Positions 1-64,000 of a stretch of 64,000 bases of DNA are shown piece by piece (the stretch's first letter is position 1; each line of letters opens with the position of its first letter). The DNA is from Gammaproteobacteria bacterium. GTDB lineage: Bacteria > Pseudomonadota > Gammaproteobacteria > Eutrophobiales > Eutrophobiaceae. The notes under the pieces are model-generated. The model worked only from the letters and a program-made list of their open reading frames with translations, was not told where the DNA came from and made no database searches. The DNA lies in the NCBI GenBank assembly GCA_965248145.1, contig OZ252091.1, positions 2,898,082 to 2,962,081 of the forward strand. The letters are read 5' to 3'. A program made the position numbers and the translations under genes.

Positions 1-498
1 TATTGCCCAGGGAACCATCGACCAGTGGAACTGACCATACATGTGCGCCCACTCGGCCGCCTGCGGCGTACCGGCCTCGATTCCGAAAGGGGGAGTTTGG
101 AAATAAAAAATCGGTTCGACAAAGGCCCAGTTGGTAATGCCGATGCCTATCCCGGCAGTAAACATCATGGCAACCCAGCTTGGCGTCGAGAACTCGGCGT
201 CGTCGTCGGGGTCGCCTAATTTTACCCGTCCGTAACAACTGAACGCCAGCCAGGCAAGAACCGCGATGCTGGCGGCACCAGCCAGGAGGTACAACCAGCC
301 GAAATAACCGGTCACGGTCTTCAACGCGTCACCGAGAAACAGTTCGGCGCGCTCGGGTTTCAAGACCAGCATCACGCCGATGATAATAACCAGGATAAAG
401 GTTGGCAGGAAAACCTTTTTATCCAGGGTCGGTTGTGGGGTCGAAGATGTAGTGGTCACTGTCACTGTGCGGTCAATATGCTCGTGACAGGATACCAT
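1..498 (-). CDS. BCCT family transporter (betaine/carnitine/choline type), partial. The 5' end is in the window and the gene runs off the window start
   Basis: Minus-strand translation from ATG at 496-498 is open to position 1. It gives MVSCHEHIDRTVTVTTTSSTPQPTLDKKVFLPTFILVIIIGV...WVAMMFTAGIGIGITNWAFVEP, a membrane protein with the BCCT motif FTAGIGIG. It is a paralog of 4840..6402. It is not in the ORF track because it has no stop inside the window. Confidence 0.7.
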   Translation of the reverse strand, partial: MVSCHEHIDRTVTVTTTSSTPQPTLDKKVFLPTFILVIIIGVMLVLKPERAELFLGDALKTVTGYFGWLYLLAGAASIAVLAWLAFSCYGRVKLGDPDDDAEFSTPSWVAMMFTAGIGIGITNWAFVEPIFYFQTPPFGIEAGTPQAAEWAHMYGQFHWSMVPWAI

Positions 499-571
499 TA
501 CACAAGTAACATTAAAAGTCGAGCCTCTTCCAATACGAGATGATACTGAACGGAGATCGTGTTTCTAACAC

Positions 572-1916
572 GAAATGATACTGAAATAGCCTGATTTCTG
601 TTCATGATGGGAGGATGAATACCATTATGAACGACCATCACTTAAAAACACTGGAGCAGGTGCGTGCCTTTCTTGACGGCACCCAGGCTGTCGAGTTCTC
701 CCTGGACACCAAAGCGGAACGCTACGATTTTATTCGTCGCACCCTCATTCGGTTTGCCTATCAGCGCTTGTCAAAGCCCGATAAAGGGCTGCTGCTCAGT
801 TTCATGACACATGTCAGTGGCTATTCGCGGATTCAGGTAAAGCGGTTGACCAAAACCTGGCTCAAACGGGGACAACTACAACCCCGCTCCAGTGCAGGCA
901 ATGGCTTTACACGCAAATATACGGATGCGGACCAACGCCTTCTGGTCGAACTGGATGAACTGCATGGCACGCTCTCCGGACCCGCCACCAAAAAGCTTTG
1001 TGAACGTGCCTGGCGGTTGTTTAAACTCCCCGGCTATCAACGATTGGCCGGCATCTCCGTATCACACCTCTACAATATGAGGCGTGCCAAAATCTACCAG
1101 AGGAATCGTCGCCAGTTCGATAAAACACGGCCAAGAGCGTCCGCTATTGGCGAGCGGCGCAAACCACAGCCCAATGGCCAGCCCGGTTATATTCGAGTGG
1201 ATACAGTTCATCAAGGCGACCTGGATGGGTTCAAAGGACTCTACCATATCAATGGCGTCGATGAAGTCACCCAATTTGAAATTGTCTGTGCCGTCGAAAA
1301 AATATCCGAGCGCTACCTGATCCCTGTGCTCGAACAGCTACTGGAGCAGTTCCCTTTTATGATTCTTGGCTTTCACGCCGACAACGGTTCCGAGTACATC
1401 AATCAGCATGTGGTCAAGCTCCTCAAGAAACTCCTGATCGAACTGACCAAATCCCGCGCTCGACACTCCAACGATAACGCGTTGGTCGAATCCAAAAATG
1501 GGTCGATCATCAGAAAGCACCTCGGCTACAGCCATATCCGACAGCACCTGGCGCCGCTGGTTAATCAGTTCCATCAAGACTATCTGAACCCCTACATCAA
1601 TTACCATCGGCCTTGCTTCTTCCCGGTGACAAAAACCAATGCCAAAGGGAAGCAGGTAAAAACCTATCCCTATGAAGCCATGATGACACCGTATGAGAAG
1701 TTCAAATCACTCGACCAACCCAGCCAACATTTGAAACCCGACATCACTATGAATAAACTGGATGCAATTGCTTTTTCAATCAATGATAATGAAGCGGCTA
1801 AACAGCTCAAGGACGCCAAACAACAACTCTTTAAAACCGTTACTGAACAGAACCATCAGGCTGCATAGCGAGCACATGGATGGCTGCTATCAAGACCCAG
1901 AGTTCAGTATCATTTC
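572..1916 (+). mobile_element. IS element encoding a single rve/DDE transposase, delimited by an exact 14-bp inverted repeat (boundaries approximate)
   Basis: gaaatgatactgaa at 572-585 is the exact reverse complement of ttcagtatcatttc at 1903-1916. A partial extra copy atgatactgaa lies at 540-550. The repeats flank the transposase ORF. Confidence 0.45.
615..1868 (+). CDS. DDE/rve-superfamily transposase (integrase catalytic core) with N-terminal HTH
   Basis: 417 aa. Motifs HADNGSEY and RHSNDNALVESKNGSIIRK are typical of the retroviral-integrase-like DDE core. N-terminal HTH-like LTKTWLKRGQL. Confidence 0.75.
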   Translation: MNTIMNDHHLKTLEQVRAFLDGTQAVEFSLDTKAERYDFIRRTLIRFAYQRLSKPDKGLLLSFMTHVSGYSRIQVKRLTKTWLKRGQLQPRSSAGNGFTRKYTDADQRLLVELDELHGTLSGPATKKLCERAWRLFKLPGYQRLAGISVSHLYNMRRAKIYQRNRRQFDKTRPRASAIGERRKPQPNGQPGYIRVDTVHQGDLDGFKGLYHINGVDEVTQFEIVCAVEKISERYLIPVLEQLLEQFPFMILGFHADNGSEYINQHVVKLLKKLLIELTKSRARHSNDNALVESKNGSIIRKHLGYSHIRQHLAPLVNQFHQDYLNPYINYHRPCFFPVTKTNAKGKQVKTYPYEAMMTPYEKFKSLDQPSQHLKPDITMNKLDAIAFSINDNEAAKQLKDAKQQLFKTVTEQNHQAA

Positions 1917-1974
1917 TCTATTGGAATATACTGTCGGGTATAAGTTCAGTATTCAGATAGCCTGTACACAATCT

Positions 1975-2241
1975 TCAGGATATATCCTGACCTTTCGGGA
2001 CAGCAGATTTCCAATCTTCGTCAGAAAACTCAACCATATACTCGCCCTCCGAAAACGGCTCACCGGCAAGATTATCAAGCCAGGCAATACCTTCATAATA
2101 GACATCGTCATATCGAGGATTTTTTACCGGATTTATCAATTTACGATCTTTCCGTTGCCTGTTTTTGTATCTCGCTCGCAATGCACGCATCCGTTCTTCG
2201 AACTCCCGCTTTTTGCTGTCCGATAAGTTATCTACGCTCAT
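1975..2241 (-). CDS. hypothetical small protein (88 aa), basic and charged
   Basis: ORF only; upstream context looks like a promoter. No recognisable domain. Confidence 0.25.
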   Translation of the reverse strand: MSVDNLSDSKKREFEERMRALRARYKNRQRKDRKLINPVKNPRYDDVYYEGIAWLDNLAGEPFSEGEYMVEFSDEDWKSAVPKGQDIS

Positions 2242-2290
2242 GGCACTGTATGTATAAATATTTTACATTCATATTGAAAAGAAATTATAC

Positions 2291-3145
2291 ATGACTTATA
2301 TTGAAATAACATTCCAGTCATCAAGAAAAACCATCAACACATTCACGCTGAGGGAGAAAGCGAGGCAGGGTATCACCATGCTGGGAAAATTTATTCACGG
2401 GCAACGCACCAGGCGCAACATGACACAGGAGTATCTCGCATCCAAGCTGGGTGTGTCTCGTCCTACCTATCTGCACATTGAGCGCGGTGAGCGGGAGCTT
2501 ACGGTTACCGAGGCCAAAACGCTGGCGGGGATTTTTGCTATGTCGCTTGAAGATTTTCTGGCTGGTCGCGAGCCGAAGCATACCGTTAAACTCACCAAGC
2601 AGCCGGCGCGAAAAACCGGAGACCTGCGGATTCGCGTGACACAAAAAAATCTCGATACGTTCAGGCAGGTTCTTCTTTACATCCTGAATAAAGTCGGTGG
2701 CAAGCCGAATGTAGGCGAGACCGTGCTGCACAAACTGCTTTATTTCATTGATTTTGACTATTACGAAAAATTTGAGGAAAACCTGATGGGCGCGACGTAC
2801 ATTAAAAATCATCACGGCCCGACGTCCGTCGAATTGCAGTCGATTCTGCAGGATATGCAGGAGAGCGGGGAAATTGAGGCAGTCAACAGTCAATATTTTA
2901 AACATGAGCAACAGAAATACCTGCCCCTCAAGCGTCCTACCCTTGCCTCTCTCTCTGCTCGCGACGTTGGGCATATTGATGATGTATTAGCCCGTCTCTC
3001 CGATAAAAACGCGAAAGAGATAGAAAACTATTCACACGGGGATATTTCCTGGAAATCGGCGCAGGACGGCCAGCCGCTTTCCTATGAGAGCGTCTTTTAC
3101 CGTGATGAGAAGTACTCCGTAAGAAACTATGACGATGAACTTTGA
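2291..3145 (+). CDS. HTH-XRE plus Panacea (DUF4065, SocA-like) domain protein; putative PanA-type antitoxin. A more likely start is ATG 2378 (MLGKF)
   Basis: N-terminal MTQEYLASKLGVSRPTYLHIERGERELTVTEAKTLAGIF is an XRE HTH. C-terminal ...VLHKLLYFIDFDYYEKFEENLMGATYIKNHHGPTSVELQSIL matches the Panacea/DUF4065 signature. It overlaps the downstream small ORF by 17 nt. Confidence 0.6.
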   Translation: MTYIEITFQSSRKTINTFTLREKARQGITMLGKFIHGQRTRRNMTQEYLASKLGVSRPTYLHIERGERELTVTEAKTLAGIFAMSLEDFLAGREPKHTVKLTKQPARKTGDLRIRVTQKNLDTFRQVLLYILNKVGGKPNVGETVLHKLLYFIDFDYYEKFEENLMGATYIKNHHGPTSVELQSILQDMQESGEIEAVNSQYFKHEQQKYLPLKRPTLASLSARDVGHIDDVLARLSDKNAKEIENYSHGDISWKSAQDGQPLSYESVFYRDEKYSVRNYDDEL

Positions 3146-3458
3146 TGAACTGCCGGAATTTCAAAAAGAACGTCAGCGCCTTGCCAGGAAATATCGCTCA
3201 CTTCCCGAAGACCTCCGGGAGTTTCGGAACGTCGTTTCCGTCGTCCCGCTCGGGAACAATAAACATTTTGCCGTCATTGAGCGAAACGACGTCCTGTATA
3301 TTGTAAAAGCCCGTTTGTTTTGCCGATATTTGAAGGGGTCGTCACTGCGCGTCATCTACTCGTATTCTGAGCAGAAACAGCGAATTGAATTTATCGAAAT
3401 ATCACAAGCAAAGGAGATAAGGAGAACGAAGATCGCAAGCGAGTGGAACAGTATTTGA
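3129..3458 (+). CDS. putative toxin partner of the Panacea antitoxin (RelE/ParE-like pattern), 109 aa
   Basis: Translationally coupled and overlaps the upstream gene. C-terminal LRVIYSYSEQKQRIEFIEISQAKE resembles the RelE/ParE beta-strand motif. No strong signature, so the fold is an inference. Confidence 0.4.
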   Translation: MTMNFDELPEFQKERQRLARKYRSLPEDLREFRNVVSVVPLGNNKHFAVIERNDVLYIVKARLFCRYLKGSSLRVIYSYSEQKQRIEFIEISQAKEIRRTKIASEWNSI

Positions 3459-3530
3459 TCAAGTATCAAAAAAGATTATGTATCATTGAACCAATTTATC
3501 TGACAAATCAAAGAATAAGGACAACACGGA

Positions 3531-3914
3531 ATGACAAAACGGACCAGGAAATCCATGGCAACCGTGCCAGCCACCCAGATTGAACGCCATATCCTCCTCA
3601 TTCGGGGAGAAAAAGTTATACTTGACGCTGACCTTGCGATCCTCTATGAAGTGGAAACCAAAGTTCTGACCCAAGCCGTCAAACGCAATATGACGCGTTT
3701 TCCCGCTGATTTCATGTTCCAACTCAGCAAGGAAGAATTTGACCACTTGAGGTCACAGACTGTGACCTCAAACTGGGGTGGCCGACGCTACCCACCCTAT
3801 GCTTTTACTGAACAGGGCGTAGCCATGCTGTCCGGCGTATTGCGTAGCGACCGTGCGGTGAAAGTAAACATTCAGCAGTGCTTGTCCGGCTTTACTCATT
3901 TTCCCGGTCATTGA
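3531..3914 (+). pseudogene. ORF6N-domain (KilA-N/Rha-like) protein, apparently truncated at 127 aa
   Basis: [57 protein letters not shown] is the ORF6N domain. Family members are usually about 200 aa or longer, and the ORF ends abruptly. Confidence 0.45.
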
Positions 3915-4018
3915 TTGCCTCTCTGATTTTTTTCAGTTCGTGAGCCGGAATATTCTCACGCTCATTCTTTTCATACATGGCAAGAAGCCAGGTTTCATAT
4001 TGATCTGGTTTGTTTATT

Positions 4019-4450
4019 TCAAAACGCTTCGGGAAGAACAGTAAAGCCTTCCCGATATGCTACGTCACGCAGTCGTTGATCAAAGGCAACAATGCCCTGG
4101 CCGGTTGTGAGTCCCTGGCACCACTGGATGGCGGCAGAGAGTTGCAAGGCATCCGCCGCTCGTAAGGGATGCACTGCCAACAATCGTTCGGCCGTACTGC
4201 GTAACGCCTCACTCGGTTGCATCTCGGTCCAGGCTTGCACCAGGGTATGCAACACGTGACGCGCGGCGCGTTCGTCAAGGGTTGTCAAGTCACCTGCTCT
4301 TACTTGTCGCATCAATGCAGAAATACATTCGGTGCGCGCGCGCCACCACGCGACTATGGAAGAATCTTCAACGAGCAAGTCCTGTACGATGGTCGTGTTC
4401 GGCTCATACACACATAGGGGCACAATGGCCGACGTATCCCAGAATCTCAC
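4019..4450 (-). CDS. vapC: PIN-domain VapC-like toxin (likely GTG start overlapping the antitoxin stop)
   Basis: FWDTSAIVPL...LRAADALQLSAAIQWCQGLTTGQGIVAFDQRLRDVAYREG matches the VapC PIN acidic-residue pattern. It lies immediately downstream of, and overlapping, a Phd antitoxin. Confidence 0.65.
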   Translation of the reverse strand: MRFWDTSAIVPLCVYEPNTTIVQDLLVEDSSIVAWWRARTECISALMRQVRAGDLTTLDERAARHVLHTLVQAWTEMQPSEALRSTAERLLAVHPLRAADALQLSAAIQWCQGLTTGQGIVAFDQRLRDVAYREGFTVLPEAF

Positions 4451-4737
4451 CAGCCTTCTTCCCGCTCCTGCAAAACCGCCGAACGCACTGCCGCCTGTGA
4501 GTCCATGGGACGCGGCAGTTCCCAAAAATCCTCTGGTAAGGATTTCTCAGCGCGTTTGAGCAGGCCTTTTTTTTCCATGTCTACCAGGTGCTCAGGTAGA
4601 GACGCAAGATCCGCAACAGGCAATAAACGCGCAACAGGACGACCATGGTCGGTAATTAACACTTCTTCGCCGGCTTTGACCCGACGCAAGTAGGCGCTTA
4701 TCGACATTTTGAGTTGTGACACAGTTGTAGTCTGCAT
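4447..4737 (-). CDS. Phd/YefM-family antitoxin
   Basis: MQTTTVSQLKMSISAYLRRVKAGEEVLITDHGRPVARLLP is the classic Phd/YefM N-terminus. 96 aa. Confidence 0.7.
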   Translation of the reverse strand: MQTTTVSQLKMSISAYLRRVKAGEEVLITDHGRPVARLLPVADLASLPEHLVDMEKKGLLKRAEKSLPEDFWELPRPMDSQAAVRSAVLQEREEGW

Positions 4738-4839
4738 GTAATGACCTGTCTGGTTAAAATATTAAGGCCAGTATAGTTAGTATACTATCGTCAAGCAACA
4801 TATTTGTGCAACTCCGTCTACCGTTCCTCATTAAAAAAA

Positions 4840-6402
4840 TCAATGGGGAGCGTAGTCGGACAACAGGCCCAGTAGCAGGCACAGGCAGGAAAGGAGCAGC
4901 ACCAGGGTAAACGGTATGGCCACGGTAATGGCGCCGGCCTGTAATGCGCTCAAGGCATCGCTGCCGCCGCCGACGAGTAAGGCCGCCGCAATCAGGCCCA
5001 GCAGTATCGCCCAGAAAGCGCGCTGGTAACGGGGCGAATCGAGCTTCCCCCCGGCGGTGATAATGTCCACGACCAGGGAGCCGGAATCGGCCGAGGTGAT
5101 AAAAAAAGTCAGCACCAGGACCACGGCCACCAGTGAAGCCAGGATTGTGAAAGGCAGGTTTTCCAGGGCATGGAAGAGGGCCAGGGAAGGATCGTCAATG
5201 CCGTTGGCCAACTCGCCGATGCCGTGCTGGACCTGGTCCAGCGCGACGCCACCAAAAACCGACATCCAGATGGCGCTGACCAGTGTCGGCAACAATAACA
5301 CGGCCACCAGGAACTCCCTGACCGTGCGGCCCTTGGAAATACGCGCGATAAATATCCCGACAAAAGGCGACCAGGATATCCACCAGGCCCAGTAAAAGAC
5401 GGTCCAGCTCTTGTACCATGCCTCATCTTCACGGCCGACCCAGTCACTCAAAGGCATGAAATGTGTCACATAGTGCGAAAGGTCTTCACCGATGCCGGAA
5501 ATAGCCGACAAGGTAGGGCCGGCAATAACAACAAACATAAGGAGCAGCAATGCAACCAGTATATTGAAGTTACTCAACACTTTTACGCCGCGATCCAGGC
5601 CGCGTATGACGGATATAATGGCAATCGCCGTGACCACGGTGATAATTAACAACTGTGTGGTCAAGCCATTGTCAACGCCGAACACAGCGTGCAGCCCCCC
5701 GGTGGCCTGTTTGGCTCCCAGTCCCAGGGAAGTGGCCAGACCGAAGATGGTGGCAAAAACGGCCACCACGTCGATGAAATGCCCCGGCCAACGCCAACAT
5801 TGTTCGCCCAACAACGGGTAGAAGATGGAACGGATTACTAACGGTAAACCTTTATTGAATGAAAAGAAGGCCAGGGACAGCGCCACCACGGCAAAGATGG
5901 CCCAGGGATGTAAGCCCCAATGGTACAGCGTCGCCCCCATCGCGGCGGCAGCCGCTTCAGGCGAATGAGGCAACACATTTAACGGTGTTCCGGCCCAGTT
6001 CGTATAGTAGGCAACCGGCTCGGCGACGCACCAGAACATCAGGCCGATACCCATCCCGGCCGCAAACAGCATGGAAAACCAGGATAGCCTGGAAAACTCG
6101 GGTTTCGCTGCTTCGCCACCCAGCCGTATCCTGCCGCAAGGCAATACGATCAACAGAATACAAAAGAAGACAAAGAAATTGCCGGAAATCATCACCAGCC
6201 AATCAAAATTTTCAATTGACCAGTTCTTTGCCTGTTCAAGAATGATTTTGGCTTCGCCGGGGAATAATAGGGTTCCGACAACGAAGCCGACGGTGAGAAG
6301 CGCAGTGATAAAAAACACCGGGTTATGTAACTCCATCCTGAAGATGCGGACGTTGTCCTGACCGACGGTATAACGGGTGTTGTAATGGTTGGGAGAGGAC
6401 AC
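4840..6402 (-). CDS. BCCT family transporter (glycine betaine/choline/carnitine)
   Basis: 520 aa polytopic protein. FSMLFAAGMGIGLMFWCVAEP is the BCCT signature. Confidence 0.85.
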   Translation of the reverse strand: MSSPNHYNTRYTVGQDNVRIFRMELHNPVFFITALLTVGFVVGTLLFPGEAKIILEQAKNWSIENFDWLVMISGNFFVFFCILLIVLPCGRIRLGGEAAKPEFSRLSWFSMLFAAGMGIGLMFWCVAEPVAYYTNWAGTPLNVLPHSPEAAAAAMGATLYHWGLHPWAIFAVVALSLAFFSFNKGLPLVIRSIFYPLLGEQCWRWPGHFIDVVAVFATIFGLATSLGLGAKQATGGLHAVFGVDNGLTTQLLIITVVTAIAIISVIRGLDRGVKVLSNFNILVALLLLMFVVIAGPTLSAISGIGEDLSHYVTHFMPLSDWVGREDEAWYKSWTVFYWAWWISWSPFVGIFIARISKGRTVREFLVAVLLLPTLVSAIWMSVFGGVALDQVQHGIGELANGIDDPSLALFHALENLPFTILASLVAVVLVLTFFITSADSGSLVVDIITAGGKLDSPRYQRAFWAILLGLIAAALLVGGGSDALSALQAGAITVAIPFTLVLLLSCLCLLLGLLSDYAPH

Positions 6403-6415
6403 TGTTTGATTATAC

Positions 6416-7819
6416 TTGACTATTTGTAGAATTGGCGGACAATTGCGCCGCCTGTCGGAAACCAGGCAACAGAAGTTTCCCGTAAAATCGCTGGTTCATG
6501 TATTTATCAGGGCAATCACTCTCTTGAACAATTCGCATCATCAAACAAGTAAACCGCAGATCTTCCTGGTTTGGAGCCTGCTGTTCGGCGTTGCGTTGAT
6601 CTCCGTCTGCAACGGCATGCAGGGTACGCTGCTGGGGATCAGGGCTTCACTGGAAGACTTCGGGGTAGACACCATCGGTCTCATTATGTCCGCCTATTAT
6701 GCCGGCTTTCTCCTGGGCGCCCGGGTGGTGCCCAAGTGGGTAAAACAAGTGGGACATATCCGCGTGTTTGCCGCCCTGGCCTCAATTGCCTCCGTAGCTA
6801 TCCTGCTGCATTCCGCCGTTGTCAACCCGGTGATGTGGTTCCTGTTTCGCACGTTGACGGGCTTTTGTCTGTCAGGTTTATACATGGTCTCGGAAAGCTG
6901 GCTGAACGCCATCTCCGGCAACCACAATCGAGGCCGCCTGCTGGCTGCCTATATGTTCACCATTGCCCTGGGGTTTATCGGCGGACAATTCCTGATAAAC
7001 CTGGCGTCCCCGCTGGGTTTCGAGTTGTTTATCCTGGCCTCCGTCATCCTGTCCATTGCCATCGTGCCTATGTTGCTGAGTAATATTTCCGCCCCGGCGA
7101 TTGCGTACGCGGAACACCTGGAGTTGAGCAGGTTAATCAGGCTTACTCCCCTGGGGGCCATGGGCGTCTTCGTACAGGGCGTCACCTCTGGCGCGGTGAT
7201 GTGGTTAACCGCGGTATTTGGCCAACAGAGCGGTTTTTCCACTGCCGAGAGCGCCTTGCTGGTGGGGACCCTGATGGCTGGAGGACTGGTATTGTTACTG
7301 CCCGTCGGCAGGTTGTCTGACCGCCAGGAGCGCCGCCACACTTTGCTGTTATTATCAGTCCTGGCTGCAGGCGCGAGCCTGTTCGTGCCGTTTGCCGCCC
7401 ACCTGGGCAATCTGTGGTTCCTGGCCGGTCTGTTGTTCCTGGTGGGTGGGATCGTCCTGTCGTTTTACTCGGTGTCCATGTCTCATATCAACGATCACGT
7501 ACGCAACGAGCAAATTCTGTCGGCCAGCGGCAGCATTATTTTTATAAATGGAATCGGCGGCTTATCAGGCCCCATACTCAGCACCCAGGTGATGAAATTC
7601 TTCGGGCCGGGCAGTCTGTATTATTTCGTGGCGCTGGTTTACCTGTTCATGGCGGTATTCACCCTTTACCGCATGTCGGTGCGCGCGCCGATTACCGCGC
7701 AGGAACAATCTCATGGGATGGCGGTCATGATGCAAACATCGCAGGTCATCGTAGCCGAGGCAATGGATGAAACAGACCTGGGCGACCCATTAGCGCCCGA
7801 GAATGAACAGGGGTTCTAA
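6416..7819 (+). CDS. MFS transporter. The true start is probably downstream (for example TTG at about 6524) because the first ~45 codons look non-coding
   Basis: 12-TM-like hydrophobic profile. The motif region GLYMVSESWLNAISGNHNRGRLLAAY sits between TM2 and TM3. Confidence 0.7.
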   Translation: MTICRIGGQLRRLSETRQQKFPVKSLVHVFIRAITLLNNSHHQTSKPQIFLVWSLLFGVALISVCNGMQGTLLGIRASLEDFGVDTIGLIMSAYYAGFLLGARVVPKWVKQVGHIRVFAALASIASVAILLHSAVVNPVMWFLFRTLTGFCLSGLYMVSESWLNAISGNHNRGRLLAAYMFTIALGFIGGQFLINLASPLGFELFILASVILSIAIVPMLLSNISAPAIAYAEHLELSRLIRLTPLGAMGVFVQGVTSGAVMWLTAVFGQQSGFSTAESALLVGTLMAGGLVLLLPVGRLSDRQERRHTLLLLSVLAAGASLFVPFAAHLGNLWFLAGLLFLVGGIVLSFYSVSMSHINDHVRNEQILSASGSIIFINGIGGLSGPILSTQVMKFFGPGSLYYFVALVYLFMAVFTLYRMSVRAPITAQEQSHGMAVMMQTSQVIVAEAMDETDLGDPLAPENEQGF

Positions 7820-7829
7820 CTCGCGTTTC

Positions 7830-8633
7830 TTACTGGGAAATAACGTCAGGAATGAAGAGTTGTTCCCCTGAAATTCTGAATTCACGAATAATGCACTGTC
7901 CCTGCTCTCCGCGGATGAAGTCCGCATATTTTTGCGCCAGGGCTGTTTGGGTATGCGGGTGTTTTTCGGAGTTCACGAGGATAACGTGATAGGGATTTTG
8001 TAACTCCGCCGCGCCCTCATGGACGATAGCCAACTCTATTTTGCCCCTGAATGCCAGGTACGTTCCCCTGTCGGTCAGCGTATATGCCTGTTTGTCACCG
8101 GCTATTTTCAATACTGCGCCCATACCCTGGCCCACGGACAGGTACCAGGCCCCTCCCGGCTTGAGCCGCGCCGCTTGCCAAAGAGTCATTTCCTTCTTGT
8201 GTGTCCCTGAGTCATCCCCTCTTGAGATAAAACCGACACCGGAGCTCGCTATGCGCGTCATGGCGTCCGCCAGTGAATCCGCCGCGGCCACGGCAGCCGG
8301 GTCTGCAACGGGACCTACCAGGATAAAGTCATTGTGCATGACAGGTAAGCGCTCCACGCCGAAACCGCTCTCGACGAACTCCTTCTCCGCTGCCGGGGCA
8401 TGGACCATGACCAGGTCCACGTCGCCGTTCCTGCCCAGGCGCAAGGCCTTGCCGGTACCTACGGCGATTACGTCCAACCTGACGTTGTTCTGCTCTTCAA
8501 AAGGCGGATGCAACAGGGTCAACAGACCTGAATTTTCCGTACTGGTCGTCGTGGCCAACCTTAATCGTTCCTCCGCGACAACGACGTTTGAAATTAAAAC
8601 TGCCGAGAGTAGTAAATATAAAATTCTTTTCAT
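7830..8633 (-). CDS. Periplasmic substrate-binding protein, TupA-like (tungstate/oxyanion PBP). Start taken at MKRILYLLLSAVLISNVVVA, a signal peptide
   Basis: Signal peptide followed by a PBP-like fold. RGDDSGTHKKEMTLW resembles the TupA RGDxSGT motif. No permease or ATPase gene is adjacent, so this is an orphan. Confidence 0.5.
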   Translation of the reverse strand: MKRILYLLLSAVLISNVVVAEERLRLATTTSTENSGLLTLLHPPFEEQNNVRLDVIAVGTGKALRLGRNGDVDLVMVHAPAAEKEFVESGFGVERLPVMHNDFILVGPVADPAAVAAADSLADAMTRIASSGVGFISRGDDSGTHKKEMTLWQAARLKPGGAWYLSVGQGMGAVLKIAGDKQAYTLTDRGTYLAFRGKIELAIVHEGAAELQNPYHVILVNSEKHPHTQTALAQKYADFIRGEQGQCIIREFRISGEQLFIPDVISQ

Positions 8634-8745
8634 TGTTAATTCATTTTTGTAGACAAGGCCGGGATTTTGCAGGAAAACGCTCTTTTTTTGAATATTATTC
8701 AGAATATTTCTTGAAATATATATTTTATAATATATACTTTTTCTC

Positions 8746-8979
8746 ATGAAAGAAGCAAAGCTATTCACTAATGGTCAAAGTCAGGCAGTAAGACTACCCA
8801 AAGAATTCCGGTTTCGTGGAAAATCCGTCTATATAAAGAGGTTAGGCGGTTATGTTATTCTTATCCCGAAGGAAAATCCCTGGCAAACGATGTTTGACGC
8901 CCGCGGAAAATTCACTTCGGATTTTATGGCGCAACGGGATCAAGGTTATCAGGAAAACAGGGAAGACCTCAGTTTATGA
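8746..8979 (+). CDS. vapB: VapB (AbrB/MazE-fold) antitoxin
   Basis: MKEAKLFTNGQSQAVRLPKEFRF is the SpoVT/AbrB-like swapped-hairpin N-terminus. It overlaps vapC by 4 nt. Confidence 0.75.
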   Translation: MKEAKLFTNGQSQAVRLPKEFRFRGKSVYIKRLGGYVILIPKENPWQTMFDARGKFTSDFMAQRDQGYQENREDLSL

Positions 8980-9374
8980 AATATGTACTTGATACAAATT
9001 CGTGTATTTATATCATCAACAAACATTCCGACAAAATTCAGAAAAAATTTGAAACCCTGAATATCGGTGACGTCTGCATTTCATCAATTACCTGCGCGGA
9101 ACTTCAATTCGGTATCTCCAACAGCTCCAACCCGAAACAAAATCAGGAGGCGCTTAATGAATTCCTGGGACCACTCGAGATCCTGGATTTCCCTGTGGGC
9201 GCCTGCCCGCTTTACGGCGAGATAAGAGCAAAACTCAAGAAATCAGGCAATATGATTGGTCCCCTGGATTTACTCATTGGCGCACACGCCTTGTTTCTCC
9301 AAGCCACTTTAGTAACGAATAATGAGAACGAATTCTCCCGAATTTCAAGGCTGAAAATAGAAAACTGGATTTAA
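8976..9374 (+). CDS. vapC: VapC PIN-domain toxin
   Basis: MKYVLDTNSCIYIIN...ITCAELQFG...LLIGAHALFLQATLVTNNENEFSRI is a canonical PIN/VapC. Confidence 0.8.
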   Translation: MKYVLDTNSCIYIINKHSDKIQKKFETLNIGDVCISSITCAELQFGISNSSNPKQNQEALNEFLGPLEILDFPVGACPLYGEIRAKLKKSGNMIGPLDLLIGAHALFLQATLVTNNENEFSRISRLKIENWI

Positions 9375-9431
9375 TGGATTTTGGGACATGCTGGAAGCAG
9401 CTGGAAAAGGCGCTTCCTCTTACCTGACGCA

Positions 9432-10028
9432 TCAATACCCATTATTGCTTCTGCCGCTGTGTTGCAGCCACAGGGCTGCGTATTCGGCAAAACTGCGGCG
9501 GACGATGATGTCAAAAGTCGGCGTGTCATCGGTCAGGGCGATCAGCATGGATGTCTTTGCCAGGGTGGTTTGTGCGCATTGGCCGACTTTGAAGCTGCGC
9601 GGATGAAGATCCAGGGTACAGCCTTTAGCCAACACTTCCCGGGAATGATTGCCGCGCAGACGGATTAATATCTGGCCGCCGGTCACGTCAACCAGGGAGT
9701 GGTGTTGCCCTGCCAGGTTTATTCTCAGTTGTTCCGCTGTTTCTTTTTCTCTCCCAAGCCCGGTAGCCAGCAACCATTCATCGGGACCGAGCCAGAATAC
9801 CGTGTGTTCTCCGACCGTAAACGTATTGGCAGTGCTCGGCAAGGGCTGTCCCAGCGCTGTCTGTACTGCCTGCCGGAACTGTTCAGCGCCGGGGTCCCCG
9901 CGCAGGTTGAGGTAACCGTAATGGGGTCGTACTTCCAGTTGTACGCCGGGGTTATCCGGACCGGGCGCAACCGCTGCACTGAGGAAAGAAGTCAGCGCAT
10001 GCTGTCTTTGAAACGAATCAGACATTCT
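9432..10028 (-). CDS. soxG: sarcosine oxidase gamma subunit
   Basis: Last gene of the soxBDAG order. Start chosen at MSDSFQRQHALTSF, 5 nt after the soxA stop. Conserved SoxG C-terminus. Confidence 0.75.
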   Translation of the reverse strand, partial: RMSDSFQRQHALTSFLSAAVAPGPDNPGVQLEVRPHYGYLNLRGDPGAEQFRQAVQTALGQPLPSTANTFTVGEHTVFWLGPDEWLLATGLGREKETAEQLRINLAGQHHSLVDVTGGQILIRLRGNHSREVLAKGCTLDLHPRSFKVGQCAQTTLAKTSMLIALTDDTPTFDIIVRRSFAEYAALWLQHSGRSNNGY

Positions 10029-13000
10029 GTCGCTCTCCTTTCGGGTCGTAGAATACGGAGGAGACGATCCTGACCCTGACATATCGTCCGGAGCGTAACG
10101 CGGCATAGACGATCTCGCCTTTGCGGGCGCGCCCGGCGCTGACCAATGCCAGGGCTATGGGATGGCCCAGGCAGGCGCTGTGGTAACTGGAGGTAACGTA
10201 GCCCAGTTTATGGATTGGCGGGTCGCCACCTGGCTGCTCTACAAGTTGTGTACCTTCCGGCAAAGCGTCCGTTCCATCTTCGCATGAGAGGCCAACCAGT
10301 TGTTTACGGTCTGCCCGTTGACAGTCGGGGCGCGCCAAGGAGCGTTTGCCCAGGTAGTCCTTGTCTTTGGACAGGAGCCAGTGCATTCCCAGGTCCAGCG
10401 GTGATACGGAACCGTCGGTGTCCTGGCCGACGATGACAAAGCCTTTCTCAGCCCGCAGCACGTGCATGGTTTCGGTGCCGTAGGGAGTAATACCATACTG
10501 TTCACCGGCCTCCATCAAGGTCCGCCACAGGGCTGGGGCACAGTCGCTTTCCACGTTGATTTCAAAGGCCAGTTCGCCGCTGAAACTCACGCGGAATACC
10601 TGTACGGCAAACCCCGCCAGTGAGCCGGCGCGTACCGACATGAAGGGAAAGTCGGCCTGGTCGAAAGTCATATTGCTTTCCATGCTCCGCAACAACTTCC
10701 TGCTTTCCGGGCCGACCAGGGCAATGGTGGACCAGCGTTCCGTGACGGACGTCAGGTATACCTTTAAATCCAGCCATTCCGTTTGCAACCATTGTTCCAG
10801 CCAGCCCAGCACCCCGGCCGCGCCGCCGGTGGTGGTGGTAAGATAAAAATGCTGCTCGCCCAGGCGCGCCATGACCCCGTCATCCATGACCATGCCGTCT
10901 TCGCCCAACATGATACCATAGGCGCAACGTCCAACCTTCATCCCGGCGACGTTGTGGGAGTAGATACGTTCCAGGAAGGTGACCGCGTCCGGGCCTTGCA
11001 CCTCTATCTTGCCCAGGGTCGAGGCGTCCATGATTGCCAGCGACGCGCGGGCGGCGAAACACTCCCGGGCCACCGCCTCATGTAAATCTTCCCCTGCCCG
11101 GGGAAAATACCAGGGCCGCAACCATTGCCCCACTACCTCAAAGTCGGCCCCGGCCGCTTCATGCCAATCATGCAGCGCGGTTTTACGCACTGGTTCATAG
11201 AGTGTGCCCACGTCCGCGCCGGCGCCCGCGCCGAAAGTGACGGCTGTGTAGGGCGGCCTGAACGTGGTCGTGCCGACCTCGGCGATGGGTTTGTCCAGAC
11301 TCTCCGCCAACACTGCCATGCCGTTAATATTTCCCAGCTTGCCCTGGTCGGTGCCAAACCCCAGCGCGGTATAACGTTTGACGTGCTCTACGCTCTGAAA
11401 ACCCTCGCGCACGGCCAGGTACACGTCAGCTACGGTCGTATCATTCTGATAATCAATAAATTGTTTCGGGCAACGCCCCGGAGATTGCAACAAGGGAACC
11501 CGCCATAAAGGTTGCAACGATCTGGTCCCCCCGTCCACCTCCTGTTTAACTTCCGGCGTAGAAAACGGCGCCGACTCAAACCCGCACCATTGCGCCGCGC
11601 TCAATCCCGCCTGCTTCCCCTCCTCCAGACAAGCATCAAGGGAAAAAGACCCGTTACCCGCCCCTGCTGAGACATTATCCTGTCGAGACTCGCCGGGGAC
11701 AAAACAACTGCGGGCTTCATCCCAGATAATCCTGCCCCCTGCCTGCGAATGCAGGTGGACGGCCGGATTCCACCCGCCGGACATGGCGACCAGGTCGCAA
11801 TCAAGCGTTTTCGAGCCCCCCGTCAAGGCTTTGCCGTCCGCCGACAGCGGCGTAACCTGTACGGAACGCACCTTCTTTCTGCCCGTCACGTTGGTGATGA
11901 CGCGCCCCCGGAAGATGTCAACACCGGCCTGGCGCAGGGGTTCGGCAATGGCGCCGGCGCCCCCGGCGCGACAATCAATGATCGCGGCGACGGTCGCCCC
12001 TGCCGACGCCAGGTCCAGGGCTGCCTGATACCCTCCGTCGTTATTGGTAAAGATCACGCCGCGCCGACCGGGACACACCCCATAGCGATGAATATAGCCG
12101 GATACCGCCGAGGCCAGCATTACCCCCGGACGATCATTATTTGGAAATACCAGGGGCCGCTCAATGCTCCCCTGAGCAAGGATGACCCGTTTGGCCCGCA
12201 CCCGCCATAAGCGTTGTCGCACCTCTCCCGCGGGTTGTTCGCCCAGGTGGTCGCGGCGCCGTTCCAGGATAGTGAGAAAATTGTAATCGTAATAACCGAA
12301 CACCGTGCTGCGGGACAGCAGGATCGCTTCGGGACAACGCGCCAACTCCGCCAGCACCTTGCTTAACCATTCATCGGCGGAGTTGCCGTTCAGCCTGACC
12401 GTGTCATACAACAGGCTGCCGCCGAATTCGCTTTGTTCATCCGCAATGATCACCCTGGCGCCGGATTTGGCCGCCGCCAACGCCGCCATCAGTCCCGTCG
12501 GTCCGGCCCCGACCACCAGTACGTCACAATGGGCGTTGTAATGCTCATAACGACCCGGATCCGCCAGTTGTGGCGAGACACCCAGACCGGAGGCGCGACG
12601 GAGCCAGTGCTCATACCAGCGCCACAGGAACCGGGGCGCCATAAAGGTCTTGTAGTAAAACCCCGCGCCCAGTAACCGATGCCAGAAATCATTTACCGCC
12701 AGCAGGTCAAAATCGAGACCGGGCCAGCCCGTTGTCGTGGTTGCAACAAGGCCCTCATATAACTCCACTTCGGTGGCGCGCAGCCCGGGTATGGTGGTAG
12801 CGCCCGTACCCACCTGGACAATGGCGTTGGGCTCTTCTGCGCCGATACCCGCGAGGCCCCGCGGGCGATGGTACTTGAAACTGCGGCCGATCATGCGTAT
12901 CCCGTTTGCCAGTAATGCAGAGGCCAGGGTGTCTCCGGTATAGCCTTGACAGGTTCGGCCGTTAAACCGGAACGTCAGTGGTTGTGACCGGTCGATACGG

Positions 13001-13029
13001 CCGCCTTCGGTAAGACGATCAGGTTGCAT
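10018..13029 (-). CDS. soxA: sarcosine oxidase alpha subunit
   Basis: 1003 aa. N-terminal 2Fe-2S-like FRFNGRTCQGYTGDTLASALLANG, an FAD/NAD Rossmann motif, and a C-terminal GcvT-like folate-binding domain. Confidence 0.9.
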   Translation of the reverse strand: MQPDRLTEGGRIDRSQPLTFRFNGRTCQGYTGDTLASALLANGIRMIGRSFKYHRPRGLAGIGAEEPNAIVQVGTGATTIPGLRATEVELYEGLVATTTTGWPGLDFDLLAVNDFWHRLLGAGFYYKTFMAPRFLWRWYEHWLRRASGLGVSPQLADPGRYEHYNAHCDVLVVGAGPTGLMAALAAAKSGARVIIADEQSEFGGSLLYDTVRLNGNSADEWLSKVLAELARCPEAILLSRSTVFGYYDYNFLTILERRRDHLGEQPAGEVRQRLWRVRAKRVILAQGSIERPLVFPNNDRPGVMLASAVSGYIHRYGVCPGRRGVIFTNNDGGYQAALDLASAGATVAAIIDCRAGGAGAIAEPLRQAGVDIFRGRVITNVTGRKKVRSVQVTPLSADGKALTGGSKTLDCDLVAMSGGWNPAVHLHSQAGGRIIWDEARSCFVPGESRQDNVSAGAGNGSFSLDACLEEGKQAGLSAAQWCGFESAPFSTPEVKQEVDGGTRSLQPLWRVPLLQSPGRCPKQFIDYQNDTTVADVYLAVREGFQSVEHVKRYTALGFGTDQGKLGNINGMAVLAESLDKPIAEVGTTTFRPPYTAVTFGAGAGADVGTLYEPVRKTALHDWHEAAGADFEVVGQWLRPWYFPRAGEDLHEAVARECFAARASLAIMDASTLGKIEVQGPDAVTFLERIYSHNVAGMKVGRCAYGIMLGEDGMVMDDGVMARLGEQHFYLTTTTGGAAGVLGWLEQWLQTEWLDLKVYLTSVTERWSTIALVGPESRKLLRSMESNMTFDQADFPFMSVRAGSLAGFAVQVFRVSFSGELAFEINVESDCAPALWRTLMEAGEQYGITPYGTETMHVLRAEKGFVIVGQDTDGSVSPLDLGMHWLLSKDKDYLGKRSLARPDCQRADRKQLVGLSCEDGTDALPEGTQLVEQPGGDPPIHKLGYVTSSYHSACLGHPIALALVSAGRARKGEIVYAALRSGRYVRVRIVSSVFYDPKGERQNV

Positions 13030-13270
13030 AATCCGTAAATCGGTAAGTCACGGTATCCCTTTCCAGCACAAACCAGCGGCGACAACCCTGGGCATGCACC
13101 CATTGCTCCTTGTGCAGTCCCTTGGAGTTTTTGCGCATGAATAGATAATCCGCCCATTGTTCATCTGTCAGCGTATCCGGCGCGGCCGGCCGGACAATAT
13201 CGGCTTCACCACCGTAACTGAATTCGCTTTCGTCACGTTCACCGCACCAGGGACATTTTATGAGCAGCAT
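13019..13270 (-). CDS. soxD: sarcosine oxidase delta subunit
   Basis: MLLIKCPWCGERDESEFSYGGEA... matches SoxD. Confidence 0.85.
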   Translation of the reverse strand: MLLIKCPWCGERDESEFSYGGEADIVRPAAPDTLTDEQWADYLFMRKNSKGLHKEQWVHAQGCRRWFVLERDTVTYRFTDYAT

Positions 13271-13348
13271 GTTCCGTCTCTCTGTGTTACCAGGCTAAGG
13301 GGACAGGTTGGGGGGGGTACTGTCTGTGTGTTGTGGACATTGTTCCGG

Positions 13349-14605
13349 TTAATGGGCTACCGCGGCGGCGCCGTGTTCGTCTATGAGCGCGCCCGTGGTA
13401 AAGCGTTCCAGTCCGAACGGGGCATTCAACTCATGGGGCTGGTCCCGGGCAATAGTGTGGGCAAAAGCCCAGCCGGAGCCGGGAGTGGCCTTGAATCCGC
13501 CGGTGCCCCAGCCGCAGTTGAAATAGAGACCCTGTAAAGGGGTCTTGCCGACAATCGGGCAGGCGTCAGGCGAGACATCAACGATACCGCCCCATTGACG
13601 CAACATGCGCACCCGGCTGAACGGGGGGAACAGTTCGATGATGGCCTGCATGGCATGTTCAATGGTCTGGAAACTGCCGCGCTGGCCGTAACCGGTATAG
13701 GCGTCGATGCCGGCGCCGATGACCAGTTCGCCCTTGTCCGACTGGCTGATATAACCGTGTACGGCGCCGGACATGACGACGGTATCCAGTACCGGTTTCA
13801 GCGGTTCCGATACGAATGCCTGCAACGGGTGGCTTTCCAGCGGCAGGCGCAACCCAGCCATCTCCGCCAGGACGCTGGCATGGCCGGCGACAACGACGCC
13901 GATCCGGTTTGCTTCAATACGTCCGCGGCTGGTCTCTACGCCGGTGACCCTGTCGCCATCCCGGTTCAGACCGGTTACTTCGCACTGTTGAATGATGTCG
14001 ACGCCCAGGGCATCGGCGGCCCGGGCAAATCCCCAGGCTACCGCGTCGTGACGGGCGACGCCGCCCCGACGCTGCAACGAAGCGCCCAGGATCGGATAAC
14101 GCACTTGGGGCGAGACGTTGATCATGGGGATGGCGGCCTTGATTTGTGCGGGCGTTACCATCTCGGCATCGATACCGTCCAGACGATTGGCGTTGACCCG
14201 CCGTTCGATATCGCGCAAATCCTGTAAGCTGTGACCCAGGTTGTAGACACCGCGCTGACTGAACATGACGTTATAATTCAGGTCCCGGCTCAACCCCTCC
14301 CACAGCTTCAGCGATTTCTCATAGAACAGCGCGGCTTCCGTCCACAGGTAGTTGGAACGCACGAGGGTGGTATTACGTCCCGTATTGCCGCCGCCAATCC
14401 AGCCTTTCTCCAACACGGCGACGTTACGGATTCCGTGTTCTTTTGCCAGGTAGTAGGCGGTTGCCAGACCGTGGCCGCCGCCGCCAATGATCAGCGCGTC
14501 GTATTTTTTCCGGGGCGCGGGACTGCGCCAGGCTTGTTGCCAGTTTTCATTATAAGAGACGGCATTGCGCAACAGGGCGAAGATGGAATATTTCTGCCTG
14601 TTCAT
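13349..14605 (-). CDS. soxB: sarcosine oxidase beta subunit (FAD)
   Basis: 418 aa. GxGxxG motif [16 protein letters not shown]. Sits in the sox operon order. Confidence 0.9.
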
Positions 14606-14637
14606 TTTAGTCCGGATATCTCACCAAAGGATGCGGG

Positions 14638-16014
14638 CTAACACTCGATCACGTTGACGGCCAAGCCGCCGCGGGCCGTTTCCTTATACTTGCTTTTCAT
14701 GTCGCGGCCGGTATCCCGCATGGTTTTAATCACCTTGTCCAGTGAAACATAATGCTGACCATCCGCCAACAGCGCCATGCGCGCGGCATTGATCGCCTTG
14801 ACCGAAGCGATGGCATTGCGTTCGATACAGGGGATCTGCACCAGTCCTCCGACGGGGTCGCAGGTCAGGCCCAGGTTGTGTTCCATGGCGATCTCCGCGG
14901 CCTGTTCGACCTGCGCCGGCGTACCGCCCAACACCTCGGCCAGGGCGCCGGCCGCCATTGAGCAGGCCGAACCCACTTCACCCTGGCAACCAACCTCGGC
15001 GCCGGAGATGGACGCGTTGAGTTTGTAGAGTATACCAATCGCTGCCGCGGTCAGCAGGAACCTTACGACCCCGTCGTCATCGGCGCCATCGTAAAAGCGA
15101 TAATAATAGTGCAGTACCGCGGGGAGTATGCCGGCGGCGCCGTTGGTGGGCGCGGTGACTACCCTCCCCCCTGCGGCGTTTTCTTCATTGACGGCCAGGG
15201 CATAGAGATTCACCCAGTCCATCGCCTCGAACGCGTCCGGGACATCATCCTGTCTTTGCACGAGTTTTTCCTTCAATGCAGCGGCCCGGCGTCTGACCTT
15301 CAAACCGCCCGGCAGGATGCCGCCGGTCCGGCAACCACGGGCGACGCAATCCTGCATGGCCTGCCATATATTGAGCAATCCGGCCAGGATATCCTGTTCT
15401 GTCCGCAAGCACTTTTCGTTTTCCAGCATCAAGGCGCTGATACTCATGTTATGTGTGTCACATAATTCGAGTAACTCCCTTGCCGTGCGAAAGGGATAGG
15501 GAAGCGAAACGGAAGCGTCTTCCTCCAACGCAAGTTCGCCTTGATCGTTTGTGTCGATGACAAAGCCGCCACCGACCGAGTAATAGGTCTTCTCGACCAG
15601 CGTCTCTCCCCGTTCATCCAGCGCGCGGAAACGCATACCATTTACGTGCAAGGGCAGGCGTTCTTTTTTGTGAAAGATGAGGGCCTTGTCCACGTCGAAC
15701 TTGACGGGCTGGCGTTGCAACAGGTCGAGACGCCGGGATGCGCGCACCCGCTCAACCTTGTCGTCCACCTCGTCAGGGTCAGTTGTTTCCGGTGTTTCAC
15801 CCAGCAATCCGAGAATCACGGCCTTATCGCTGCCGTGGCCCCTGCCGGTGGCGCCCAGGGAACCATACAACCCCACGCTGAGCGCGTCCACGCGCGTTAA
15901 CAGCTTCCCTGCTTCCAGGCGCCGCGCGAACAACAAAGCCGCGCGCATGGGGCCGACCGTATGGGAGCTGGAAGGCCCTATCCCGATAGAAAACATGTCG
16001 AATACACTAATCAA
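14638..16014 (-). CDS. sdaA: L-serine ammonia-lyase (4Fe-4S L-serine dehydratase)
   Basis: [23 protein letters not shown] is the canonical SdaA N-terminus. 458 aa. Confidence 0.9.
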
Positions 16015-16036
16015 AAAACAATCTCAGCCGTTACTT

Positions 16037-16144
16037 CCGTCATACTGGCGAATGCCAGTATCCAGTAGAATAACGAATGGTTGATTAAACGACTCAGCTG
16101 AGTTCGTCGAAATCTGGATACTGGCATTCGCCAGTATGACGGCC
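16037..16144. repeat. Inverted pair of 32-nt CCGTCAT-hairpin-ATCCAGT units, separated by a 44-nt spacer that itself contains a palindrome
   Basis: ccgtcatactggcgaatgccagtatccagtag at 16037-16068 has an exact reverse-complement partner at 16111-16144. Confidence 0.8.
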
Positions 16145-16179
16145 GTGGAACTCCTGCGTGCTCTCCGTGGTTAAGAATT

Positions 16180-16614
16180 TTAACGGGCATCGGACATATC
16201 GGTATGTTGTTCGTCCTGCCGACGTTGTGGTAAACCATCGTCCAGATCATAGTAATCGGCCTTGTGCTGCACGAAAATATGTTCCACCGCCTCAATTCCA
16301 GTGGACTGATCTAATGTGCCCGCCATAATGGACACATGGTTATCCGATTCAGGTGACCAGAACAGACTTGCTCCACAATGCCTGCAAAAACCCCGTCTGG
16401 CGGACGCTGACGACTGATACCAACTCAAGCCCTGGTCCGAAATCAGTACCAGATTTTCCTTCACGGTTGCAGTGGCGGCGACAAAATGTCCACTCGTCCT
16501 TCGGCACTGGGTGCAATGGCAATATACAACAGGTCGGAGCGAACCTAAGACCTTGTATTTCACCGCGCCGCAAAGACAACCGCCAGTGGCGCGCACGGGC
16601 CTATTTGTTTGCAT
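16180..16614 (-). CDS. GFA-family (glutathione-dependent formaldehyde-activating / CENP-V-like) Zn protein
   Basis: GGCLCGAVKY...CHCTQCRR...CRHCGASLF is the GFA cysteine pattern. It fits a formaldehyde-producing demethylation cluster. Confidence 0.7.
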   Translation of the reverse strand: MQTNRPVRATGGCLCGAVKYKVLGSLRPVVYCHCTQCRRTSGHFVAATATVKENLVLISDQGLSWYQSSASARRGFCRHCGASLFWSPESDNHVSIMAGTLDQSTGIEAVEHIFVQHKADYYDLDDGLPQRRQDEQHTDMSDAR

Positions 16615-19057
16615 TATTCATATCCCGCAGGCGTTCGTTGTCGGGGTCGAACGGACTTTCCGGTATCACGACGGCCCGGTAGTTCCTGTTGAGGATGTCG
16701 ATTTCCATCTCAGTGCCTGTTGCGGCGTATTCCGGTTTAACCATCCCCAGCGCCAGGGATTTACCCACCCTGAAGCCAAAACCGCCACCGGTGGCGCGCC
16801 CGATTAACTCACCGTCTCTGGTCAACGCATTATTTCCCAGCGCATCGGCATCGTCGGTGTCCAGGACTTCCAGGGTGACGAGCACGTGGTTGAGACCTTG
16901 TTCCCTGCCGGCCAGCAGTTCTTCTCTGCCAAGAAACTCGCCCTTGTCGGGATGGACAAACCGGTCCATTCGCGATTCATAAGCGGAGTATTCGATGGAT
17001 AATTCGGTACCCACCATGCGATAGGACTTTTCCAGTCGCAGGGAGTCCATTGCCCGAATGCCGAAGGGTCTCAAACCCAAATCATCACCGGCTTCAAACA
17101 AAGCGTCGAACAACGCGTTTTGTCGGTGGATGGGATGGTGCAACTCCCAGCCCATCTCACCCACGTAATTGACTCGCATGGCATTTACCGCTATCCCCGC
17201 TATGTCAACCTGCCGGGCAGCCAGGAAGGGAAACGCCTCATTGGAAAAATCATCATTGGATACGCGTTGCAGTAATTGACGGGAACGAGGACCGGCAACA
17301 ACGAATACGCCCATGCTGTCGGTCAGGTGTTCGTAACGCACTGAGCCGTCGGTGGGCATAGACTTACAGAGGTAATCGTGGTCCAGCCTTTGCCATGCGG
17401 CAGCCGATACCAGGTAGAATGAATCTGCCGACTCACGGGTGATGGTAAATTCCGAATGTACGCCCCCCCGTTGGTTCAACGAGTGACAAAGGTAGATCCG
17501 TCCAGTCTTCCCAGGCAGCCGGTTGGCGACCATGTAGTCCAGAAACGCTTCGGCGCCCGGGCCGGATATACGGCACTTGGCAAATGGCGTCATGTCCAGC
17601 AACCCTACCCTGCGGTTGATGTGCAGTGCTTCTTTTTTAATGGCCTCAAACCAGCGCGAGCGGCGAAACGACCAGTGATCTTCCTGCGCCATCCCATCCG
17701 TGGCGAACCAGTTGGCCCGTTCCCAACCGAATTTCTGGCCAAATACGGCCCCCATTTCCAGTAATCGCCCATAGCAGGGCGCGGTTTTCAAAGGGCGGGC
17801 GGCGGGGCGTTCCTCGTCGGGATAATGAATGATGAACACGTGGGCATAGGCTTCTTCATTCTTTTTGATTAAATAATCCTTGTTGGCGTAATCGCCGAAA
17901 CGCCGCGGCTCCACCCCCAGCATATCGATGGTTGGTTCGCCCTCAACGATCCATTCCGCCAGTTGCCGGCCGGCGCCGCCGGCGGCGGTAATACCGAAAC
18001 TGTGACCTTCGTTGAGCCAGAAGTTTCTCAGGCCCCAGGCGGGGCCGACGATGGGATTGCCGTCCGGGGTATAGGCGATGGCGCCGTTGTACACCTGTTT
18101 AATGCCGCACTCGGCAAAGGCCGGGACCCGATTCATGGCCGCTTCGATATGGGGTTCCAACCGGTCAATGTCTTCCTGGAACAATTCATACTCGGCGGTC
18201 TCGGTAGGGCCGTCAACGTAACAGCAGGGCGCGCCTTTTTCGTAGGGGCCCAGGATAAAGCCCTGGTTTTCTTCGCGCAGGTACCAGGAACCGTCGGATT
18301 CACGCAAAACGGCCATTTCAGGCAGGCCCTGCCCGGCCCGCGCAACCAGGTCGGGATGAGATTCCGTAACGATGTATTGATGTTCAACCGGCATCACCGG
18401 GATTTCCAGGCCGACCATGGCCCCGGTCCGGCGGGCATAATTGCCGGTCGCAGAGACAACGTGTTCACAGGTGATATCGCCCTTGGCGGTCTTGACCCGC
18501 CACTCACCCGTAACGGTACGTTCAATGCCTTCCACCCTGGTATGACGATAAATTTCCGCGCCCCGCGCACGGGCGCCTTTTGCCAGGGCCTGGGTCAGGT
18601 CAGCCGGTTGAATATAGCCGTCGTCGGGGTGATACAGCGCACCGACCAGTCCGTCCGTATTGCACAGGGGCCAAATCTCCCGTACCTGGCCCGGTGTCAG
18701 AAATTCAATGTTGACGCCGATGGTGCGGGCGGTGGCCGCGTATTGATAATACTCATCCATACGCTCCCTGTTCATGGCAAGACGCAGGTTGCCGACCTGT
18801 TTAAACCCCACCGCTTGTCCTGTTTCGGCCTCCAGTTCCTGGTAAAGGTTCACCGAGTATTTATGGATCTGGCCGACGCTGTAGCTCATGTTGAACAGGG
18901 GCAGCAGGCCGGCCGCATGCCAGGTGGAGCCGGAGGTCAGCTCCGCTTTTTCCACCAGCACGACGTCTTCTCCCCAGCCTTTCCCGGCCAGGTGATACAG
19001 CGTGCTGACACCGACAACGCCGCCACCGATAACCACTACCCGGGCGTGTGTTTTCAT
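16601..19057 (-). CDS. dimethylglycine dehydrogenase-like FAD oxidoreductase fused to a GcvT-type folate-binding domain
   Basis: 818 aa. N-terminal VVVIGGGVVGVSTLYHLA (DAO domain) plus a C-terminal aminomethyltransferase fold. Adjacent to the sox genes. Confidence 0.85.
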   Translation of the reverse strand: MKTHARVVVIGGGVVGVSTLYHLAGKGWGEDVVLVEKAELTSGSTWHAAGLLPLFNMSYSVGQIHKYSVNLYQELEAETGQAVGFKQVGNLRLAMNRERMDEYYQYAATARTIGVNIEFLTPGQVREIWPLCNTDGLVGALYHPDDGYIQPADLTQALAKGARARGAEIYRHTRVEGIERTVTGEWRVKTAKGDITCEHVVSATGNYARRTGAMVGLEIPVMPVEHQYIVTESHPDLVARAGQGLPEMAVLRESDGSWYLREENQGFILGPYEKGAPCCYVDGPTETAEYELFQEDIDRLEPHIEAAMNRVPAFAECGIKQVYNGAIAYTPDGNPIVGPAWGLRNFWLNEGHSFGITAAGGAGRQLAEWIVEGEPTIDMLGVEPRRFGDYANKDYLIKKNEEAYAHVFIIHYPDEERPAARPLKTAPCYGRLLEMGAVFGQKFGWERANWFATDGMAQEDHWSFRRSRWFEAIKKEALHINRRVGLLDMTPFAKCRISGPGAEAFLDYMVANRLPGKTGRIYLCHSLNQRGGVHSEFTITRESADSFYLVSAAAWQRLDHDYLCKSMPTDGSVRYEHLTDSMGVFVVAGPRSRQLLQRVSNDDFSNEAFPFLAARQVDIAGIAVNAMRVNYVGEMGWELHHPIHRQNALFDALFEAGDDLGLRPFGIRAMDSLRLEKSYRMVGTELSIEYSAYESRMDRFVHPDKGEFLGREELLAGREQGLNHVLVTLEVLDTDDADALGNNALTRDGELIGRATGGGFGFRVGKSLALGMVKPEYAATGTEMEIDILNRNYRAVVIPESPFDPDNERLRDMNNANK

Positions 19058-19189
19058 GTATTTTTTGTTCCTGATGGGAAATAACGAATAAGCGCGTATA
19101 TTATGCGGCGGCGCTTACAGGTGATTATCCCAGGAACGACCGGGATTAGTCAAAATACGTCATTGAGGAAGAAAGGGAATGAGGAATTG

Positions 19190-19276
19190 ATATTTGGGGT
19201 CAGAGTAAAAATACTCAACAATAAACAAGTACTACCTGTCAGGTTGCCTGTATTTTTACTCTGACCCCAAATATCG
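19190..19276. repeat. Family-A palindromic element: perfect ~25-bp terminal inverted repeats (atatttggggtcagagtaaaaatac) flanking a ~36-nt unique core
   Basis: Seen directly in the sequence. Copies at 19190, 19957 and 47307. Confidence 0.8.
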
Positions 19277-19367
19277 TGTAGGCAGGAATAGCAACGGAGG
19301 CAACCCCGCCACCCCGGGCTTGACCCGGGGTCCAGTCAATAATGTGTCGCCGAAGGCGACTCTTTGT

Positions 19368-19423
19368 CTACTGGATTCCCGTTTTCACGGGAATGGCAGA
19401 AGAGGCCTGCGCGGGAATGACGG
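19368..19423. repeat. Family-B hairpin unit (reverse orientation) with a partial duplication
   Basis: ctactggattcccgttttcacgggaatg followed by cctgcgcgggaatgacgg. The reverse complement contains cgtcattcccgcgcagg, which is identical to the intragenic copy at 59633. Confidence 0.6.
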
Positions 19424-19439
19424 GGAAATAGATATGGCC

Positions 19440-19901
19440 TCAGCCTTTTGCTGCCTGTGCTGCTTCCCAGGCTTCCTGGACGGACTGCCATGTCACCAGG
19501 GCAACGGTATTGCCATCATCGTCGACAAAGTTCAGTGGCCCAAGAAACGTCATGTAAAACTCACTGTCTTCAAGAAAGTTTGTCAAACCATGAAAGGCCT
19601 GGCAAGCCTCGTAACCGTATGCGGGAGCTTTTACGCTCACGCCGCCATCTTCTTCACCGCCCCTGACTTCCATGTGGCCTTTCGTCAGAAAGTATTCTCC
19701 CGGGCCGATATGAACATGGCTCGCAAAAGACGATCCTTTCGGGCAATCGTATAGGGCGGCCCAGGATCCCAGTTCGGGCGCCACGTTCAGCAATTTCCAG
19801 CGTATGCCGCCCTGGCTGAGCGGCCCAGGAAAGTCTACCCAGTCGACTTCATCAATTTGTACCGAACGACCGGGCACCGGGTTATATTTTTGTGGATTCA
19901 T
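19440..19901 (-). CDS. cupin-domain protein (ChrR-like / dihydroxyacetophenone-dioxygenase-like family)
   Basis: 153 aa. Paralog of 20701..21159, with a conserved WxxxYxCPKGSSFASHVHIGPGEYFLTKG cupin core. Confidence 0.55.
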   Translation of the reverse strand: MNPQKYNPVPGRSVQIDEVDWVDFPGPLSQGGIRWKLLNVAPELGSWAALYDCPKGSSFASHVHIGPGEYFLTKGHMEVRGGEEDGGVSVKAPAYGYEACQAFHGLTNFLEDSEFYMTFLGPLNFVDDDGNTVALVTWQSVQEAWEAAQAAKG

Positions 19902-19956
19902 ACTATTGCCTCCTCATTAGTTCAGGTTTTTTACTACTGTATTATGTATTGAAGAT

Positions 19957-20046
19957 CGATACTTGGGGTCAGAGTAAAAATACGGCCAATCCGCTAGATT
20001 GTGTTGCTGTACTATCAAGTATTTTTACTCTGACCCCGAATATCAG
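19957..20046. repeat. Family-A palindromic element, copy 2
   Basis: Same 25-bp terminal inverted repeats with a different core. Confidence 0.8.
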
Positions 20047-20057
20047 GTTTTTTAATT

Positions 20058-20594
20058 TTACTGGTTACACAATGCCGCTGATATTCTTGCTTCCAGTATT
20101 TCAATCCAATATCCATCCGGATCTTTAATAAAAGCGATGCCTTTCATCTTGCCGTCATCCGGCCGCTTGACAAATTCTACCCCCAATTCCTCAAAACGGC
20201 TACATGCGCGATAAACGTCGGGGACGGACAATCCGATGTGGCCGTAACCGCGCGGGTCGTTGTTGCCATTGTGATACCCTGCAAACGCCTCGTCATTCTC
20301 CGTACCCCAATTATGGGTCAGTTCCAGCAACGCTTTTTGCTCAAACGTGTACGCTGTCCGCTGCATCGGGTCCTGCGGAATGGGGCCATCTTCCGGCCGG
20401 ACGTATCCCATGAATAATAACGAAAATTCCATCTCAGGGAAGTCGAGTTTCTTAACCAGGGTCATTCCCAGGACGTCCTGGTAAAACGCAAGGGAACGTT
20501 CCGGGTCCTTGATGCGAAGCATGGTCTGGTTAAATACAAACCCTTCCGTTTCAGGGGACTTCGTAGCGCCGCCTGCTTGAACTGTGTCACTCAT
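20058..20594 (-). CDS. gloA: lactoylglutathione lyase (glyoxalase I, eukaryote/Pseudomonas GloA3-like long form)
   Basis: [26 protein letters not shown] and [12 protein letters not shown] are the VOC/Glo1 signatures. Confidence 0.8.
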
Positions 20595-20700
20595 TGTATG
20601 AACACCTTATTTTCTCTCTACTCTCTCACACAGCCTTACGTTGAAACATCTACTATTACTACTATTTCAACGCTATATATTGGAACATCACTACACTTAC

Positions 20701-21159
20701 TTACGCCGCAGATTTCCTGGTATTTGTATATTCTTCCTGGATACGACACAGTTCTTCCCAACCCAGGTAACTGGTGAAGTTGTCATCGTCGAAGAAAAGG
20801 ACCGGCCCATTACAGATAAAAAGGTAGACGGTGTCCTCCAGCGCCGTTGTGGCGCCGTGGACCATGCCGTTCGGTTCATACACGTAATCACCCGCTTCGA
20901 GGATGCCGTCGCGCACCTGTAACTTCCCCGACAGGACGTACACGTGGGCCGGGCTCAGATGTTTATGGGGCGGCGCCACGTAGCCTTTATACCAGCGAAA
21001 CAGCGCGGCCCAGGCGCCCGTCTCCGGTCCTGTCCACAGGACCTTCATGAAGCCCCGCTCAGGGTCCGCTTCCATGGGGATCCAATCCATGTCATCGGTT
21101 TTGCACAGCGAATCCATGAGCTCGCTGTTAACCGGACTGATGTCCTGTGGTAGTGCCAT
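20701..21159 (-). CDS. cupin-domain protein, paralog of 19440..19901
   Basis: WAALFRWYKGYVAPPHKHLSPAHVYVLSGKL cupin motif. Confidence 0.55.
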   Translation of the reverse strand: MALPQDISPVNSELMDSLCKTDDMDWIPMEADPERGFMKVLWTGPETGAWAALFRWYKGYVAPPHKHLSPAHVYVLSGKLQVRDGILEAGDYVYEPNGMVHGATTALEDTVYLFICNGPVLFFDDDNFTSYLGWEELCRIQEEYTNTRKSAA

Positions 21160-21202
21160 AACTTTCTCCAGACGGTAAGCGCGTTCCTGTGGATTATACC
21201 GG

Positions 21203-23497
21203 TCAGAAGTGATATTGCACCGAACCGACTACACGGCGCGGTTGTTCCAGGGTGCCGATAATGATATAGCCTGGAGCTCCCTGCAATTTGCTACCCGCAA
21301 AGTTTGGAAATTCCTGTACGTCGATGTAGTAGTCCTCGTCGAACAGGTTCTCCACGTGAATGCCGAACTCCCAGTTGTTCCACTCCACCCCGGCGCCCAG
21401 ATCCACGACAGTAAAATCAGGGTTTGTCCAGAACGGAAAATCATCCCCGGGTGAATCCCAGAGTTGGGCATTGGTGGAAGCCTCTCCCTTGTAGCGCAGT
21501 TGCAGGCGCCCGAACAGGCGCATGTCATCGTTCAACTGCTGATCATAATCCAGCGCCGCGGTGGCACTCCACTTTACGGTATTGGGCGGTCTCCTTCCCG
21601 AGAGGTCAGCGAGATAATCGCTTGGGGTCACGAATTCAGTGCCGCCGACCCATTCCGCGTCCACATAGCCAAACCCGGCAGAAAGAGTCCAGTTCTCATG
21701 CATGGACAGGAGCATATCGGCCTCCAGTCCCCATTGCTCTGAATCGCCAATATTGAAGATGCCCTCAAGTACAGTACCGGTTTGAGGGTTCTTCGTCTGA
21801 AGTTCGAACTGCCGGCCCTCGTAATCAATATAGAAACCCGCCAGGGTCAATATCAGGCGGTCATCCAGTAACCTCCCCTTGTAACCGATTTCAACCTGTG
21901 TTGCCTCTTCCGGCTTGATGTCGAACAGGGCGTTCTCTCCCTCCAGGTCGAACGCATTGAAACTCCCCGGCTCAAAACCCTGGGAGAAGAGCGCGTACAC
22001 CATGGACCGATCATCATCAAAGAACAAGGAGATGGACGCACGGCCCAATACCTCGGTGTTGGACTGATTTCCGGTGGTGCCACTGTCACGGTTGTTCGCG
22101 TCGAATTCCCAGTGGTCCACGCGCACACCGCCACCAATCTCCAGGTTATTCATGCGATAACTGACGTTGGCAAAACCTGCCACCTGTTCGCGTTTTTCGC
22201 GGAGGTTCTCGAAAGGAACTACCACGACTACCGTATCCTCCGGAGGATCCTCGTCAATGCGCGGGAACGGGATCGGATCATCCGGGTTGGGATTGCAACT
22301 GGGGTCCAGGAAAAAGCAGAAACCGTAGGGAACCGGAAGTTCCCCGGACTTGTGCCTCTTCCAGTCCAGGTAGTAGGCGCCGGCCTGCCATTGCAAGGGA
22401 CTGTCATCCGTGGAGGTAAAGCGCAATTCGTGGGTCCATACCTCGACCGGCCATGACCGTGTCAGGTCGAGCACGAACTCCTGGTCGATATCAAGATCGG
22501 TCTCCCGGTACGAATCCGTGTCCGTATACGAGGTAAGATATGTGGCGTCGAAGTTGCCGAAATCATAGGTCAGTTCTATGCTGCCCGCGGTGGTTTCCCG
22601 CTCGTGGCCCGCATTGTAGCTGGTGTCGATGATATTGGTGTAGGTGAGATCGCCATTCATCTCCCGGTTCCAGATGTTGTTGGGCCCCTCGTACTCGTTG
22701 TAACGCAGGGTAGCGTAGAGCGAAAGCTGTTCGCTGATATTACCGGCCAGGGCCGCGCGCACGCCGTATTTCTCCGTTTGCCCCACGTCGGGATCATTGT
22801 CCGGAACGCCGCCGTTCAGGCGCGGGGTGTTGGGATTGACAAGGTACGAATCATCAGTCATGGCAAATCCAAACAGCGCTAATGCCCAATCATTGCCCAG
22901 CGGCACATTCAACTGAACCTCGCCGTCATAGTAACCATCTTCACCGCCCTGCGCTTTAACCCGACCCGAAAAGGCTTCGGGGTCCGGCCGTTTGGTAACA
23001 AATTTAACCGCGCCGCCGATGTTGGCGCCGCCATACAGGATGCCCTGCGGCCCTTTCAACACTTCGATCCGTTCGAAATTGCCGAAGCGGGACGAAGCAT
23101 CCCCGAACAACTGCACGTCATCCAGGTAAAACCCGACCCCCTGGGTATTGCCGAATCCCCCCAGACTGCGGATGGAGACATTGGGGTAACCGTCCAGGCG
23201 CCGGCTCATCCAGAGGTTGGGCACGAGCAGCCCGATATCTTCAAGACCGTTGATATTGGCTCTTTCCACCATGTTCCCCGTGAAGGTGGTCAGGGATTCC
23301 GGTATCTCCAGTACGTTTTCTTCCCGCTTTCTGGCGGTGACGATGATTTCCTCAAGCAGCGTATCCTGTTGCGCCACTGCAGCTTGACTCGCCAGGAGCA
23401 TCGCCGGCGAGAGACAAAGCCAATATAAAATACTAGAGGCGACGGCCATCGCGATACCGCCGGCGCTCCCCCACTTTCCAGGTATATATTTATTCAT
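21203..23497 (-). CDS. TonB-dependent outer-membrane receptor (start at MNKYIPGKW)
   Basis: Signal peptide, then plug-domain box AQQDTLLEEIIVTARKREEN, then a long beta-barrel ending ...VQYHF. Confidence 0.85.
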   Translation of the reverse strand: MNKYIPGKWGSAGGIAMAVASSILYWLCLSPAMLLASQAAVAQQDTLLEEIIVTARKREENVLEIPESLTTFTGNMVERANINGLEDIGLLVPNLWMSRRLDGYPNVSIRSLGGFGNTQGVGFYLDDVQLFGDASSRFGNFERIEVLKGPQGILYGGANIGGAVKFVTKRPDPEAFSGRVKAQGGEDGYYDGEVQLNVPLGNDWALALFGFAMTDDSYLVNPNTPRLNGGVPDNDPDVGQTEKYGVRAALAGNISEQLSLYATLRYNEYEGPNNIWNREMNGDLTYTNIIDTSYNAGHERETTAGSIELTYDFGNFDATYLTSYTDTDSYRETDLDIDQEFVLDLTRSWPVEVWTHELRFTSTDDSPLQWQAGAYYLDWKRHKSGELPVPYGFCFFLDPSCNPNPDDPIPFPRIDEDPPEDTVVVVVPFENLREKREQVAGFANVSYRMNNLEIGGGVRVDHWEFDANNRDSGTTGNQSNTEVLGRASISLFFDDDRSMVYALFSQGFEPGSFNAFDLEGENALFDIKPEEATQVEIGYKGRLLDDRLILTLAGFYIDYEGRQFELQTKNPQTGTVLEGIFNIGDSEQWGLEADMLLSMHENWTLSAGFGYVDAEWVGGTEFVTPSDYLADLSGRRPPNTVKWSATAALDYDQQLNDDMRLFGRLQLRYKGEASTNAQLWDSPGDDFPFWTNPDFTVVDLGAGVEWNNWEFGIHVENLFDEDYYIDVQEFPNFAGSKLQGAPGYIIIGTLEQPRRVVGSVQYHF

Positions 23498-23550
23498 CTG
23501 TTTGTCTCCCCTATGTTTAAAAAAGTACCAGGTAAGCCCTGGTGTGTACA

Positions 23551-26025
23551 TTAGAAACTTGCCCGCAGGTCCACGGTCAGGCGGCGTGGCTGGCCGAGGG
23601 TTCCGATCACCGGATCGTAGTTCGGCGCCGGGGTACCCGGAACAGCATCACCTGGCCAGACCGACCCGTCCACGTAATAATCCTCATCGAAAATATTTTC
23701 TGCGTTAAAACCCAGGGTCCAATGCGTGCCGACGTCCACGGCGATACGGGCATTGACGACGTCCCAACCCGGGTTCCTGGCCGTATTCTCCATGTTGAAC
23801 CAGAATGGCCCCTTGCCCAGCCAGTCCAGCCTTCCCGTCAGCGTCAGATTATCCGCAATCGGGCGAACATACTGCCCGGATAAAGTATAGCTGTATTTAT
23901 TGATCCATGGCGGAAAATTATCGTTCCCCAAAGGAGTGACGCCGCTATTGACATTAATTACATGGCTGCCTTCTTTGAACTCGGCATCGACCCATCCGGC
24001 CCCACCGGTCACCGTGAGGTGCTCGGCGGCCTGCCAGCGAAAATCAAACTCCATGCCATATTGGGTTGAGTCTCCGGCATTAAGAATGTTTTCTACAATG
24101 CCTCCGATGGCAATCTGTTGCTGAATCTCGAATTGTCGATCCTTGTAGTCAATGTAAAACCCGGCGACGTTTATATCCAGGGTATCGTCAAAAAGACTCG
24201 TCTTCAGGCCAAGCTCGTAACTACTGGCTTCCTCTTCGACAAAGGGGTTCAGCAGAGGGACACCAACCGGATCGTAAAGATTGTAGCCGCCCGGTTCGTA
24301 GCCCTTGGCAAAGGTAAAGTAAGTCATGGTGCCGTTATCGGAAGTATATGAGAGAGAGACTTTGGGCAGATATTCCGTATCGCTTTGTTTCAGGTACGGG
24401 ACCCCGGTACCATATAAGCCGGCGTCTCTGTCCAGGGTATCCGATGACCAGTAATCCGCACGGAAGCCGATACCCAGTTCCCAGTGCTCCAGAAAAGTGT
24501 AGTTCGCAGTGAGAAAGGCGCCAATATGCTCGATTTCGCGGTACCTGTTCTCGAACGGAAAGTAGATCCGCACCCCCTGTTCCTGTGCGAGGGTTGGCGC
24601 CACAGAGGTATCTCCCAGGTGGGTATCCAGGATGGCCAATGGTCCTAGAGGGAGTCCGATGACGCTCAAGACACTGGTGGTATCGTAAAAATTGGCAAAG
24701 GAATCCCAGTCGTTTTCCTTCTTGGAATTAAATGCACCGACAATCCATTCAAGCGGGCCTTCGCTGGTCGAGGAAATGCGAAATTCATGGGTCCTGAATT
24801 CCGTTAAGTCCGGCCGATACAAATCGAAGCCGACCTCGCTGGTGACATCCAGGTCGGTGGTACGGAAACTTTCCGTATCCGTATAGGAGCCCAGGTAGGT
24901 CAGCGTCACGGGGCCGGCATCCCAATTGATCTCCCAGGTGCCGGCATAGGTTTCACGGGTATGTCTACCCGCAAAAGTCAGCTCACGCTCCCGGCTGTAG
25001 GTGAGTTGTTCCGGGTCTTCAACGCGCCAGTTATTATTACCCACGTCCCATTCGTTATAACGGACTGAACCGAAGAATTCGATAGTGTCCGTGATGTTTC
25101 CCAGCACGGAAACCCGCACTCCATTCTCTTCGCGTTCATTCGGCCGGCTGCGCCACTTTTCTGCAACGTCTGGAATTGCACAATCCCTGGTATAAGAAGG
25201 AAGAATCGCGAAAAGCGCATTGCAGACGTTGTTGCTCGGCCAGAATCTGTCCGTCGTCCCTCCCCCCGGTAAGGGAATGCGGATATTGGATTCACCGTTG
25301 AGCCGGGTGGGATCGTTCGCCTTTACGAAACCGTCATCCTCTTCGTGATAGCCAAAAACGCGAAGCGCGAGCTTGCCCTCTATAAGAGGCATACCGACCG
25401 TGCCGGAAAAGTTACGGGTATCCTGCTCACCCAGGGTCACCCTCACGTTCCCTACTCTTTCGTGCAGATCCGGCCGCTTGGTAATGAACTTGATCGCACC
25501 CCCCACGTTACTCCCGCCATACAAGGTCCCTTGCGGGCCTTTCAGGACTTCCATTCGTTCAATATCGCCGAATTTTGACGAGGCATCGGTAACGACCTGT
25601 ACCCCGTCCACAAAAAACCCCACGCCCTGGGTATTACCAAATGATCCCACCCCGCGGATGGTCACATTGGGATAACCATCGGCACGCGTTGTCAGGGTCA
25701 GATTGGGAATGCGTCCACCGATATCGTTAATTTGATCGATGTTTGCCATTTCAAGTTCAATACTCGACATACTGGAAATAGATTCGGGAATTTCCTGGAG
25801 CGATTCTTCCCGTTTTCGTGCGGTAACGATGACTTCCTCAAGCATCGTATCCTGCTGTGCCATAACAACCTGGCTCGTCAACATGCCCAGAGGCAAGGCC
25901 AGCACAGTTGCTGCAAGCATCATTATTCCGCTTGCAGAACCGACACACACGCCGATCCTCCGACATGTTGTACGCACACCGTCAGCGCCGACAAATTTGC
26001 AATTGCCGGATAATTCTCTATTCAT
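23551..26025 (-). CDS. TonB-dependent outer-membrane receptor, paralog of the downstream one. An alternative start is MMLAATVL at 25923
   Basis: MAQQDTMLEEVIVTARKREESLQEIPESISS TonB box/plug, with a C-terminal aromatic end ...LRASF. Confidence 0.85.
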   Translation of the reverse strand: MNRELSGNCKFVGADGVRTTCRRIGVCVGSASGIMMLAATVLALPLGMLTSQVVMAQQDTMLEEVIVTARKREESLQEIPESISSMSSIELEMANIDQINDIGGRIPNLTLTTRADGYPNVTIRGVGSFGNTQGVGFFVDGVQVVTDASSKFGDIERMEVLKGPQGTLYGGSNVGGAIKFITKRPDLHERVGNVRVTLGEQDTRNFSGTVGMPLIEGKLALRVFGYHEEDDGFVKANDPTRLNGESNIRIPLPGGGTTDRFWPSNNVCNALFAILPSYTRDCAIPDVAEKWRSRPNEREENGVRVSVLGNITDTIEFFGSVRYNEWDVGNNNWRVEDPEQLTYSRERELTFAGRHTRETYAGTWEINWDAGPVTLTYLGSYTDTESFRTTDLDVTSEVGFDLYRPDLTEFRTHEFRISSTSEGPLEWIVGAFNSKKENDWDSFANFYDTTSVLSVIGLPLGPLAILDTHLGDTSVAPTLAQEQGVRIYFPFENRYREIEHIGAFLTANYTFLEHWELGIGFRADYWSSDTLDRDAGLYGTGVPYLKQSDTEYLPKVSLSYTSDNGTMTYFTFAKGYEPGGYNLYDPVGVPLLNPFVEEEASSYELGLKTSLFDDTLDINVAGFYIDYKDRQFEIQQQIAIGGIVENILNAGDSTQYGMEFDFRWQAAEHLTVTGGAGWVDAEFKEGSHVINVNSGVTPLGNDNFPPWINKYSYTLSGQYVRPIADNLTLTGRLDWLGKGPFWFNMENTARNPGWDVVNARIAVDVGTHWTLGFNAENIFDEDYYVDGSVWPGDAVPGTPAPNYDPVIGTLGQPRRLTVDLRASF

Positions 26026-26364
26026 TTACTCTCCCCCTTTGCAAACCTCACTGGTTTTATCTGGTTCCAGTCTCATTAGCACATAGTGAGGCGGACATGC
26101 TCGAGTAAAACGACAGTATTGTTGTATTTTAACGATAAGAATTTACAGGATATTATTGAAAGTAGCTTGTTTCCTGGCGAAACTCCATCTGTCTGAACGT
26201 GCAAACGATACGCAAAAGGTGAGTTTTAGAGGGAAATATGGGTTAAAACTTTGTTGTTTGTGCAAATCGGCTTGGTTTTAAACGAAAATCGGCTAAACTT
26301 TGAGCTTGATAATAAATTTTGGCTGCATGGTTATGAATTCTTTTTTGGTTGTATTATCACCTGA

Positions 26365-27387
26365 TTGGTGTTGTTGAAAAAACACAGGGGGACAATGGGA
26401 GATAATATTGCACAATCGTTCGTCAATACCTGGACGACCAATGAATTCGCGAAGAGTGACCGCTACGATGCCTGGGCGAGCGTACTGAACGAGGCCTATG
26501 GCCACTGGGAAATGGATAAACCGGTGATGCCCGACTTCTTCAGTACCGTCAAGTATTATGACGATGCGACCCTGAAGGTCATTGAATGCACTTGCGACCC
26601 TTGTGCCGCGACCCGCACTCGCGCCGACATCCGGGCCGACGGCCTTGAGACCCTGACCATACAAGCCGTGCTCCAGGGCCGTGAGTACATCAACTTCAAC
26701 GGTGAGGATATCATGTTGAAACAGGGCGACCTCCTGATCTGGGACAGCACCAAACCCATGTCTTTTCAGGTCCAGGACCGGTTGCACAAGATATCCGTGG
26801 TCCTGCCCTTGCCGCGCTTTCAATCCTGGCTGCCTCGCTCGTGGTTTTCAATCCGGCACTCGCTGGACGGACAATCAAACAGCGGCCTCTTGTTGACCGA
26901 CCACGTCAAATCATTATCCACGTCGGTATTTCATGGAGGCTGCAAGGACAACTATGCGTTAATTGACGCCACTATCGGCGTCCTGGTCAATGCCCTGGAA
27001 CCGGGCAGCTCCAATGACCCGAAACCCTTGCGCGTGACCCAGTTGCTTCATATCAAGAACTACATCAAAGCCAACATTCGCAACCCCGACCTGTCACCGG
27101 CCATGATCGCAAAAGCGGGCGGCATGTCTTCCCGGTACCTGCACTGGTTGTTCAATGCCAATGCCGACGTAGACACGGTCAAGCAATACATTTTTCACCA
27201 GCGCCTGGATTTCTGCGCCCGGGACCTGTTGAACCCGCACATGAAAAACAGAAAGATCTCCGACATTGCGTTTTACTGGGGCTTCCAGGATACCGGGCAT
27301 TTCAACAAACGCTTCAAGCAGCAATATGACGTGTCCCCCGGCGCCTTTCGCGAAACAATGAACGAACAGAAAACTGAGGACGAGTGA
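26365..27387 (+). CDS. AraC/XylS-family transcriptional regulator
   Basis: C-terminal HTH_18 ISDIAFYWGFQDTGHFNKRFKQQYDVSPGAFRE. Divergent from the TonB-dependent receptor pair. Confidence 0.8.
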   Translation: MVLLKKHRGTMGDNIAQSFVNTWTTNEFAKSDRYDAWASVLNEAYGHWEMDKPVMPDFFSTVKYYDDATLKVIECTCDPCAATRTRADIRADGLETLTIQAVLQGREYINFNGEDIMLKQGDLLIWDSTKPMSFQVQDRLHKISVVLPLPRFQSWLPRSWFSIRHSLDGQSNSGLLLTDHVKSLSTSVFHGGCKDNYALIDATIGVLVNALEPGSSNDPKPLRVTQLLHIKNYIKANIRNPDLSPAMIAKAGGMSSRYLHWLFNANADVDTVKQYIFHQRLDFCARDLLNPHMKNRKISDIAFYWGFQDTGHFNKRFKQQYDVSPGAFRETMNEQKTEDE

Positions 27388-27446
27388 AAGGGGACTGATA
27401 AAACTACGGGTCCATCGCAAAGGGTGATAATTCGTTATCGGCAGTA

Positions 27447-27722
27447 TTGTTCAATGATGTCGACTGGAAGTCCCTGGACCAGGTGGGTCAGCCAACGCGT
27501 ATACGCTTGTCCTCTACCGTAGCCGGCGTCATGCACGATGGCTCGCCAAATCCCGCCGAAAGCGTGTCAGTGATTTATAACAGGGACGGCAAGCTCCACA
27601 AGGTCAGGGCGAAACACGTGGTCATGGCCTGCGGCCATTCCGAACTGACCGGCGCCCAACTCTGGACGACGGCCGCGGAGGAAGGAGCGCGGGCAGCCAG
27701 TCAAATCCTGGATATGAGTTGA
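27447..27722 (+). pseudogene. C-terminal fragment of a flavin amine-oxidase-like oxidoreductase (remnant)
   Basis: ...KHVVMACGHSELTGAQLWTTAAEEGARAASQIL resembles the C-terminal end of FAD amine oxidases. There is no N-terminal part upstream; the ORF starts right after the araC stop. Confidence 0.25.
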
Positions 27723-27756
27723 TCCCGTCATTCCGGCCTGCGCCTGAATGGCGGGA

Positions 27757-29064
27757 TCAATCAATCGTGTTGAGTACCTTGCGTACTATGTCGAAGGTTT
27801 GAGCAAACAGGTCAGGCGTGGAGGTCAGGAAAGGAGAAAACTGCAGGGTGTCCACACCGTTGCGCACCATCAGCCCTTGTTCAAAACATTTCACGTGGGC
27901 TTCCATGCCCCGAACGCCCGGCGCACCGGGACGCGGGGCCATCTCAATGGCGCCCATCAGACCGAAATTGCGTATGTCTATGACGTGGGGGGCGTCCCGC
28001 AGGGCATGTAGCGCAGTTTCAAACAGCGGAGTCAGTTTATCCACCCTGACGCCGACGTCTTCCTCAACATAAATATCCAGCGCAGCCAGGGCAGCGGCGG
28101 CAGCCACCGGATGGCCGGAATAAGTATAACCATGGAAAAATTCTATGGCGTAATCAGGGCCATTCATGAAACTCCGGTAGATATCTTCACCAACCAGGAC
28201 CGCGCCCATGGGAATGACCCCATTAGTGATCCCTTTGGCCGTCGTTATTATGTCGGGCATCACACCAAACCGTTCACAACCGAACGGGGTGCCAATCCGG
28301 TAAAACGCGGTGATCACTTCGTCGAAGATCAACAGGACACCGTGAGCCGTGCATATTTGCCGCAGGCGCTCCAAATAACCCAGGGGGGGAACCAGGACCC
28401 CGGCCGAACCGGACACCGGCTCAACGATCACCGCGGCAATATTTTCCACGTCATGTAAAGCGATGATCCGCTCCAACTCATCGCCCAGGTGGCTGCCCCA
28501 TTCAGGTTGGCCTTTGCTGAACGCGTTATGTTCCAGGTTATGGGTATGGGGAAGATGATCGACATTGGGCAACATGGCGTTGCCGAACATTTTCCGGTTT
28601 GCCGGAATACCGCCCACCGACATCCCGCCGAAGTTGACGCCGTGATAGCCCTTCTCACGACCGATCAATTTGGTCCTGGTCCCTTCTCCACGCACCCGGT
28701 GCCAGGCCAACGCAATCTTCAAGGCGGTATCGACGGATTCCGAACCCGAATTGGTGAAGAACACGTGGTCAAACCCGTCCGGGGCGAAATCGACCAACTT
28801 CTCCGCCAATTCAAACGCACCGGGATGGGCCACCTGGAAAGCCGCGGCATAATCCAGCTTGGCAACCTGATCCTGCACTGCCTTGACAATTTTGGGATGA
28901 CAGTGTCCCAGGCCACTGCTCCACAGACCTGAGAAGGAATCCAGGACAGTCCGACCTTCCCGGGTTTGATAATAAAACCCCTGCGCGGATTCGACAATTC
29001 GAGGCGCGTTCTTGAAGGCGCGGTTCGCCGTATAAGGCAACCAGTATGACTTAAGATTCAACAC
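27757..29064 (-). CDS. class-III (omega) aminotransferase, beta-alanine/omega-amino acid--pyruvate type
   Basis: 435 aa. Shows the PLP fold-type I class-III pattern, for example YHGVNFGGMSVGGI. Confidence 0.8.
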   Translation of the reverse strand: MLNLKSYWLPYTANRAFKNAPRIVESAQGFYYQTREGRTVLDSFSGLWSSGLGHCHPKIVKAVQDQVAKLDYAAAFQVAHPGAFELAEKLVDFAPDGFDHVFFTNSGSESVDTALKIALAWHRVRGEGTRTKLIGREKGYHGVNFGGMSVGGIPANRKMFGNAMLPNVDHLPHTHNLEHNAFSKGQPEWGSHLGDELERIIALHDVENIAAVIVEPVSGSAGVLVPPLGYLERLRQICTAHGVLLIFDEVITAFYRIGTPFGCERFGVMPDIITTAKGITNGVIPMGAVLVGEDIYRSFMNGPDYAIEFFHGYTYSGHPVAAAAALAALDIYVEEDVGVRVDKLTPLFETALHALRDAPHVIDIRNFGLMGAIEMAPRPGAPGVRGMEAHVKCFEQGLMVRNGVDTLQFSPFLTSTPDLFAQTFDIVRKVLNTID

Positions 29065-29289
29065 GTTTATTTCTCGACTTGATTGGACCTGATATAACGG
29101 CGTAGCACTTGGTTAATATGCGTCTGATATTTGCCTCCGTGTACCTTGAACCATTCCGGCCTATCAGCGTCCAAGCGTAACGAGACCTGTTTTTAATGAG
29201 GCGATTGTAGTTATATAATTATAATTACACAACAAAAATGTCAAAAATGTCAGTACCATCAGGGCTCCCGCATACTTTCGAATCGAGCG

Positions 29290-29391
29290 CCGTCATTCCT
29301 GCGAAAGCAGAGTAGTGGCACAGAGCCTGCCCCTGCATGTCGTAAGCAGGGGGATGTGCCGTTTACGGACCAAAGGACGGAAATCCAGTGG
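29290..29391. repeat. Composite repeat: a family-B hairpin unit interrupted by a ~65-bp insert that carries the family-C element
   Basis: ccgtcattcctgcgaaagcag, then agtagtggcacagagcctgcccctgcatgtcgtaagcaggggga..., then ggaaatccagtgg. The C core reappears at 49175. Confidence 0.6.
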
Positions 29392-29430
29392 ACAAACCTT
29401 CCTTATTAATAACGTCCATCTCTCGAATAT

Positions 29431-29898
29431 TCAGATAGTCATTGCGACGATATGCGCTTCCAGGCTCGCTTGCAACTGATCCTTTTCCCGGGCATTGACG
29501 ATTATTGTTATTCGGGCTTTGCCTTTTTCCACAAGCCGGTCCTTGAATGCCTGAAATTCATTTTCATCCAGTTGACAGCTTGCTTTTATACGATTGCGGA
29601 CAGGCGCCAGGTAACTGATTTCGCCTTTTGCCATCACAACCTCGGCAGCAATGTTTTCTGTAAGCAGACGTATATGTACCAGTCCCCAGGCAGACAACCC
29701 GCAGACATTATAAATACTTCCCGCAAAGGCAGTGCCATGAATGTTAACATTTACGTTATCCACCGGCGCTTCGATAAAGACAGTGTTTGAGTCAACATGA
29801 GTGACGTTTATTGACATTGCATTTGTCAGCGGTATGGCCTCGTTCAATATCTGCTGGAGCTGCACGGCCAGGTGCGGTTTAGCGGACATGGAGTTCAT
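29431..29898 (-). CDS. hotdog-fold thioesterase-like protein (YiiD C-terminal/DUF4442-like)
   Basis: 155 aa. The pattern HGTAFAGSIYNVCGLSAWGLV is hotdog-like. The family assignment is tentative. Confidence 0.45.
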   Translation of the reverse strand: MNSMSAKPHLAVQLQQILNEAIPLTNAMSINVTHVDSNTVFIEAPVDNVNVNIHGTAFAGSIYNVCGLSAWGLVHIRLLTENIAAEVVMAKGEISYLAPVRNRIKASCQLDENEFQAFKDRLVEKGKARITIIVNAREKDQLQASLEAHIVAMTI

Positions 29899-29998
29899 TG
29901 TATTTTTCCTGAAGTTAACCTGTTCATTTAAAACAGTATTGATATTTTGACATATTCTACATAATATATGTAATATACATAAAATACAGGTTATCCAG

Positions 29999-30259
29999 AT
30001 GGCAAGTGTAACGATTTCTGAGTTACAGCGTAATATTGGCGATATTCAAGAGTTGGCCCTGAAAGAGCCGGTCTCCATTACCCGCAATGGCCGGGAAAAA
30101 TATATCCTGCTATCGATCGAAGAGTACCAACGTCTCAAACGCCGGGACAGGCAAGTATTGGGTATCGAGGAATTAAGTGAAGAAGATATTCGTGATATTG
30201 CTGCGGCAAATGTACCGGAAGAATACGCCTACCTGAATGAGTTACTCAACGAAGAATAA
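29999..30259 (+). CDS. Phd/YefM-family antitoxin
   Basis: MASVTISELQRNIGDIQELALKEPVSITRNGREKYILLSIEEYQRL. Confidence 0.7.
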   Translation: MASVTISELQRNIGDIQELALKEPVSITRNGREKYILLSIEEYQRLKRRDRQVLGIEELSEEDIRDIAAANVPEEYAYLNELLNEE

Positions 30260-30274
30260 TAAGAAAACCTCCAG

Positions 30275-30703
30275 ATGACACAGATCCCAGAGCCGTTTCC
30301 GGGTCTTGTTATCAGCTACTCCTATCTCTGGCGTAAAGATTATCTGACAGGGCAAGAGGAAGGTGTAAAAGAAAGGCCTTGTGCTATTGTTTTATCCAGG
30401 AAATTAAAGGGAGACGATACGGTGGTCACTGTTGCAGCAATTACCCATAGCGAACCGGATAATCCTGACATGGCGGTGGAAATACCATTAACAGTAAAAG
30501 AGTACTTAAATCTGGACAGTGAGTATTCGTGGATTATCTGCACGGAAGTGAATCGCTTTACCTGGCCCGGACCGGATATCAGGCCAATTACCAGGCAAGG
30601 TGATAAAAAATACAGCTATGGTGTTTTGCCCCCCGAACTATTTTCAAATGTCACCAAAACACTTGTTCGCTCGCTGGCTAAAATTGTTAGTCGCACAGCG
30701 TAA
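30275..30703 (+). CDS. MazF/PemK-like (CcdB/MazF-fold) toxin candidate paired with the Phd antitoxin
   Basis: GLVISYSYLW...KERPCAIVLSRK...TVVTVAAITHSEP fits the MazF/PemK pattern R-P-x-L-V-h...V-x-V-x-P-I-T. Starts 16 nt downstream of the antitoxin. Confidence 0.45.
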   Translation: MTQIPEPFPGLVISYSYLWRKDYLTGQEEGVKERPCAIVLSRKLKGDDTVVTVAAITHSEPDNPDMAVEIPLTVKEYLNLDSEYSWIICTEVNRFTWPGPDIRPITRQGDKKYSYGVLPPELFSNVTKTLVRSLAKIVSRTA

Positions 30704-30750
30704 GATACGATTGCCACCAAAAATGGACTCGAAGTGTTGAACAATATTGA

Positions 30751-31275
30751 TTTGAAGATGAAATCCTGGTCTGGGGCCGCAACCCGGATAAAGCGCAATC
30801 CTTTGCCCAGGAGCAGACACAACGTACCGGTATACGGGTCCGGGCGACAGCGGACCCGGCGGAAGCCGGCGCCTGTGACCTGGTATGTACCGTTACCACC
30901 TCACCGGAACCCATATTGGCAGGAGAATGGGTCAAACCCGGCGCCCACGTCAACCTGGTTGGCGCCCACAGTCTCGCCACGCGGGAGGCGGATACTGACC
31001 TGGTCGTCAAGTCCTCGGTTTATGTGGACCTCATGGAATCCACTCGCAATGAAGGAGGTGATATCATGATACCCGTCAGCGAAGGCGCCATTGATGAAGA
31101 ACATATCATCGGAGAACTGGGCCAGTTATTGGCAGGCAAAATTGCCGGCAGACAAAACGACCAGCAGGTTACGCTCTATCAATCCCACGGTATCAACGCC
31201 CAGGATTTGTTCGCGGCAAAGCATATCCATGCAAAAGCGCAGACAACAGGCGGGGCGCCGGTTGTGGATTTTTGA
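30751..31275 (+). pseudogene. ornithine cyclodeaminase/mu-crystallin family, C-terminal half only (5'-truncated remnant)
   Basis: Open frame from 30751 with no ATG: FEDEILVWGRNPDKAQSFAQEQ...VCTVTTSPEPILAGEWVKPGAHVNLVGAHS...LYQSHGINAQDLFAAKHI. The N-terminal Rossmann half is absent. The toxin-antitoxin pair sits where the 5' half should be. Confidence 0.55.
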
Positions 31276-31365
31276 TCTCAGAGGCTGTTGTATTTCAGCA
31301 AAAACGCTTGCCTATTTAACAACATAGGATAAAATGTTCTGATTAACTTCACCGAAACAGGAACC

Positions 31366-33447
31366 ATGACCGAACAGAATACGACAACAATAACGGATAC
31401 GGCATTTGGTGAACTACTTTCAACCCGTTTTCTGCGGCGGGAAGAGGTAAACGTACCGGTCCCACAAACCGACCCCGTAGCAAAAACACTCGTACAATCA
31501 GGCACGTCATTGCTGGACCGCCAATACCGCGCCGGTTACTGGCGTTTTGACCTTGAAGCAGATACGACGATCCCATCTGAATACATCCTGCTGCAACACC
31601 TGCTGGGTACGGTGAACAAGGCACGGGAGCAACGCCTGGCCGATTACATCATCAGCCGCCAATTGCCTGACGGAAGCTGGCCCTTGTATGAGGGTGGTCC
31701 CGGCAACGTCAGTGCTACCGTAAAAGCCTACTTTGCTCTGAAAACAGCCGGCTATGATCCTGACTCAAATGCAATGAAGCAGGCCTGCGCCTGGGTACAC
31801 AAGCAAGGTGGCGCGGAGCAAGTCAACATCTTTACCCGGATCCTGCTTGCAATTTTTGGGCAGATACCCTGGAGAACCGTACCGGCCATGTTTGCGGAAA
31901 TTATCTGGCTGCCGCGTTGGTGGATCTTCAACCTGGGCAAGGTTTCCTATTGGTCACGCTGTGTCATCATTCCCCTGTTGTTGATCTTCGCTTACAGGCC
32001 GGTGCATAAGTCCGACACAGGGCTGAACATCAGGGAGTTGTTCAAGGATGAGCCGGAATCCCTGAAACACATTGATAAATTTGCTTCGGGCAATCCCGTT
32101 AAAAACTTTTTTATCCTGCTGGATCGCCTGCTTAAACTGTTCGAACCACTGATCCCGGGATTTATAAGACGACTATCCATCAGAAAGCTGGAAGCCTGGA
32201 TACGTGAGCACATGCGTGGTGAGGGCGGTATCGGCGCCATTTATCCGGCCATGGCAAACGCCGTCTACGCACTCAAGTTGCTCGGTTGCGATGCAACTGA
32301 CCCGGACATGAAACGCGGCATAGAAGCCATCGAAGACCTGGTGATAGAGGAAGAAGAACAAACCTATGTCCAACCCTGTGTCTCACCAATCTGGGACACC
32401 TGTCTGAGTTTGTCAGCCTTGTCAGAAGCCGGGTTGCGACAGGATCACGAGGCCGTCAAACCGGCGACAGACTGGCTGTTTGACAAACAGATTTTTATCC
32501 GGGGAGACTGGGCCGGCAAAGTGCCCGACCTGGAAGGAGGCGGTTGGGCGTTCCAGTTCGAAAATGAATTCTATCCTGATGTCGACGATACCAGTATGGT
32601 CGTCATGGCGTTGCTGCGCGTCGGCGCCCATCATCACCCGGACAAGAAAAAACGCATTGCCCAGGCCGTCAACTGGATTATTGGCATGCAAAATTCGGAC
32701 GGTGGTTGGGGTTCTTTCGATATCGACAACCATTATGAATACCTGAACAACATACCTTTCGCCGACCATGGGGCGCTGGTTGACCCAAGTACCGCCGACC
32801 TGACGGGGGGCTGTATTCAAATGCTGGCAATGACCGGCTATGATAAAAGCTTTCCACCCGTTGCGCGCGCTATTGAATTCCTGCAACAGGACCAGAAACC
32901 CTGCGGCGCCTGGTTCGGTCGCTGGGGAGTCAATTACATCTACGGGACCTGGGCCGTACTGGTCGGCCTGGGCGCCCTGGGCGAAGACCCGAATCAACCC
33001 TATATACGCAAAGCGGTAGAATGGCTAAAAAGCATTCAGAACAAGGACGGCGGCTGGGGCGAAAACTGTGGCACCTATGATAAACCGGAATTGATTGGTC
33101 TGGGGAAAAGCACTGCATCGCAAACTGCATGGGCACTGCTGGGCCTGATGGCGGTGGGTGAAACGGAATCCGAGGAAGTGGAAAAAGGCATTAATTACCT
33201 GGTACGTAATTTTGACGGCGCAAAAGGTTGGAAAGAAATGTCATACACCGGCACCGGGTTTCCCCGTGTGTTCTATTTGCGTTACCACGGTTACAGCCAC
33301 TATTTCCCGGTTTGGGCCTTGGGCGAGTACCGGCGTTACCGGCAGGGACTGGAAACCCGCCAGGATATGCTGGTTCGTGATGGACCGATTGACCTGGGTG
33401 TATTACCCGTACTGAACAGTAAATATTATCAATCGAGATTTAATTGA
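31366..33447 (+). CDS. shc: squalene-hopene cyclase
   Basis: QW repeats, for example DGSWPLYEGGPGNVSATVKAYFAL and QNSDGGWGSF. Catalytic DVDDTS motif in GGWAFQFENEFYPDVDDTSMVVMAL. Confidence 0.85.
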   Translation: MTEQNTTTITDTAFGELLSTRFLRREEVNVPVPQTDPVAKTLVQSGTSLLDRQYRAGYWRFDLEADTTIPSEYILLQHLLGTVNKAREQRLADYIISRQLPDGSWPLYEGGPGNVSATVKAYFALKTAGYDPDSNAMKQACAWVHKQGGAEQVNIFTRILLAIFGQIPWRTVPAMFAEIIWLPRWWIFNLGKVSYWSRCVIIPLLLIFAYRPVHKSDTGLNIRELFKDEPESLKHIDKFASGNPVKNFFILLDRLLKLFEPLIPGFIRRLSIRKLEAWIREHMRGEGGIGAIYPAMANAVYALKLLGCDATDPDMKRGIEAIEDLVIEEEEQTYVQPCVSPIWDTCLSLSALSEAGLRQDHEAVKPATDWLFDKQIFIRGDWAGKVPDLEGGGWAFQFENEFYPDVDDTSMVVMALLRVGAHHHPDKKKRIAQAVNWIIGMQNSDGGWGSFDIDNHYEYLNNIPFADHGALVDPSTADLTGGCIQMLAMTGYDKSFPPVARAIEFLQQDQKPCGAWFGRWGVNYIYGTWAVLVGLGALGEDPNQPYIRKAVEWLKSIQNKDGGWGENCGTYDKPELIGLGKSTASQTAWALLGLMAVGETESEEVEKGINYLVRNFDGAKGWKEMSYTGTGFPRVFYLRYHGYSHYFPVWALGEYRRYRQGLETRQDMLVRDGPIDLGVLPVLNSKYYQSRFN

Positions 33448-33560
33448 TCAGCTTTATCGTATCTCCCGGGGCAGACAACTGAATTACACCATTACAGAAC
33501 CTGCGCTGGAAATGTTATTAACCCGGGGGCAGACCTGTCTGAATTTATATCGTTTAATAA

Positions 33561-34484
33561 TTGCAGGTGTATCAAATGCTTAAAGAAGTCGATAACGGTA
33601 CAATCAGGGAAATAGACGGTGAGGCGCGAGTTTATTACGAAGGTTATTGGATCCGGTATTACGACGTACCTAATAATTTAGCGTATAAAAAATCCCTTAT
33701 AGATCAATTAACCCGTCGGGTCTTTCACCACGTGGAAACGGGAATAAACACCCCGGGCAATAAACTCGAGGAAGTCCGGCACAGGTATGAAGCAGAAAAT
33801 AACTCGTCAAAAAAACGCGTACTGGCCGCCATGCTGGCCGGCGCGCTGCTCAATCGTGGCGCCGATATCCTGACTCGTGTCGTTGAACTCGAACAGATTG
33901 GCGTATCCGTCAAGCCGGACAACGAACTCCTGAGGGAATGTGGCCTTTGTTTTATGGGCGCGCTTGAACACGGGAAATACATTCGGGTTAAACATGGCCG
34001 GGAAGGACTGGAGGAACTCTGGGGAGAACCGTTTAAGGCATTTACCACCCCGGTTGAACAATTCCTTGAGAGCCGCTACATCAAAATTGCACAGACTATG
34101 CAGGGAATCGACCGGCTTACTGAAAAAATGAACGAGGTGTTTGCAGAATCACCCATGTTCCGTAAACAGGTGAAACTGGTTGAAGAATTGGCGGTCAGCG
34201 CTAAAAATACCATGGAAACCTTACGTAGCGACCCGGCTATAATTGAAATATGGCCCCGGTTTGTCAGCGCCTCCGAACAGGTTGCAGATTGCAAACCCAC
34301 TTTTGGTAATGATGCGACCCGGCGCGAATATACTTTGGGGAAACGCGGGATCGATATTTTTCACAGATGCGGCACATTAATCGAGGATTTAACAAATTAC
34401 CGGATTCCAATGCCCAAAACCACTCATGCCCTTATCCAACACTGTGACCAGTTCAAGGAAAAATACGCCAGCCGGCTGTATTAA
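33561..34484 (+). CDS. hypothetical protein (307 aa) downstream of shc
   Basis: Long ORF with good coding appearance; no recognisable domain. Confidence 0.4.
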   Translation: MQVYQMLKEVDNGTIREIDGEARVYYEGYWIRYYDVPNNLAYKKSLIDQLTRRVFHHVETGINTPGNKLEEVRHRYEAENNSSKKRVLAAMLAGALLNRGADILTRVVELEQIGVSVKPDNELLRECGLCFMGALEHGKYIRVKHGREGLEELWGEPFKAFTTPVEQFLESRYIKIAQTMQGIDRLTEKMNEVFAESPMFRKQVKLVEELAVSAKNTMETLRSDPAIIEIWPRFVSASEQVADCKPTFGNDATRREYTLGKRGIDIFHRCGTLIEDLTNYRIPMPKTTHALIQHCDQFKEKYASRLY

Positions 34485-34486
34485 GG

Positions 34487-34590
34487 TTTTTGGTTTTCAG
34501 TTTTTAGTTTTTAGTTTTTGTCATTACAAATTTACCACTAACAACTGATAACTAAAAACTGACAACTTACAACAAAAAACTAAATAAATG
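34487..34590. repeat. Low-complexity intergenic tract upstream of the acyl-CoA dehydrogenase: (agttttt)x3 and an inverted (aaaaact)-rich counterpart
   Basis: ttttcagtttttagtttttagtttttgtca ... aactgataactaaaaactgacaacttacaacaaaaaactaaat. Confidence 0.6.
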
Positions 34591-36357
34591 AGTAATTACA
34601 CCGCGCCCATCCGCGATATGCGGTTTGTACTGAATGAACTGGCAGGGCTGTCTGCTATCAATCAATTACCCGGCCTGGAGGATGCAACGGAAGATATCGT
34701 GGATGCGGTAGTTGAGGAAGCGGCAAAATTTGCCCGTGACGTACTCGCTCCCACAAACCACTCCGGGGACATAGCCGGCGCGGCCTTTAAAGATGGCAGG
34801 GTCATTCCTGCCGAGGGTTTTGATAACGCCTACCGGGCATTTGTAGAGGGTGGCTGGTCGTCCTTGCCGTTCCCGCCGGAGATAGGTGGTCAGGGACTGC
34901 CGGAACTGGTTGCGGCCGCGACCAACGAAATATGGCAATCAGCTAACATGGCATTCGCTTTGTGTCCCATGTTGACGGAAGGATGTGTCGTTGCCCTTGA
35001 AACCCATGGTTCCGCTGATTTGAAGGCAATTTTCTTACCGAAGCTTGTTTCCGGCGAATGGGCCGGGACGATGAACCTGACGGAACCGCAAGCCGGTTCC
35101 GATTTGGCCGCGGTAAAGACCAGAGCCGTACCCAATGGTGACCATTACCTGTTATCAGGACGAAAAATTTTTATCACCTGGGGAGATCATGACTTCACGG
35201 ACAATATTGTACACCTGGTACTGGCGCGTCTGCCCGACGCGCCGCCGGGGATTAAAGGCATAAGCCTGTTCCTGGTTCCCAAGTTGCAGGTCAATGCGGA
35301 TGCTTCGACCGGGCAACGGAACGACGTCTACCCTATTTCCATCGAACACAAATTGGGCATTCATGCCAGCCCGACCTGTGTCATGAGTTATGGAGATAAT
35401 GGCGGCGCCGTCGGCTACCTGGTCGGCGCCGAAAATGACGGTATAACCTGTATGTTCACCATGATGAACCACGCCCGCCTGTCAGTCGGTATTCAAGGCC
35501 TCAGTATCAGCGGGCGGGCTTATCAACAGGCCCTTGATTATGCAAAAGATCGTGAACAGGGAAAAGTGCCGGGACAGCCCGGACGAGCGAAGATCATCGA
35601 TCACGCAGACGTGCGCCGGATGCTGATGCTGATGAAATCCGGCTGTGAGGCTATGCGTGCAGTCGCCTACGTAACCGCAGCATCACTCGATCACATAAAC
35701 CAGGCTTCAAACACGAGCTACCACACCGAAAGATTTGCCCTGCTGACGCCGGTGGTCAAGGCCTGGTGCACCGAACTGGCCCAGGAGATCACCTACCTGG
35801 GCGTACAGGTACACGGTGGCATGGGCTATATTGAAGAAACCGGCGCAGCGCAACATTACCGGGACGCGCGCATAACGACGATTTACGAAGGAACCAGCGG
35901 CATCCAGGCGCAGGACCTGGTCGGCCGAAAAATCATCAAGGATGGCGGCAAAGCCGTCAAGGTACTCATCAGTGAGATTGAACAGGTCATTGCCGAATTA
36001 TCCGACTCGGACCTCAGTCAGGGAATCCTTAAACGGGAGTTGACCGACGCTACCGGAAAACTGGAGCAGGCCACGGACTGGTTGCTGCAGAACTATCAGG
36101 ATGACGCCAATGCGCCGGGTTCCATTGCGATAAATTTCCTTATGCTGATGGGTTACGTTTGCGGCGGCTGGCAAATGGCCCGGGCGGCGCTCATAGCACA
36201 GAAAAAATCAACCTCATCAGGTGATGATTTTTACCGGAGCAAAATCGTAACGGCAAGATTCTATGCAGAACACTACCTGTCCAGGAGCAGCGGGCATTTC
36301 TCGGCCATCCGGGCAGGCAGTGAGTCGATCATGGCTTTGGATGCGGAGCAGTTCTGA
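34588..36357 (+). CDS. acyl-CoA dehydrogenase, long (~590 aa) type with a C-terminal extension
   Basis: The ACAD N-terminal, middle and C-terminal domains are recognisable, for example LTEPQAGSDLAAVKT and IYEGTSGIQAQDL. Confidence 0.8.
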   Translation: MSNYTAPIRDMRFVLNELAGLSAINQLPGLEDATEDIVDAVVEEAAKFARDVLAPTNHSGDIAGAAFKDGRVIPAEGFDNAYRAFVEGGWSSLPFPPEIGGQGLPELVAAATNEIWQSANMAFALCPMLTEGCVVALETHGSADLKAIFLPKLVSGEWAGTMNLTEPQAGSDLAAVKTRAVPNGDHYLLSGRKIFITWGDHDFTDNIVHLVLARLPDAPPGIKGISLFLVPKLQVNADASTGQRNDVYPISIEHKLGIHASPTCVMSYGDNGGAVGYLVGAENDGITCMFTMMNHARLSVGIQGLSISGRAYQQALDYAKDREQGKVPGQPGRAKIIDHADVRRMLMLMKSGCEAMRAVAYVTAASLDHINQASNTSYHTERFALLTPVVKAWCTELAQEITYLGVQVHGGMGYIEETGAAQHYRDARITTIYEGTSGIQAQDLVGRKIIKDGGKAVKVLISEIEQVIAELSDSDLSQGILKRELTDATGKLEQATDWLLQNYQDDANAPGSIAINFLMLMGYVCGGWQMARAALIAQKKSTSSGDDFYRSKIVTARFYAEHYLSRSSGHFSAIRAGSESIMALDAEQF

Positions 36358-36362
36358 TTCAG

Positions 36363-36644
36363 ATGGATATACAGGATGAACAGGATTATTTTATCCTGTA
36401 CATCCATGTTATACACCTCATGGCGCTTTGCCGTGAGAGGTTTGCTTTCCTGTTCGACCTGTCAGCGAACGAACGGCCGTTTCTCGACGATGTTCTTGAT
36501 CGCGGGGAAATAAATGCAGACCTGCTTGATGTCGGTCCCGAGACACAAACGCGAATTGATGCAATGCCAATGCTCGCCTGGAAAACAGTGCTTGAGGATA
36601 CACCCAAACTCACAAGCACGAAGAAAATCAATTCCTTGACATAG
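36363..36644 (+). CDS. small hypothetical ORF (93 aa)
   Basis: ORF only; an antisense ORF of similar size also exists. Confidence 0.15.
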   Translation: MDIQDEQDYFILYIHVIHLMALCRERFAFLFDLSANERPFLDDVLDRGEINADLLDVGPETQTRIDAMPMLAWKTVLEDTPKLTSTKKINSLT

Positions 36645-36671
36645 AAAGAGAATCGCGGATTTTACCGGAAT

Positions 36672-37235
36672 TTACGAATTGGGTGGCCGTGTGGGAATAT
36701 CAAACTCCACCTCGGCGCCACTACCCCACTTACCCAGAATTTTTCTATTCTCAAAGCGATAATAAAACCCTCCCACTTCGTCAAGCCTTGTTAACATACT
36801 CTCCGCGGACATGTTGGTATTGACCCATTTCCCACTCCGCATTAATTTCGTTTTATGTTCTCTTCCTTTAGGAATCTCATCCCCATTCTCAGACATATGA
36901 TACCCGGTACCAAGAGCACGACTTTTCATTTTGTTGAACTTTTGATTTTTAAGTGCCTCAAATCGATCATATTCGGTAAGAACATAATCCAGCACCTTCA
37001 TATATACATCCTTACCATTCTTGCCATTATGGGGTTGCCCGTTGATTTTATATCGATGTATTACTTTTTTTCCTTCAGAATCATCACCAGGTGGTGGTGG
37101 TGGTGGAGGGCCTGGAGGTTCAGAAGTTTTTACTAGTTTCAATCCCTTTAAAAATTCGACTACATTATCTTTTTTGGGCGTATGCCTTCCCTCGCTATTT
37201 TCCTTCACTCGGCCAACAATAATCTCAATCAACAT
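36672..37235 (-). CDS. hypothetical protein with a poly-proline linker (EPPGPPPPPPPGDD). Last gene of the MerR-VIT operon. The reading frame is open a further 177 nt upstream without a start codon
   Basis: 187 aa from ATG 37235. The same frame continues upstream to 37412 (…KDDLNYCIEYFHRYLQYDEVKTGQAFENLRRDYEQARSDNEAKSKIPEAWDQLVANSDK-M…), overlapping the 3' end of the upstream gene. Confidence 0.45.
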   Translation of the reverse strand: MLIEIIVGRVKENSEGRHTPKKDNVVEFLKGLKLVKTSEPPGPPPPPPPGDDSEGKKVIHRYKINGQPHNGKNGKDVYMKVLDYVLTEYDRFEALKNQKFNKMKSRALGTGYHMSENGDEIPKGREHKTKLMRSGKWVNTNMSAESMLTRLDEVGGFYYRFENRKILGKWGSGAEVEFDIPTRPPNS

Positions 37236-37399
37236 CTTGTCGGAATTGGCGACAAGTTGGTCCCAGGCTTCAGGAATTTTTGATTTGGCTTCATTATCCG
37301 ACCGAGCTTGTTCATAATCACGACGTAAATTCTCGAAAGCCTGTCCCGTTTTTACTTCGTCATATTGCAGGTAACGATGGAAATACTCAATGCAATAAT

Positions 37400-38287
37400 T
37401 TAAATCATCCTTCGTAATGAGGCGTGGTCATCTGAGACCAAGTCGGGAAAACTCTTTACATAGTGTTTTTGAGCAAAGCGATTTTGGAGTTCACGATCCC
37501 ACTGAACCAAATCCTCATGCTCAAGCCACCGCCTCAAACGATTTGTCTGTTCATAAGCAAACTTTTGTCGTTCTACGCGCCCCGATATTCGATCAGGGGC
37601 ATCGTTCTCGACGTCGTCACCCCAAAGTTCTTGTTGTAATTCCTTTAAATCGCCGTAGCGGGATGTATCGCTCACGATTTCTCGTTCGAATCGAGTGAAG
37701 TCATCCACTGTATCAAGCACGTATCTGCGGGCGAGCGCTCCATAGTACCTGCTCTCGTTATTTGCACAGTAAACCAGGTAAGCGCAGTGGCGCTCATAGA
37801 CCTCACCGACTTTCTCTGGGTCGATTTCCCCGAAAGATGCTTCGTTCGGGTTTGCAATCACCATCAAGTCAAGTTGCAGTTCTATCGCTTGCCGGCAAAG
37901 CACATCAAGCATCCGACGTTGTCCACCACCGGTAATGGGGAGTTGGCATTCGAGCAGTGCCAGTATCGCTTGGGTAATGCCATAATTTCTCGACCATAAT
38001 AGCAACCATGCCATAGCGCAGGGTGTAGCATCCCAATTTTGGCACGGTTTCAGAATGTGTCCCATTTTTTTCATAACTTCCAAAAGGCGTTTGCTTTCTC
38101 CGTTTCGTTCGGAAATTATGTCATCCCAAGGCGCGCTCCATAAGGCATCGTGAAAATACAACTTCGTATTGGGTAGTACCGTCGTCACTGGTAATTTCTC
38201 ACTCAATTTGTCCCGAAAGCCGACTCGTGCGAGGCCTTTCCGGAGGTTGTCGAAAGCACGTCGCCATGCCGTCTGCGGCCTGGCCAA
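37400..38287 (-). CDS. hypothetical protein (295 aa; TTG start) with an LPITGGGQRRMLD motif
   Basis: Long ORF in the operon. Same frame as the upstream 181-aa ORF, separated from it by two in-frame TGA codons. Confidence 0.45.
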   Translation of the reverse strand: MARPQTAWRRAFDNLRKGLARVGFRDKLSEKLPVTTVLPNTKLYFHDALWSAPWDDIISERNGESKRLLEVMKKMGHILKPCQNWDATPCAMAWLLLWSRNYGITQAILALLECQLPITGGGQRRMLDVLCRQAIELQLDLMVIANPNEASFGEIDPEKVGEVYERHCAYLVYCANNESRYYGALARRYVLDTVDDFTRFEREIVSDTSRYGDLKELQQELWGDDVENDAPDRISGRVERQKFAYEQTNRLRRWLEHEDLVQWDRELQNRFAQKHYVKSFPDLVSDDHASLRRMI

Positions 38288-38350
38288 GCGGTCTGCTCTT
38301 GCAGGGAAGACTTCAAACCCAGCTCCGCAGCAACTTTTTCAGGGAAGGGT

Positions 38351-38896
38351 TCAACCCCAGATGTTCAGGTGTGTTCGGCTACGTGAATACGTACGCCGCG
38401 AGTAGCGTCGTGGGGAGAGGAACTCACGTAATATTGCGTCCGTAGAGCGCTGCAACCCCAGTTCCACAAGACAGTTCTGGCAGGGGTTCAGGTCTGTCTC
38501 GCCTGCTATGGGAGCCCCCGTCTCCGTGTCAATTCCCGTGATATGGAACTCTCCGCTGAAATCGCTGGTCGCGACATAGAGCTCGAGCCCATCTCTCCTC
38601 ATCTCCTTCAAGGTGCGACAAAAAGTAATATGAAACCTGCGTCCCTCACTGCCGTCTTCCAGTGCAGCTTGAGCCTCCTCTCCGTGGTCCCGGATATAAA
38701 GCACTACCTCGCGACCCTTATAACTCAGCAGCCTTCCGTCCGTGTCAACTTCAGATAGGGCAATCTTTTTGCCTTTTTTCAACTCGATGTCGATGGGTCC
38801 TTCCTTTTGAATGTCGACATTCACCTTCTCGTCCTCCCTGCCCCGCGTCGAATTGCTTTTTGCAGTTCTGTAATATCCATGCTCAAACGTATTCAA
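38351..38896 (-). CDS. hypothetical protein (181 aa)
   Basis: Overlaps the upstream VIT gene by 14 nt, which suggests translational coupling. No known domain recognised. Confidence 0.45.
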   Translation of the reverse strand: MNTFEHGYYRTAKSNSTRGREDEKVNVDIQKEGPIDIELKKGKKIALSEVDTDGRLLSYKGREVVLYIRDHGEEAQAALEDGSEGRRFHITFCRTLKEMRRDGLELYVATSDFSGEFHITGIDTETGAPIAGETDLNPCQNCLVELGLQRSTDAILREFLSPRRYSRRTYSRSRTHLNIWG

Positions 38897-39797
38897 CGAT
38901 ATTTTGCACGGCCTCTTTCAGGGATAAATCAAGAGTGGTTCGTTTCTCCGCCGCGCGGATGAGTCGTTTGACATGGCGGGAAAACCCCTTCCCGTGATCA
39001 CTTTCTGAAAGGGCAGCCAGGAATGCGACAACAATATCCTGCTCCGGTTTCCCATCGCCGATGCCATCAGGCGCCCAAAGCCCTTCAACTGTGGAGCCGG
39101 CAGGTTCTTTCAATATCAGCACAAAATCCCGGTCCATCAGGGAACTTCCTCCCGACAGGGATAGTTCTCTTACATCATTGATTACAGAAACAGCCACTGA
39201 ATATGAAGGACAGTCGAAATCGGCCTGAGCCAGTGCCCCCTCAATTCGAACAGCCAGTGTAAACCCATGGTTTGCTGACAATACATACTCCGGCGCTTGG
39301 TGAGGAGCCAATCCTGACGCGGACGGGTCTCCATATCGAGGAGCTATCGTTGCAGGAAGGTGGAAGCGAAGACTGTCACCCTGCCAGCGATGCAGTTGAC
39401 CATACCTGAAGCGGATAACAGCCTGTTCACCAGGCAGAATATTGCCTGCATTCAACGTGAAGAGACCCGGCTCCAACTGCTGCAGGAGTATGGCTGAATC
39501 GCCATCATCGATAGCGTCCTCGTAGCTCTCCTCCGCCTTGACATTGGCTTGCACCACGCCGCGCAGTATTTTTCCATTGAGTTCCAGAGAGAGATCCAAT
39601 AACACAGCGTCTGACGGGAGCGGAAAGGTGTAAACCGCCTCAATATTGACATTCTCCAGGTTCTTATAGACCTGGGTCACAACAACGTCTGCAAACAAGC
39701 CTCGTAAACTTGCCTGAACATCGACGGATTCAAGGGCAATATGAGCGTCATCTGCACCTGCGGGTTCAAGTACGGCTGCTAAGGCATTTATCATCAC
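38883..39797 (-). CDS. VIT-domain protein without a vWA domain (304 aa)
   Basis: ESVDVQASLRGLFADVVVTQVYKNLENVNIEAVYTFPLPSDAVLLDLSLELNGKILRGVVQ ... ESYEDAIDDGDSAILLQQLEPGLFTLNAGNILPGEQAVIRFRYG ... APRYGDP matches the VIT (vault inter-alpha-trypsin) domain pattern. There is no DxSxS MIDAS motif. Confidence 0.55.
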   Translation of the reverse strand: MMINALAAVLEPAGADDAHIALESVDVQASLRGLFADVVVTQVYKNLENVNIEAVYTFPLPSDAVLLDLSLELNGKILRGVVQANVKAEESYEDAIDDGDSAILLQQLEPGLFTLNAGNILPGEQAVIRFRYGQLHRWQGDSLRFHLPATIAPRYGDPSASGLAPHQAPEYVLSANHGFTLAVRIEGALAQADFDCPSYSVAVSVINDVRELSLSGGSSLMDRDFVLILKEPAGSTVEGLWAPDGIGDGKPEQDIVVAFLAALSESDHGKGFSRHVKRLIRAAEKRTTLDLSLKEAVQNIVEYV

Positions 39798-40258
39798 TGT
39801 TTCCCCTCTTTTGAGTGTATTTTTTCGTAAAGAACCATCACATCTGTAGCAAGCTCCCGAACCTCCTCCGGTGTCAGATTCGCTCGTTTTGGGTCAATAA
39901 TGAGCTCGATACCATCATCGATAACAACGTGACTCCAGACCTCTACCGAACCCTTTTGACGAGGCCGGGGGGGGGGCTGCAGGGTCTCTTCCCCACCTGC
40001 GCTGAGCAACTCCCGGATACGCTCCAGGGACAACCCGGCTTGTTGCCACTTTCGTATCTCAAGCAACTGGTCAAGATGTCGAGTCGTGTAGTGCGCCCCG
40101 CGACCAACCCCATCAGGTCGATCCACAAGTCCGACCTGGATGTAATACCGCACCGTTCGCCTGGGCAAATCCACGAGGCTACTGATCTCATCCAGAGTGA
40201 ATAATTCTTCTTTTTCTTTCATGACAGTTAATATAGACGGTATTACTGTCATTTTCAA
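39794..40258 (-). CDS. MerR-family HTH protein with a short C-terminal domain. First gene of a 5-gene operon; overlaps the next gene by 4 nt
   Basis: FTLDEISSLVDLPRRTVRYYIQVGLV...HYTTRHLDQLLEIRKWQQAGLSLERIREL is the MerR HTH. Confidence 0.6.
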   Translation of the reverse strand: MKMTVIPSILTVMKEKEELFTLDEISSLVDLPRRTVRYYIQVGLVDRPDGVGRGAHYTTRHLDQLLEIRKWQQAGLSLERIRELLSAGGEETLQPPPRPRQKGSVEVWSHVVIDDGIELIIDPKRANLTPEEVRELATDVMVLYEKIHSKEGKQ

Positions 40259-40381
40259 GTAGTTTTCCTGATACTGTTGTCAACAAATAGAATTTGCGCC
40301 TGACTACGATACAAACTATAATTGAGCCATGATCGAGGCAGTCACTTTCGGCACATTCAGGAGTGAAGGGAAGCACAGTTT

Positions 40382-40660
40382 ATGGAATTTATATGGGACC
40401 CAGGCAAGGCAGCAAGCAACTTACGACGACGCGGTATCTCGTTTCATGAGGCAGCTACGGTATTCAGTGACCTGTTAAGTACGACTGTGTATGATCCTGA
40501 CCATTCAGTTGAAGAAAATCGTTACATTACTGTGGGGATTTCCTATCGTGCTCGCATGTTAATGGTAGCCCATACTGAGCAGAATGATCATGTGCGGATC
40601 ATCAGTGTCCGTGAACTTACACGCAGAGAAAGAAGACAGTATGAAGAAGGAATCGCATGA
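40382..40660 (+). CDS. brnT: BrnT (DUF497) ribonuclease toxin
   Basis: MEFIWDPGKAASNLRRRGISFHEAATVF...RIISVRELTRRERRQYEEG is a BrnT family signature. Confidence 0.75.
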   Translation: MEFIWDPGKAASNLRRRGISFHEAATVFSDLLSTTVYDPDHSVEENRYITVGISYRARMLMVAHTEQNDHVRIISVRELTRRERRQYEEGIA

Positions 40661-40892
40661 AAAGATGAAAGACGATCTGCGCCCGGAGTATAACCTGTCT
40701 CAATTACTCCGTGGTGGAGTGCGAGGCAAATACGCTGAGCGGTTTCGCGCTGGAACCAATCTTGCGTCGTTATTAGATGATGGCGCCAGCGACTCATCAG
40801 GGGATACAGTAATCAAGGATAATCCCATGTCCCCGTGTTCTCACCAAGGCAAATCTCCGCTGTTATCGAATAATCACCGAAAAAAAGTTTGA
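40641..40892 (+). CDS. brnA: BrnA antitoxin (start at the internal ATG, overlapping brnT)
   Basis: MKKESHEKMKDDLRPEYNLSQLLRGGVRGKYAERF is the BrnA pattern. Confidence 0.65.
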   Translation: MKKESHEKMKDDLRPEYNLSQLLRGGVRGKYAERFRAGTNLASLLDDGASDSSGDTVIKDNPMSPCSHQGKSPLLSNNHRKKV

Positions 40893-40952
40893 GCGTGACT
40901 TAGTAAATACAGGGCCGGTATCTGGTAATACAATCTTCCCTGGCCTGCAAGG

Positions 40953-42080
40953 TTAAAATATCAATTGATACCGGCTCCCGGCGCCTTTACCCAGCCTTTG
41001 CAAAAACGTCTTTTCCGTCAAGGATTTCAGCGCGAACTGGATTGTCCGTCTGGGTAGTTCGGTCGTTTTTTCAATTTCGGCAACTTTCAGTTTTTTTTCC
41101 GGATTGGATTTAAAACACTCCAGGACTGCAACGGCTGATTCAGAAAGCAACTGGAGATTTTTGTATTTTTTTCGATATATATCGATATCGGCTATAGCCG
41201 CTTCAAAGATTTTCAGAAAAAAGAGGACCACGATATCGAATTTATAGAGCCTTGCATCCGCTCTGAACTTACCATTCGAGCACTGTTGTAATACGGTGTA
41301 ATACTGGTTTTTGTTCTGCTCAATTTTTCTGTCAATGGCAATATAAGATGCGATTTGTTCCAGGTATTTATCGCCTGATTGCAAAAGTATCAGCAGGAAT
41401 AAGGCCCTGCCCAGCCGACCGTTCCCGTCCTGGAAGGGGTGTATCGCCAAAAAGCGAAAGGTGAACTCGATAGCCACGAGTATCGGCCAGTGGTAGGTAT
41501 CGATAGTCTTGTTATACCAATCGACCAGTTCCCGCATCGCCGTCTCGGTCATTACCCCAGGGTCGGTGGGCTCCAGGACAGCACGTTCTTCGCCGGTTTC
41601 GTTGTTTCTTGAGATAACTTTGTTTATTACGGTTTTATAGGCCCCTGCAAAATGCTCTGCGGGGGGATAATGTTTGAGTAACTCCCGATGGAGACCCCGG
41701 ACTATGGTCTGGGTCAACGGTTTAAACTCTTCGGCCTGAAGATATATGGTCGTCAGCACGCTCCGGCTGCCTATGACTTCCTCAATACTCCTTTCCCTGC
41801 TCTTTGAAAGTTTGTCAACGATGAAATCTTTTTTTTCCTCATAAGCTGTGGTTTTGCCATCTTTCGATAGGATTGTATCCACCCACTCTATTTCCGCGTT
41901 GGTCAGCACCGCATTCTCAATCCGCGTCGACGCTCCCACGTTGCTTATCAAGGCACACTTCCTCAAGAAATCTTTTTCTTCAGTTGTGGCTGCTTCAAGA
42001 CCCTTGTATGCTTCAACAAATAAACCCTGTAATGCTTTAAGTTGATTCTCGGTCTTGCTGCTTGGTGTAAATGACAACAT
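40953..42080 (-). CDS. Fic-family protein (AMPylator/Fic-DOC) with a C-terminal winged HTH
   Basis: Fic motif HPFQDGNGRLGRALFLLILL. Confidence 0.85.
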   Translation of the reverse strand: MLSFTPSSKTENQLKALQGLFVEAYKGLEAATTEEKDFLRKCALISNVGASTRIENAVLTNAEIEWVDTILSKDGKTTAYEEKKDFIVDKLSKSRERSIEEVIGSRSVLTTIYLQAEEFKPLTQTIVRGLHRELLKHYPPAEHFAGAYKTVINKVISRNNETGEERAVLEPTDPGVMTETAMRELVDWYNKTIDTYHWPILVAIEFTFRFLAIHPFQDGNGRLGRALFLLILLQSGDKYLEQIASYIAIDRKIEQNKNQYYTVLQQCSNGKFRADARLYKFDIVVLFFLKIFEAAIADIDIYRKKYKNLQLLSESAVAVLECFKSNPEKKLKVAEIEKTTELPRRTIQFALKSLTEKTFLQRLGKGAGSRYQLIF

Positions 42081-42176
42081 TTAACTGACCCCTGGTATGG
42101 ATACTGTCTGGTATTATACAATATAGCGCAAGAATGCGCAATTCATAAAGTATTTATATTGCGCATTATTGCGCTT

Positions 42177-42647
42177 TTATATAGGAATATTCAACTCTCC
42201 GGCGCGCTTTACCTGCTCCATGACGACGTAGGTATGGGTCTGTAGAACACCGGGAATGGTCGCGATCCGGTCTCCCAGGATTTTTCGGTAAGTATCCATA
42301 TCCGGGCTGCGTACTTTGACCAGGTAATCAAACCCGCCTGCCACCATATGGCATTCTTCGATTTCAGGTACGTCCCGCACGGCCTGCTTGAATCGTTCGA
42401 AGACGTCGGGGGTGGTCCGGTCCAGGGTAATTTCCACGTAGGCCAGTAACGACAAGCCCAGCAGTTCGGGATTGAGTTCCGCCCGGTAACCGGTGATATA
42501 CCCGGACTTTTCCAGCCTTCTTACCCGCGCCAGACAGGGAGCAGGACTAAGGTTCACCTGCCTGGACAGATCAATATTCGAAATTCTGCCATTCCTTTGC
42601 AGGGTTCGCAGAATATTCAAGTCGATACGGTCGAGTTGCTCCTTCAT
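42177..42647 (-). CDS. Lrp/AsnC-family transcriptional regulator, divergent from putA
   Basis: LDRIDLNILRTLQRNGRISNIDLSRQVNLSPAPCLARVRRLEKSGYI HTH plus a RAM domain. Confidence 0.85.
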   Translation of the reverse strand: MKEQLDRIDLNILRTLQRNGRISNIDLSRQVNLSPAPCLARVRRLEKSGYITGYRAELNPELLGLSLLAYVEITLDRTTPDVFERFKQAVRDVPEIEECHMVAGGFDYLVKVRSPDMDTYRKILGDRIATIPGVLQTHTYVVMEQVKRAGELNIPI

Positions 42648-42787
42648 AAGATTAATAACATTTAATTTTATATAAATATAATTTAAAGAAATTATATTTT
42701 AATAATAAATAAAATAAGAAACTTAATTTACCATTTAATCGATAAAATACAAAATATTAATTATATCAGGATAAACAATAAATTGTT

Positions 42788-42813
42788 CACTGGATTCCGC
42801 TATTCACCGGAAT
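42788..42813. repeat. degenerate family-B hairpin unit in the lrp-putA intergenic region
   Basis: cactggattccgctattcaccggaat has the 5' cactggattcc box but lacks the gacgg end. Confidence 0.4.
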
Positions 42814-42826
42814 ATCTGCCCTGGAA

Positions 42827-45800
42827 ATGCTATCAATCCAGGGACGGGTCGGAGGTTTTGCAATGAGTCAGTCTTCAAAATGCTATTCATCCGGCCTGAG
42901 CGCCGGAATCAATAGGAACTACCTTACCGCTGAGAAAAGCATCCTGGAACGTTTACTGCCATTAGCTCAAACGGAACCGGAACTCAAACGTAAGATCGAG
43001 GCCACGGCAAAGTCCCTGGCGGAAACCGTTCGCAACCGGCAACAGAACTCATCGGGATTACATGCTTTTCTCAACCACTATGATCTCTCATCCCATGAGG
43101 GTGTGGTACTGATGTGTCTTGCCGAGGCGCTGTTACGGATCCCCGATGCCGGCACCATGGATGCCTTAATTGCCGACAAGCTGGAGTCCGCCGACTGGGA
43201 ACGACACCTGGGGAAAGACAGCTCCCTGTTTGTCAACGCGTGCACCTGGGGACTGATGTTAACGGGTAAATTACTTTACCCTGGGCAGGATGACTCCCGT
43301 GATCCGCTGGAACTGCTGCGCAAATTACTGAGCCGGCTTGAACAACCGGTTTTGCGCGCGGCGCTGAAAGCCGCCATGAAAATCATGGCGGCTGAATTCG
43401 TCATGGGGCGCAACATTGACGAAGCGCTGCACCGGAGTCAATCGACCGGCCTTCGGCGTTATCGTTTTTCTTACGACATGTTAGGCGAAGCGGCCCTGAC
43501 GACGGCCGCCGCGGACCGTTACGAACAGGCCTATGCGCAGGCCATCAACGCGCTGGGAAGATACGTTGACGATGACTCGCAGGAGCCGGAACGACCGGGT
43601 ATTTCGGTAAAGCTTTCTTCCCTCTGTCCCCGTTTCGAACCAAGCCACCAGGCCCGCGCCGTAGCCGAACTCACTGACCGACTGTTACGTCTGGGGGTAA
43701 CCGCGCACGCCGCGCGCATCTCCATGACAATCGACGCGGAAGAAGCAGACCGGTTGGAGATAAGCCTGCGTGTCTTCGAACAGCTTTATCGTCATGCCGC
43801 GCTGCATGACTGGACGGGGTTGGGCCTCGCGGTGCAAGCCTACCAGAAACGCGCCCTGCCCCTGCTGGAAAACCTGAATCGGCTCGCCAATGAACAAGGA
43901 CGCGTTATTCCTGTGCGCCTGGTCAAAGGCGCCTACTGGGATATGGAGATCAAGCAGGCCCAGGAACAGGGGCTTGCGGACTACCCGGTGTTTACCTTAA
44001 AACGCAATACCGACGTTTCCTACCTGGCTTGCGCTCGTTACCTGCTGGCCGGGTGTCAGCGCCTCTACCCGCAATTTGCCACCCATAATGCCCATACCGT
44101 CAGTTATATCCAGCATCACGCGGGGGATCGAACTTATGAATTTCAACGCCTGTACGGCATGGGAGAAGAATTGTATGACATCGTCACCGACACGGAAGGA
44201 CTCAATATTCCCTGTCGCATTTATGCCCCGGTAGGCGCACACGAAGATTTGCTGCCTTATCTTGTCCGGCGATTACTGGAAAACGGAGCCAACGTGTCCT
44301 TTATCAATCGTATAGCAGACAAGGAAACATCCATCTCTGAACTGGTGACAGACCCGGTAGACGAAGTGGAACAAAACAATGGCACAACGCGTCATCCTCG
44401 CATCCCGACGCCACCGGATATGTTCCGACCGGAACGAAAAAACGCCCGCGGGATCAACTTTGCCGATCACGATGCCCTGGCGCCGCTGTTCGATAGTATC
44501 GAACAGGCCCGTAATCGTGAGTGGACGGCAGCCCCCTTTATTAACGGTAATACTATGGGCGGCAAATCCAGGACGGTATACAACCCGGCCAATACCCGGG
44601 AACGTATTGGCCGGGTATGGGACACAACTCCGGGCGTCGCAGTACAGGCTTTATCCATCGCAGCAGATGCCTTTGGATACTGGCATCGCACCCGTGCGGA
44701 ACACCGGGCCGAAATACTTGAACGAGCCGCGGACCTGGTCGAAGCACACCTGGAGGAGTTGACAGCCCTGTGCGTGCTCGAGGCCGGCAAGTGCCTGCGT
44801 GACGGCCATGACGACGTGCGTGAAGCCATAGACTTTCTGCGTTACTACGCCGGCCGTTGCCGCAGTCTTATGTCCGGCGATCTGGCTTTACCTGGTCCTG
44901 CCGGTGAGACCAACAGCCTGCGGCTTTGTGGTCGAGGCGTGTTTGTCTGTATCAGTCCGTGGAACTTTCCCGTTGCCATCTATACCGGCCAGGTTGCGGC
45001 AGCCCTGGCCGCCGGAAATACGGTTATAGCCAAACCCGCCGAACAGACTTCCTTTGTAGCCTGGCGCCTCACCCGACTACTGTATGAAGCGGGCATCCCC
45101 ACAGAGGCGTTGGCATTCCTGCCGGGTGTCGGCGCCGACCTCGGCAACGCCCTGCTTTACGACCCCCGGGTGACCGGCGTTGCTTTTACCGGTTCCACTG
45201 AAACCGCGCGCGTCATCAATCGTAAACTGGCTTTACGGAATGCCCCCCTGGCCACCCTGGTCGCCGAAACCGGAGGTATCAATACCATGCTGGTAGATAG
45301 TTCGGCGCTGCCGGAACAGGTGGTGCAGGACGTGGTCCAGTCCGCGTTCAACAGCGCCGGACAACGCTGCTCAGCCCTGCGCATATTGTGCCTGCAAAAA
45401 GAGATTGCGCCGCGGGTGCTGGAACTCCTGGTCCGTTACATGGATGAATGGATCACCGGTGACCCCGCCCGTCTGGATACGGATATGGGTCCTGTCATCG
45501 ATCCGCCGGCGCAAAACAGGCTGGAAAGTTACATCCGGGGGATGCAGGAAAACAACAGGCTGATATACCGCGGGCATGGACCTGCTGGGCATTCGGAGGG
45601 CTATTTTGTTCCGCCGGCTATTATTGAAATCGACCAGGTTTCCGAGTTGAAAAAAGAAGTCTTCGGTCCGGTATTACACGTACTGCGCTATGATGCCGGG
45701 AAACTTGCACCACTGCTGGAGCAGGTTAACGGCCTGGGCTATGGCCTCACGCTGGGCATACAGAGTCGTATTGAACAACGGGCGGAATACATTCGGGAAC

Positions 45801-46057
45801 GGGTACGCGTCGGTAACGTGTATGTAAACCGGAATATGGTCGGCGCCGTGGTGGGCGTGCAACCTTTCGGCGGTTGTGGCCTGTCGGGGACGGGACCAAA
45901 GGCGGGTGGCCCGCACTACCTGCTACGTTTCACAACAGAGCAAACCTACACCGTCAACACTGCGGCAATTGGTGGGAACGCCGGTTTATTGGCGGAGAGC
46001 ACGGGGCCTGGCGAGCGCCGTTGGCCGGCAACTAAGGAAAAATCCCTTTCTGAATGA
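42827..46057 (+). CDS. putA: bifunctional proline dehydrogenase / 1-pyrroline-5-carboxylate dehydrogenase (an alternative start is ATG 42863)
   Basis: 1076 aa. PRODH barrel plus an ALDH domain (ETGGINTMLVDSSAL, CSALRIL). Confidence 0.9.
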   Translation: MLSIQGRVGGFAMSQSSKCYSSGLSAGINRNYLTAEKSILERLLPLAQTEPELKRKIEATAKSLAETVRNRQQNSSGLHAFLNHYDLSSHEGVVLMCLAEALLRIPDAGTMDALIADKLESADWERHLGKDSSLFVNACTWGLMLTGKLLYPGQDDSRDPLELLRKLLSRLEQPVLRAALKAAMKIMAAEFVMGRNIDEALHRSQSTGLRRYRFSYDMLGEAALTTAAADRYEQAYAQAINALGRYVDDDSQEPERPGISVKLSSLCPRFEPSHQARAVAELTDRLLRLGVTAHAARISMTIDAEEADRLEISLRVFEQLYRHAALHDWTGLGLAVQAYQKRALPLLENLNRLANEQGRVIPVRLVKGAYWDMEIKQAQEQGLADYPVFTLKRNTDVSYLACARYLLAGCQRLYPQFATHNAHTVSYIQHHAGDRTYEFQRLYGMGEELYDIVTDTEGLNIPCRIYAPVGAHEDLLPYLVRRLLENGANVSFINRIADKETSISELVTDPVDEVEQNNGTTRHPRIPTPPDMFRPERKNARGINFADHDALAPLFDSIEQARNREWTAAPFINGNTMGGKSRTVYNPANTRERIGRVWDTTPGVAVQALSIAADAFGYWHRTRAEHRAEILERAADLVEAHLEELTALCVLEAGKCLRDGHDDVREAIDFLRYYAGRCRSLMSGDLALPGPAGETNSLRLCGRGVFVCISPWNFPVAIYTGQVAAALAAGNTVIAKPAEQTSFVAWRLTRLLYEAGIPTEALAFLPGVGADLGNALLYDPRVTGVAFTGSTETARVINRKLALRNAPLATLVAETGGINTMLVDSSALPEQVVQDVVQSAFNSAGQRCSALRILCLQKEIAPRVLELLVRYMDEWITGDPARLDTDMGPVIDPPAQNRLESYIRGMQENNRLIYRGHGPAGHSEGYFVPPAIIEIDQVSELKKEVFGPVLHVLRYDAGKLAPLLEQVNGLGYGLTLGIQSRIEQRAEYIRERVRVGNVYVNRNMVGAVVGVQPFGGCGLSGTGPKAGGPHYLLRFTTEQTYTVNTAAIGGNAGLLAESTGPGERRWPATKEKSLSE

Positions 46058-47291
46058 TGCCATGCACACCCCAGTTGCCATCAACCACCTGGGTCACGCC
46101 AAAGTCAACCGCCACCGACATCAGGGTGATCGTCTCGTCTTCACTCAAGCCCTTGGCATTCATCAAGAATTTGCGCATTTTACGGAACGCATCACGCATG
46201 GCATTATCGACTGAAGACTTGTTGTTAATCTCGCTCTGCGCGTCCTCGCCAAGCTCAGCCAGGTAGTTGGCGTAGCTGAAGCCGTGTACGATGTACTCTG
46301 AGTCAGTTTCCAACAGCGGAAAGTCCAAGCCTTGCAACAAGGAGCCATTGAGTGCGTCTTTTTTGTGCAGGATGATCTGCAAAACGCCGGTCAGCGAGGT
46401 TTCGATCGCCGTGCCGGCCAGCTCGGAGTCGCCCTGGGCAGCGTGCGGATCCCCGGCGCTCAGAAGACCACCCTCTACCGACACCGGGTAATACATGATG
46501 CCACCCTTACCGATCCGCCAGTTATCGATGTTGCCGCCGAAATAGCTCGGTGGTATGGAGTTGACGAAATCGGCCTCCACGGGCGCTAACCCCATGGTGC
46601 CGAAGTGCAGGCGGACCGGCACGCGTACGCCAGACAACACTGAGGTATTTTTTTTGATCGTGTCATGGTCGACCGGCACACCGGGATAATCGATGGTGGC
46701 GTGCTCGACACCGTACGGGTCGGTCTGCTGCACCCAACGGAAATTATATAATGCCCTGGCCCAGGTACGCTCCCCTGTCACGTCGATTTCATAGATCGTT
46801 ACCACTTCGCGCGGCTTGGGCTCGGTGATCAAGTCCTGGTAATGATAGCCCCACCAAGCGGCGGCGTTGCTACCAAAGGCTTTACCCGGGTGATCGGTGT
46901 TGGCGCTGGGCCGGGGTCTGAGGTCAAGGATGCGAACCTCGACGATGTCGCCCGGCTCTGCCTCCTCAATATAAATTGGCCCGGTTAAGATATGCACACC
47001 AAGGCCTTCTCCCGCACCGCGGCCAAACAGCGACGCATCCATAGGTCCCGCTCCACGCCGGTCAACGCCCTTGCCATCTTTGCTCCAACGGAACACACTT
47101 TCCGCACCCGGATCGCCATCAACCATCAGCGAGGCATCATCGTTGGCATGATGGCTCAGTGTTTCGATGGTAATAAAATCACCTGAGATGACAGTCAGCT
47201 TAGGCTCGATGTCTTTACTGAAATAACCCCAGTGCACAGTCTCACTGTTTGCGGGCAGCGTATGATGCTGCTGTTGACGTTTCGTATTCAT
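46032..47291 (-). CDS. acetamidase/formamidase (FmdA/AmdA) family amidohydrolase
   Basis: 419 aa. GPIYIEEAEPGDIVEVRILD and GGNIDNWRIGKGGIMYYPV are family motifs. Confidence 0.8.
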   Translation of the reverse strand: MNTKRQQQHHTLPANSETVHWGYFSKDIEPKLTVISGDFITIETLSHHANDDASLMVDGDPGAESVFRWSKDGKGVDRRGAGPMDASLFGRGAGEGLGVHILTGPIYIEEAEPGDIVEVRILDLRPRPSANTDHPGKAFGSNAAAWWGYHYQDLITEPKPREVVTIYEIDVTGERTWARALYNFRWVQQTDPYGVEHATIDYPGVPVDHDTIKKNTSVLSGVRVPVRLHFGTMGLAPVEADFVNSIPPSYFGGNIDNWRIGKGGIMYYPVSVEGGLLSAGDPHAAQGDSELAGTAIETSLTGVLQIILHKKDALNGSLLQGLDFPLLETDSEYIVHGFSYANYLAELGEDAQSEINNKSSVDNAMRDAFRKMRKFLMNAKGLSEDETITLMSVAVDFGVTQVVDGNWGVHGIIQKGIFP

Positions 47292-47306
47292 CAGTTTGGG
47301 AATTCC

Positions 47307-47394
47307 GGATATTTGGGGTCAGAGTAAAAATACACTTGGGTTGATAGGCGCTTCTGGTTTGTTATTGAGTATTTTTACTCTGACCCCAAATATT
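47307..47394. repeat. Family-A palindromic element, copy 3
   Basis: Identical 25-bp terminal inverted repeats (ggatatttggggtcagagtaaaaatac ... gtatttttactctgaccccaaatattc). Confidence 0.8.
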
Positions 47395-47439
47395 CTGAAG
47401 ACAGTTTACTTAACTCTTACGGATTTTAGAACGGAAAGG

Positions 47440-49065
47440 TTAGAAGCTATAATCGCTGAATCTCTTTCGTAATTCCGTCTTTTGTATCTTCCCCGTCGCC
47501 GTATGTGGGATTTCATCGACACATACGACGTCATCAGGCAACCACCATTTCGCCACCTTGTCTTTTAACCAGTCCAGCATTGCTTCCTTGCTGACCTCCT
47601 TGTCTTCCTTCCTGACTATGATCAGCAACGGTCGCTCCGCCCATTTCGGATGGGGCAGCCCGATCACGGCGGCTTCGGCCACGTCGGGATGGCCTATTGC
47701 CGCGTTTTCCAATTCGATGGAGCTGATCCACTCGCCGCCGGATTTGATCACGTCCTTGGATCTGTCGGTAAGCTGCAGGTAACCCTCGGCGTCGATATTC
47801 CCCACGTCGCCCGTACTAAGCCAGCCATCGTCGTCATGCACGTCGCTTGGGGCATCCGGTTTGTAATAGTCACTACAGATCGACGGTCCGCGCACCTTCA
47901 GTAGCCCCGTTGATTGCCCGTCCCGGGGAAATTCATTATTATTATCATCGACAATTTTCAACTCGACGCCATAAGGTGCGCGCCCCTGCTTCTGTCTTAT
48001 GGCGTATTGTTCCTCCCCGGACAGTTTCAGCATTTCCGATTTTAAGGTATTCACCGTACCCAGGGGACTCATCTCCGTCATCCCCCAGGCATGATGAACA
48101 TAAACGTCATGCCGGTCTTCAAACTCCTGCATAATCGACCGGGGACAGGCCGAACCGCCGATAACGACACGCTCCAATGTCTTAACCTCTTTGCCCGACT
48201 CTGAAAGATACTTCAGCAAGGCCAGCCACACGGTGGGCACTCCCGCGGAAAAAGTGACCTCTTCCTCTTCGATTAACGCTTGCAGGGTTTCGCCGTCACC
48301 CATCCTGGGGCCGGGGCAGACCAGTTTTGTTCCCACTATCGGCGCCCCATAGGCCAGGCCCCAGGCGTTAACGTGGAACATGGGCACTACCGGCAAAATC
48401 ACGTCCCGGACGGAAAGGTTAAGCACATCCGGCGAGATGCCTATCAGGGTATGCAGCACCATTGCCCGGTGATGATACAGGACTCCTTTGGGGTTACCGG
48501 TGGTCCCCGACGTGTAACAGAGGGTACAAGCAGTTTTTTCATCCAGGTCAGGCCAGTTGAACTGTGCCGAATGCCGCGCAATAAAGGCTTCATAAGATTG
48601 CACATCAGGCAAATCCGTATCCGGTAGATGTTCATCATCCGTTAAAACGATGAAGGCTTCCACCGCCGGCAAATTCTCTTTAATCTTTTCCAGTACGGGC
48701 ACAATCAACGGGTCGACAAAGACCAGCCTGTCTTCGGAGTGATTGACAATATAGGTGATCTGTTCCGGGAACAAACGCGGGTTGACCGTGTGGGTGACGG
48801 CGCCGATACCCGCTATGGCGTAATACAATTCAAAGTGGCGATAATCATTCCAGGCAAAGGTTGCGATACGATCACCCGTCTGTATGCCATAGTCAATCAG
48901 TGCATTCGCCAGTTGACGGGTCCTGCGAAAAGCCTCTGTGTATGTATACCTGTGCCTGGGATTATCACAGGTGACGGATACAATCTCCGCATTGGGATGG
49001 TTCTTATCGGCGTGCTCCATTATCGAGGTAATGGTCAACTGCCTGTCCATCATCAGACCCAGCAT
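47440..49065 (-). CDS. AMP-dependent acyl-CoA synthetase (long/medium-chain fatty acid--CoA ligase type)
   Basis: 541 aa. AMP-binding box YTSGTTGNPKGV. Confidence 0.85.
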   Translation of the reverse strand: MLGLMMDRQLTITSIMEHADKNHPNAEIVSVTCDNPRHRYTYTEAFRRTRQLANALIDYGIQTGDRIATFAWNDYRHFELYYAIAGIGAVTHTVNPRLFPEQITYIVNHSEDRLVFVDPLIVPVLEKIKENLPAVEAFIVLTDDEHLPDTDLPDVQSYEAFIARHSAQFNWPDLDEKTACTLCYTSGTTGNPKGVLYHHRAMVLHTLIGISPDVLNLSVRDVILPVVPMFHVNAWGLAYGAPIVGTKLVCPGPRMGDGETLQALIEEEEVTFSAGVPTVWLALLKYLSESGKEVKTLERVVIGGSACPRSIMQEFEDRHDVYVHHAWGMTEMSPLGTVNTLKSEMLKLSGEEQYAIRQKQGRAPYGVELKIVDDNNNEFPRDGQSTGLLKVRGPSICSDYYKPDAPSDVHDDDGWLSTGDVGNIDAEGYLQLTDRSKDVIKSGGEWISSIELENAAIGHPDVAEAAVIGLPHPKWAERPLLIIVRKEDKEVSKEAMLDWLKDKVAKWWLPDDVVCVDEIPHTATGKIQKTELRKRFSDYSF

Positions 49066-49090
49066 GTTATCCCCCTTTTTATTGGTTTAG

Positions 49091-49306
49091 CCACAGAGGA
49101 CACAGAGATCACAGAGTTATCCAGTATAATATCTCCGACAGGTTTGGATGGGCTTTTCAAGACTATCATCCGCCAGAGCCTGCCCTTGCATGTCGTAAGC
49201 AGGGGGACAGCGGATGGTAAGCGTACAGGGATGTATTCACAGCGGGTCTTGAAAAGCTCATGCAAACCTGTCTCCATTGACTCTGTGCTCTCTGTGCTCT
49301 CTGTGG
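49091..49306. repeat. Nested palindromic structure. Outer inverted repeat (cacagaggacacagagatcacagag / ctctgtgctctctgtgctctctgtg), inner 25-bp inverted repeat (caggtttggatgggcttttcaagac / gtcttgaaaagctcatgcaaacctg), and a central family-C core
   Basis: Seen directly. The central gagcctgcccttgcatgtcgtaagcaggggga matches 29321-29353 with one mismatch. Confidence 0.75.
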
Positions 49307-49343
49307 CCTTTATGTTTCTTATCTGCGTCATCTGCAGATAAAA

Positions 49344-50261
49344 TTATACACCGGCGCCATTGAAGCGGGAATAAAAACCTCTGCCAGGTTCGCTCAGGCC
49401 GCCTTCAATGGTTTCCATATTTTCCACCAGGTAGTCTACGGAACCTTTCTGCACTGCGCGGTATATATTTTTTGTGAGATTGTATGCCGCAACGCCCGAC
49501 CAGTTCGGCGGCAGCAGTTCTTCGGGGAGATCGGAATCCTGTAAGAGTATACGACGATACTCGTGAATGAGCAGGGTACGAACCTGAAAACATTGTCCTG
49601 TATCCATTTTTCTTGCCCTGCTGATGGCGCGATAAGCCGCGCGAAAACGCTGAATAAAGTGATTATACTTTTTTTCTATCCCGGCAAGGTTCCAGCAACT
49701 ATATGATAATTTCCTCAATACTTCACGGGAGGCAACGTCTTCGGTATTGGCAATCAGCACGACCACCTTGTCGGTCAGCTTAAACTCCACCAGGGTCTCA
49801 TCCAACGATTGCCGATCAGCGGAGGGATGCGCCAGCATACCCGGAGTTAACGCGCCGTAACCAAGCCACGATAATTCCTTGTACAACAACTCTTTTTCTT
49901 CACCATTGCATGAAGTCGGCAACACCAGGATCCATTTCCCATCCCAGAGCCGTTGATGGGCGGAATAAATCCGGCGCGCGGCCTTCTCATAATGCCTTTG
50001 TCCCGACTCGGTAAAGCTGTAATAACTGCGTCTGCCGACCTGCCTGGCAAGCAGCCAGTCTTCTTTTACCAGCCTGAAGACCGCGGTGCGAATCTGTCTT
50101 TGATTTAAACTGAACGGCGCCAGTACCTTGATCAGACTACCCAGCCAAACGGCGCTGCCATGCTGTGACACCGCATCGCCGAACACACTGACGATCAGCG
50201 ACCCGGTACGAACGGGCTTCCGACCGGCAAATTCCGCCACCAGCTTATTGATCTGCTTCAT
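49344..50261 (-). CDS. paaX: PaaX-family transcriptional repressor
   Basis: 305 aa. The N-terminus SLIVSVFGDAV...GSLIKVLAPFSLNQRQIRTAVFRLVKEDWL is PaaX-like. Confidence 0.75.
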   Translation of the reverse strand: MKQINKLVAEFAGRKPVRTGSLIVSVFGDAVSQHGSAVWLGSLIKVLAPFSLNQRQIRTAVFRLVKEDWLLARQVGRRSYYSFTESGQRHYEKAARRIYSAHQRLWDGKWILVLPTSCNGEEKELLYKELSWLGYGALTPGMLAHPSADRQSLDETLVEFKLTDKVVVLIANTEDVASREVLRKLSYSCWNLAGIEKKYNHFIQRFRAAYRAISRARKMDTGQCFQVRTLLIHEYRRILLQDSDLPEELLPPNWSGVAAYNLTKNIYRAVQKGSVDYLVENMETIEGGLSEPGRGFYSRFNGAGV

Positions 50262-50351
50262 ACCCGCTATTAATACCTAAGTAGTCCCAGGGCAAACGCA
50301 TACTTTTGGATCCACGCCCTTGTTCCCTGGATTACACCATTCCAGGACGCC

Positions 50352-50447
50352 CCGTCATTCTGGCGAATGCCAGAATCCAGTTCAAAAAAACATCCTTGAT
50401 AATAAGGAAAGTTGTCTACTGGATTCCAGCTTTCGCTGGAATGACGG
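50352..50447. repeat. Inverted pair of family-B 32-nt hairpin units separated by 35 nt
   Basis: ccgtcattctggcgaatgccagaatccagt ... ctactggattccagctttcgctggaatgacgg. The stems differ by compensatory changes. Confidence 0.8.
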
Positions 50448-50504
50448 ATTTAATATGTACACTAATTCGGAACAGTTATTCAGTTACAAGTAACAAGGAA
50501 AAAA

Positions 50505-51587
50505 TCACAGGTCGAAATCAACAATGACCCGGGTCGTAACCGGGTGGGCCTGGCAGGTGAGTATATAACCCGCGGCCAGTTCGTCCGCTTCCAGGGCGTG
50601 GTTGATATCCATATCCACTTCCCCTTCCAACAATTTTGCCTTACAGGTTGCGCAGACGCCGCCTTTACAGGCAAACGGCAGGTCAACGCCGTTATCCAGG
50701 GCGCCATCGAGGATGTTTTGGCCGTCTGCAGTCAATTCAAACAGGGTCTGTCGGCCATCGGCATTGATGCTGACCTGCGCCACCATCCCGGCCATCTTCA
50801 TGGCCCGCTCATGGTGTTTTGCCACTCTTGCCGCGGCCGCCTCGGCCGAGGCGGCGAATAGTTCATAATGGATCTTGTTTTCATCAATACCCTGGGCGCG
50901 TAATCCCCGGGATACTTCGGATATCATCGCCTCGGGTCCACACAGGAAAAACTCGTCAACGGAGTGCAGGTCAAGCAGGCGCTGAATTAATTCACCACCT
51001 TTTTTGTTATTGATACGGCCATTCAGGATGTCAATGTCCTGGTGTTCCCGGCTCAGAATATTGATCCACTGGAAGCGGGACATGTACTGATTTTTTACCG
51101 CCTCCAGTTCTTCTTTGAACATGATTGTAGCCACGCGCTGATTGCCATACAGCAAGGTAACCCGACTTGCCGGCTCCCGTTTCAATATGGTCTTGATAAT
51201 TGAGATGATCGGCGTTATGCCGCTACCGGCCGCGATGCACAAATAATTGCGTTCGCTATCCTCGCGCAACGGCGTGAAAAAAGTCCCCTGCGGCGACATG
51301 ACGTCTATCAGATCGCCCTTGCCCAGTTCTTGATTGGCAAACGTTGAGAAAACGCCGCCCGCTATTTTCTTTACGGCAACCCGCAGGGTTCCGTCATCGA
51401 CACCGGAACAAATGGAGTAAGAACGTCTTACCTCATCCCTGTCAATCTCCGCCTTCAACGTCAGGTACTGGCCTTGAGTGAATTGAAAAGTCTCGGCCAG
51501 ACGTTCGGGTACGTCAAACGTCAGACAAACCGCGTTATCCGTTTCATTCCTGATATTACTGAGGGTTAAAGGATGAAATTCCGGCAT
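50505..51587 (-). CDS. paaE: 1,2-phenylacetyl-CoA epoxidase reductase subunit (FNR-like plus 2Fe-2S)
   Basis: 360 aa. RSYSICS FAD motif and the C-terminal CxxxxCxxC...C ferredoxin. Confidence 0.85.
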   Translation of the reverse strand: MPEFHPLTLSNIRNETDNAVCLTFDVPERLAETFQFTQGQYLTLKAEIDRDEVRRSYSICSGVDDGTLRVAVKKIAGGVFSTFANQELGKGDLIDVMSPQGTFFTPLREDSERNYLCIAAGSGITPIISIIKTILKREPASRVTLLYGNQRVATIMFKEELEAVKNQYMSRFQWINILSREHQDIDILNGRINNKKGGELIQRLLDLHSVDEFFLCGPEAMISEVSRGLRAQGIDENKIHYELFAASAEAAAARVAKHHERAMKMAGMVAQVSINADGRQTLFELTADGQNILDGALDNGVDLPFACKGGVCATCKAKLLEGEVDMDINHALEADELAAGYILTCQAHPVTTRVIVDFDL

Positions 51588-52118
51588 TTAAATACATTTG
51601 AAATAGTCGAAGGGTTCCAGGCAATCGTTACATTTATATAAAGCCTTGCACGGGGTTGAACCGAAGCGGCTGATTTCCTCCGTATTTGCGGATTGACAGC
51701 GCGGGCAGTTCAGACCTGTGGCCGGTACGCGCAAACTCTGCTTGGCGGCCGAACCCGCGGGGGGAACAATGCCGTATTGCAACAGTTTCTTCCTGCCTGA
51801 TTCGCTTAACCAATCCGTCGTCCATGCAGGTGAAAGTTGCGTTTTCACTTCGACGTCCGCATAGCCGTTTTCTGTTAAAACGGCCGCTATATCGCTCTCT
51901 ATGGTCTGCATGGCGGGGCAACCACTGTAGGTGGGCGTAATCACGACCTGTAGTCCGCCTTCCTTCCACCGCACGTCCTGTAATATGCCCAAATCAGCAA
52001 TGGTTAAAACGGGGATTTCCGGATCAACAACCTGTTCCAGAACATGTCTTGCCTCTTTTATGATGTCTTCGGCGTTATCATCAGACATGGATGAGGCTAT
52101 TTCCCGGGTAGCGCTCAT
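51588..52118 (-). CDS. paaD: phenylacetyl-CoA epoxidase subunit PaaD
   Basis: VVDPEIPVLTIADLGIL...TPTYSGCPAM is the PaaD/SufT-like pattern. Confidence 0.8.
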   Translation of the reverse strand: MSATREIASSMSDDNAEDIIKEARHVLEQVVDPEIPVLTIADLGILQDVRWKEGGLQVVITPTYSGCPAMQTIESDIAAVLTENGYADVEVKTQLSPAWTTDWLSESGRKKLLQYGIVPPAGSAAKQSLRVPATGLNCPRCQSANTEEISRFGSTPCKALYKCNDCLEPFDYFKCI

Positions 52119-52122
52119 GTCA

Positions 52123-52920
52123 CTACCATTCCAAGCCGGGATAGGCCCTTTGTACGGACTGCATTTCAGCCAACAGGTAACCCATGTGTTCTGAATGCAG
52201 ACCTTGCCGCCCCCCGCTACGAGTAAACTTGGCTTCCGGCCGTTCCAGCGTGGCTTTGTTAAGAACGCTGTTTACTTTTTCATTCCACTGGGCTTCGATG
52301 ATTTTCAGGTCCACGCCGATTTGTTTGGCCTGCATGGTTTGATCGATTTCATCCGCGTCGAACAACTCGAAGGTAAACGGCATCAATTGGGTCACGGCCC
52401 TGCTTATTTTTATATGGCTCTCGCCGGTTCCATCGCCCAGGCGAACTATCCATTCGCCGCTATGGCGCAGGTGATATTCACATTCTTTCAGGGTTTTCGC
52501 CGCAATAGCAGCCAGGGTGGAATCAACGGAGTATTGCAATGCCTGGTAATAGAAATAATCATACGCGTCAACAAAGAACTGCCGGGCCGTGGTAAAGGCA
52601 AAATCACCCACCGGTAATTCCATGATATGAAAATTCCGAAATTCCCGTTCATTGCGAAAATAAGCGAGATCGTCCTCTGTTCTTCCTGCGCCTTCCACCT
52701 CGCCGGCGTATGTCAGTAACATGCGGGCGCGTCCGACCAGGTCCAGCGCGGTATTGGTCATGGCTATATCTTCTTCCACAAAGGGTCCGTGACCACACCA
52801 CTCCGCCAGGCGCTGGCCATTAACCAGGGCATTATCCCCAAGCCTGATGACGTACTGGAATAAGTCCTGTTGCACAGATACGGGGTCAGGTCGCACATTG
52901 CACACGCTGAGGTTTGTCAC
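52123..52920 (-). CDS. paaC: phenylacetyl-CoA epoxidase subunit PaaC
   Basis: YVIRLGDNALVNGQRLAEWCGHGP matches the PaaC N-terminus. Confidence 0.85.
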   Translation of the reverse strand: MTNLSVCNVRPDPVSVQQDLFQYVIRLGDNALVNGQRLAEWCGHGPFVEEDIAMTNTALDLVGRARMLLTYAGEVEGAGRTEDDLAYFRNEREFRNFHIMELPVGDFAFTTARQFFVDAYDYFYYQALQYSVDSTLAAIAAKTLKECEYHLRHSGEWIVRLGDGTGESHIKISRAVTQLMPFTFELFDADEIDQTMQAKQIGVDLKIIEAQWNEKVNSVLNKATLERPEAKFTRSGGRQGLHSEHMGYLLAEMQSVQRAYPGLEW

Positions 52921-52972
52921 AGCTTCACACTCATTTCTTTACGTGTGCAATGTGCGACCTGACCCTGTATGT

Positions 52973-53266
52973 TCATAACTTGAGGTTGTCGGGCACGTCG
53001 TAAAAGGTAGGGTGGCGATAGATCATCTTATCTGTCGCCGGTTCAAAAAAACTGTCTTCGTCCCCGGGCTGACTGGCGATGATATCGGCGGATTTCACCA
53101 CCCAGATGCTGCATCCCTCATTCCGGCGGGTATAGGTATCGCGGGCATATTGCAGGGCCTGCTCACCATCGGCTGCATGAATGCTGCCTGCGTGTTTGTG
53201 ATCCAGTCCCCTCTTGCTACGGATGAAAACCTCCCAGAGAGGCAAACGCCCGGCTTTATCCGACAT
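52973..53266 (-). CDS. paaB: phenylacetyl-CoA epoxidase subunit PaaB
   Basis: LWEVFIRSKRGLDHKHAGSIHAADGEQALQYARDTYTRR. Confidence 0.85.
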   Translation of the reverse strand: MSDKAGRLPLWEVFIRSKRGLDHKHAGSIHAADGEQALQYARDTYTRRNEGCSIWVVKSADIIASQPGDEDSFFEPATDKMIYRHPTFYDVPDNLKL

Positions 53267-53278
53267 GATCTTTTCTCC

Positions 53279-54229
53279 TCAGGCAGCGACTTTATTGGCC
53301 CGTTGCCGTTGTTTGGCCGCGTAGGCCAGGGTGGCTTCCCGCACCCAGGCGCCGTCTTCATGAGCCTGGATACGGGCGCTCAACCGTTCATGGTTACAGG
53401 GGCCGTTGCCGGCAATCACCTGGTAAAATTCGTCCCAGTTTATTTCACCGAAATCGTAATGTCCCCGCGCTTCATTCCACTTCAGGTCAGGGTCGGGGAA
53501 AGTCAGGCCCAGGTATTCGGCCTGGGGAACGGATTGGTCCACGAATTTCTGCCGTAATTCATCATTGCTGTTGCGCTTGATTTTCCATTGCATGGACTGG
53601 GCGGAATGCCGGGAATCCGCGTCACTGGGACCGAACATCATCAATGACGGCCACCACCACCTGTTCACCGCATCCTGCGCCATCGCCTTTTGCTCTGCGG
53701 TCCCTCGGCAAAGGGTCATCAGCAATTCAAAACCCTGGCGGATATGAAAACTCTCTTCCTTGCAAATCCGCACCATAGCCCGGCTGTATGGGCCATAAGA
53801 GCAACGACACAAGGGAATCTGGTTGATGATGGCGGCCGAATCCACCAGCCAGCCAATGGCCCCTATGTCCGCCCAGGTCAGGGTCGGATAATTAAAAATA
53901 CTCGAATATTTGGCCTTGCCGGAATGCAGTTGTTCTATCAACTGTTCCCTGGAGATACCCAGGGTTTCCGCCGCGCAGTATAAATACAAGCCATGTCCCG
54001 CCTCATCCTGTACCTTGGCCAGCAGGATCGCCTTGCGTCTCAGCGTCGGCGCCCGCGTGATCCAGTTCCCCTCCGGCAACTGGCCAACTATCTCGGAATG
54101 GGCATGTTGTGAGATCTGCCTGATCAGGGTTTGCCGGTAGGCGTCCGGCATCCAGTCCCGAGGCTCGATTTTCTCCTCGACGTCTATCCGCCCCTGAAAG
54201 GCCTGTATCAACGTGGCTGTGCTGTTCAT
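53279..54229 (-). CDS. paaA: phenylacetyl-CoA epoxidase catalytic subunit PaaA
   Basis: [60 protein letters not shown]. Confidence 0.9.
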
Positions 54230-54379
54230 CTGTTTATCGCGTGTATGTTACCGATTAGTTAATGATACAAAATTTATCAACAATGTCAAATTTTTTGTAT
54301 CATACTCTTGATATGGAAAAGCCACAGTTTCCCTTACAAGATGCATCATGTCATTGCATCAAATAAAATCATATATCGT

Positions 54380-55538
54380 TTAATGCTGTAAAAGATTAAA
54401 GAAATCTTCATGAGGGATATGAGAGATTCTCATACGATAACCTAGGCTTCTTTTACATTGGGTCATCCAACCAGCCCATGATCTAGATTCTTTCCATACA
54501 TTAGAATAGTCCTCATGTTTATATGGCGAGGGGACCTTGACTCGCGCCAGCGCTAAACCTAAATCCACCTGATTCGTACAGAGACAGAGCGCACCATGCA
54601 AACTATGATATACGTACCCAAGCGCAGATGAGATTTCCACCCAAACTACATAGCCATCACGCTTCCATTCAGTAATATTTAGCAAATCTGATTTTTAAAT
54701 TGTTCCTTGCCAGATTCGACCCCCGCCAAGGCCATAGCAACAAAGGGTGAAATAATTTCTACGGCCTTATCCACTACTTGGGCTAGCTCGTCGTCCGGCA
54801 GTTTTCCATCTGGTTCAGCTTGTTTCCACTGTACAGCCAATCCTTCATAGAGGTAGCAGATATTATCGTATTGGAGGAGGTAAGGCAGAGAACCCTCAAT
54901 TTTCCCAGTGTGGTATCAGATCAAACCAAGGCTTTTTAACTAAGTTGCCAAATCAAACGGTAAATCGCTAATGTCTCGTAAGCGTTTGCCAGACACCAAG
55001 GTATTCAGTGTATCCAACGAATCGGAGTCTGAAGCATTATCTTTGGTAGCTTCCATCAACTCGCGTAACACGAAATGCTAGACACAATCTATATCACCGA
55101 TAGCATAAGCCAGCGAAGCGATTCGTCCAGGTAAAGGTTCACCGATGACGACGACAATGTGCGGTGTTTTGCCCTTGCGATTGCGTATCAAATTCAATCC
55201 TTCTGTACGTGCGTTTTGCGAGCGATCGCTACGAATCGTCCATTTGCAAGAAATGAAAATTCCCATTCTCCTGGACGCAAATGGAGCAACAACTCGAACG
55301 CATTTTGTAAAAAATCCACGGTCGCCATCTCGAACTGGCTCCCTACTGTTTGTCCGGGCAACTTACCTTCGTTTACATCAATTCCGATGCTGTCCACGAT
55401 ACCCTTACTAATCTTAACACTTGTCGAGTTCCCACTATCGGCATTGTTTGGTATGCCAGTTCCGCTTTTGCGCAATACTTTCTCGCAAATCCGGTTATGA
55501 CAGGCGCGCCGCAGTTCTTCGATCTTTCCTTGACTCAT
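54380..55538 (-). pseudogene. decayed gene downstream of the methyltransferase, most likely the cognate restriction endonuclease, broken into at least 4 frame-shifted fragments
   Basis: Fragments 55194..55538 (MSQGKIEELRRACHNRICEKVLRKSGTGIPNN...), 55078..55266, about 54700..55080 (…KLPDDELAQVVDKAVEIISPFVAMALAGVESGKEQ) and 54380..54685, all on the minus strand in different frames. Low-GC DNA. Confidence 0.4.
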
Positions 55539-56883
55539 GGCTTTATCAATCCAATTACATATTCTTCGTGCATCCGCTTCTCAATTTGTGAACGTTGCTC
55601 TTTGCCCCAGCGCGCAGGCATCATACGCCTATCACGATCCAGACGATGAACACCGATCCCCGCCAAATTAAAACCGATATTTTCGCCAATAGCCGCAAGC
55701 CCTTTCTGTGTTTCCACGTCAATACCACTCAAATTCGAAGTGCCAACGACAATTACAGCCGCTCTACCTTTCTTCAAAACCCGCCGCATTTCGCTTATTA
55801 CGGCGGACATCTCACCAAAATACCGGCGTAAAGCTCCCGCTTTTTTAGAATCAAGCTCGGCCAATCTGGTAAGCGTTTTTTCACATTGTTGCGGCAAACG
55901 ATCAAATTGAGCTCCATTGGTAGCATCATGTCCCAGGTATCGTGCGCGAATCCTTGTGAGGTCCTCGATTTTCCAACCGAACCAAACGAGTAAAAATTTA
56001 TGTGCCCGCATATAATCAATCGCATTGTTCGCATACGGAGGCGAAGTCACGATCAAATCAACGCTTGAAGACGGGATACCAGTTTTATCCGCGTTTGCTA
56101 TTCGAATCTCAACGTTTTGTTTTGCTATAAATCCCCGGTGGAGCAACCCCGTTGCATCCTTAGTATAAGAAGCCAGATTATGTTTTAACCGCTTGACAAA
56201 TTCGACGAATGTCGAGTTCGGGTTTTTATCAATCACCTTATGCGGGCGAGTATGGGCTAAATCACGTGCCAGGGAGACCCCCCCGACTTAGCGATGATTG
56301 ACGCTGAAAAAATCATCTTGAAAAATTTCTGCATCTCATCCTGCTGTAACGCTTCGATACCCTTCAAAAGTGCGAGCAACTCCAATTGTTGCTGTGGCAA
56401 AAACCAGTAATCGACAAATGCTCGTGTCTTTGTATCAAAACGTCGATTCAGTTCCTGTTCTAATTGATCTCGGTCATGATGAAAATTGCGCTGTGCCGAG
56501 TCGATAATTCTGTATCCAGTCTCCAGTGTTTTTGTCGGGTTAATGGCAATCAACTTTGCCTCCGCGATCATCCGTGCCAAAGGGTCAATGTCACAACCGA
56601 TTGCACGCCGCCCTAAACGTGTGGCTTCCACCAGCGTCGTACCTGAACCGAACATAGGATCAAAAACAACCTCATTTTTATCCGAAAGATTTTCAATAAA
56701 GAACTGTGGCAGTTGTGGTGGGAACTTGGCTGGAAAAGGATGCCAGCCATGGGTCAAGTGCTTGCCGTTTGTGCCATGAAAATCCAAATCAGCACACAAT
56801 GCTTCCTGCAGCAAATTGAGGCATTGCCCGTTATTTGGGAAGAGTAATTTATACGAGTCCATTACGATTAAACCTATATCCAA
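55535..56883 (-). pseudogene. DNA (N6-adenine/N4-cytosine) methyltransferase split into two ORFs by a frameshift exactly at a C7 (coding-strand G7) homopolymer
   Basis: ORF 56257..56883 carries motif I (DPMFGSGTT). ORF 55535..56236 carries motif IV (TSPPY). The frames overlap at ccccccc (56278-56284). Inserting one G on the coding strand fuses them: ...AKSGGVSLARDLAHTRPHKVIDKNPN... Confidence 0.6.
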
Positions 56884-57015
56884 CCCGGTTTACTACTTCC
56901 GGGGTAAGCTTCAGAAACAAGTGACGTAAATTCAGATAATAAGTGCAACACCCGAAGAAGTCAGTCAGCTGGTATATTTCACAGTTTGACTGAAACCAAC
57001 TCAAGGGTGATTGCC

Positions 57016-57257
57016 ATGAGCAAGAGATACACACAGCTGACTGAGGCTGAACGATACCATATTTACACGATGAAGAAACAGGGTTATTCGAACACGGCGA
57101 TTGGCCAAGGGATGGGGCGGAGAACGTGGGGATTATCCGGTGCTTCTGCCTGAACCTGGCGCGTTTGCATCCGCACAAGAACAGTATGCGGGGAAAACTC
57201 AAGCAGGCTGGGTGGAGTGATGCGAGGCGGGCTGAAATCCTGTTTGGACAGGCTGCT
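57016..57257 (+). mobile_element. IS scars: IS30-like transposase N-terminal HTH fragment (57016-57150) abutting an ISAs1-like transposase C-terminal tail (about 57150-57257)
   Basis: MSKRYTQLTEAERYHIYTMKKQGYSNTAIGQGMGRR matches the IS30 HTH start. ...CLNLARLHPHKNSMRGKLKQAGWSDARRAEILFGQAA* resembles the ISAs1-family C-terminus (ALNLLK...KRLKAAWDD.YL..VL). Confidence 0.4.
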
Positions 57258-57264
57258 TAAAAGT

Positions 57265-57960
57265 ATGCGGTTGCCCTGCACAACGGATGACATCATTGAA
57301 TATATTCGGGATTACATTAAGAGCAATGAGCCGGGGTCGTTTCCCGATGGAAAAGCAGATTTTCTCATCCACGATAATTACGGCGTTAAGGGTCTGGCGG
57401 CTATGTTTGCGAACACGAATATAGTCCAGGATGAGAATCGTGCCGGGCTCACATGCCATGATGATAAAGGTAATATATTTACTTTGCCTCACTATGTGAG
57501 CACACGTCCGGAAGAAGTCAGTTTTCACCCTGTACGACATACTGACAAGCCGGACCTGGATCTGGAACGAGAGCTGGACGGCGTGACAAAAATCATCCAT
57601 GCGGTTGGCCTTGAACGCGCACCTTTACCAGGAATTCACTATAAGGGGCGGTGCTGGATAGACGAAGAGGTGAGCTACGATCGATCTTCATGTCGCATTA
57701 CATACTGTCAGAATAACAAATCGGATACTGATGAGAGGAAAGCGCGTCACTTTCCTGGTCTTTACGGGGCTGGCCACGCTTTTCCGGAAGAGAGGGTATT
57801 CCGTCACGTGCCCGATGAAATTGGTTTGAGATGGGACCAGGTAATTGCGGATGAGCATGTGAGTAATTTGCTACAGGAGAAAGAGACAACCGAAGGAGTC
57901 TCAGATTTTGCACTGACGGCCAAGGAAAAATTAGTCCCGGCAATCTTGCAGATTAGGTAA
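57265..57960 (+). CDS. hypothetical protein (231 aa from MRLPCTTDD; the ORF is open from 57217)
   Basis: Long ORF between the IS scars and the high-GC island; no recognisable domain. Confidence 0.35.
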   Translation: MRLPCTTDDIIEYIRDYIKSNEPGSFPDGKADFLIHDNYGVKGLAAMFANTNIVQDENRAGLTCHDDKGNIFTLPHYVSTRPEEVSFHPVRHTDKPDLDLERELDGVTKIIHAVGLERAPLPGIHYKGRCWIDEEVSYDRSSCRITYCQNNKSDTDERKARHFPGLYGAGHAFPEERVFRHVPDEIGLRWDQVIADEHVSNLLQEKETTEGVSDFALTAKEKLVPAILQIR

Positions 57961-58127
57961 TATTGATCGAATAACGAAATTCAGGCGAGATTAGAATTAG
58001 ACTTCCCCTGGTTTGCATGACACCCTCATTCTCACAAACGATCGTTTTTGAGAAGGCCTGTCAGGATCTGTCAAAGACGTATTGACCGTTCGGGGACGGA
58101 GTTCACATCCATCCTTGTTTTACCATT

Positions 58128-58150
58128 ACCCTGCTCTACCACGGCAGGGT
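58128..58150 (-). terminator. hairpin overlapping the autotransporter stop codon (accctgc-N9-gcagggt)
   Basis: 7-bp stem with a 9-nt loop. No strong U-tract follows. Confidence 0.25.
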
Positions 58151-61100
58151 TGTGCGCAGCATCACTCCATGCTCCGGTTTGCCATGGCCGCTCTCACGGC
58201 GTTCCCCGTCCAGGTTCAGGCTCAGGGACTGCCCCAGGTTGAAGCGCCAGCCCAACCGCAGGGAGCGGCTGCTGCCGGCCCACTCCATACCGCTGTACGG
58301 CGTCAGGATGCCGTAGGTCCACGGCACGTCCAGCCCATAGCCCATCTCGGCCTTGATGCGCCCCTGTGCCGCCGGATTGTGGTGTGGTGAGATGCCCGCA
58401 GTCGTCTGCCGCTGCCACAAGGCCTCGGCGCCGCTGTCGGTAATGCCCCAGCCCGAATCCAGCCGCAGGGCCAGACCCCGGGCCAGACGCCCCGGGTCCA
58501 GGGCCAGGCTACCGCTAACGCCCCATTCCTCATAGCCGCCGTCCTCGTGGGCCACCAGGGCGCGTGCCCGGGTCTCTACGGTCAAGCCCCGCACCGGGTC
58601 CGCATAGCGCAGCCCGCCGCCCAACTCCATGCCGAAGCCTCTCTCGGCCTCGCCATCGTCATAGCGTATCCCCAGCTCAAAGCCGGGCGCAAGCAGGGCA
58701 TTATTGGCCAGCGCCCGCTGGTGCCGCCCGCTCAGCAGTAACCGCACCCGGCTGTTATCGGCGCTTTCCACCGCCTGCATGCCCGGCACCTCATCCGAGG
58801 CCGTGCGCACCCACAAGGCATCCGTCTTCAGGGCCAGTTCCGTGCGGGCGCTCGCATATACCACCCCGCGCAGGCCCAATGCCCCCATACCCATCCGCAT
58901 GTCCGTCTCTATTGGGGTCGGACTTAAGTCCGACCCCGTTTGCCGTAGTTGCAACGTGCCTGCCCCATATCCCAGCGTGCCCCACACCGATAACCTGTCC
59001 GTCAGCGCATAGCGCAGGTATGGGTTGACGCTCACCAGTGCGCTGTTCAACCTGCCGGCGCCATCGTTGCGGGCAGACCGGTAGGTCCCGTCCCCGTCGT
59101 GGTAGGCCAGCGCCACACCGGCCAGCCAGCGGTTGCGAGCGTAGTCCACACCCAACAGGCCCGACAGGACGTCACCGCTGATGTCCACGCTCTCATCCGT
59201 GCCGCTGAAGTGGGTCAATGCTCCCCGGCCCCACAGGGACCAGTGGCCGGGGGTTTCCGAGGTGGCTGTGATGGTTTCTAAGGTGTTGTCGGCGCGACCG
59301 TGTGTTTCACTGGATTCCTGCCTACGCAGGAATGACGAGTCTGACAGGGACAGGTTGAAACTGCTCCGGGAGATGGACTGCCGCTTGTCGAATTGCAAGC
59401 TGCCGCGGTTGGTCAGCAGAGTCCACAGAGCGCGTTCCAGCAGGGTCGCCTCGCCGGCTTGGGCTTCGACCTGTCCGGGGACGGAATTCAAGTCCGTCCC
59501 CTGTTCCGTGCCGATCTGCCCGGGATTTAACATGGATGGACAGGATGATTCAGGCTGGGGTTGTCCGAATGATCCTGCCTGGTCGTCATGACGAGGGATG
59601 TGATCAGACGTGTCGCTTGCGGTGATGGTCTGTTCACTGAATTCCTGCCTGCGCGGGAATGACGAACGGAGTTGAACTGCCCGCCCACCCAAGGTCAACC
59701 GGCTGTCAGCCCTCGCCGCTTCGTCGAAGCGGGCATTCAGCAGGGTCACTACCTGCACGGCGCTGGTGCGCCCGAACCGTGCCAGCCAGCCATTAGGCAA
59801 TGGATCGGTGTTCCGAATCGTCCCCGTTGCCGTGCCGTCGCCGATTTTCGCACCACTGGCATTGGACAGGGTCAGGGTCAGGGTCGCGCTGTCATCGTCA
59901 ATGTCATCATCCAGCACCGTCACATTGATGGTCGCCTGGATGTCCCCCGCCGGTATCCGCAACGTGCCGGACGCGGCGGTGTAGTCCTGCCCCGCCGTCG
60001 CCGTGCCGTCCGAGGTTGCGTATCGCACCGTGGTCGCCCAGGCGCGCTGGTTGCTCTGGGTTACCGTGAACCCAAGCGTCGCGCCCACTGCTTCCCTCAC
60101 CTCCGCGTCGGCGACCGAAAGAGACGGACCGGTGATAATGGTCTGCAGCCCCCCGGGCAGCATACGTCCGTCCGCATCGCACACGCCGGGCGAGCCGGCG
60201 CAGTCAGTGGTCGCGCGCACCCGTACAGTAACGTCGCTCGCTCCGTTCGGAGCAATTGTCACAATCCATTTCCTGTTTTTGCCGGGTTCCCGGCGCTTGG
60301 CGCCATCGACACGCCCGTTGGTGACCTCAAACAGCACATTACGCCCCCCGACCGTGGTGTAGCTGAGGCCGGGCACGTCGTGGCTGAGGTGAAAGTAGAT
60401 CTCGAACGGCGTGCTGCCGTCATGTTTAGCGGCTTCAAGCGCTGAATCGGCATCCGCGGCTGGCGCCTGTGAGAAGGAGGCTGTGAACGGCCTCCCCGAC
60501 ACCGTTTTCGAGACCGCAGATGCAAGCGCCCGGTTATCGACGCAGATAGCATTGGCCTCGCCGCAGGACCGCACGGGCAGGCTGATTGTAATATTGCCAT
60601 TCTGGGTGGGGGTTATTCGGACTTCCCATCTCTGATTGCTGCCCGGGGTAAGACGCCGGGCGCCGTCCACCCGGGCCCCGGTCACATTCAGCAGTCCGCC
60701 ACCCACCGTCCGGTAACTCAACACCGCGACGTTCTCGCTGAAGCGCAACCCCACCGTGAACGCTGTCGACCCGTCGTGGGAGGCCGGCACGTTCTCGAAC
60801 TCAACGGTCAGGGCATCACCCGCAACCACGGTCACCGACACCGTGTCTTCATGGTAGAGCCCGGCCCCGTCCGTCACCCGCAGGCTGAACGTGAGTATCT
60901 CGTCCGTACTCAGCCCCGTCGGCGCATCGAAGGTCGCGCCGGCTGTGTCGTCATTGGCAAGCGTCACATTCGTACCACTCGTCTGGGTCCACGCATAACT
61001 CAACTGGTCGCCTGCATCCGGGTCGGTGCCCGTCCCGGCCAGGGTCACCGTGGTACCTCCGCTAATGTCCGCCCGGTCGTTCCCCGCATTCGCCGTGGGC

Positions 61101-62485
61101 GCCTCATTGCGGTTCGACAGCGTGACGGTCAGATTTGCCGTGTCACTGCGGCCGCCGTCGCTCACCTGTACCGCGACCTGGTAGCTGCCGTCGTTGTCGG
61201 CGTCGTCCGGGTCCTCAAAGTCCTTGGCCGCGGCGAGCGCCAATACGCCAGCGGCGCTGATCGTGAACTTCCCACCGTCCGTCCCGGCAGCGGCGCCTGA
61301 GGGAACCGACCAGGTCAGATCCGCTGCCTGAGTATCCGAATCCGTGGCTGTCAGGGTCGCCACCGCCGTCTCGCCCTCCAGCACCATGAAGCTTGACGAA
61401 CTCGTAATCTCCGGGGATTCCGGCGTGCCGCCAGGACCCGGCACCGTCACGCTAGCGGCGGCCGACAGCTTCTTGCCGCCAGACGTGCACACCGCGCCCG
61501 TCGCGGCGCAGTCGCTTGGCGCCGGGATCACAATGGAAATCTCCCCGCCAGAATTCGGACGCAACGTGTATTCCCAACGCTGGTTGCCTGGCGGCTCTAA
61601 ACGCTGCAATCTCACCACCGTGCCGCCTGTCACCTGCAGTGCATAGTCCTTCATGGCCCGAAAACGAAGATTAACTTCTTGGTTGAAAAGAAGTGCAAAC
61701 TTGAACGAACTCTGCCCGTCATGGGCCGCGGGGAGGTCTTGGAAGTGAGCCGTCAACACGTTATTCTCAGTTTGGGGCAGGTTGGGAGTGTTGGAGTCCT
61801 CCGTCCCAATTGCAAAACCCCTGACAGACATCTTCAATGCCTGTCTACCTGTGTGCCACACGTTCAATTCTTCCGGTTTAATGCAATAAATGTCACGCCT
61901 GGGCGAGCATGGCTGCTCCAGATTGTTCGTTACCCATTTCTCCAGACGCGAATCTCCGATGCTGAATCCGGTTAGGGAACCGGCATCCTCACGGTCAGCG
62001 TCAGTTTTCGCTGTTTTGAAGTAGTGGTATTCACCGTCATCATTGATCAGCACCAGAAAATAAGTTGTGTTCGCGTCCAGGTTGGCACCGGGAGTGGCGT
62101 AGAACTTGGCAACACCGGTATTTGCGACGCTCCCAATAAGGCGGTATAACTCTCGTCCGGGCTCACCTGAGTTGTCCGTATAGATGCCCACGGCCAACGC
62201 CGCTCTCGAATCTGGGGAGAGGACGTTTACCGCGACGGCACTAAGCCTATACCCGCCCGTATTAGAGCCGGTGGTGAAAGTTTGAGCCTGGACGTAATTG
62301 ACAGTATTCCGTGATGTGAACCTCCCGACAGTAGCACCTGCCGCTCTGGCAGTCTCCTGCGCCATGTTGGAGACGAGTGTGACGGTCGACGCCTGAGCTG
62401 GCGCGGCAAACGCCAGTACGAGCAAGCTCGCGGTCAAGGCGAGCAGCAACGGCACGGCCCGTCTGCGGCGGCTCAACCGGTGCAT
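58136..62485 (-). CDS. large autotransporter (type Va) adhesin-like protein: signal peptide, passenger with Ig-like and Calx-beta domains, C-terminal beta-barrel translocator
   Basis: Start at MHRLSRRRRAVPLLLALTASLLVLAFAAPAQA (ORF open from 62596). Calx-beta: ...VRYATSDGTATAGQDYTAASGTLRIPAGDIQATINVTVLDDDIDDDSATLTLTLS. Autotransporter barrel: ...WSLWGRGALTHFSG...LSVWGTLGYGAG... ending ...MLRTTLPW. High-GC DNA. Confidence 0.8.
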   Translation of the reverse strand: MHRLSRRRRAVPLLLALTASLLVLAFAAPAQASTVTLVSNMAQETARAAGATVGRFTSRNTVNYVQAQTFTTGSNTGGYRLSAVAVNVLSPDSRAALAVGIYTDNSGEPGRELYRLIGSVANTGVAKFYATPGANLDANTTYFLVLINDDGEYHYFKTAKTDADREDAGSLTGFSIGDSRLEKWVTNNLEQPCSPRRDIYCIKPEELNVWHTGRQALKMSVRGFAIGTEDSNTPNLPQTENNVLTAHFQDLPAAHDGQSSFKFALLFNQEVNLRFRAMKDYALQVTGGTVVRLQRLEPPGNQRWEYTLRPNSGGEISIVIPAPSDCAATGAVCTSGGKKLSAAASVTVPGPGGTPESPEITSSSSFMVLEGETAVATLTATDSDTQAADLTWSVPSGAAAGTDGGKFTISAAGVLALAAAKDFEDPDDADNDGSYQVAVQVSDGGRSDTANLTVTLSNRNEAPTANAGNDRADISGGTTVTLAGTGTDPDAGDQLSYAWTQTSGTNVTLANDDTAGATFDAPTGLSTDEILTFSLRVTDGAGLYHEDTVSVTVVAGDALTVEFENVPASHDGSTAFTVGLRFSENVAVLSYRTVGGGLLNVTGARVDGARRLTPGSNQRWEVRITPTQNGNITISLPVRSCGEANAICVDNRALASAVSKTVSGRPFTASFSQAPAADADSALEAAKHDGSTPFEIYFHLSHDVPGLSYTTVGGRNVLFEVTNGRVDGAKRREPGKNRKWIVTIAPNGASDVTVRVRATTDCAGSPGVCDADGRMLPGGLQTIITGPSLSVADAEVREAVGATLGFTVTQSNQRAWATTVRYATSDGTATAGQDYTAASGTLRIPAGDIQATINVTVLDDDIDDDSATLTLTLSNASGAKIGDGTATGTIRNTDPLPNGWLARFGRTSAVQVVTLLNARFDEAARADSRLTLGGRAVQLRSSFPRRQEFSEQTITASDTSDHIPRHDDQAGSFGQPQPESSCPSMLNPGQIGTEQGTDLNSVPGQVEAQAGEATLLERALWTLLTNRGSLQFDKRQSISRSSFNLSLSDSSFLRRQESSETHGRADNTLETITATSETPGHWSLWGRGALTHFSGTDESVDISGDVLSGLLGVDYARNRWLAGVALAYHDGDGTYRSARNDGAGRLNSALVSVNPYLRYALTDRLSVWGTLGYGAGTLQLRQTGSDLSPTPIETDMRMGMGALGLRGVVYASARTELALKTDALWVRTASDEVPGMQAVESADNSRVRLLLSGRHQRALANNALLAPGFELGIRYDDGEAERGFGMELGGGLRYADPVRGLTVETRARALVAHEDGGYEEWGVSGSLALDPGRLARGLALRLDSGWGITDSGAEALWQRQTTAGISPHHNPAAQGRIKAEMGYGLDVPWTYGILTPYSGMEWAGSSRSLRLGWRFNLGQSLSLNLDGERRESGHGKPEHGVMLRTTLPW
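59308..59338 (-). repeat. family-B hairpin unit inside the autotransporter CDS, in frame (encodes SSFLRRQESSE)
   Basis: cactggattcctgcctacgcaggaatgacgag. Its reverse complement tcgtcattcctgcgtaggcaggaatccagtg matches the intergenic units. Confidence 0.75.
59633..59662 (-). repeat. second in-frame family-B hairpin unit inside the autotransporter CDS (encodes SSFPRRQEFSE)
   Basis: cactgaattcctgcctgcgcgggaatgacg. The reverse complement cgtcattcccgcgcaggcaggaattcagtg shares 18 nt exactly with the intergenic copy at 19406-19423. Confidence 0.75.
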
Positions 62486-62892
62486 GGCGCACCCCGCCGG
62501 CGGTGTGGTCCGCTCATGGCCGTTGTCAGGGTCCCCTTGCATTGGCCGACCGTGGGAACGCCGACCTTGGTCCATGAAGGAATGGAGTTGACGCACATTT
62601 CATAAACGTCTGCGCCCAGATCTTCGGCAGCGGCGAATGCCGCCTCCACGTATTCACGACGGGTGGCAAGATCGCTCAGCAACATCACGGTCTCACCCTG
62701 GTGCACATTGCAGAGTTCGAACTGTTTTTTAAACAAAATCCCCAGCTTCGCGGGATTCAATTCTTGTACGCGGGCAATTGCAGGCAACACGAGATACTCT
62801 CCCCTATCGTTTTGATCATATATAAAATATCGTTTTATATATAATATCATGCACGTCTCAAAGACGATTGTCAATTTGGATGTCAGGAACAA
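62473..62892 (-). CDS. hypothetical ORF, possibly the 5' part of a gene truncated by the high-GC island insertion
   Basis: The middle segment looks genuinely coding (…KLGILFKKQFELCNVHQGETVMLLSDLATRREYVEAAFAAAEDLGADVYEM…). The C-terminal about 40 codons lie in the high-GC island DNA and overlap the autotransporter start. Confidence 0.25.
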   Translation of the reverse strand: MFLTSKLTIVFETCMILYIKRYFIYDQNDRGEYLVLPAIARVQELNPAKLGILFKKQFELCNVHQGETVMLLSDLATRREYVEAAFAAAEDLGADVYEMCVNSIPSWTKVGVPTVGQCKGTLTTAMSGPHRRRGAPCTG

Positions 62893-63000
62893 ATAGATGG
62901 TATGGGTTGTAACATGTCCTATATGGGTATTGATGAATCATGACCACAACCATCTTTAAGCAGCATTGCCGATGCGCTGTTTTCCACCACCAGACAAAAG

Positions 63001-63165
63001 GTGCTGGCCTATCTTTTCGGCCATCCAGACCGCAGCTTTTATGCCACCGAGATTATTGCGCTCGCAGACAGCGGTTCTGGCGCCGTGCAGCGTGAATTGT
63101 TCCGGCTTACACAGAGCGGCCTGGTAACAGTGAGGCGTATCGGAAATCAGGAATTCTGTATCGAA
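63001..63165 (+). CDS. small winged-helix-like DNA-binding ORF (GTG start; no upstream ATG) that reads through into the repeat array
   Basis: ...ALFSTTRQKVLAYLFGHPDRSFYATEIIALADSGSGAVQRELFRLTQSGLVTVRRIGNQ looks like a wHTH. The ORF continues through the repeats, which is probably spurious. Confidence 0.3.
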
Positions 63166-63400
63166 TTCTGGCGACGAATTCTGGGGACACAATACTTCGA
63201 ATTCGGGGACGAATTCTGGGGACACAAGGTGGAATCACGAATTCTGGGGAGAATTCTGGGGACACAATACTTAATTCGGAATTCTGGGGACACAACGGAA
63301 TTCTGGGGACACAATACTTAATTCAAGGAAGTTCCCCAGGGTGGAATTAAGTATTGTGTCCCCAGAACTTCCCAGAACTTCAGAACTTTACACCCAGAAC
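63151..63400. repeat. Iteron-like array: at least 7 direct copies of gaattctggggacacaa(tactt) with irregular 0-15-nt spacing, plus one inverted copy
   Basis: Copies start at 63151 (degenerate), 63164, 63176, 63211, 63239, 63251, 63278 and 63298. The inverted copy is aattaagtattgtgtccccagaa at about 63346-63368, followed by cccagaacttcccagaacttcagaacttt. Confidence 0.8.
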
Positions 63401-63464
63401 TTTATTTTACTGGATTATGCTACTATATGGCATATGCTGTCATATACCAATGTAGGAGGCGATC

Positions 63465-63704
63465 ATGTACACCGCAAAGATTTTCAAGAACGGCCGTAGC
63501 CAGGCTGTCCGCATCCCGAAGGACTATGCCTTCGAGGGCGTGACTGAGCTTACCGTACAGAAAGTGGGACAAAAACTGATCCTGGAGCCCGCGCGTAAGT
63601 CCTGGCTGACGTTGAACGAGGAAAGCAAGCCTGTCGGCGATAACTTCCTGGCCGAACGTCCGGACATGTTCGAGATTGATGAAAGCCGGGTGATAATTGA
63701 ATGA
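63465..63704 (+). CDS. vapB: VapB (AbrB/MazE-fold) antitoxin
   Basis: MYTAKIFKNGRSQAVRIPKDYAFEG. It overlaps vapC with an ATGA junction. Confidence 0.75.
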   Translation: MYTAKIFKNGRSQAVRIPKDYAFEGVTELTVQKVGQKLILEPARKSWLTLNEESKPVGDNFLAERPDMFEIDESRVIIE

Positions 63705-64000
63705 TATATATGCTCGACACAGACACCTGCAGCTATATCATACGGCAGCATTCGCATTCCGTCCTGGAAGCCCTACAGGATAGGGCAAGCAGAGGTCATA
63801 TCCTTTGTATGTCCGTAATCACCTACCAGGAGTTACGCTTTGGCGCTGAACGGGTCGGCTCTGCGAGTTACCACAATCGCATCGATAAGATATGCGAACG
63901 TCTTGATTATGTGGCGGACTGGACAACTGAGTGTGCGGATAAGTTTGCTGCTACGCAGACAGCACTGCTCGAAAAGGGCAAACCGATCGGTTTCACCGAT
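63701..64000 (+). CDS. vapC: VapC PIN-domain toxin, 3'-partial at the window end
   Basis: MIYMLDTDTCSYIIRQHSHSVLEAL...VITYQELRFGAER is a PIN/VapC N-terminus. The frame is open to 64000. Confidence 0.75.
   Translation, partial: MIYMLDTDTCSYIIRQHSHSVLEALQDRASRGHILCMSVITYQELRFGAERVGSASYHNRIDKICERLDYVADWTTECADKFAATQTALLEKGKPIGFTD

Follow-up and report, generated by a model that had tools for sequence, protein, structure and literature searches.

The five minus-strand open reading frames (ORFs) that we analysed within a 64,000-nucleotide stretch of DNA from a gammaproteobacterium (the window) are best explained, with a probability of roughly 0.85, as the eroded remains of three independent cassettes in a defence-island hotspot. 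The first cassette would comprise a MerR regulator and a VIT-vWA protein, from which a 1314-bp in-frame deletion has here removed the vWA/MIDAS domain. The second would comprise a ZorE-N-like protein (DUF8245), a variable middle gene (TmtA or a ~339-aa DUF5677-like gene) and often a 243-aa protein; in this copy the DUF8245 tail has been lost by frameshift and the C-terminus of the 339-aa protein by truncation, and the 243-aa gene is gone. The third would be a gene for a 389-aa protein with an HSDR_N nuclease domain, of which the 3′ part is left. Both the lesions and the lack of co-conservation are directly observed, and as a set of deletion-scarred leftovers from three cassettes the window copy is therefore probably inactive apart from the regulator gene.

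All five ORFs run in one direction and lie where a first-pass annotation had placed them, encoding in order a MerR protein (39794-40258, 154 aa as the longest ORF), a VIT-domain protein (38883-39797, 304 aa), a DUF8245/ZorE-N-like protein (ORF3; 38351-38896, 181 aa), a DUF5677-like remnant (ORF4; 37400-38287, 295 aa as the longest ORF) and a 187-aa protein (ORF5; 36672-37235). The motifs quoted from them, LPITGGGQRRMLD and EPPGPPPPPPPGDD, are present, and the MerR and VIT assignments were borne out by Pfam (MerR_1, E 4e-16; VIT, E 3.7e-28). The overlaps of 4 nt and 14 nt between neighbouring genes hold for the longest ORFs. The TTG start used for merR coincides with a promoter element (see below). 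Next door are BrnT (Pfam, E 1.4e-25) and a Fic protein (Pfam, E 7.7e-15; PADLOC SoFic, 1e-33); of the BrnTA module proposed there, the BrnT half was recovered, and the downstream ORF, a candidate for BrnA (40584-40892), gave no Pfam match at E≤0.1.

The islet that contains these genes is flanked by acyl-CoA dehydrogenase and lrp-putA, and its GC content is low (0.41-0.44) over 36500-37500 only. In six related genomes the same lrp/putA–acyl-CoA dehydrogenase islet holds differing mixtures of toxin-antitoxin and defence genes (Fic/SoFic-like, BrnT, PIN, TacAT, SocA and Tiamat TmtA), and at least five distinct arrangements of the locus occur among relatives. The accessory nature of the islet and the defence-island setting of the ORFs are correct as originally described, and the interval is a recombination hotspot in which cassettes are swapped and eroded. 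A tRNA-integrated island was not supported, since no tRNA or Rfam features were found in the window, and a phage origin was dropped because GenBank phages contained no VIT-vWA homologue and IMG/VR a single locus. The PHROGs family library gave nothing useful.

Our reference for the lesions was an intact version of the same locus (L004) from a related metagenomic genome, in which the gene order is lrp, BrnT, MerR, VIT-vWA (741 aa), DUF8245, a 339-aa gene, a 243-aa gene and a 389-aa gene, continuing through Fic, acyl-CoA dehydrogenase and SHC. By BLASTN, window positions 40907..39063 correspond to L004 885..2742, and 39062..37437 to L004 4057..5673; these breakpoints, with junctions read at base level, define two clean deletions in the window, and by comparison with intact relatives four of the five ORFs carry lesions. 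The contigs L002, L004 and L091 are long-read metagenome assemblies in which indel errors are likely, two examples being the frameshifted merR gene of L004 (a 10x assembly) and the multiple frameshifts of L002. Single-base lesions, the DUF8245 frameshift among them, therefore warrant less confidence than the large deletions. The opposite polarity, in which the window arrangement is ancestral and L004 bears insertions, was rejected because distant relatives as a rule have full-length VIT-vWA proteins, the C-terminus of the 339-aa family and the HSDR_N domain.

The first deletion falls within the VIT-vWA gene (38883..39797, minus strand; junction 39063|39062) and removes 438 codons, corresponding to L004 residues 245-682, to leave 304 of ~741 residues. 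Residues 1-245 of the remaining protein represent the VIT region, with the VIT domain itself N-terminal at residues 22-132, and residues 246-304 derive from the very C-terminal end of the full-length protein and are 80% identical to the tail in L002. Lost are the vWA/MIDAS domain and a middle region of ~260 aa. The observation that the VIT domain has no vWA/MIDAS partner was accurate in that Pfam found no vWA match in the 304-aa protein, but L004 encodes both domains and the supposedly unusual stand-alone VIT domain is a product of this deletion, not a designed architecture. For all 160 homologues the alignment is limited to ~80% of the 304-aa sequence, and those that are complete have vWA domains, within which the MIDAS motif DxSxS is conserved throughout the family alignment (D273, S275 and S277 are invariant or nearly so). 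The vWA-less allele is unique to the source genome and forms a cluster with one member.

Since the vWA deletion is in frame, the shortened protein could be made and used. A VIT-only protein that is under MerR control and has acquired or kept a role, for instance as a decoy, a regulator of MerR or a VIT-mediated binder, while the downstream fragments are junk, is unlikely in our estimation, even though the promoter, operator and MerR are intact and the retained parts show low dN/dS relative to relatives (0.14-0.30, compared with 0.35-0.45 in the remnants, where the ratio is raised yet below 1 and gives no date for the loss of function). Another in-frame vWA deletion, independent of this one, is found in L091 and could indicate selection for vWA-less forms rather than decay; however, two in-frame events out of two are expected by chance about once in nine, the L091 gene calls are fragmented, and the window allele is confined to one genome. 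The invariance of DxSxS moreover argues that the vWA domain is essential to normal function. We favour decay, and the VIT-vWA effector in the window is almost certainly disabled, with its regulator and promoter surviving.

The second deletion, of ~1.84 kb (junction 37417..37437, assigned to neither strand, from BLASTN coordinates and a junction alignment), corresponds to L004 5674-7514 and took the 3′ end of the 339-aa gene, the whole of the 243-aa gene and ~136 codons from the start of the 389-aa gene; short microhomology (TACGA) is present at the breakpoint. Alignment with homologues of 336-339 aa places the truncated DUF5677-like gene at 37400..38188 (minus strand, 262 aa), as these begin at the residue matching codon 34 of the 295-aa ORF (GTG 38188), and the gap after ORF3 is therefore ~160 nt and not 63 nt. 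With ~80 C-terminal residues missing, the window copy stops near family position 258, and its last five to six codons and stop come from the 389-aa gene to which it is fused, in another reading frame. Nearly all of the 180 representatives of this family are 310-350 aa in length, and the missing part holds an invariant histidine (H281) and the near-invariant residues Y270, Y273, S277 and S283, which make up the motif Y..Y...S..IHGS, the family's only invariant one; the window copy thus has neither the ~330-aa length nor the C-terminal motif of the family. The 339-aa family is distantly related to Pfam DUF5677, which was matched by 11 of 47 diverse members (best E 1.8e-06), whereas the window protein and its close relatives fall below the Pfam threshold. 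DUF5677 is enriched beside serine recombinases in defence contigs according to a 2025 preprint, in which the DUF5677 ORF tested was not among the protective ones (10.1101/2025.10.07.681051). For the 339-aa family the AlphaFold2 model was too poor (mean pLDDT 47.5), a PDB profile search returned noise at E>0.3 only, PADLOC gave no consistent match and a metagenome scan recovered only two near-identical loci.

ORF5 is the 3′ half of the 389-aa gene, the remnant of which extends over 36672..37417 (minus strand; TBLASTN with query residues 136-389, in a locus identical to the window). In L004 the 389-aa protein contains an HSDR_N domain (aa 50-119, E 6e-09; PD-(D/E)xK nuclease-like), which has been deleted here. 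The 187-aa ORF starts at an internal Met, and between 37236 and the junction the frame stays open yet has no start codon, so that the 164-nt “gap” preceding it is an in-frame continuation of the truncated gene and not intergenic. A single-sequence PDB search with the 243-aa protein gave no match; its interpretation as a nucleotide cyclase was discarded, the motifs having been seen by eye only, with no HMM support.

It is very unlikely that these junctions result from a collapsed or chimeric metagenome assembly concealing a genome with an intact island. The source is indeed a metagenome-assembled contig, and related contigs show obvious indel errors, but the record is 3.77 Mb in length, circular and labelled 98x, both junctions are clean (one exactly in frame) and flanking identity is continuous by BLASTN. 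Other relatives show comparable but different deletions, and such events therefore do occur at this locus.

ORF3, initially recorded as a 181-aa unknown, matches the N-terminal half of the ZorE profiles of both PADLOC (E 3.7e-39, positions 25-154 of 375) and NCBIfam (E 7e-33, positions 33-154 of 358) and has a precomputed assignment to Pfam DUF8245 (PF26739). For several of the proteins, in line with the original description, no characterised function is on record. Near its 3′ end a 1-nt deletion removes the conserved tail (M/L)NPSLKKLLRRWV, the sequence of which is still legible in another frame at 38313-38348. With its end at residue 181, the protein lacks the HNH nuclease half of ZorE from Zorya type II; its neighbours also differ from that system, being VIT, the 339-family remnant, MerR, BrnT and Fic, with no ZorA/ZorB match by PADLOC. 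A distant homologue of 293 aa (P0159) keeps an HNH-like motif. A PDB profile search with DUF8245 gave no match, a metagenome scan found no relatives and the AlphaFold2 model was too poor (mean pLDDT 37.3).

DUF8245 and the 339-aa family are each found in other company or alone: DUF8245 occurs without MerR/VIT in L086 and L090, and the 339-aa homologue stands alone in L005. The DUF8245 gene of L002 and of L086 runs into the start of the gene for a 1355-aa homologue of TmtA (identified in relatives by PADLOC, E 1.3e-71), which is followed by the 243-aa gene. TmtA is the large Sacsin/GHKL-like ATPase of the anti-phage system Tiamat, which Millman et al. reportedly described in 2022 as a single-gene system. 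The window differs from these relatives in that the truncated DUF5677-like gene takes the middle position and TmtA is absent, the L002 TmtA query giving no TBLASTN match in L001, a locus identical to this region of the window.

MerR and VIT-vWA constitute a widespread two-gene module, and only these two of the five genes travel together. We counted co-conserved genes in 83 loci carrying a VIT-vWA gene, 80 of which are from other genomes. In 79 of the 83 loci, the gene immediately upstream of VIT-vWA is a merR gene in the same orientation that overlaps it by 1-4 nt and whose product is 50-74% identical to the window MerR over its full length; no other family is common to more than six. Homologues of DUF8245, the 339-aa family and the 389-aa family are present in 0/80 of the loci from other genomes, and the five-gene order thus does not recur. 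These loci span Gammaproteobacteria, Rhodothermales, Desulfobacterota, Spirochaetia and Acidobacteriota, and the pair is found in at least 594 species-level genomes from many phyla. Plasmids of Massilia and Aquabacterium carry the same pair, which RefSeq labels as a “MerR family” (Massilia) or “helix-turn-helix” (Aquabacterium) regulator and a “VIT and VWA domain-containing protein”; our literature search returned no published function for it. The window copy resembles this RefSeq pair in its overlapping, same-strand upstream MerR, its N-terminal VIT domain and its promoter dyad (1 mismatch), but differs in having no vWA domain with MIDAS (DxSxS). It is accordingly most improbable that the ORFs represent an intact, translationally coupled five-gene operon encoding a new conflict or defence system with a stand-alone VIT domain under MerR, as had been proposed: the ORFs are tightly packed in one direction with two short overlaps, lie between BrnT/Fic and, in relatives, other toxin-antitoxin genes, and include a relative of Zorya ZorE, but co-conservation, named with the proposal as a test of it, is restricted to one pair, four ORFs are truncated or frameshifted, the true 5′ end of ORF5 has no start codon, DUF8245 and members of the 339-aa family are found apart from the other genes, and the arrangement is seen in one genome only.

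The regulator gene (39794..40222, minus strand, 142 aa) is apparently intact, with a dN/dS of 0.21 against L002. It is likely to start at ATG 40222; the TTG at 40258 that begins the longest ORF is part of the -35 hexamer of its own promoter (40230..40258, minus strand; 10/12 match in a promoter scan, sequence read directly). This consists of TTGAAA (40258-40253), a 17-nt spacer and TATATT (40235-40230). The ATG lies 7 nt beyond the -10 hexamer, which suggests that the merR mRNA is probably leaderless. Within the spacer is the dyad ACAGT-AAT-ACCGT (ACAGTAATACCGT; 40249-40237, minus strand), which has one mismatch to ACAGT-N3-ACTGT; with no more than one mismatch this dyad occurs at the same position in 43 of 72 loci, compared with 1.7 expected from shuffles. 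MerR-family regulators bind dyads within the promoters of their targets, and most likely this MerR would autoregulate the MerR and VIT-vWA pair through the dyad between -35 and -10. On induction, a cell with the intact module would make a cytoplasmic VIT-vWA protein, predicted to bind proteins in a MIDAS-dependent manner.

A full-length bacterial relative matches the VIT-vWA region of PARP4 (PDB 11jf chain P, E 3.7e-38, residues 18-497) and also the eukaryotic ITIH heavy chains ITIH4 and ITIH1. It differs from these eukaryotic proteins in lacking PARP or BRCT parts, in having its own C-terminal region and in its pairing with MerR; the window copy retains only the VIT domain. According to a preprint, gamma rays, heat and oxidative stress induce LT3126, a cytoplasmic VIT-VWA protein of 708 aa from Limnobacter thiooxidans, and its overexpression raised survival about 200-fold (10.64898/2026.05.23.727404). 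It has the same domain order as the full-length VIT-vWA proteins and a similar length; as a possible member of their family, LT3126 is a lead only.

The main value of these results lies in a correction, in that a seemingly new domain architecture and “operon” are the products of deletion, and cloning the five ORFs for defence assays would therefore probably give nothing. MerR and VIT-vWA form a very widespread pair in tight linkage, served by a conserved operator, and the N-terminal domain of ZorE exists as a separate gene preceding Tiamat-type genes. We tentatively suggest, as a possibility rather than an expectation, that the intact ancestors were two undescribed systems. One would be a horizontally mobile, autoregulated MerR and VIT-vWA module with its own operator, probably leaderless, to which the Limnobacter stress-survival factor may belong, and the recurrent in-frame loss of vWA in this clade might reflect selection. 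In the other, a ZorE-N-like adaptor (DUF8245) would precede interchangeable effectors, either TmtA or a DUF5677-like protein, together with the 243-aa partner. If the cassette with DUF8245 is real, a shared domain would connect Zorya II with Tiamat.

The five minus-strand ORFs that the first-pass annotation had joined into a novel MerR-VIT conflict or defence operon are present with the lengths, overlaps and motifs claimed for them, encoding a MerR-type protein (39794-40258), a 304-aa VIT protein (38883-39797) and proteins of 181 aa (38351-38896), 295 aa (37400-38287) and 187 aa (36672-37235). Pfam recognises the MerR-type and VIT domains (MerR_1, E 4e-16; VIT, E 3.7e-28), with no vWA match in the 304-aa ORF. 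BrnT (Pfam E 1.4e-25) and a Fic protein (Pfam E 7.7e-15; PADLOC SoFic 1e-33) adjoin, and the defence-island setting was correctly recognised. The “five-gene MerR-VIT operon” itself is a composite of three eroded cassettes, and its stand-alone VIT domain is the product of a deletion within a VIT-vWA gene. On either side lie sarcosine oxidase, TonB receptor, squalene-hopene cyclase and putA genes, an ordinary chromosomal setting, on a contig of 3.77 Mb labelled 98x and circular (ENA ERZ25766727).

Homologues of the VIT, 295-aa and 181-aa proteins led to relatives in which the same genes flank the locus, and the corresponding loci were retrieved. The intact reference among them (L004) encodes, between lrp and the acyl-CoA dehydrogenase gene, BrnT, MerR, a 741-aa VIT-vWA protein, the 181-aa protein family (DUF8245), a 339-aa protein of which the 295-aa ORF is a relative, a 243-aa protein, a 389-aa protein with an HSDR_N (PD-(D/E)xK-like) domain, a 230-aa protein, PIN/MazE and Fic. 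The blastn alignment falls into three collinear blocks, in which window positions 40907..39063, 39062..37437 and 37417..36626 correspond to L004 positions 885..2742, 4057..5673 and 7515..8321, and this layout identifies two deletions in the window relative to L004.

The first deletion removes 1314 bp, exactly 438 codons in frame, corresponding to L004 residues 245-682, which comprise the vWA domain (Pfam 270-416, with the MIDAS motif DCSGS) and the middle region. Residues 246-304 of the 304-aa ORF are consequently the extreme C-terminal tail of a full-length VIT-vWA protein (80% identity to the tail in L002, another related locus), and this explains why all homologues cover just ~80% of the 304-aa query, the complete ones having a vWA domain. 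The second deletion, of ~1.84 kb with TACGA microhomology at its junction, takes away the 3' end of the 339-aa gene (~80 codons), all of the 243-aa gene and, with ~136 codons at the 5' end of the 389-aa gene, the nuclease-like domain encoded there. Beyond the junction the 339-family ORF enters the 389-aa gene out of frame and meets a stop codon 5-6 codons on. The frame of the 389-aa gene itself is open from the junction, and its first start codon is an internal Met, earlier taken as the start of the 187-aa ORF; the 164-nt “gap” 5' of that ORF is really start-less coding sequence. GC content is 0.41-0.44 at 36500-37500, over this remnant, and ~0.50-0.53 in the rest of the islet, which is consistent with a separate foreign origin. 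A 93-aa plus-strand ORF convergent on the remnant (36363-36644) is annotated in the public record; it has no family match and aligns to L004 at its edges only.

The 339-aa family comprises 180 representatives at 50% identity, nearly all of 310-350 aa, and the part missing from the window member includes the sole invariant residue of the family (His of the IHGS motif) and several near-invariant ones. Homologues begin at codon 34 of the 295-aa ORF, so its product is 262 aa long. The reference also carries part of a second, diverged 339-aa gene near PIN/MazE and Fic (L004:9989-10734; 68.6% against window 38199-37413), which may have been a substrate for the rearrangements that placed Fic on the island's opposite side.

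The 181-aa ORF, described previously as unknown, belongs to DUF8245 in precomputed Pfam and matches ZorE (PADLOC E 3.7e-39, profile positions 25-154 of 375; NCBIfam E 7e-33, positions 33-154 of 358). ZorE of type II Zorya is an HNH protein, whereas the window protein corresponds to its N-terminal half without the HNH half. In the window a 1-nt deletion at about 38370 cuts off a tail of 12-13 residues, (M/L)NPSLKKLLRRWV, which is kept in 10 of 12 other aligned family members and can still be read in another frame at 38313-38348. Structure prediction for the DUF8245 and 339-aa families gave no usable model. MerR is the only one of the five ORFs free of lesions. The reference contigs probably contain indel errors. 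All dN/dS values are below 1 (0.14-0.30 for MerR, VIT and DUF8245; 0.35-0.45 for the two remnants), but such values cannot date inactivation.

A co-conservation search joins only MerR and VIT-vWA. The VIT-vWA family occupies at least 594 loci in a scan of one genome per species, the best 80 of which are from Gammaproteobacteria, Rhodothermales, Desulfobacterota, Spirochaetia, Acidobacteriota and others. In 79 of 83 VIT-vWA loci the gene immediately upstream, on the same strand, encodes a MerR homologue, and when ORFs within 5 kb were clustered all against all, no other family was common to more than six of these 83. DUF8245, the 339-, 243- and 389-aa proteins and the Tiamat protein TmtA occur at none of 80 VIT-vWA loci in other genomes. 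Across 32 genomes the pair has heterogeneous neighbours, many of them housekeeping genes and a few of them related to defence or toxin-antitoxin systems (Cas6, WYL, mad2, HipA, type I methyltransferase and PtuA). The pair is also present on Massilia and Aquabacterium plasmids among IS elements, and is essentially absent from viruses. A JGI contig that carries the conjugation genes TraC/TraV (L003:2313-6481) also has the pair; there the VIT-vWA gene stops at 480 aa, immediately ahead of an IS66 element, a further truncated copy on a conjugative element.

The region upstream of merR contains a conserved promoter, in which a -35 element, the dyad ACAGT-N3-ACTGT and a -10 element are followed ~7 nt on by ATG. 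With at most one mismatch the dyad is found in 43 of 72 loci (1.7 expected) at a constant position. The window retains this promoter, its dyad with one mismatch, and at 40220-40258 the distance from the -10 element to the merR start codon is 7 nt, a layout that recurs across phyla. The TTG at 40258 that was annotated as the start is in fact the -35 hexamer, and ATG at 40222 is the likely start. The short distance from the -10 element implies a leaderless mRNA, so the two-gene MerR-VIT transcript is probably leaderless. MerR-family regulators bind dyads within their target promoters, and by analogy we infer that this MerR would autoregulate the two-gene transcript, by repression or activation. 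The -35/-10 spacer is 17-18 nt; classic MerR activators have spacers of 19-20 nt.

DUF8245 is part of a unit distinct from MerR and VIT-vWA. In one relative (L086) it directly follows Fic and overlaps the start of a gene for a 1355-aa TmtA homologue (PADLOC E 1.3e-71; SACS and NOV_C domains), with the 243-aa gene next and neither MerR nor VIT. The middle position is taken by the 339-aa gene instead of TmtA in L004, L091 and the window. Elsewhere the 389-aa gene immediately follows the 339-aa gene (L094 and L095), an IS element interrupts the DUF8245 cassette (L090), or a 339-aa homologue occurs on its own in another genome (L005). This differing make-up identifies the lrp/acyl-CoA dehydrogenase interval as a hotspot of cassette exchange and erosion. 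Relative to L004, dS is 0.2-0.6 for the island genes (36672-40222) against ~1.0 for the flanking acyl-CoA dehydrogenase gene (34588-36357), which suggests a more recent exchange of the island, between lineages that had already diverged.

Other features of the interval were also observed. The 243-aa protein follows TmtA or the 339-aa gene (L004:6003-6734, L002:13199-13930, L086:12881-13612) and does not occur in the window; Pfam, PADLOC and PDB gave no match for it, and its ‘IYIDILGFS’ and ‘GDGFAIV’ stretches appear by eye to be class III nucleotide cyclase-like. After BrnT, an ORF uncalled in the public record (40584-40892) has by eye a BrnA-like N-terminus (DDLRPEY...GGVRGKY) and no Pfam match, and the antitoxin partner may be degenerate. 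A 307-aa ORF without family match (33561-34484) separates squalene-hopene cyclase from acyl-CoA dehydrogenase, a position kept in L001, the window-identical locus, and in L004 and L091 (302-324 aa, no Pfam match).

The vWA domain has been struck at least three times in this clade, in the window, in L091 and in the frameshifted L002 copy. The L091 deletion is independent and also in frame; its 540 bp (180 codons) cover the MIDAS motif (L091:7030-7032 against L004:2798-3337). Two independent in-frame deletions make it possible that vWA-less VIT proteins keep a role.

The closest matches to the VIT-vWA region of the full-length protein are the corresponding region of PARP4 (E 3.7e-38) and the ITIH heavy chains. 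In the intact module, MerR would gate a stress or conflict response in which VIT-vWA works through MIDAS-dependent protein binding; the window copy of this effector has no MIDAS domain. The one lead to a function comes from a 2026 preprint (10.64898/2026.05.23.727404) on a 708-aa VIT-VWA protein of Limnobacter thiooxidans, likened by domain make-up and only a candidate relative of the window family: gamma rays, heat and oxidative stress strongly induce that protein, and its overexpression increases survival. The ZorE-like domain of DUF8245 may be an adaptor or DNA-binding partner of interchangeable effectors. It is the intact MerR and VIT-vWA module and the DUF8245-led cassette of the relatives, rather than the window locus, that are worth following.

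Follow-up and report, generated by a model that had tools for sequence, protein, structure and literature searches.

A gene for a secreted surface protein of 1449 amino acids occupies positions 58136..62485 on the minus strand of the 64,000-nt stretch of DNA analysed here (the window) and is a single intact CDS in the ENA/NCBI record. The protein has an N-terminal signal peptide as well as choice-of-anchor R, Big_9, PKD-like and Calx-beta domains. It also has a variable linker of ~200 amino acids and, at the C-terminus, an outer-membrane beta-barrel ending in ...LPW, an autotransporter-like arrangement. The beta-domain of type V autotransporters (PF03797) is a 12-stranded barrel with a linker helix in the pore. 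The earlier note had called the gene an autotransporter, which is plausible; the protein itself showed no match to Pfam PF03797 and only a weak OMP_b-brl match, and PF03797 is precomputed for some of its homologues. A PDB sequence search with the protein returned Calx-beta domains only. An AF2 model of the C-terminal 556 amino acids, based on a 15-sequence alignment, had a mean pLDDT of 44 and ~19 DSSP strand segments, the beta strands starting at residue ~196 of this segment. Foldseek searches with this poor model retrieved generic outer-membrane barrels at query-normalised TM scores of 0.36 or less, the BrkA beta-domain ranking 23rd. The linker was the part of lowest confidence and had no secondary structure in the model, a weak argument as the whole model is poor; its length varies among homologues.

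Two copies of a hairpin repeat are translated within this linker. Unit 1 (TCGTCATTCCCGCGCAGGCAGGAATTCAGTGAA, 59633..59667, minus strand) is slightly decayed and is read as SSFPRRQEFSE (residues 978-988 of the long ORF, window 59633-59665) just past a conserved LTLGGR motif. Unit 2 (TCGTCATTCCTGCGTAGGCAGGAATCCAGTGAA, 59306..59340, minus strand), whose 8-bp stem is perfect, yields SSFLRRQESSE (residues 1087-1097, window 59306-59338) directly after a conserved SSFxLSLS motif, ~20 residues ahead of the first barrel strand. The two units have identical frame and orientation and are 327 nt (109 amino acids) apart. The earlier note had likewise read both copies in frame inside this gene. Unit 2, an extra segment compared with most homologues, gave the top covariance-model score in the window (49.6 bits), and its DNA hairpin folds at -7.7 kcal/mol (z -4.4). 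Unit 1 scored 46 bits; it has one stem mismatch and a T for C right after the palindrome, and its fold of -3.5 kcal/mol (z -0.8) is no better than that of shuffled sequences.

These two units belong to a dispersed family. One hairpin unit of defined orientation, CGTCATTCC-stem/loop-GGAATCCAGT, recurs about 12 times in the window, mostly in intergenic DNA and often as inverted pairs, as had been claimed. Nine full units were found with a covariance model that was built from 17 units, nine of them from the window itself, so that those matches are partly circular. The pattern ATTCC-N10-GGAAT occurs five times in the window versus 0.13 expected, a number reached by none of 100 shuffles, and a longer pattern with up to three mismatches gave 22 matches versus 7.1 expected. 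The 8-bp stem is surrounded by conserved flanks, CGTC on the 5' side and CCAG on the 3' side. Base pairing was found in 95.6% of cells across 17 units, compared with 15-44% in slid controls. Four of the eight stem pairs changed on both sides (16 cells), a covariation matched by none of 500 shuffles, some units from other loci in this set having come from a stem-requiring scan. The hairpin is thus kept by compensatory changes, as the earlier note had proposed. The GNRA-like tetraloop that it also described needs correcting: the loops (GAAT, GAAA, GTAG, GCAG and CTGC) are of the G-N-A-N type, not true GNRA, and a reading in terms of RNA is off target since the known biology of the motif is that of single-stranded DNA.

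The repeat itself is not new; its family was described in 2025 together with the partner enzyme. The Neisseria Transformation Sequence (NTS) has 28 nt, reads CGTCATTCCCGCGMAVGCGGGAATCYRG and is a superset of dRS3 (Chenal et al., Nat Commun 2025;16:2388, PMC11893778). A variant, NTSvar, reads CGTCATACTCGGG-N5-CCCGAGTATC, and the GIY-YIG nuclease SsnA recognises the generalised 'Ssn-related motif' (SRM) as its signal for binding and cleaving ssDNA (PMC11893778). SsnA of Neisseria (~95 amino acids) binds only one strand of the hairpin and cuts a few nucleotides upstream; binding needs the C right after the palindrome, and cutting needs 3 nt upstream (PMC11893778). The motif flanks ssnA genes in the arrangement NTS->ssnA<-NTS in many phyla and is enriched in host-associated bacteria (PMC11893778). 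Transposition of an NTS has never been demonstrated anywhere (PMC11893778, Discussion).

The window units read CGTCATTCC[N]GCG-NANG-C[N]GGAATCCAG and CGTCATACTGGCGAATGCCAGTATCCAG. They have the hairpin palindrome with oriented, non-palindromic flanks, unit 1 being without the C after the palindrome. The strict Neisseria definition of an NTS allows at most one mismatch to the 28-nt consensus (PMC11893778). By this measure unit 1 has two mismatches, unit 2 has three, two of which form a compensatory C:G to T:A pair, and the unit at 50415-50449 has two that are both compensatory. Judged by sequence, the window units appear clearly homologous to NTS while mostly lying outside the strict one-mismatch definition. 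The degenerate SRM pattern HGTCWY-N(0-2)-YYVSBRH-N(0-5)-WNVSBRG-N(0-2)-RNCYNB is matched exactly by four intergenic units (16038, 16114, 50353 and 50419) versus 0.4 in shuffles. Unit 2 misses this pattern at one loop position and unit 1 at two, namely the stem mismatch and the T after the palindrome. Elsewhere, an exact-pattern unit was found in at least 120 viral-contig stretches, and at five viral-contig loci a 90-97-residue single-domain GIY-YIG gene (PF01541, E 1e-15 to 1e-17) lies beside the unit, with the full NTS->gene<-NTS arrangement at L054. No ssnA or GIY-YIG gene was found in the window and about 29 kb more, ~93 kb in all (~2.5% of the 3.77-Mb genome, a circular metagenomic contig whose closest named relatives in this analysis are Gammaproteobacteria MAGs). 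GIY-YIG was absent from the window, its called genes included, and from loci L122 and L153; Pfam on ORFs beside units, a six-frame regular expression and tblastn with an SsnA-like protein from L076 gave no match in the window or the homologue loci.

The intergenic copies show several arrangements. A full unit at 16035-16069 (plus strand) and its inverted partner at 16110-16144 (minus strand), both found by the covariance model, form a convergent NTS-> <-NTS pair around a 40-nt spacer. Like the published NTSvar, this pair belongs to the 'ATACT...AGTAT' type, and its 29-nt arms are 100% complementary and both fit the published SRM search pattern. A second convergent pair, with a 30-nt spacer, occupies 50350-50384 (plus) and 50415-50449 (minus) between paaX and a paa reductase gene; again both arms fit the SRM pattern. 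The cluster at 19304..19423, identified by the covariance model and by sequence, contains in minus-strand order a truncated 5' half-unit (19423-19404), a full unit (19401-19367), a small GTCGCCTTCGGCGAC hairpin and the inverted variant CGCCACCCCGGGCTTGACCCGGGGTCCAGT (19304-19339, plus strand; covariance model E=0.009), the full unit and the variant being a convergent inverted pair (19401/19304). The exact 18-mer CGTCATTCCCGCGCAGGC, which the earlier note had placed at 19406-19423, is indeed common to the truncated half-unit (19404-19423) and the intragenic copy at 59633. The nearly symmetric unit CGTCATTCC...GGAATGGCG (27722..27757) is detected on both strands (29.7 and 26 bits). A single unit with a degenerate 5' flank, AGATATTCC..., is located at 42786..42820 (minus strand, 38 bits) in the divergent region between an Lrp/AsnC regulator gene and putA. 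The repeat reported at 29290-29391 is real but is one unit split by an insert: the plus-strand NTS unit at 29288..29393 (CCGTCATTCCTGCGAAAGCAG ... GAAATCCAGTGGA; E=0.15 with the covariance model for its 5' part, 29288-29319) is interrupted by ~68 nt that carry a second hairpin, CCCCTGCATGTCGTAAGCAGGGG (29330-29352). The 8.5 kb past the window end contain no further unit. Only two of the ~12 units lie in a CDS although ORFs make up about 90% of the window, as would be expected if insertions into genes were mostly lost. The convergent NTS->spacer<-NTS pairs resemble derivatives of the NTS-ssnA-NTS module from which the gene is missing.

The hairpins might instead act as RNA, as a terminator, attenuator or RNase site, the intragenic copies then regulating the autotransporter mRNA. 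With DNA parameters the stem folds stably (-7.5 to -7.8 kcal/mol), the unit at 27722-27757 sits where the 3' ends of two convergent genes meet, and MITE hairpins in Neisseria mRNA can be RNase III targets. Against this, the hairpin is followed by CCAGTG/A and not by a T-run, units face either way relative to the neighbouring genes, Rfam at gathering thresholds gave no match in the window, and SsnA neither binds nor cuts RNA of the NTS sequence. We consider a role as RNA very unlikely. A tRNA scan of the window found nothing either.

Even less probable is the affiliation proposed in the earlier note, with a RAYT (a Y1 transposase) mobilising an element of the REP/BIME type. The general resemblance consists in short imperfect palindromes that are mostly intergenic and often clustered as inverted pairs, and in both systems a domesticated nuclease or transposase is proposed to act on ssDNA hairpins. 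The consensus is another one, however: the unit fits NTS/SRM, and the gene beside exact copies elsewhere encodes a GIY-YIG nuclease instead of an HUH Y1 partner. No RAYT is present among the called genes of the window. By precomputed Pfam, Y1_Tnp is absent from the called genes at 18-43447 and 49650-64000 and in ~8.5 kb past the end, the segment from 43.4 to 49.65 kb being covered by the ORF map only.

Homologues of the host gene from related metagenome-assembled genomes (MAGs), whose taxa are probably typical of sponge microbiomes, carry the unit alone, paired or nested. Its in-frame positions there are the two linker sites known from the window and one loop of the barrel. In L127, the ORF at 7181-11605 has a unit at site 1 that is read SSFPRTPESGE, and the ORF at 3324-7139 has a unit with a nested hairpin. 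The intact ORF at 11296-15267 of L124 (open over 1324 amino acids and called as a 1320-residue CDS) has QAFLRKQESSE at site 2. L125 contains three 99-nt NTS->spacer<-NTS composites, at both linker sites and the barrel loop. Units fill the same two codon positions in L127, L123, L124 (two paralogues), L126 and L125, and the sites are empty in L133 and L128-L131. L126 and L133 share 88.9% DNA identity over 1.1 kb, yet an indel of 75 nt separates them precisely at the element. An in-frame element in an intact gene together with an empty site in close homologues is the mark of an RPE-like in-frame MITE, and both were found here. Neither a target-site duplication nor a sharp boundary of insertion could be made out, though the composites in L125 and the window pairs have inverted NTS ends. 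The occupied and empty sites and the 75-nt indel speak for an element that moves or recombines and that survives where the protein is permissive and not conserved. The suggestion of the earlier note that a mobile hairpin can enter coding DNA without breaking the frame is supported to this extent, transposition as such being inferred.

The same comparison bears on the idea that SSF-x-RR-Q-E-x-SE is a functional protein motif from which the intergenic DNA copies derive, or which they resemble by chance. Both window copies share frame and orientation, as a peptide motif would have it. However, the peptide is missing from most of 120 homologues (it is present in P0011, P0061 and P0020), and L127 and L125 also translate the unit in other frames and orientations. 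Two of the three forward frames of the unit are open anyway, intergenic copies outnumber intragenic ones in the window by ~5 to 1, and the unit recurs in the unrelated viral-contig stretches and across phyla (Neisseria and many others). These results refute a protein origin, the least probable of the explanations weighed here. The earlier note had raised the coding repeat as a possible source of the element, and it had regarded the intergenic similarity as coincidental should orthologues universally contain the peptide or the intergenic units fail to recur. The orthologues do not universally have the peptide, and the unit is widespread beyond this gene and this organism.

A more serious alternative, which we regard as possible yet clearly the less probable account, is that the units are old parts of the linker. 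They would have been acquired once, ancestrally, as a composite NTS-spacer-NTS, then inherited, partly deleted and homogenised via paralogues or the genomic pool of units. The shared occupancy of the two codon positions speaks for such a history: with the same sites filled in distant homologues, the window copies may be inherited and old rather than inserted in this lineage. Moreover, GTCGCGCCGAC downstream of unit 2 resembles the spacer hairpin of the composites, the 'empty' sites of L127 and L133 have possible remnants, and there are several paralogues per genome, with six loci in OZ242169.1 and tandem copies in L124. In contrast, occupancy differs between genes that are 89% identical, and the lineage-specific composition (single, nested or paired) needs several extra events anyway. 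The units are also conserved above the surrounding conserved codons: 61 of 70 positions in the unit cores are conserved between homologues versus 293 of 480 in the flanking codons (Fisher 8e-6). This core conservation hints at DNA-level constraint or homogenisation, which misfits a purely passive, decaying passenger.

We favour, at a probability of about three in four, a population of NTS/SRM (dRS3-type) repeats of which two in-frame units were inserted or recombined into the gene and persist in a permissive linker. Units 1 and 2 would have come into the gene either as insertions or through recombination with paralogues or other copies. Their persistence is explained by an added length that preserves the frame, by an SSF-x-RR-x-ES-S reading frame without a stop codon and by their position in a non-conserved linker of variable length that joins passenger and barrel. 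Expression of the gene would yield the units as passive 11-residue peptides, presumably neutral. From the published mutagenesis, unit 2 should remain a good Ssn substrate, and unit 1 is predicted to be a poor binder because the critical C after the palindrome is lost and the stem has a mismatch; Ssn action and the mode of mobility at this locus are our inference.

In a further, rather unlikely reading the units are more than tolerated debris, namely actively maintained DNA signals recurring at two or three passenger/translocator junction sites. Ssn-type ssDNA cleavage or recombination between units would then set breakpoints for shuffling passengers onto a conserved barrel in a multi-paralogue symbiont family, and the NTS-spacer-NTS pairs would be a non-autonomous mobile form of NTS-ssnA-NTS. 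This reading draws on the core conservation above neighbouring codons, the use of the same sites in distant homologues and the nested or composite variants.

Placing the favoured NTS/SRM population beside known systems, the closest likeness is to NTS/SRM with SsnA. The 28-nt oriented unit is nearly the same, with a CGTC 5' flank, an ATTCC...GGAAT palindrome, a 4-nt loop and a C followed by AG; the ATACT variant and a high copy density are shared as well, and the convergent pairs are oriented as in NTS->ssnA<-NTS. Two differences stand out. The ~93 kb of this genome that were covered have no ssnA, and the word 'intragenic' occurs 0 times in PMC11893778, whereas here units lie in frame in a surface-protein family, some with a nested second hairpin. 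Our literature searches returned no description of translated or intragenic NTS/dRS3 copies, which is absence of evidence only.

Likeness to dRS3 and the Neisseria intergenic mosaic elements (NIMEs) lies in the 20-bp core ATTCCC-N8-GGGAAT, to which ATTCCC...AGGAAT in unit 1 corresponds, and in a mosaic build in which inverted units enclose short spacers. A phage recombinase is known to target dRS3 (PMC11893778), with which the window unit interrupted by another small element can be compared. The host here is a gammaproteobacterial MAG, of a different class, most stems read ATTCC-N and not ATTCCC, and the filamentous-prophage or IS110-type integrase context was not seen. Rickettsia palindromic elements (RPEs) and other in-frame MITEs (review PMC10969869) likewise have a palindrome translated in frame in fold-compatible segments at several genes or sites. 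RPEs are, however, ~100-150 bp long and unrelated in sequence, as opposed to a 33-nt unit or 99-nt composite here, and they occupy many housekeeping genes instead of one surface-protein family.

The motif abounds both in this uncultured, Gammaproteobacteria-like genome and in MAGs from several phyla that co-occur with it, and an intact gene for a secreted protein can carry copies of it in frame. For annotation, peptides of the SSFPRR-ES, VIPAQAGIQ and RHDG types mark translated repeats, not domains. The in-frame copies bear on how surface proteins gain linker length. Near-identical genes with occupied versus empty sites, together with the NTS-ssnA-NTS-like composites, offer a concrete test of the unproven idea that Ssn/NTS elements are or once were mobile.

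Using repeat finding, a scan for hairpins and a covariance model, we located about 12 copies of the palindromic unit in the 64 kb. Nine are full units; the others are a variant (19304-19339), a truncated half-unit (19404-19423) and a unit that an insert of about 68 nt interrupts (29288-29393). In the window, the core ATTCC-N10-GGAAT is present five times where 0.13 would be expected, and a longer pattern allowing up to three mismatches has 22 matches where 7.1 would be expected. Three convergent inverted pairs (16035-16144, 50350-50449 and 19304-19401) have spacers of about 30-40 nt. Two of the roughly 12 units lie inside a CDS, while ORFs make up about 90% of the window. As the earlier note had proposed, both are translated in frame within the autotransporter-like gene, unit 1 (coding strand 59665-59633, TCGTCATTCCCGCGCAGGCAGGAATTCAGTGAA) as SSFPRRQEFSE and unit 2 (coding strand 59338-59306, TCGTCATTCCTGCGTAGGCAGGAATCCAGTGAA) as SSFLRRQESSE; they are 327 nt apart with identical orientation and frame, and the CDS is intact.

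The host ORF (minus strand, 58136-62596) encloses 59250-59720; in the public record its CDS is intact, is 1449 aa long and starts at 62485. Its product has a Sec-type signal peptide and choice-of-anchor R, Big_9, PKD-like and Calx-beta domains; a linker of about 200 aa then leads to a C-terminal beta-barrel whose last residues are LPW. The Pfam autotransporter beta-domain, recorded for some homologs, had no match to the window protein. A poor AF2 model of the C-terminal 556 aa (mean pLDDT 44) places strands from residue ~196 on and no structure around unit 1 or 2, and Foldseek with this model returned generic outer-membrane barrels only; "autotransporter-like" is the safe wording. About 600-900 nt upstream of the gene start lies an irregular array of at least five direct copies of GAATTCTGGGGACACAATACTTAATTC (63150-63367; spacings 19-47 nt) with an inverted copy at 63344-63367. 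Elsewhere on the source contig, P0060 (L122 10001-10969; record 3,442,093-3,443,061) is a chimeric paralog remnant in which the signal peptide and first ~40 aa of the passenger are joined directly to the mid-barrel (VIETDMQMGMGALGLRG...). P0060 also clusters at 90% identity with a 3877-aa protein encoded on that contig, which brings the gene family to three or more members in the source genome.

In an alignment of 17 units (nine from the window, eight from related loci), Watson-Crick or GU pairing holds in 95.6% of the stem cells, four of the eight stem pairs have changed on both sides (16 cells), and the covariation score was reached by none of 500 shuffles; pairing after sliding the 3' arm was only 15-44%. 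Folding energies as ssDNA are -7.5 to -7.8 kcal/mol for unit 2 and the intergenic units (z about -4.4 to -4.9); unit 1, with one stem mismatch, folds no better than shuffles. Covariation, slid-arm controls and ssDNA folding thus confirm a stem kept through compensatory changes. The loops are G-N-A-N or CTGC rather than the GNRA-like tetraloop described earlier.

By sequence match, the window unit is homologous to the Neisseria Transformation Sequence (NTS), CGTCATTCCCGCGMAVGCGGGAATCYRG, an oriented 28-nt motif that contains the dRS3 repeat. Both this repeat family and its partner enzyme are already known, and the 16-kb copies with ATACT...AGTAT are similar to the published NTSvar (Chenal et al. 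2025, PMC11893778). The partner SsnA, a GIY-YIG protein of ~94 aa, binds the NTS hairpin solely as ssDNA and on one strand only, and cleaves a few nucleotides upstream of it (PMC11893778); the RNA-style reading of the hairpin was therefore wrong. In many phyla ssnA homologs are flanked by NTS-like "Ssn-related motifs" (SRM), and 81% of genomes with >200 SRMs encode an SsnA homolog (PMC11893778). The degenerate SRM pattern from that paper, run on the window, was matched exactly by four intergenic units (shuffle mean 0.4); unit 2 is off by one loop base and unit 1 at two positions. The exact pattern CGTCATTCC-N10-GGAATCCAG has matches in at least 120 viral-contig stretches. In five of these loci the unit has as its neighbour a single-domain GIY-YIG gene (PF01541) of 90-97 aa, and locus L054 has the complete NTS->gene<-NTS arrangement. 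The published NTS/GIY-YIG association is reproduced from these independent data. With CGTC intact, a perfect stem and a C after the palindrome, unit 2 is predicted from the published mutagenesis to be still an Ssn substrate; unit 1 should bind poorly.

No GIY-YIG or Y1 (RAYT) gene was found among the ORFs adjoining units, in the six-frame translation of the window, in the precomputed Pfam annotation of called genes covering most of it, or in a further ~29 kb of the contig (L122, plus L153 where it runs past the window). The sequence searched amounts to only ~2.5% of the whole 3.77 Mb (ENA ERZ25766727 ctg362337_98x_c), so a partner nuclease may still be encoded elsewhere in the source genome. 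Given no Y1 gene in the searched ~2.5% and a unit matching NTS/SRM, the proposed REP/RAYT-type element is unsupported.

The C-terminal 556 aa as query retrieved 204 relatives, nearly all metagenomic. A scan of representative genomes, of which the source genome is not one, gave 26 loci in MAGs labelled Gammaproteobacteria, Binatia, Azotimanducaceae, Arenicellales, Nitrospira and Tectimicrobiota, the closest 63% identical. The peptides are not universal among orthologs, a point the earlier note had left for checking: most homologs lack them, linker length is variable, and some homologs have units of NTS type at equivalent linker places. Since the unit is also far more widespread than the gene, the protein repeat as source of the element is refuted. 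Site 1, after LTLGG-x-x, holds SSFPRRQEFSE in the window, SSFPRTPESGE in one ORF of homologous locus L127 (7181-11605), a unit with a second hairpin in its loop in another (3324-7139), a composite in L125 and decayed copies in L123. Site 2, after SSFxLSLS, holds SSFLRRQESSE in the window. In L126 and in both tandem paralogs of L124, of which one is an intact ORF of 1324 aa, the site holds QAFLRKQESSE, and ahead of this peptide a 27-nt insert separates CGT from CAT. In L125 it holds a 99-nt NTS->spacer<-NTS composite translated as SSFPRGRESGGQGVAAGGAVSQRMPAPVRHDG; a third composite lies in a barrel loop. Sites are empty in L133 and L128-L131, and an indel of 75 nt, located precisely at the element, distinguishes L126 from L133 (88.9% identity over 1.1 kb). 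The reading frame is broken within ~150 nt of the element in the first L124 paralog and in L126. There (L124 9900-10050, L126 9850-10050) the annotation of these two related genomes divides the homologous gene into two ORFs that overlap, and the breaks near the NTS/hairpin composite are single-base differences in G runs; the cause may be true pseudogenisation beside the element or an assembly error in homopolymers.

A second small hairpin family, CCCC-NGC-AYNNNGTAA-GCN-GGGG, occurs almost exclusively in contact with NTS units (6/7 strict matches in 1.7 Mb of DNA searched). Copies lie in the window at 29330-29352, within the interrupted unit 29288-29393, and at 49183-49206; inside the NTS loop in L127 (5650-5670, 7307-7327) and L141 (9144-9164); and as the 27-nt insert of the in-gene unit in L124 (9987-10009, 14048-14070) and L126 (9987-10009). 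It may be a nested element targeting NTS or a longer NTS subtype. One window copy is enclosed by an inverted repeat (49137-49272) with 27-nt arms that are 93% complementary and stand 82 nt apart; the repeat lies upstream of paaX and immediately past the 3' end of an AMP-binding (paaK-like) gene. A ~100-bp MITE-like family unrelated to NTS, in which terminal inverted repeats of 26-31 nt (GATATTTGGGGTCAGAGTAAAAATAC) flank a spacer of 35 nt, has three intergenic copies (19186-19285, 19955-20054, 47303-47404), of which one directly adjoins the 19.3-kb NTS cluster. A T-rich imperfect inverted repeat (GTTTTTGGTTTTCAGTTTTTAGTTTTTAG... / ...CTAAAAACTGACAAC; 34486-34580) occupies the intergenic gap upstream of an acyl-CoA dehydrogenase gene. 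The direct repeats D1 (212-nt) and D5 (100-nt) are ordinary gene duplication, arising from tandem TonB-dependent receptor paralogs of 782 and 824 aa (21203-26025). Within 55194-56883, an N6/N4 DNA methylase split in two ORFs (55535-56236, 56257-56883) adjoins a short NgoMIV-like restriction-enzyme ORF (55194-55538), which looks like a decayed restriction-modification system.

Unit 1 (window 59633-59667) and L127 (10140-10174) are alike at 31/35 core positions, with flanks at 82/120 and 46/120; unit 2 (window 59306-59340) and L124 (14069-14103) at 30/35, with flanks at 87/120 and 78/120. Taken singly, the cores are 86-89% identical versus 38-72% for adjoining protein-conserved codons; pooled, cores reach 61/70 versus 293/480 for flanks (Fisher P = 8e-6). 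Because the cores outdo flanking codons, purely passive decay is disfavoured; their conservation may reflect constraint on the DNA itself, homogenisation from the pool of genomic copies, or a younger age. A serious rival to insertion is that the window units are old, were inherited with the gene and were then reshaped by deletion and recombination among paralogs, a reading favoured by the recurrence of both linker sites among homologs.

Transposition of NTS units has not been demonstrated by anyone (PMC11893778). The convergent pairs of the window and the L125 composites have the geometry of NTS->ssnA<-NTS, which suggests that they may be gene-less derivatives of it. Palindromic elements in frame are already known from Rickettsia RPEs and other MITEs (PMC10969869); translated NTS/SRM copies are unmentioned in PMC11893778 ("intragenic": 0 occurrences), and no description of translated or intragenic NTS copies was found in the literature searched. 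The general idea of a mobile hairpin tolerated in frame was broadly right, and its assignment to REP/RAYT wrong. The 33-nt unit with CCAGTGAA tail is open in two of three forward frames and in one or two reverse frames. The data are consistent with an element entering or leaving coding DNA, which would be retained only where its length is a multiple of three, its frame is open and the protein tolerates the added residues.
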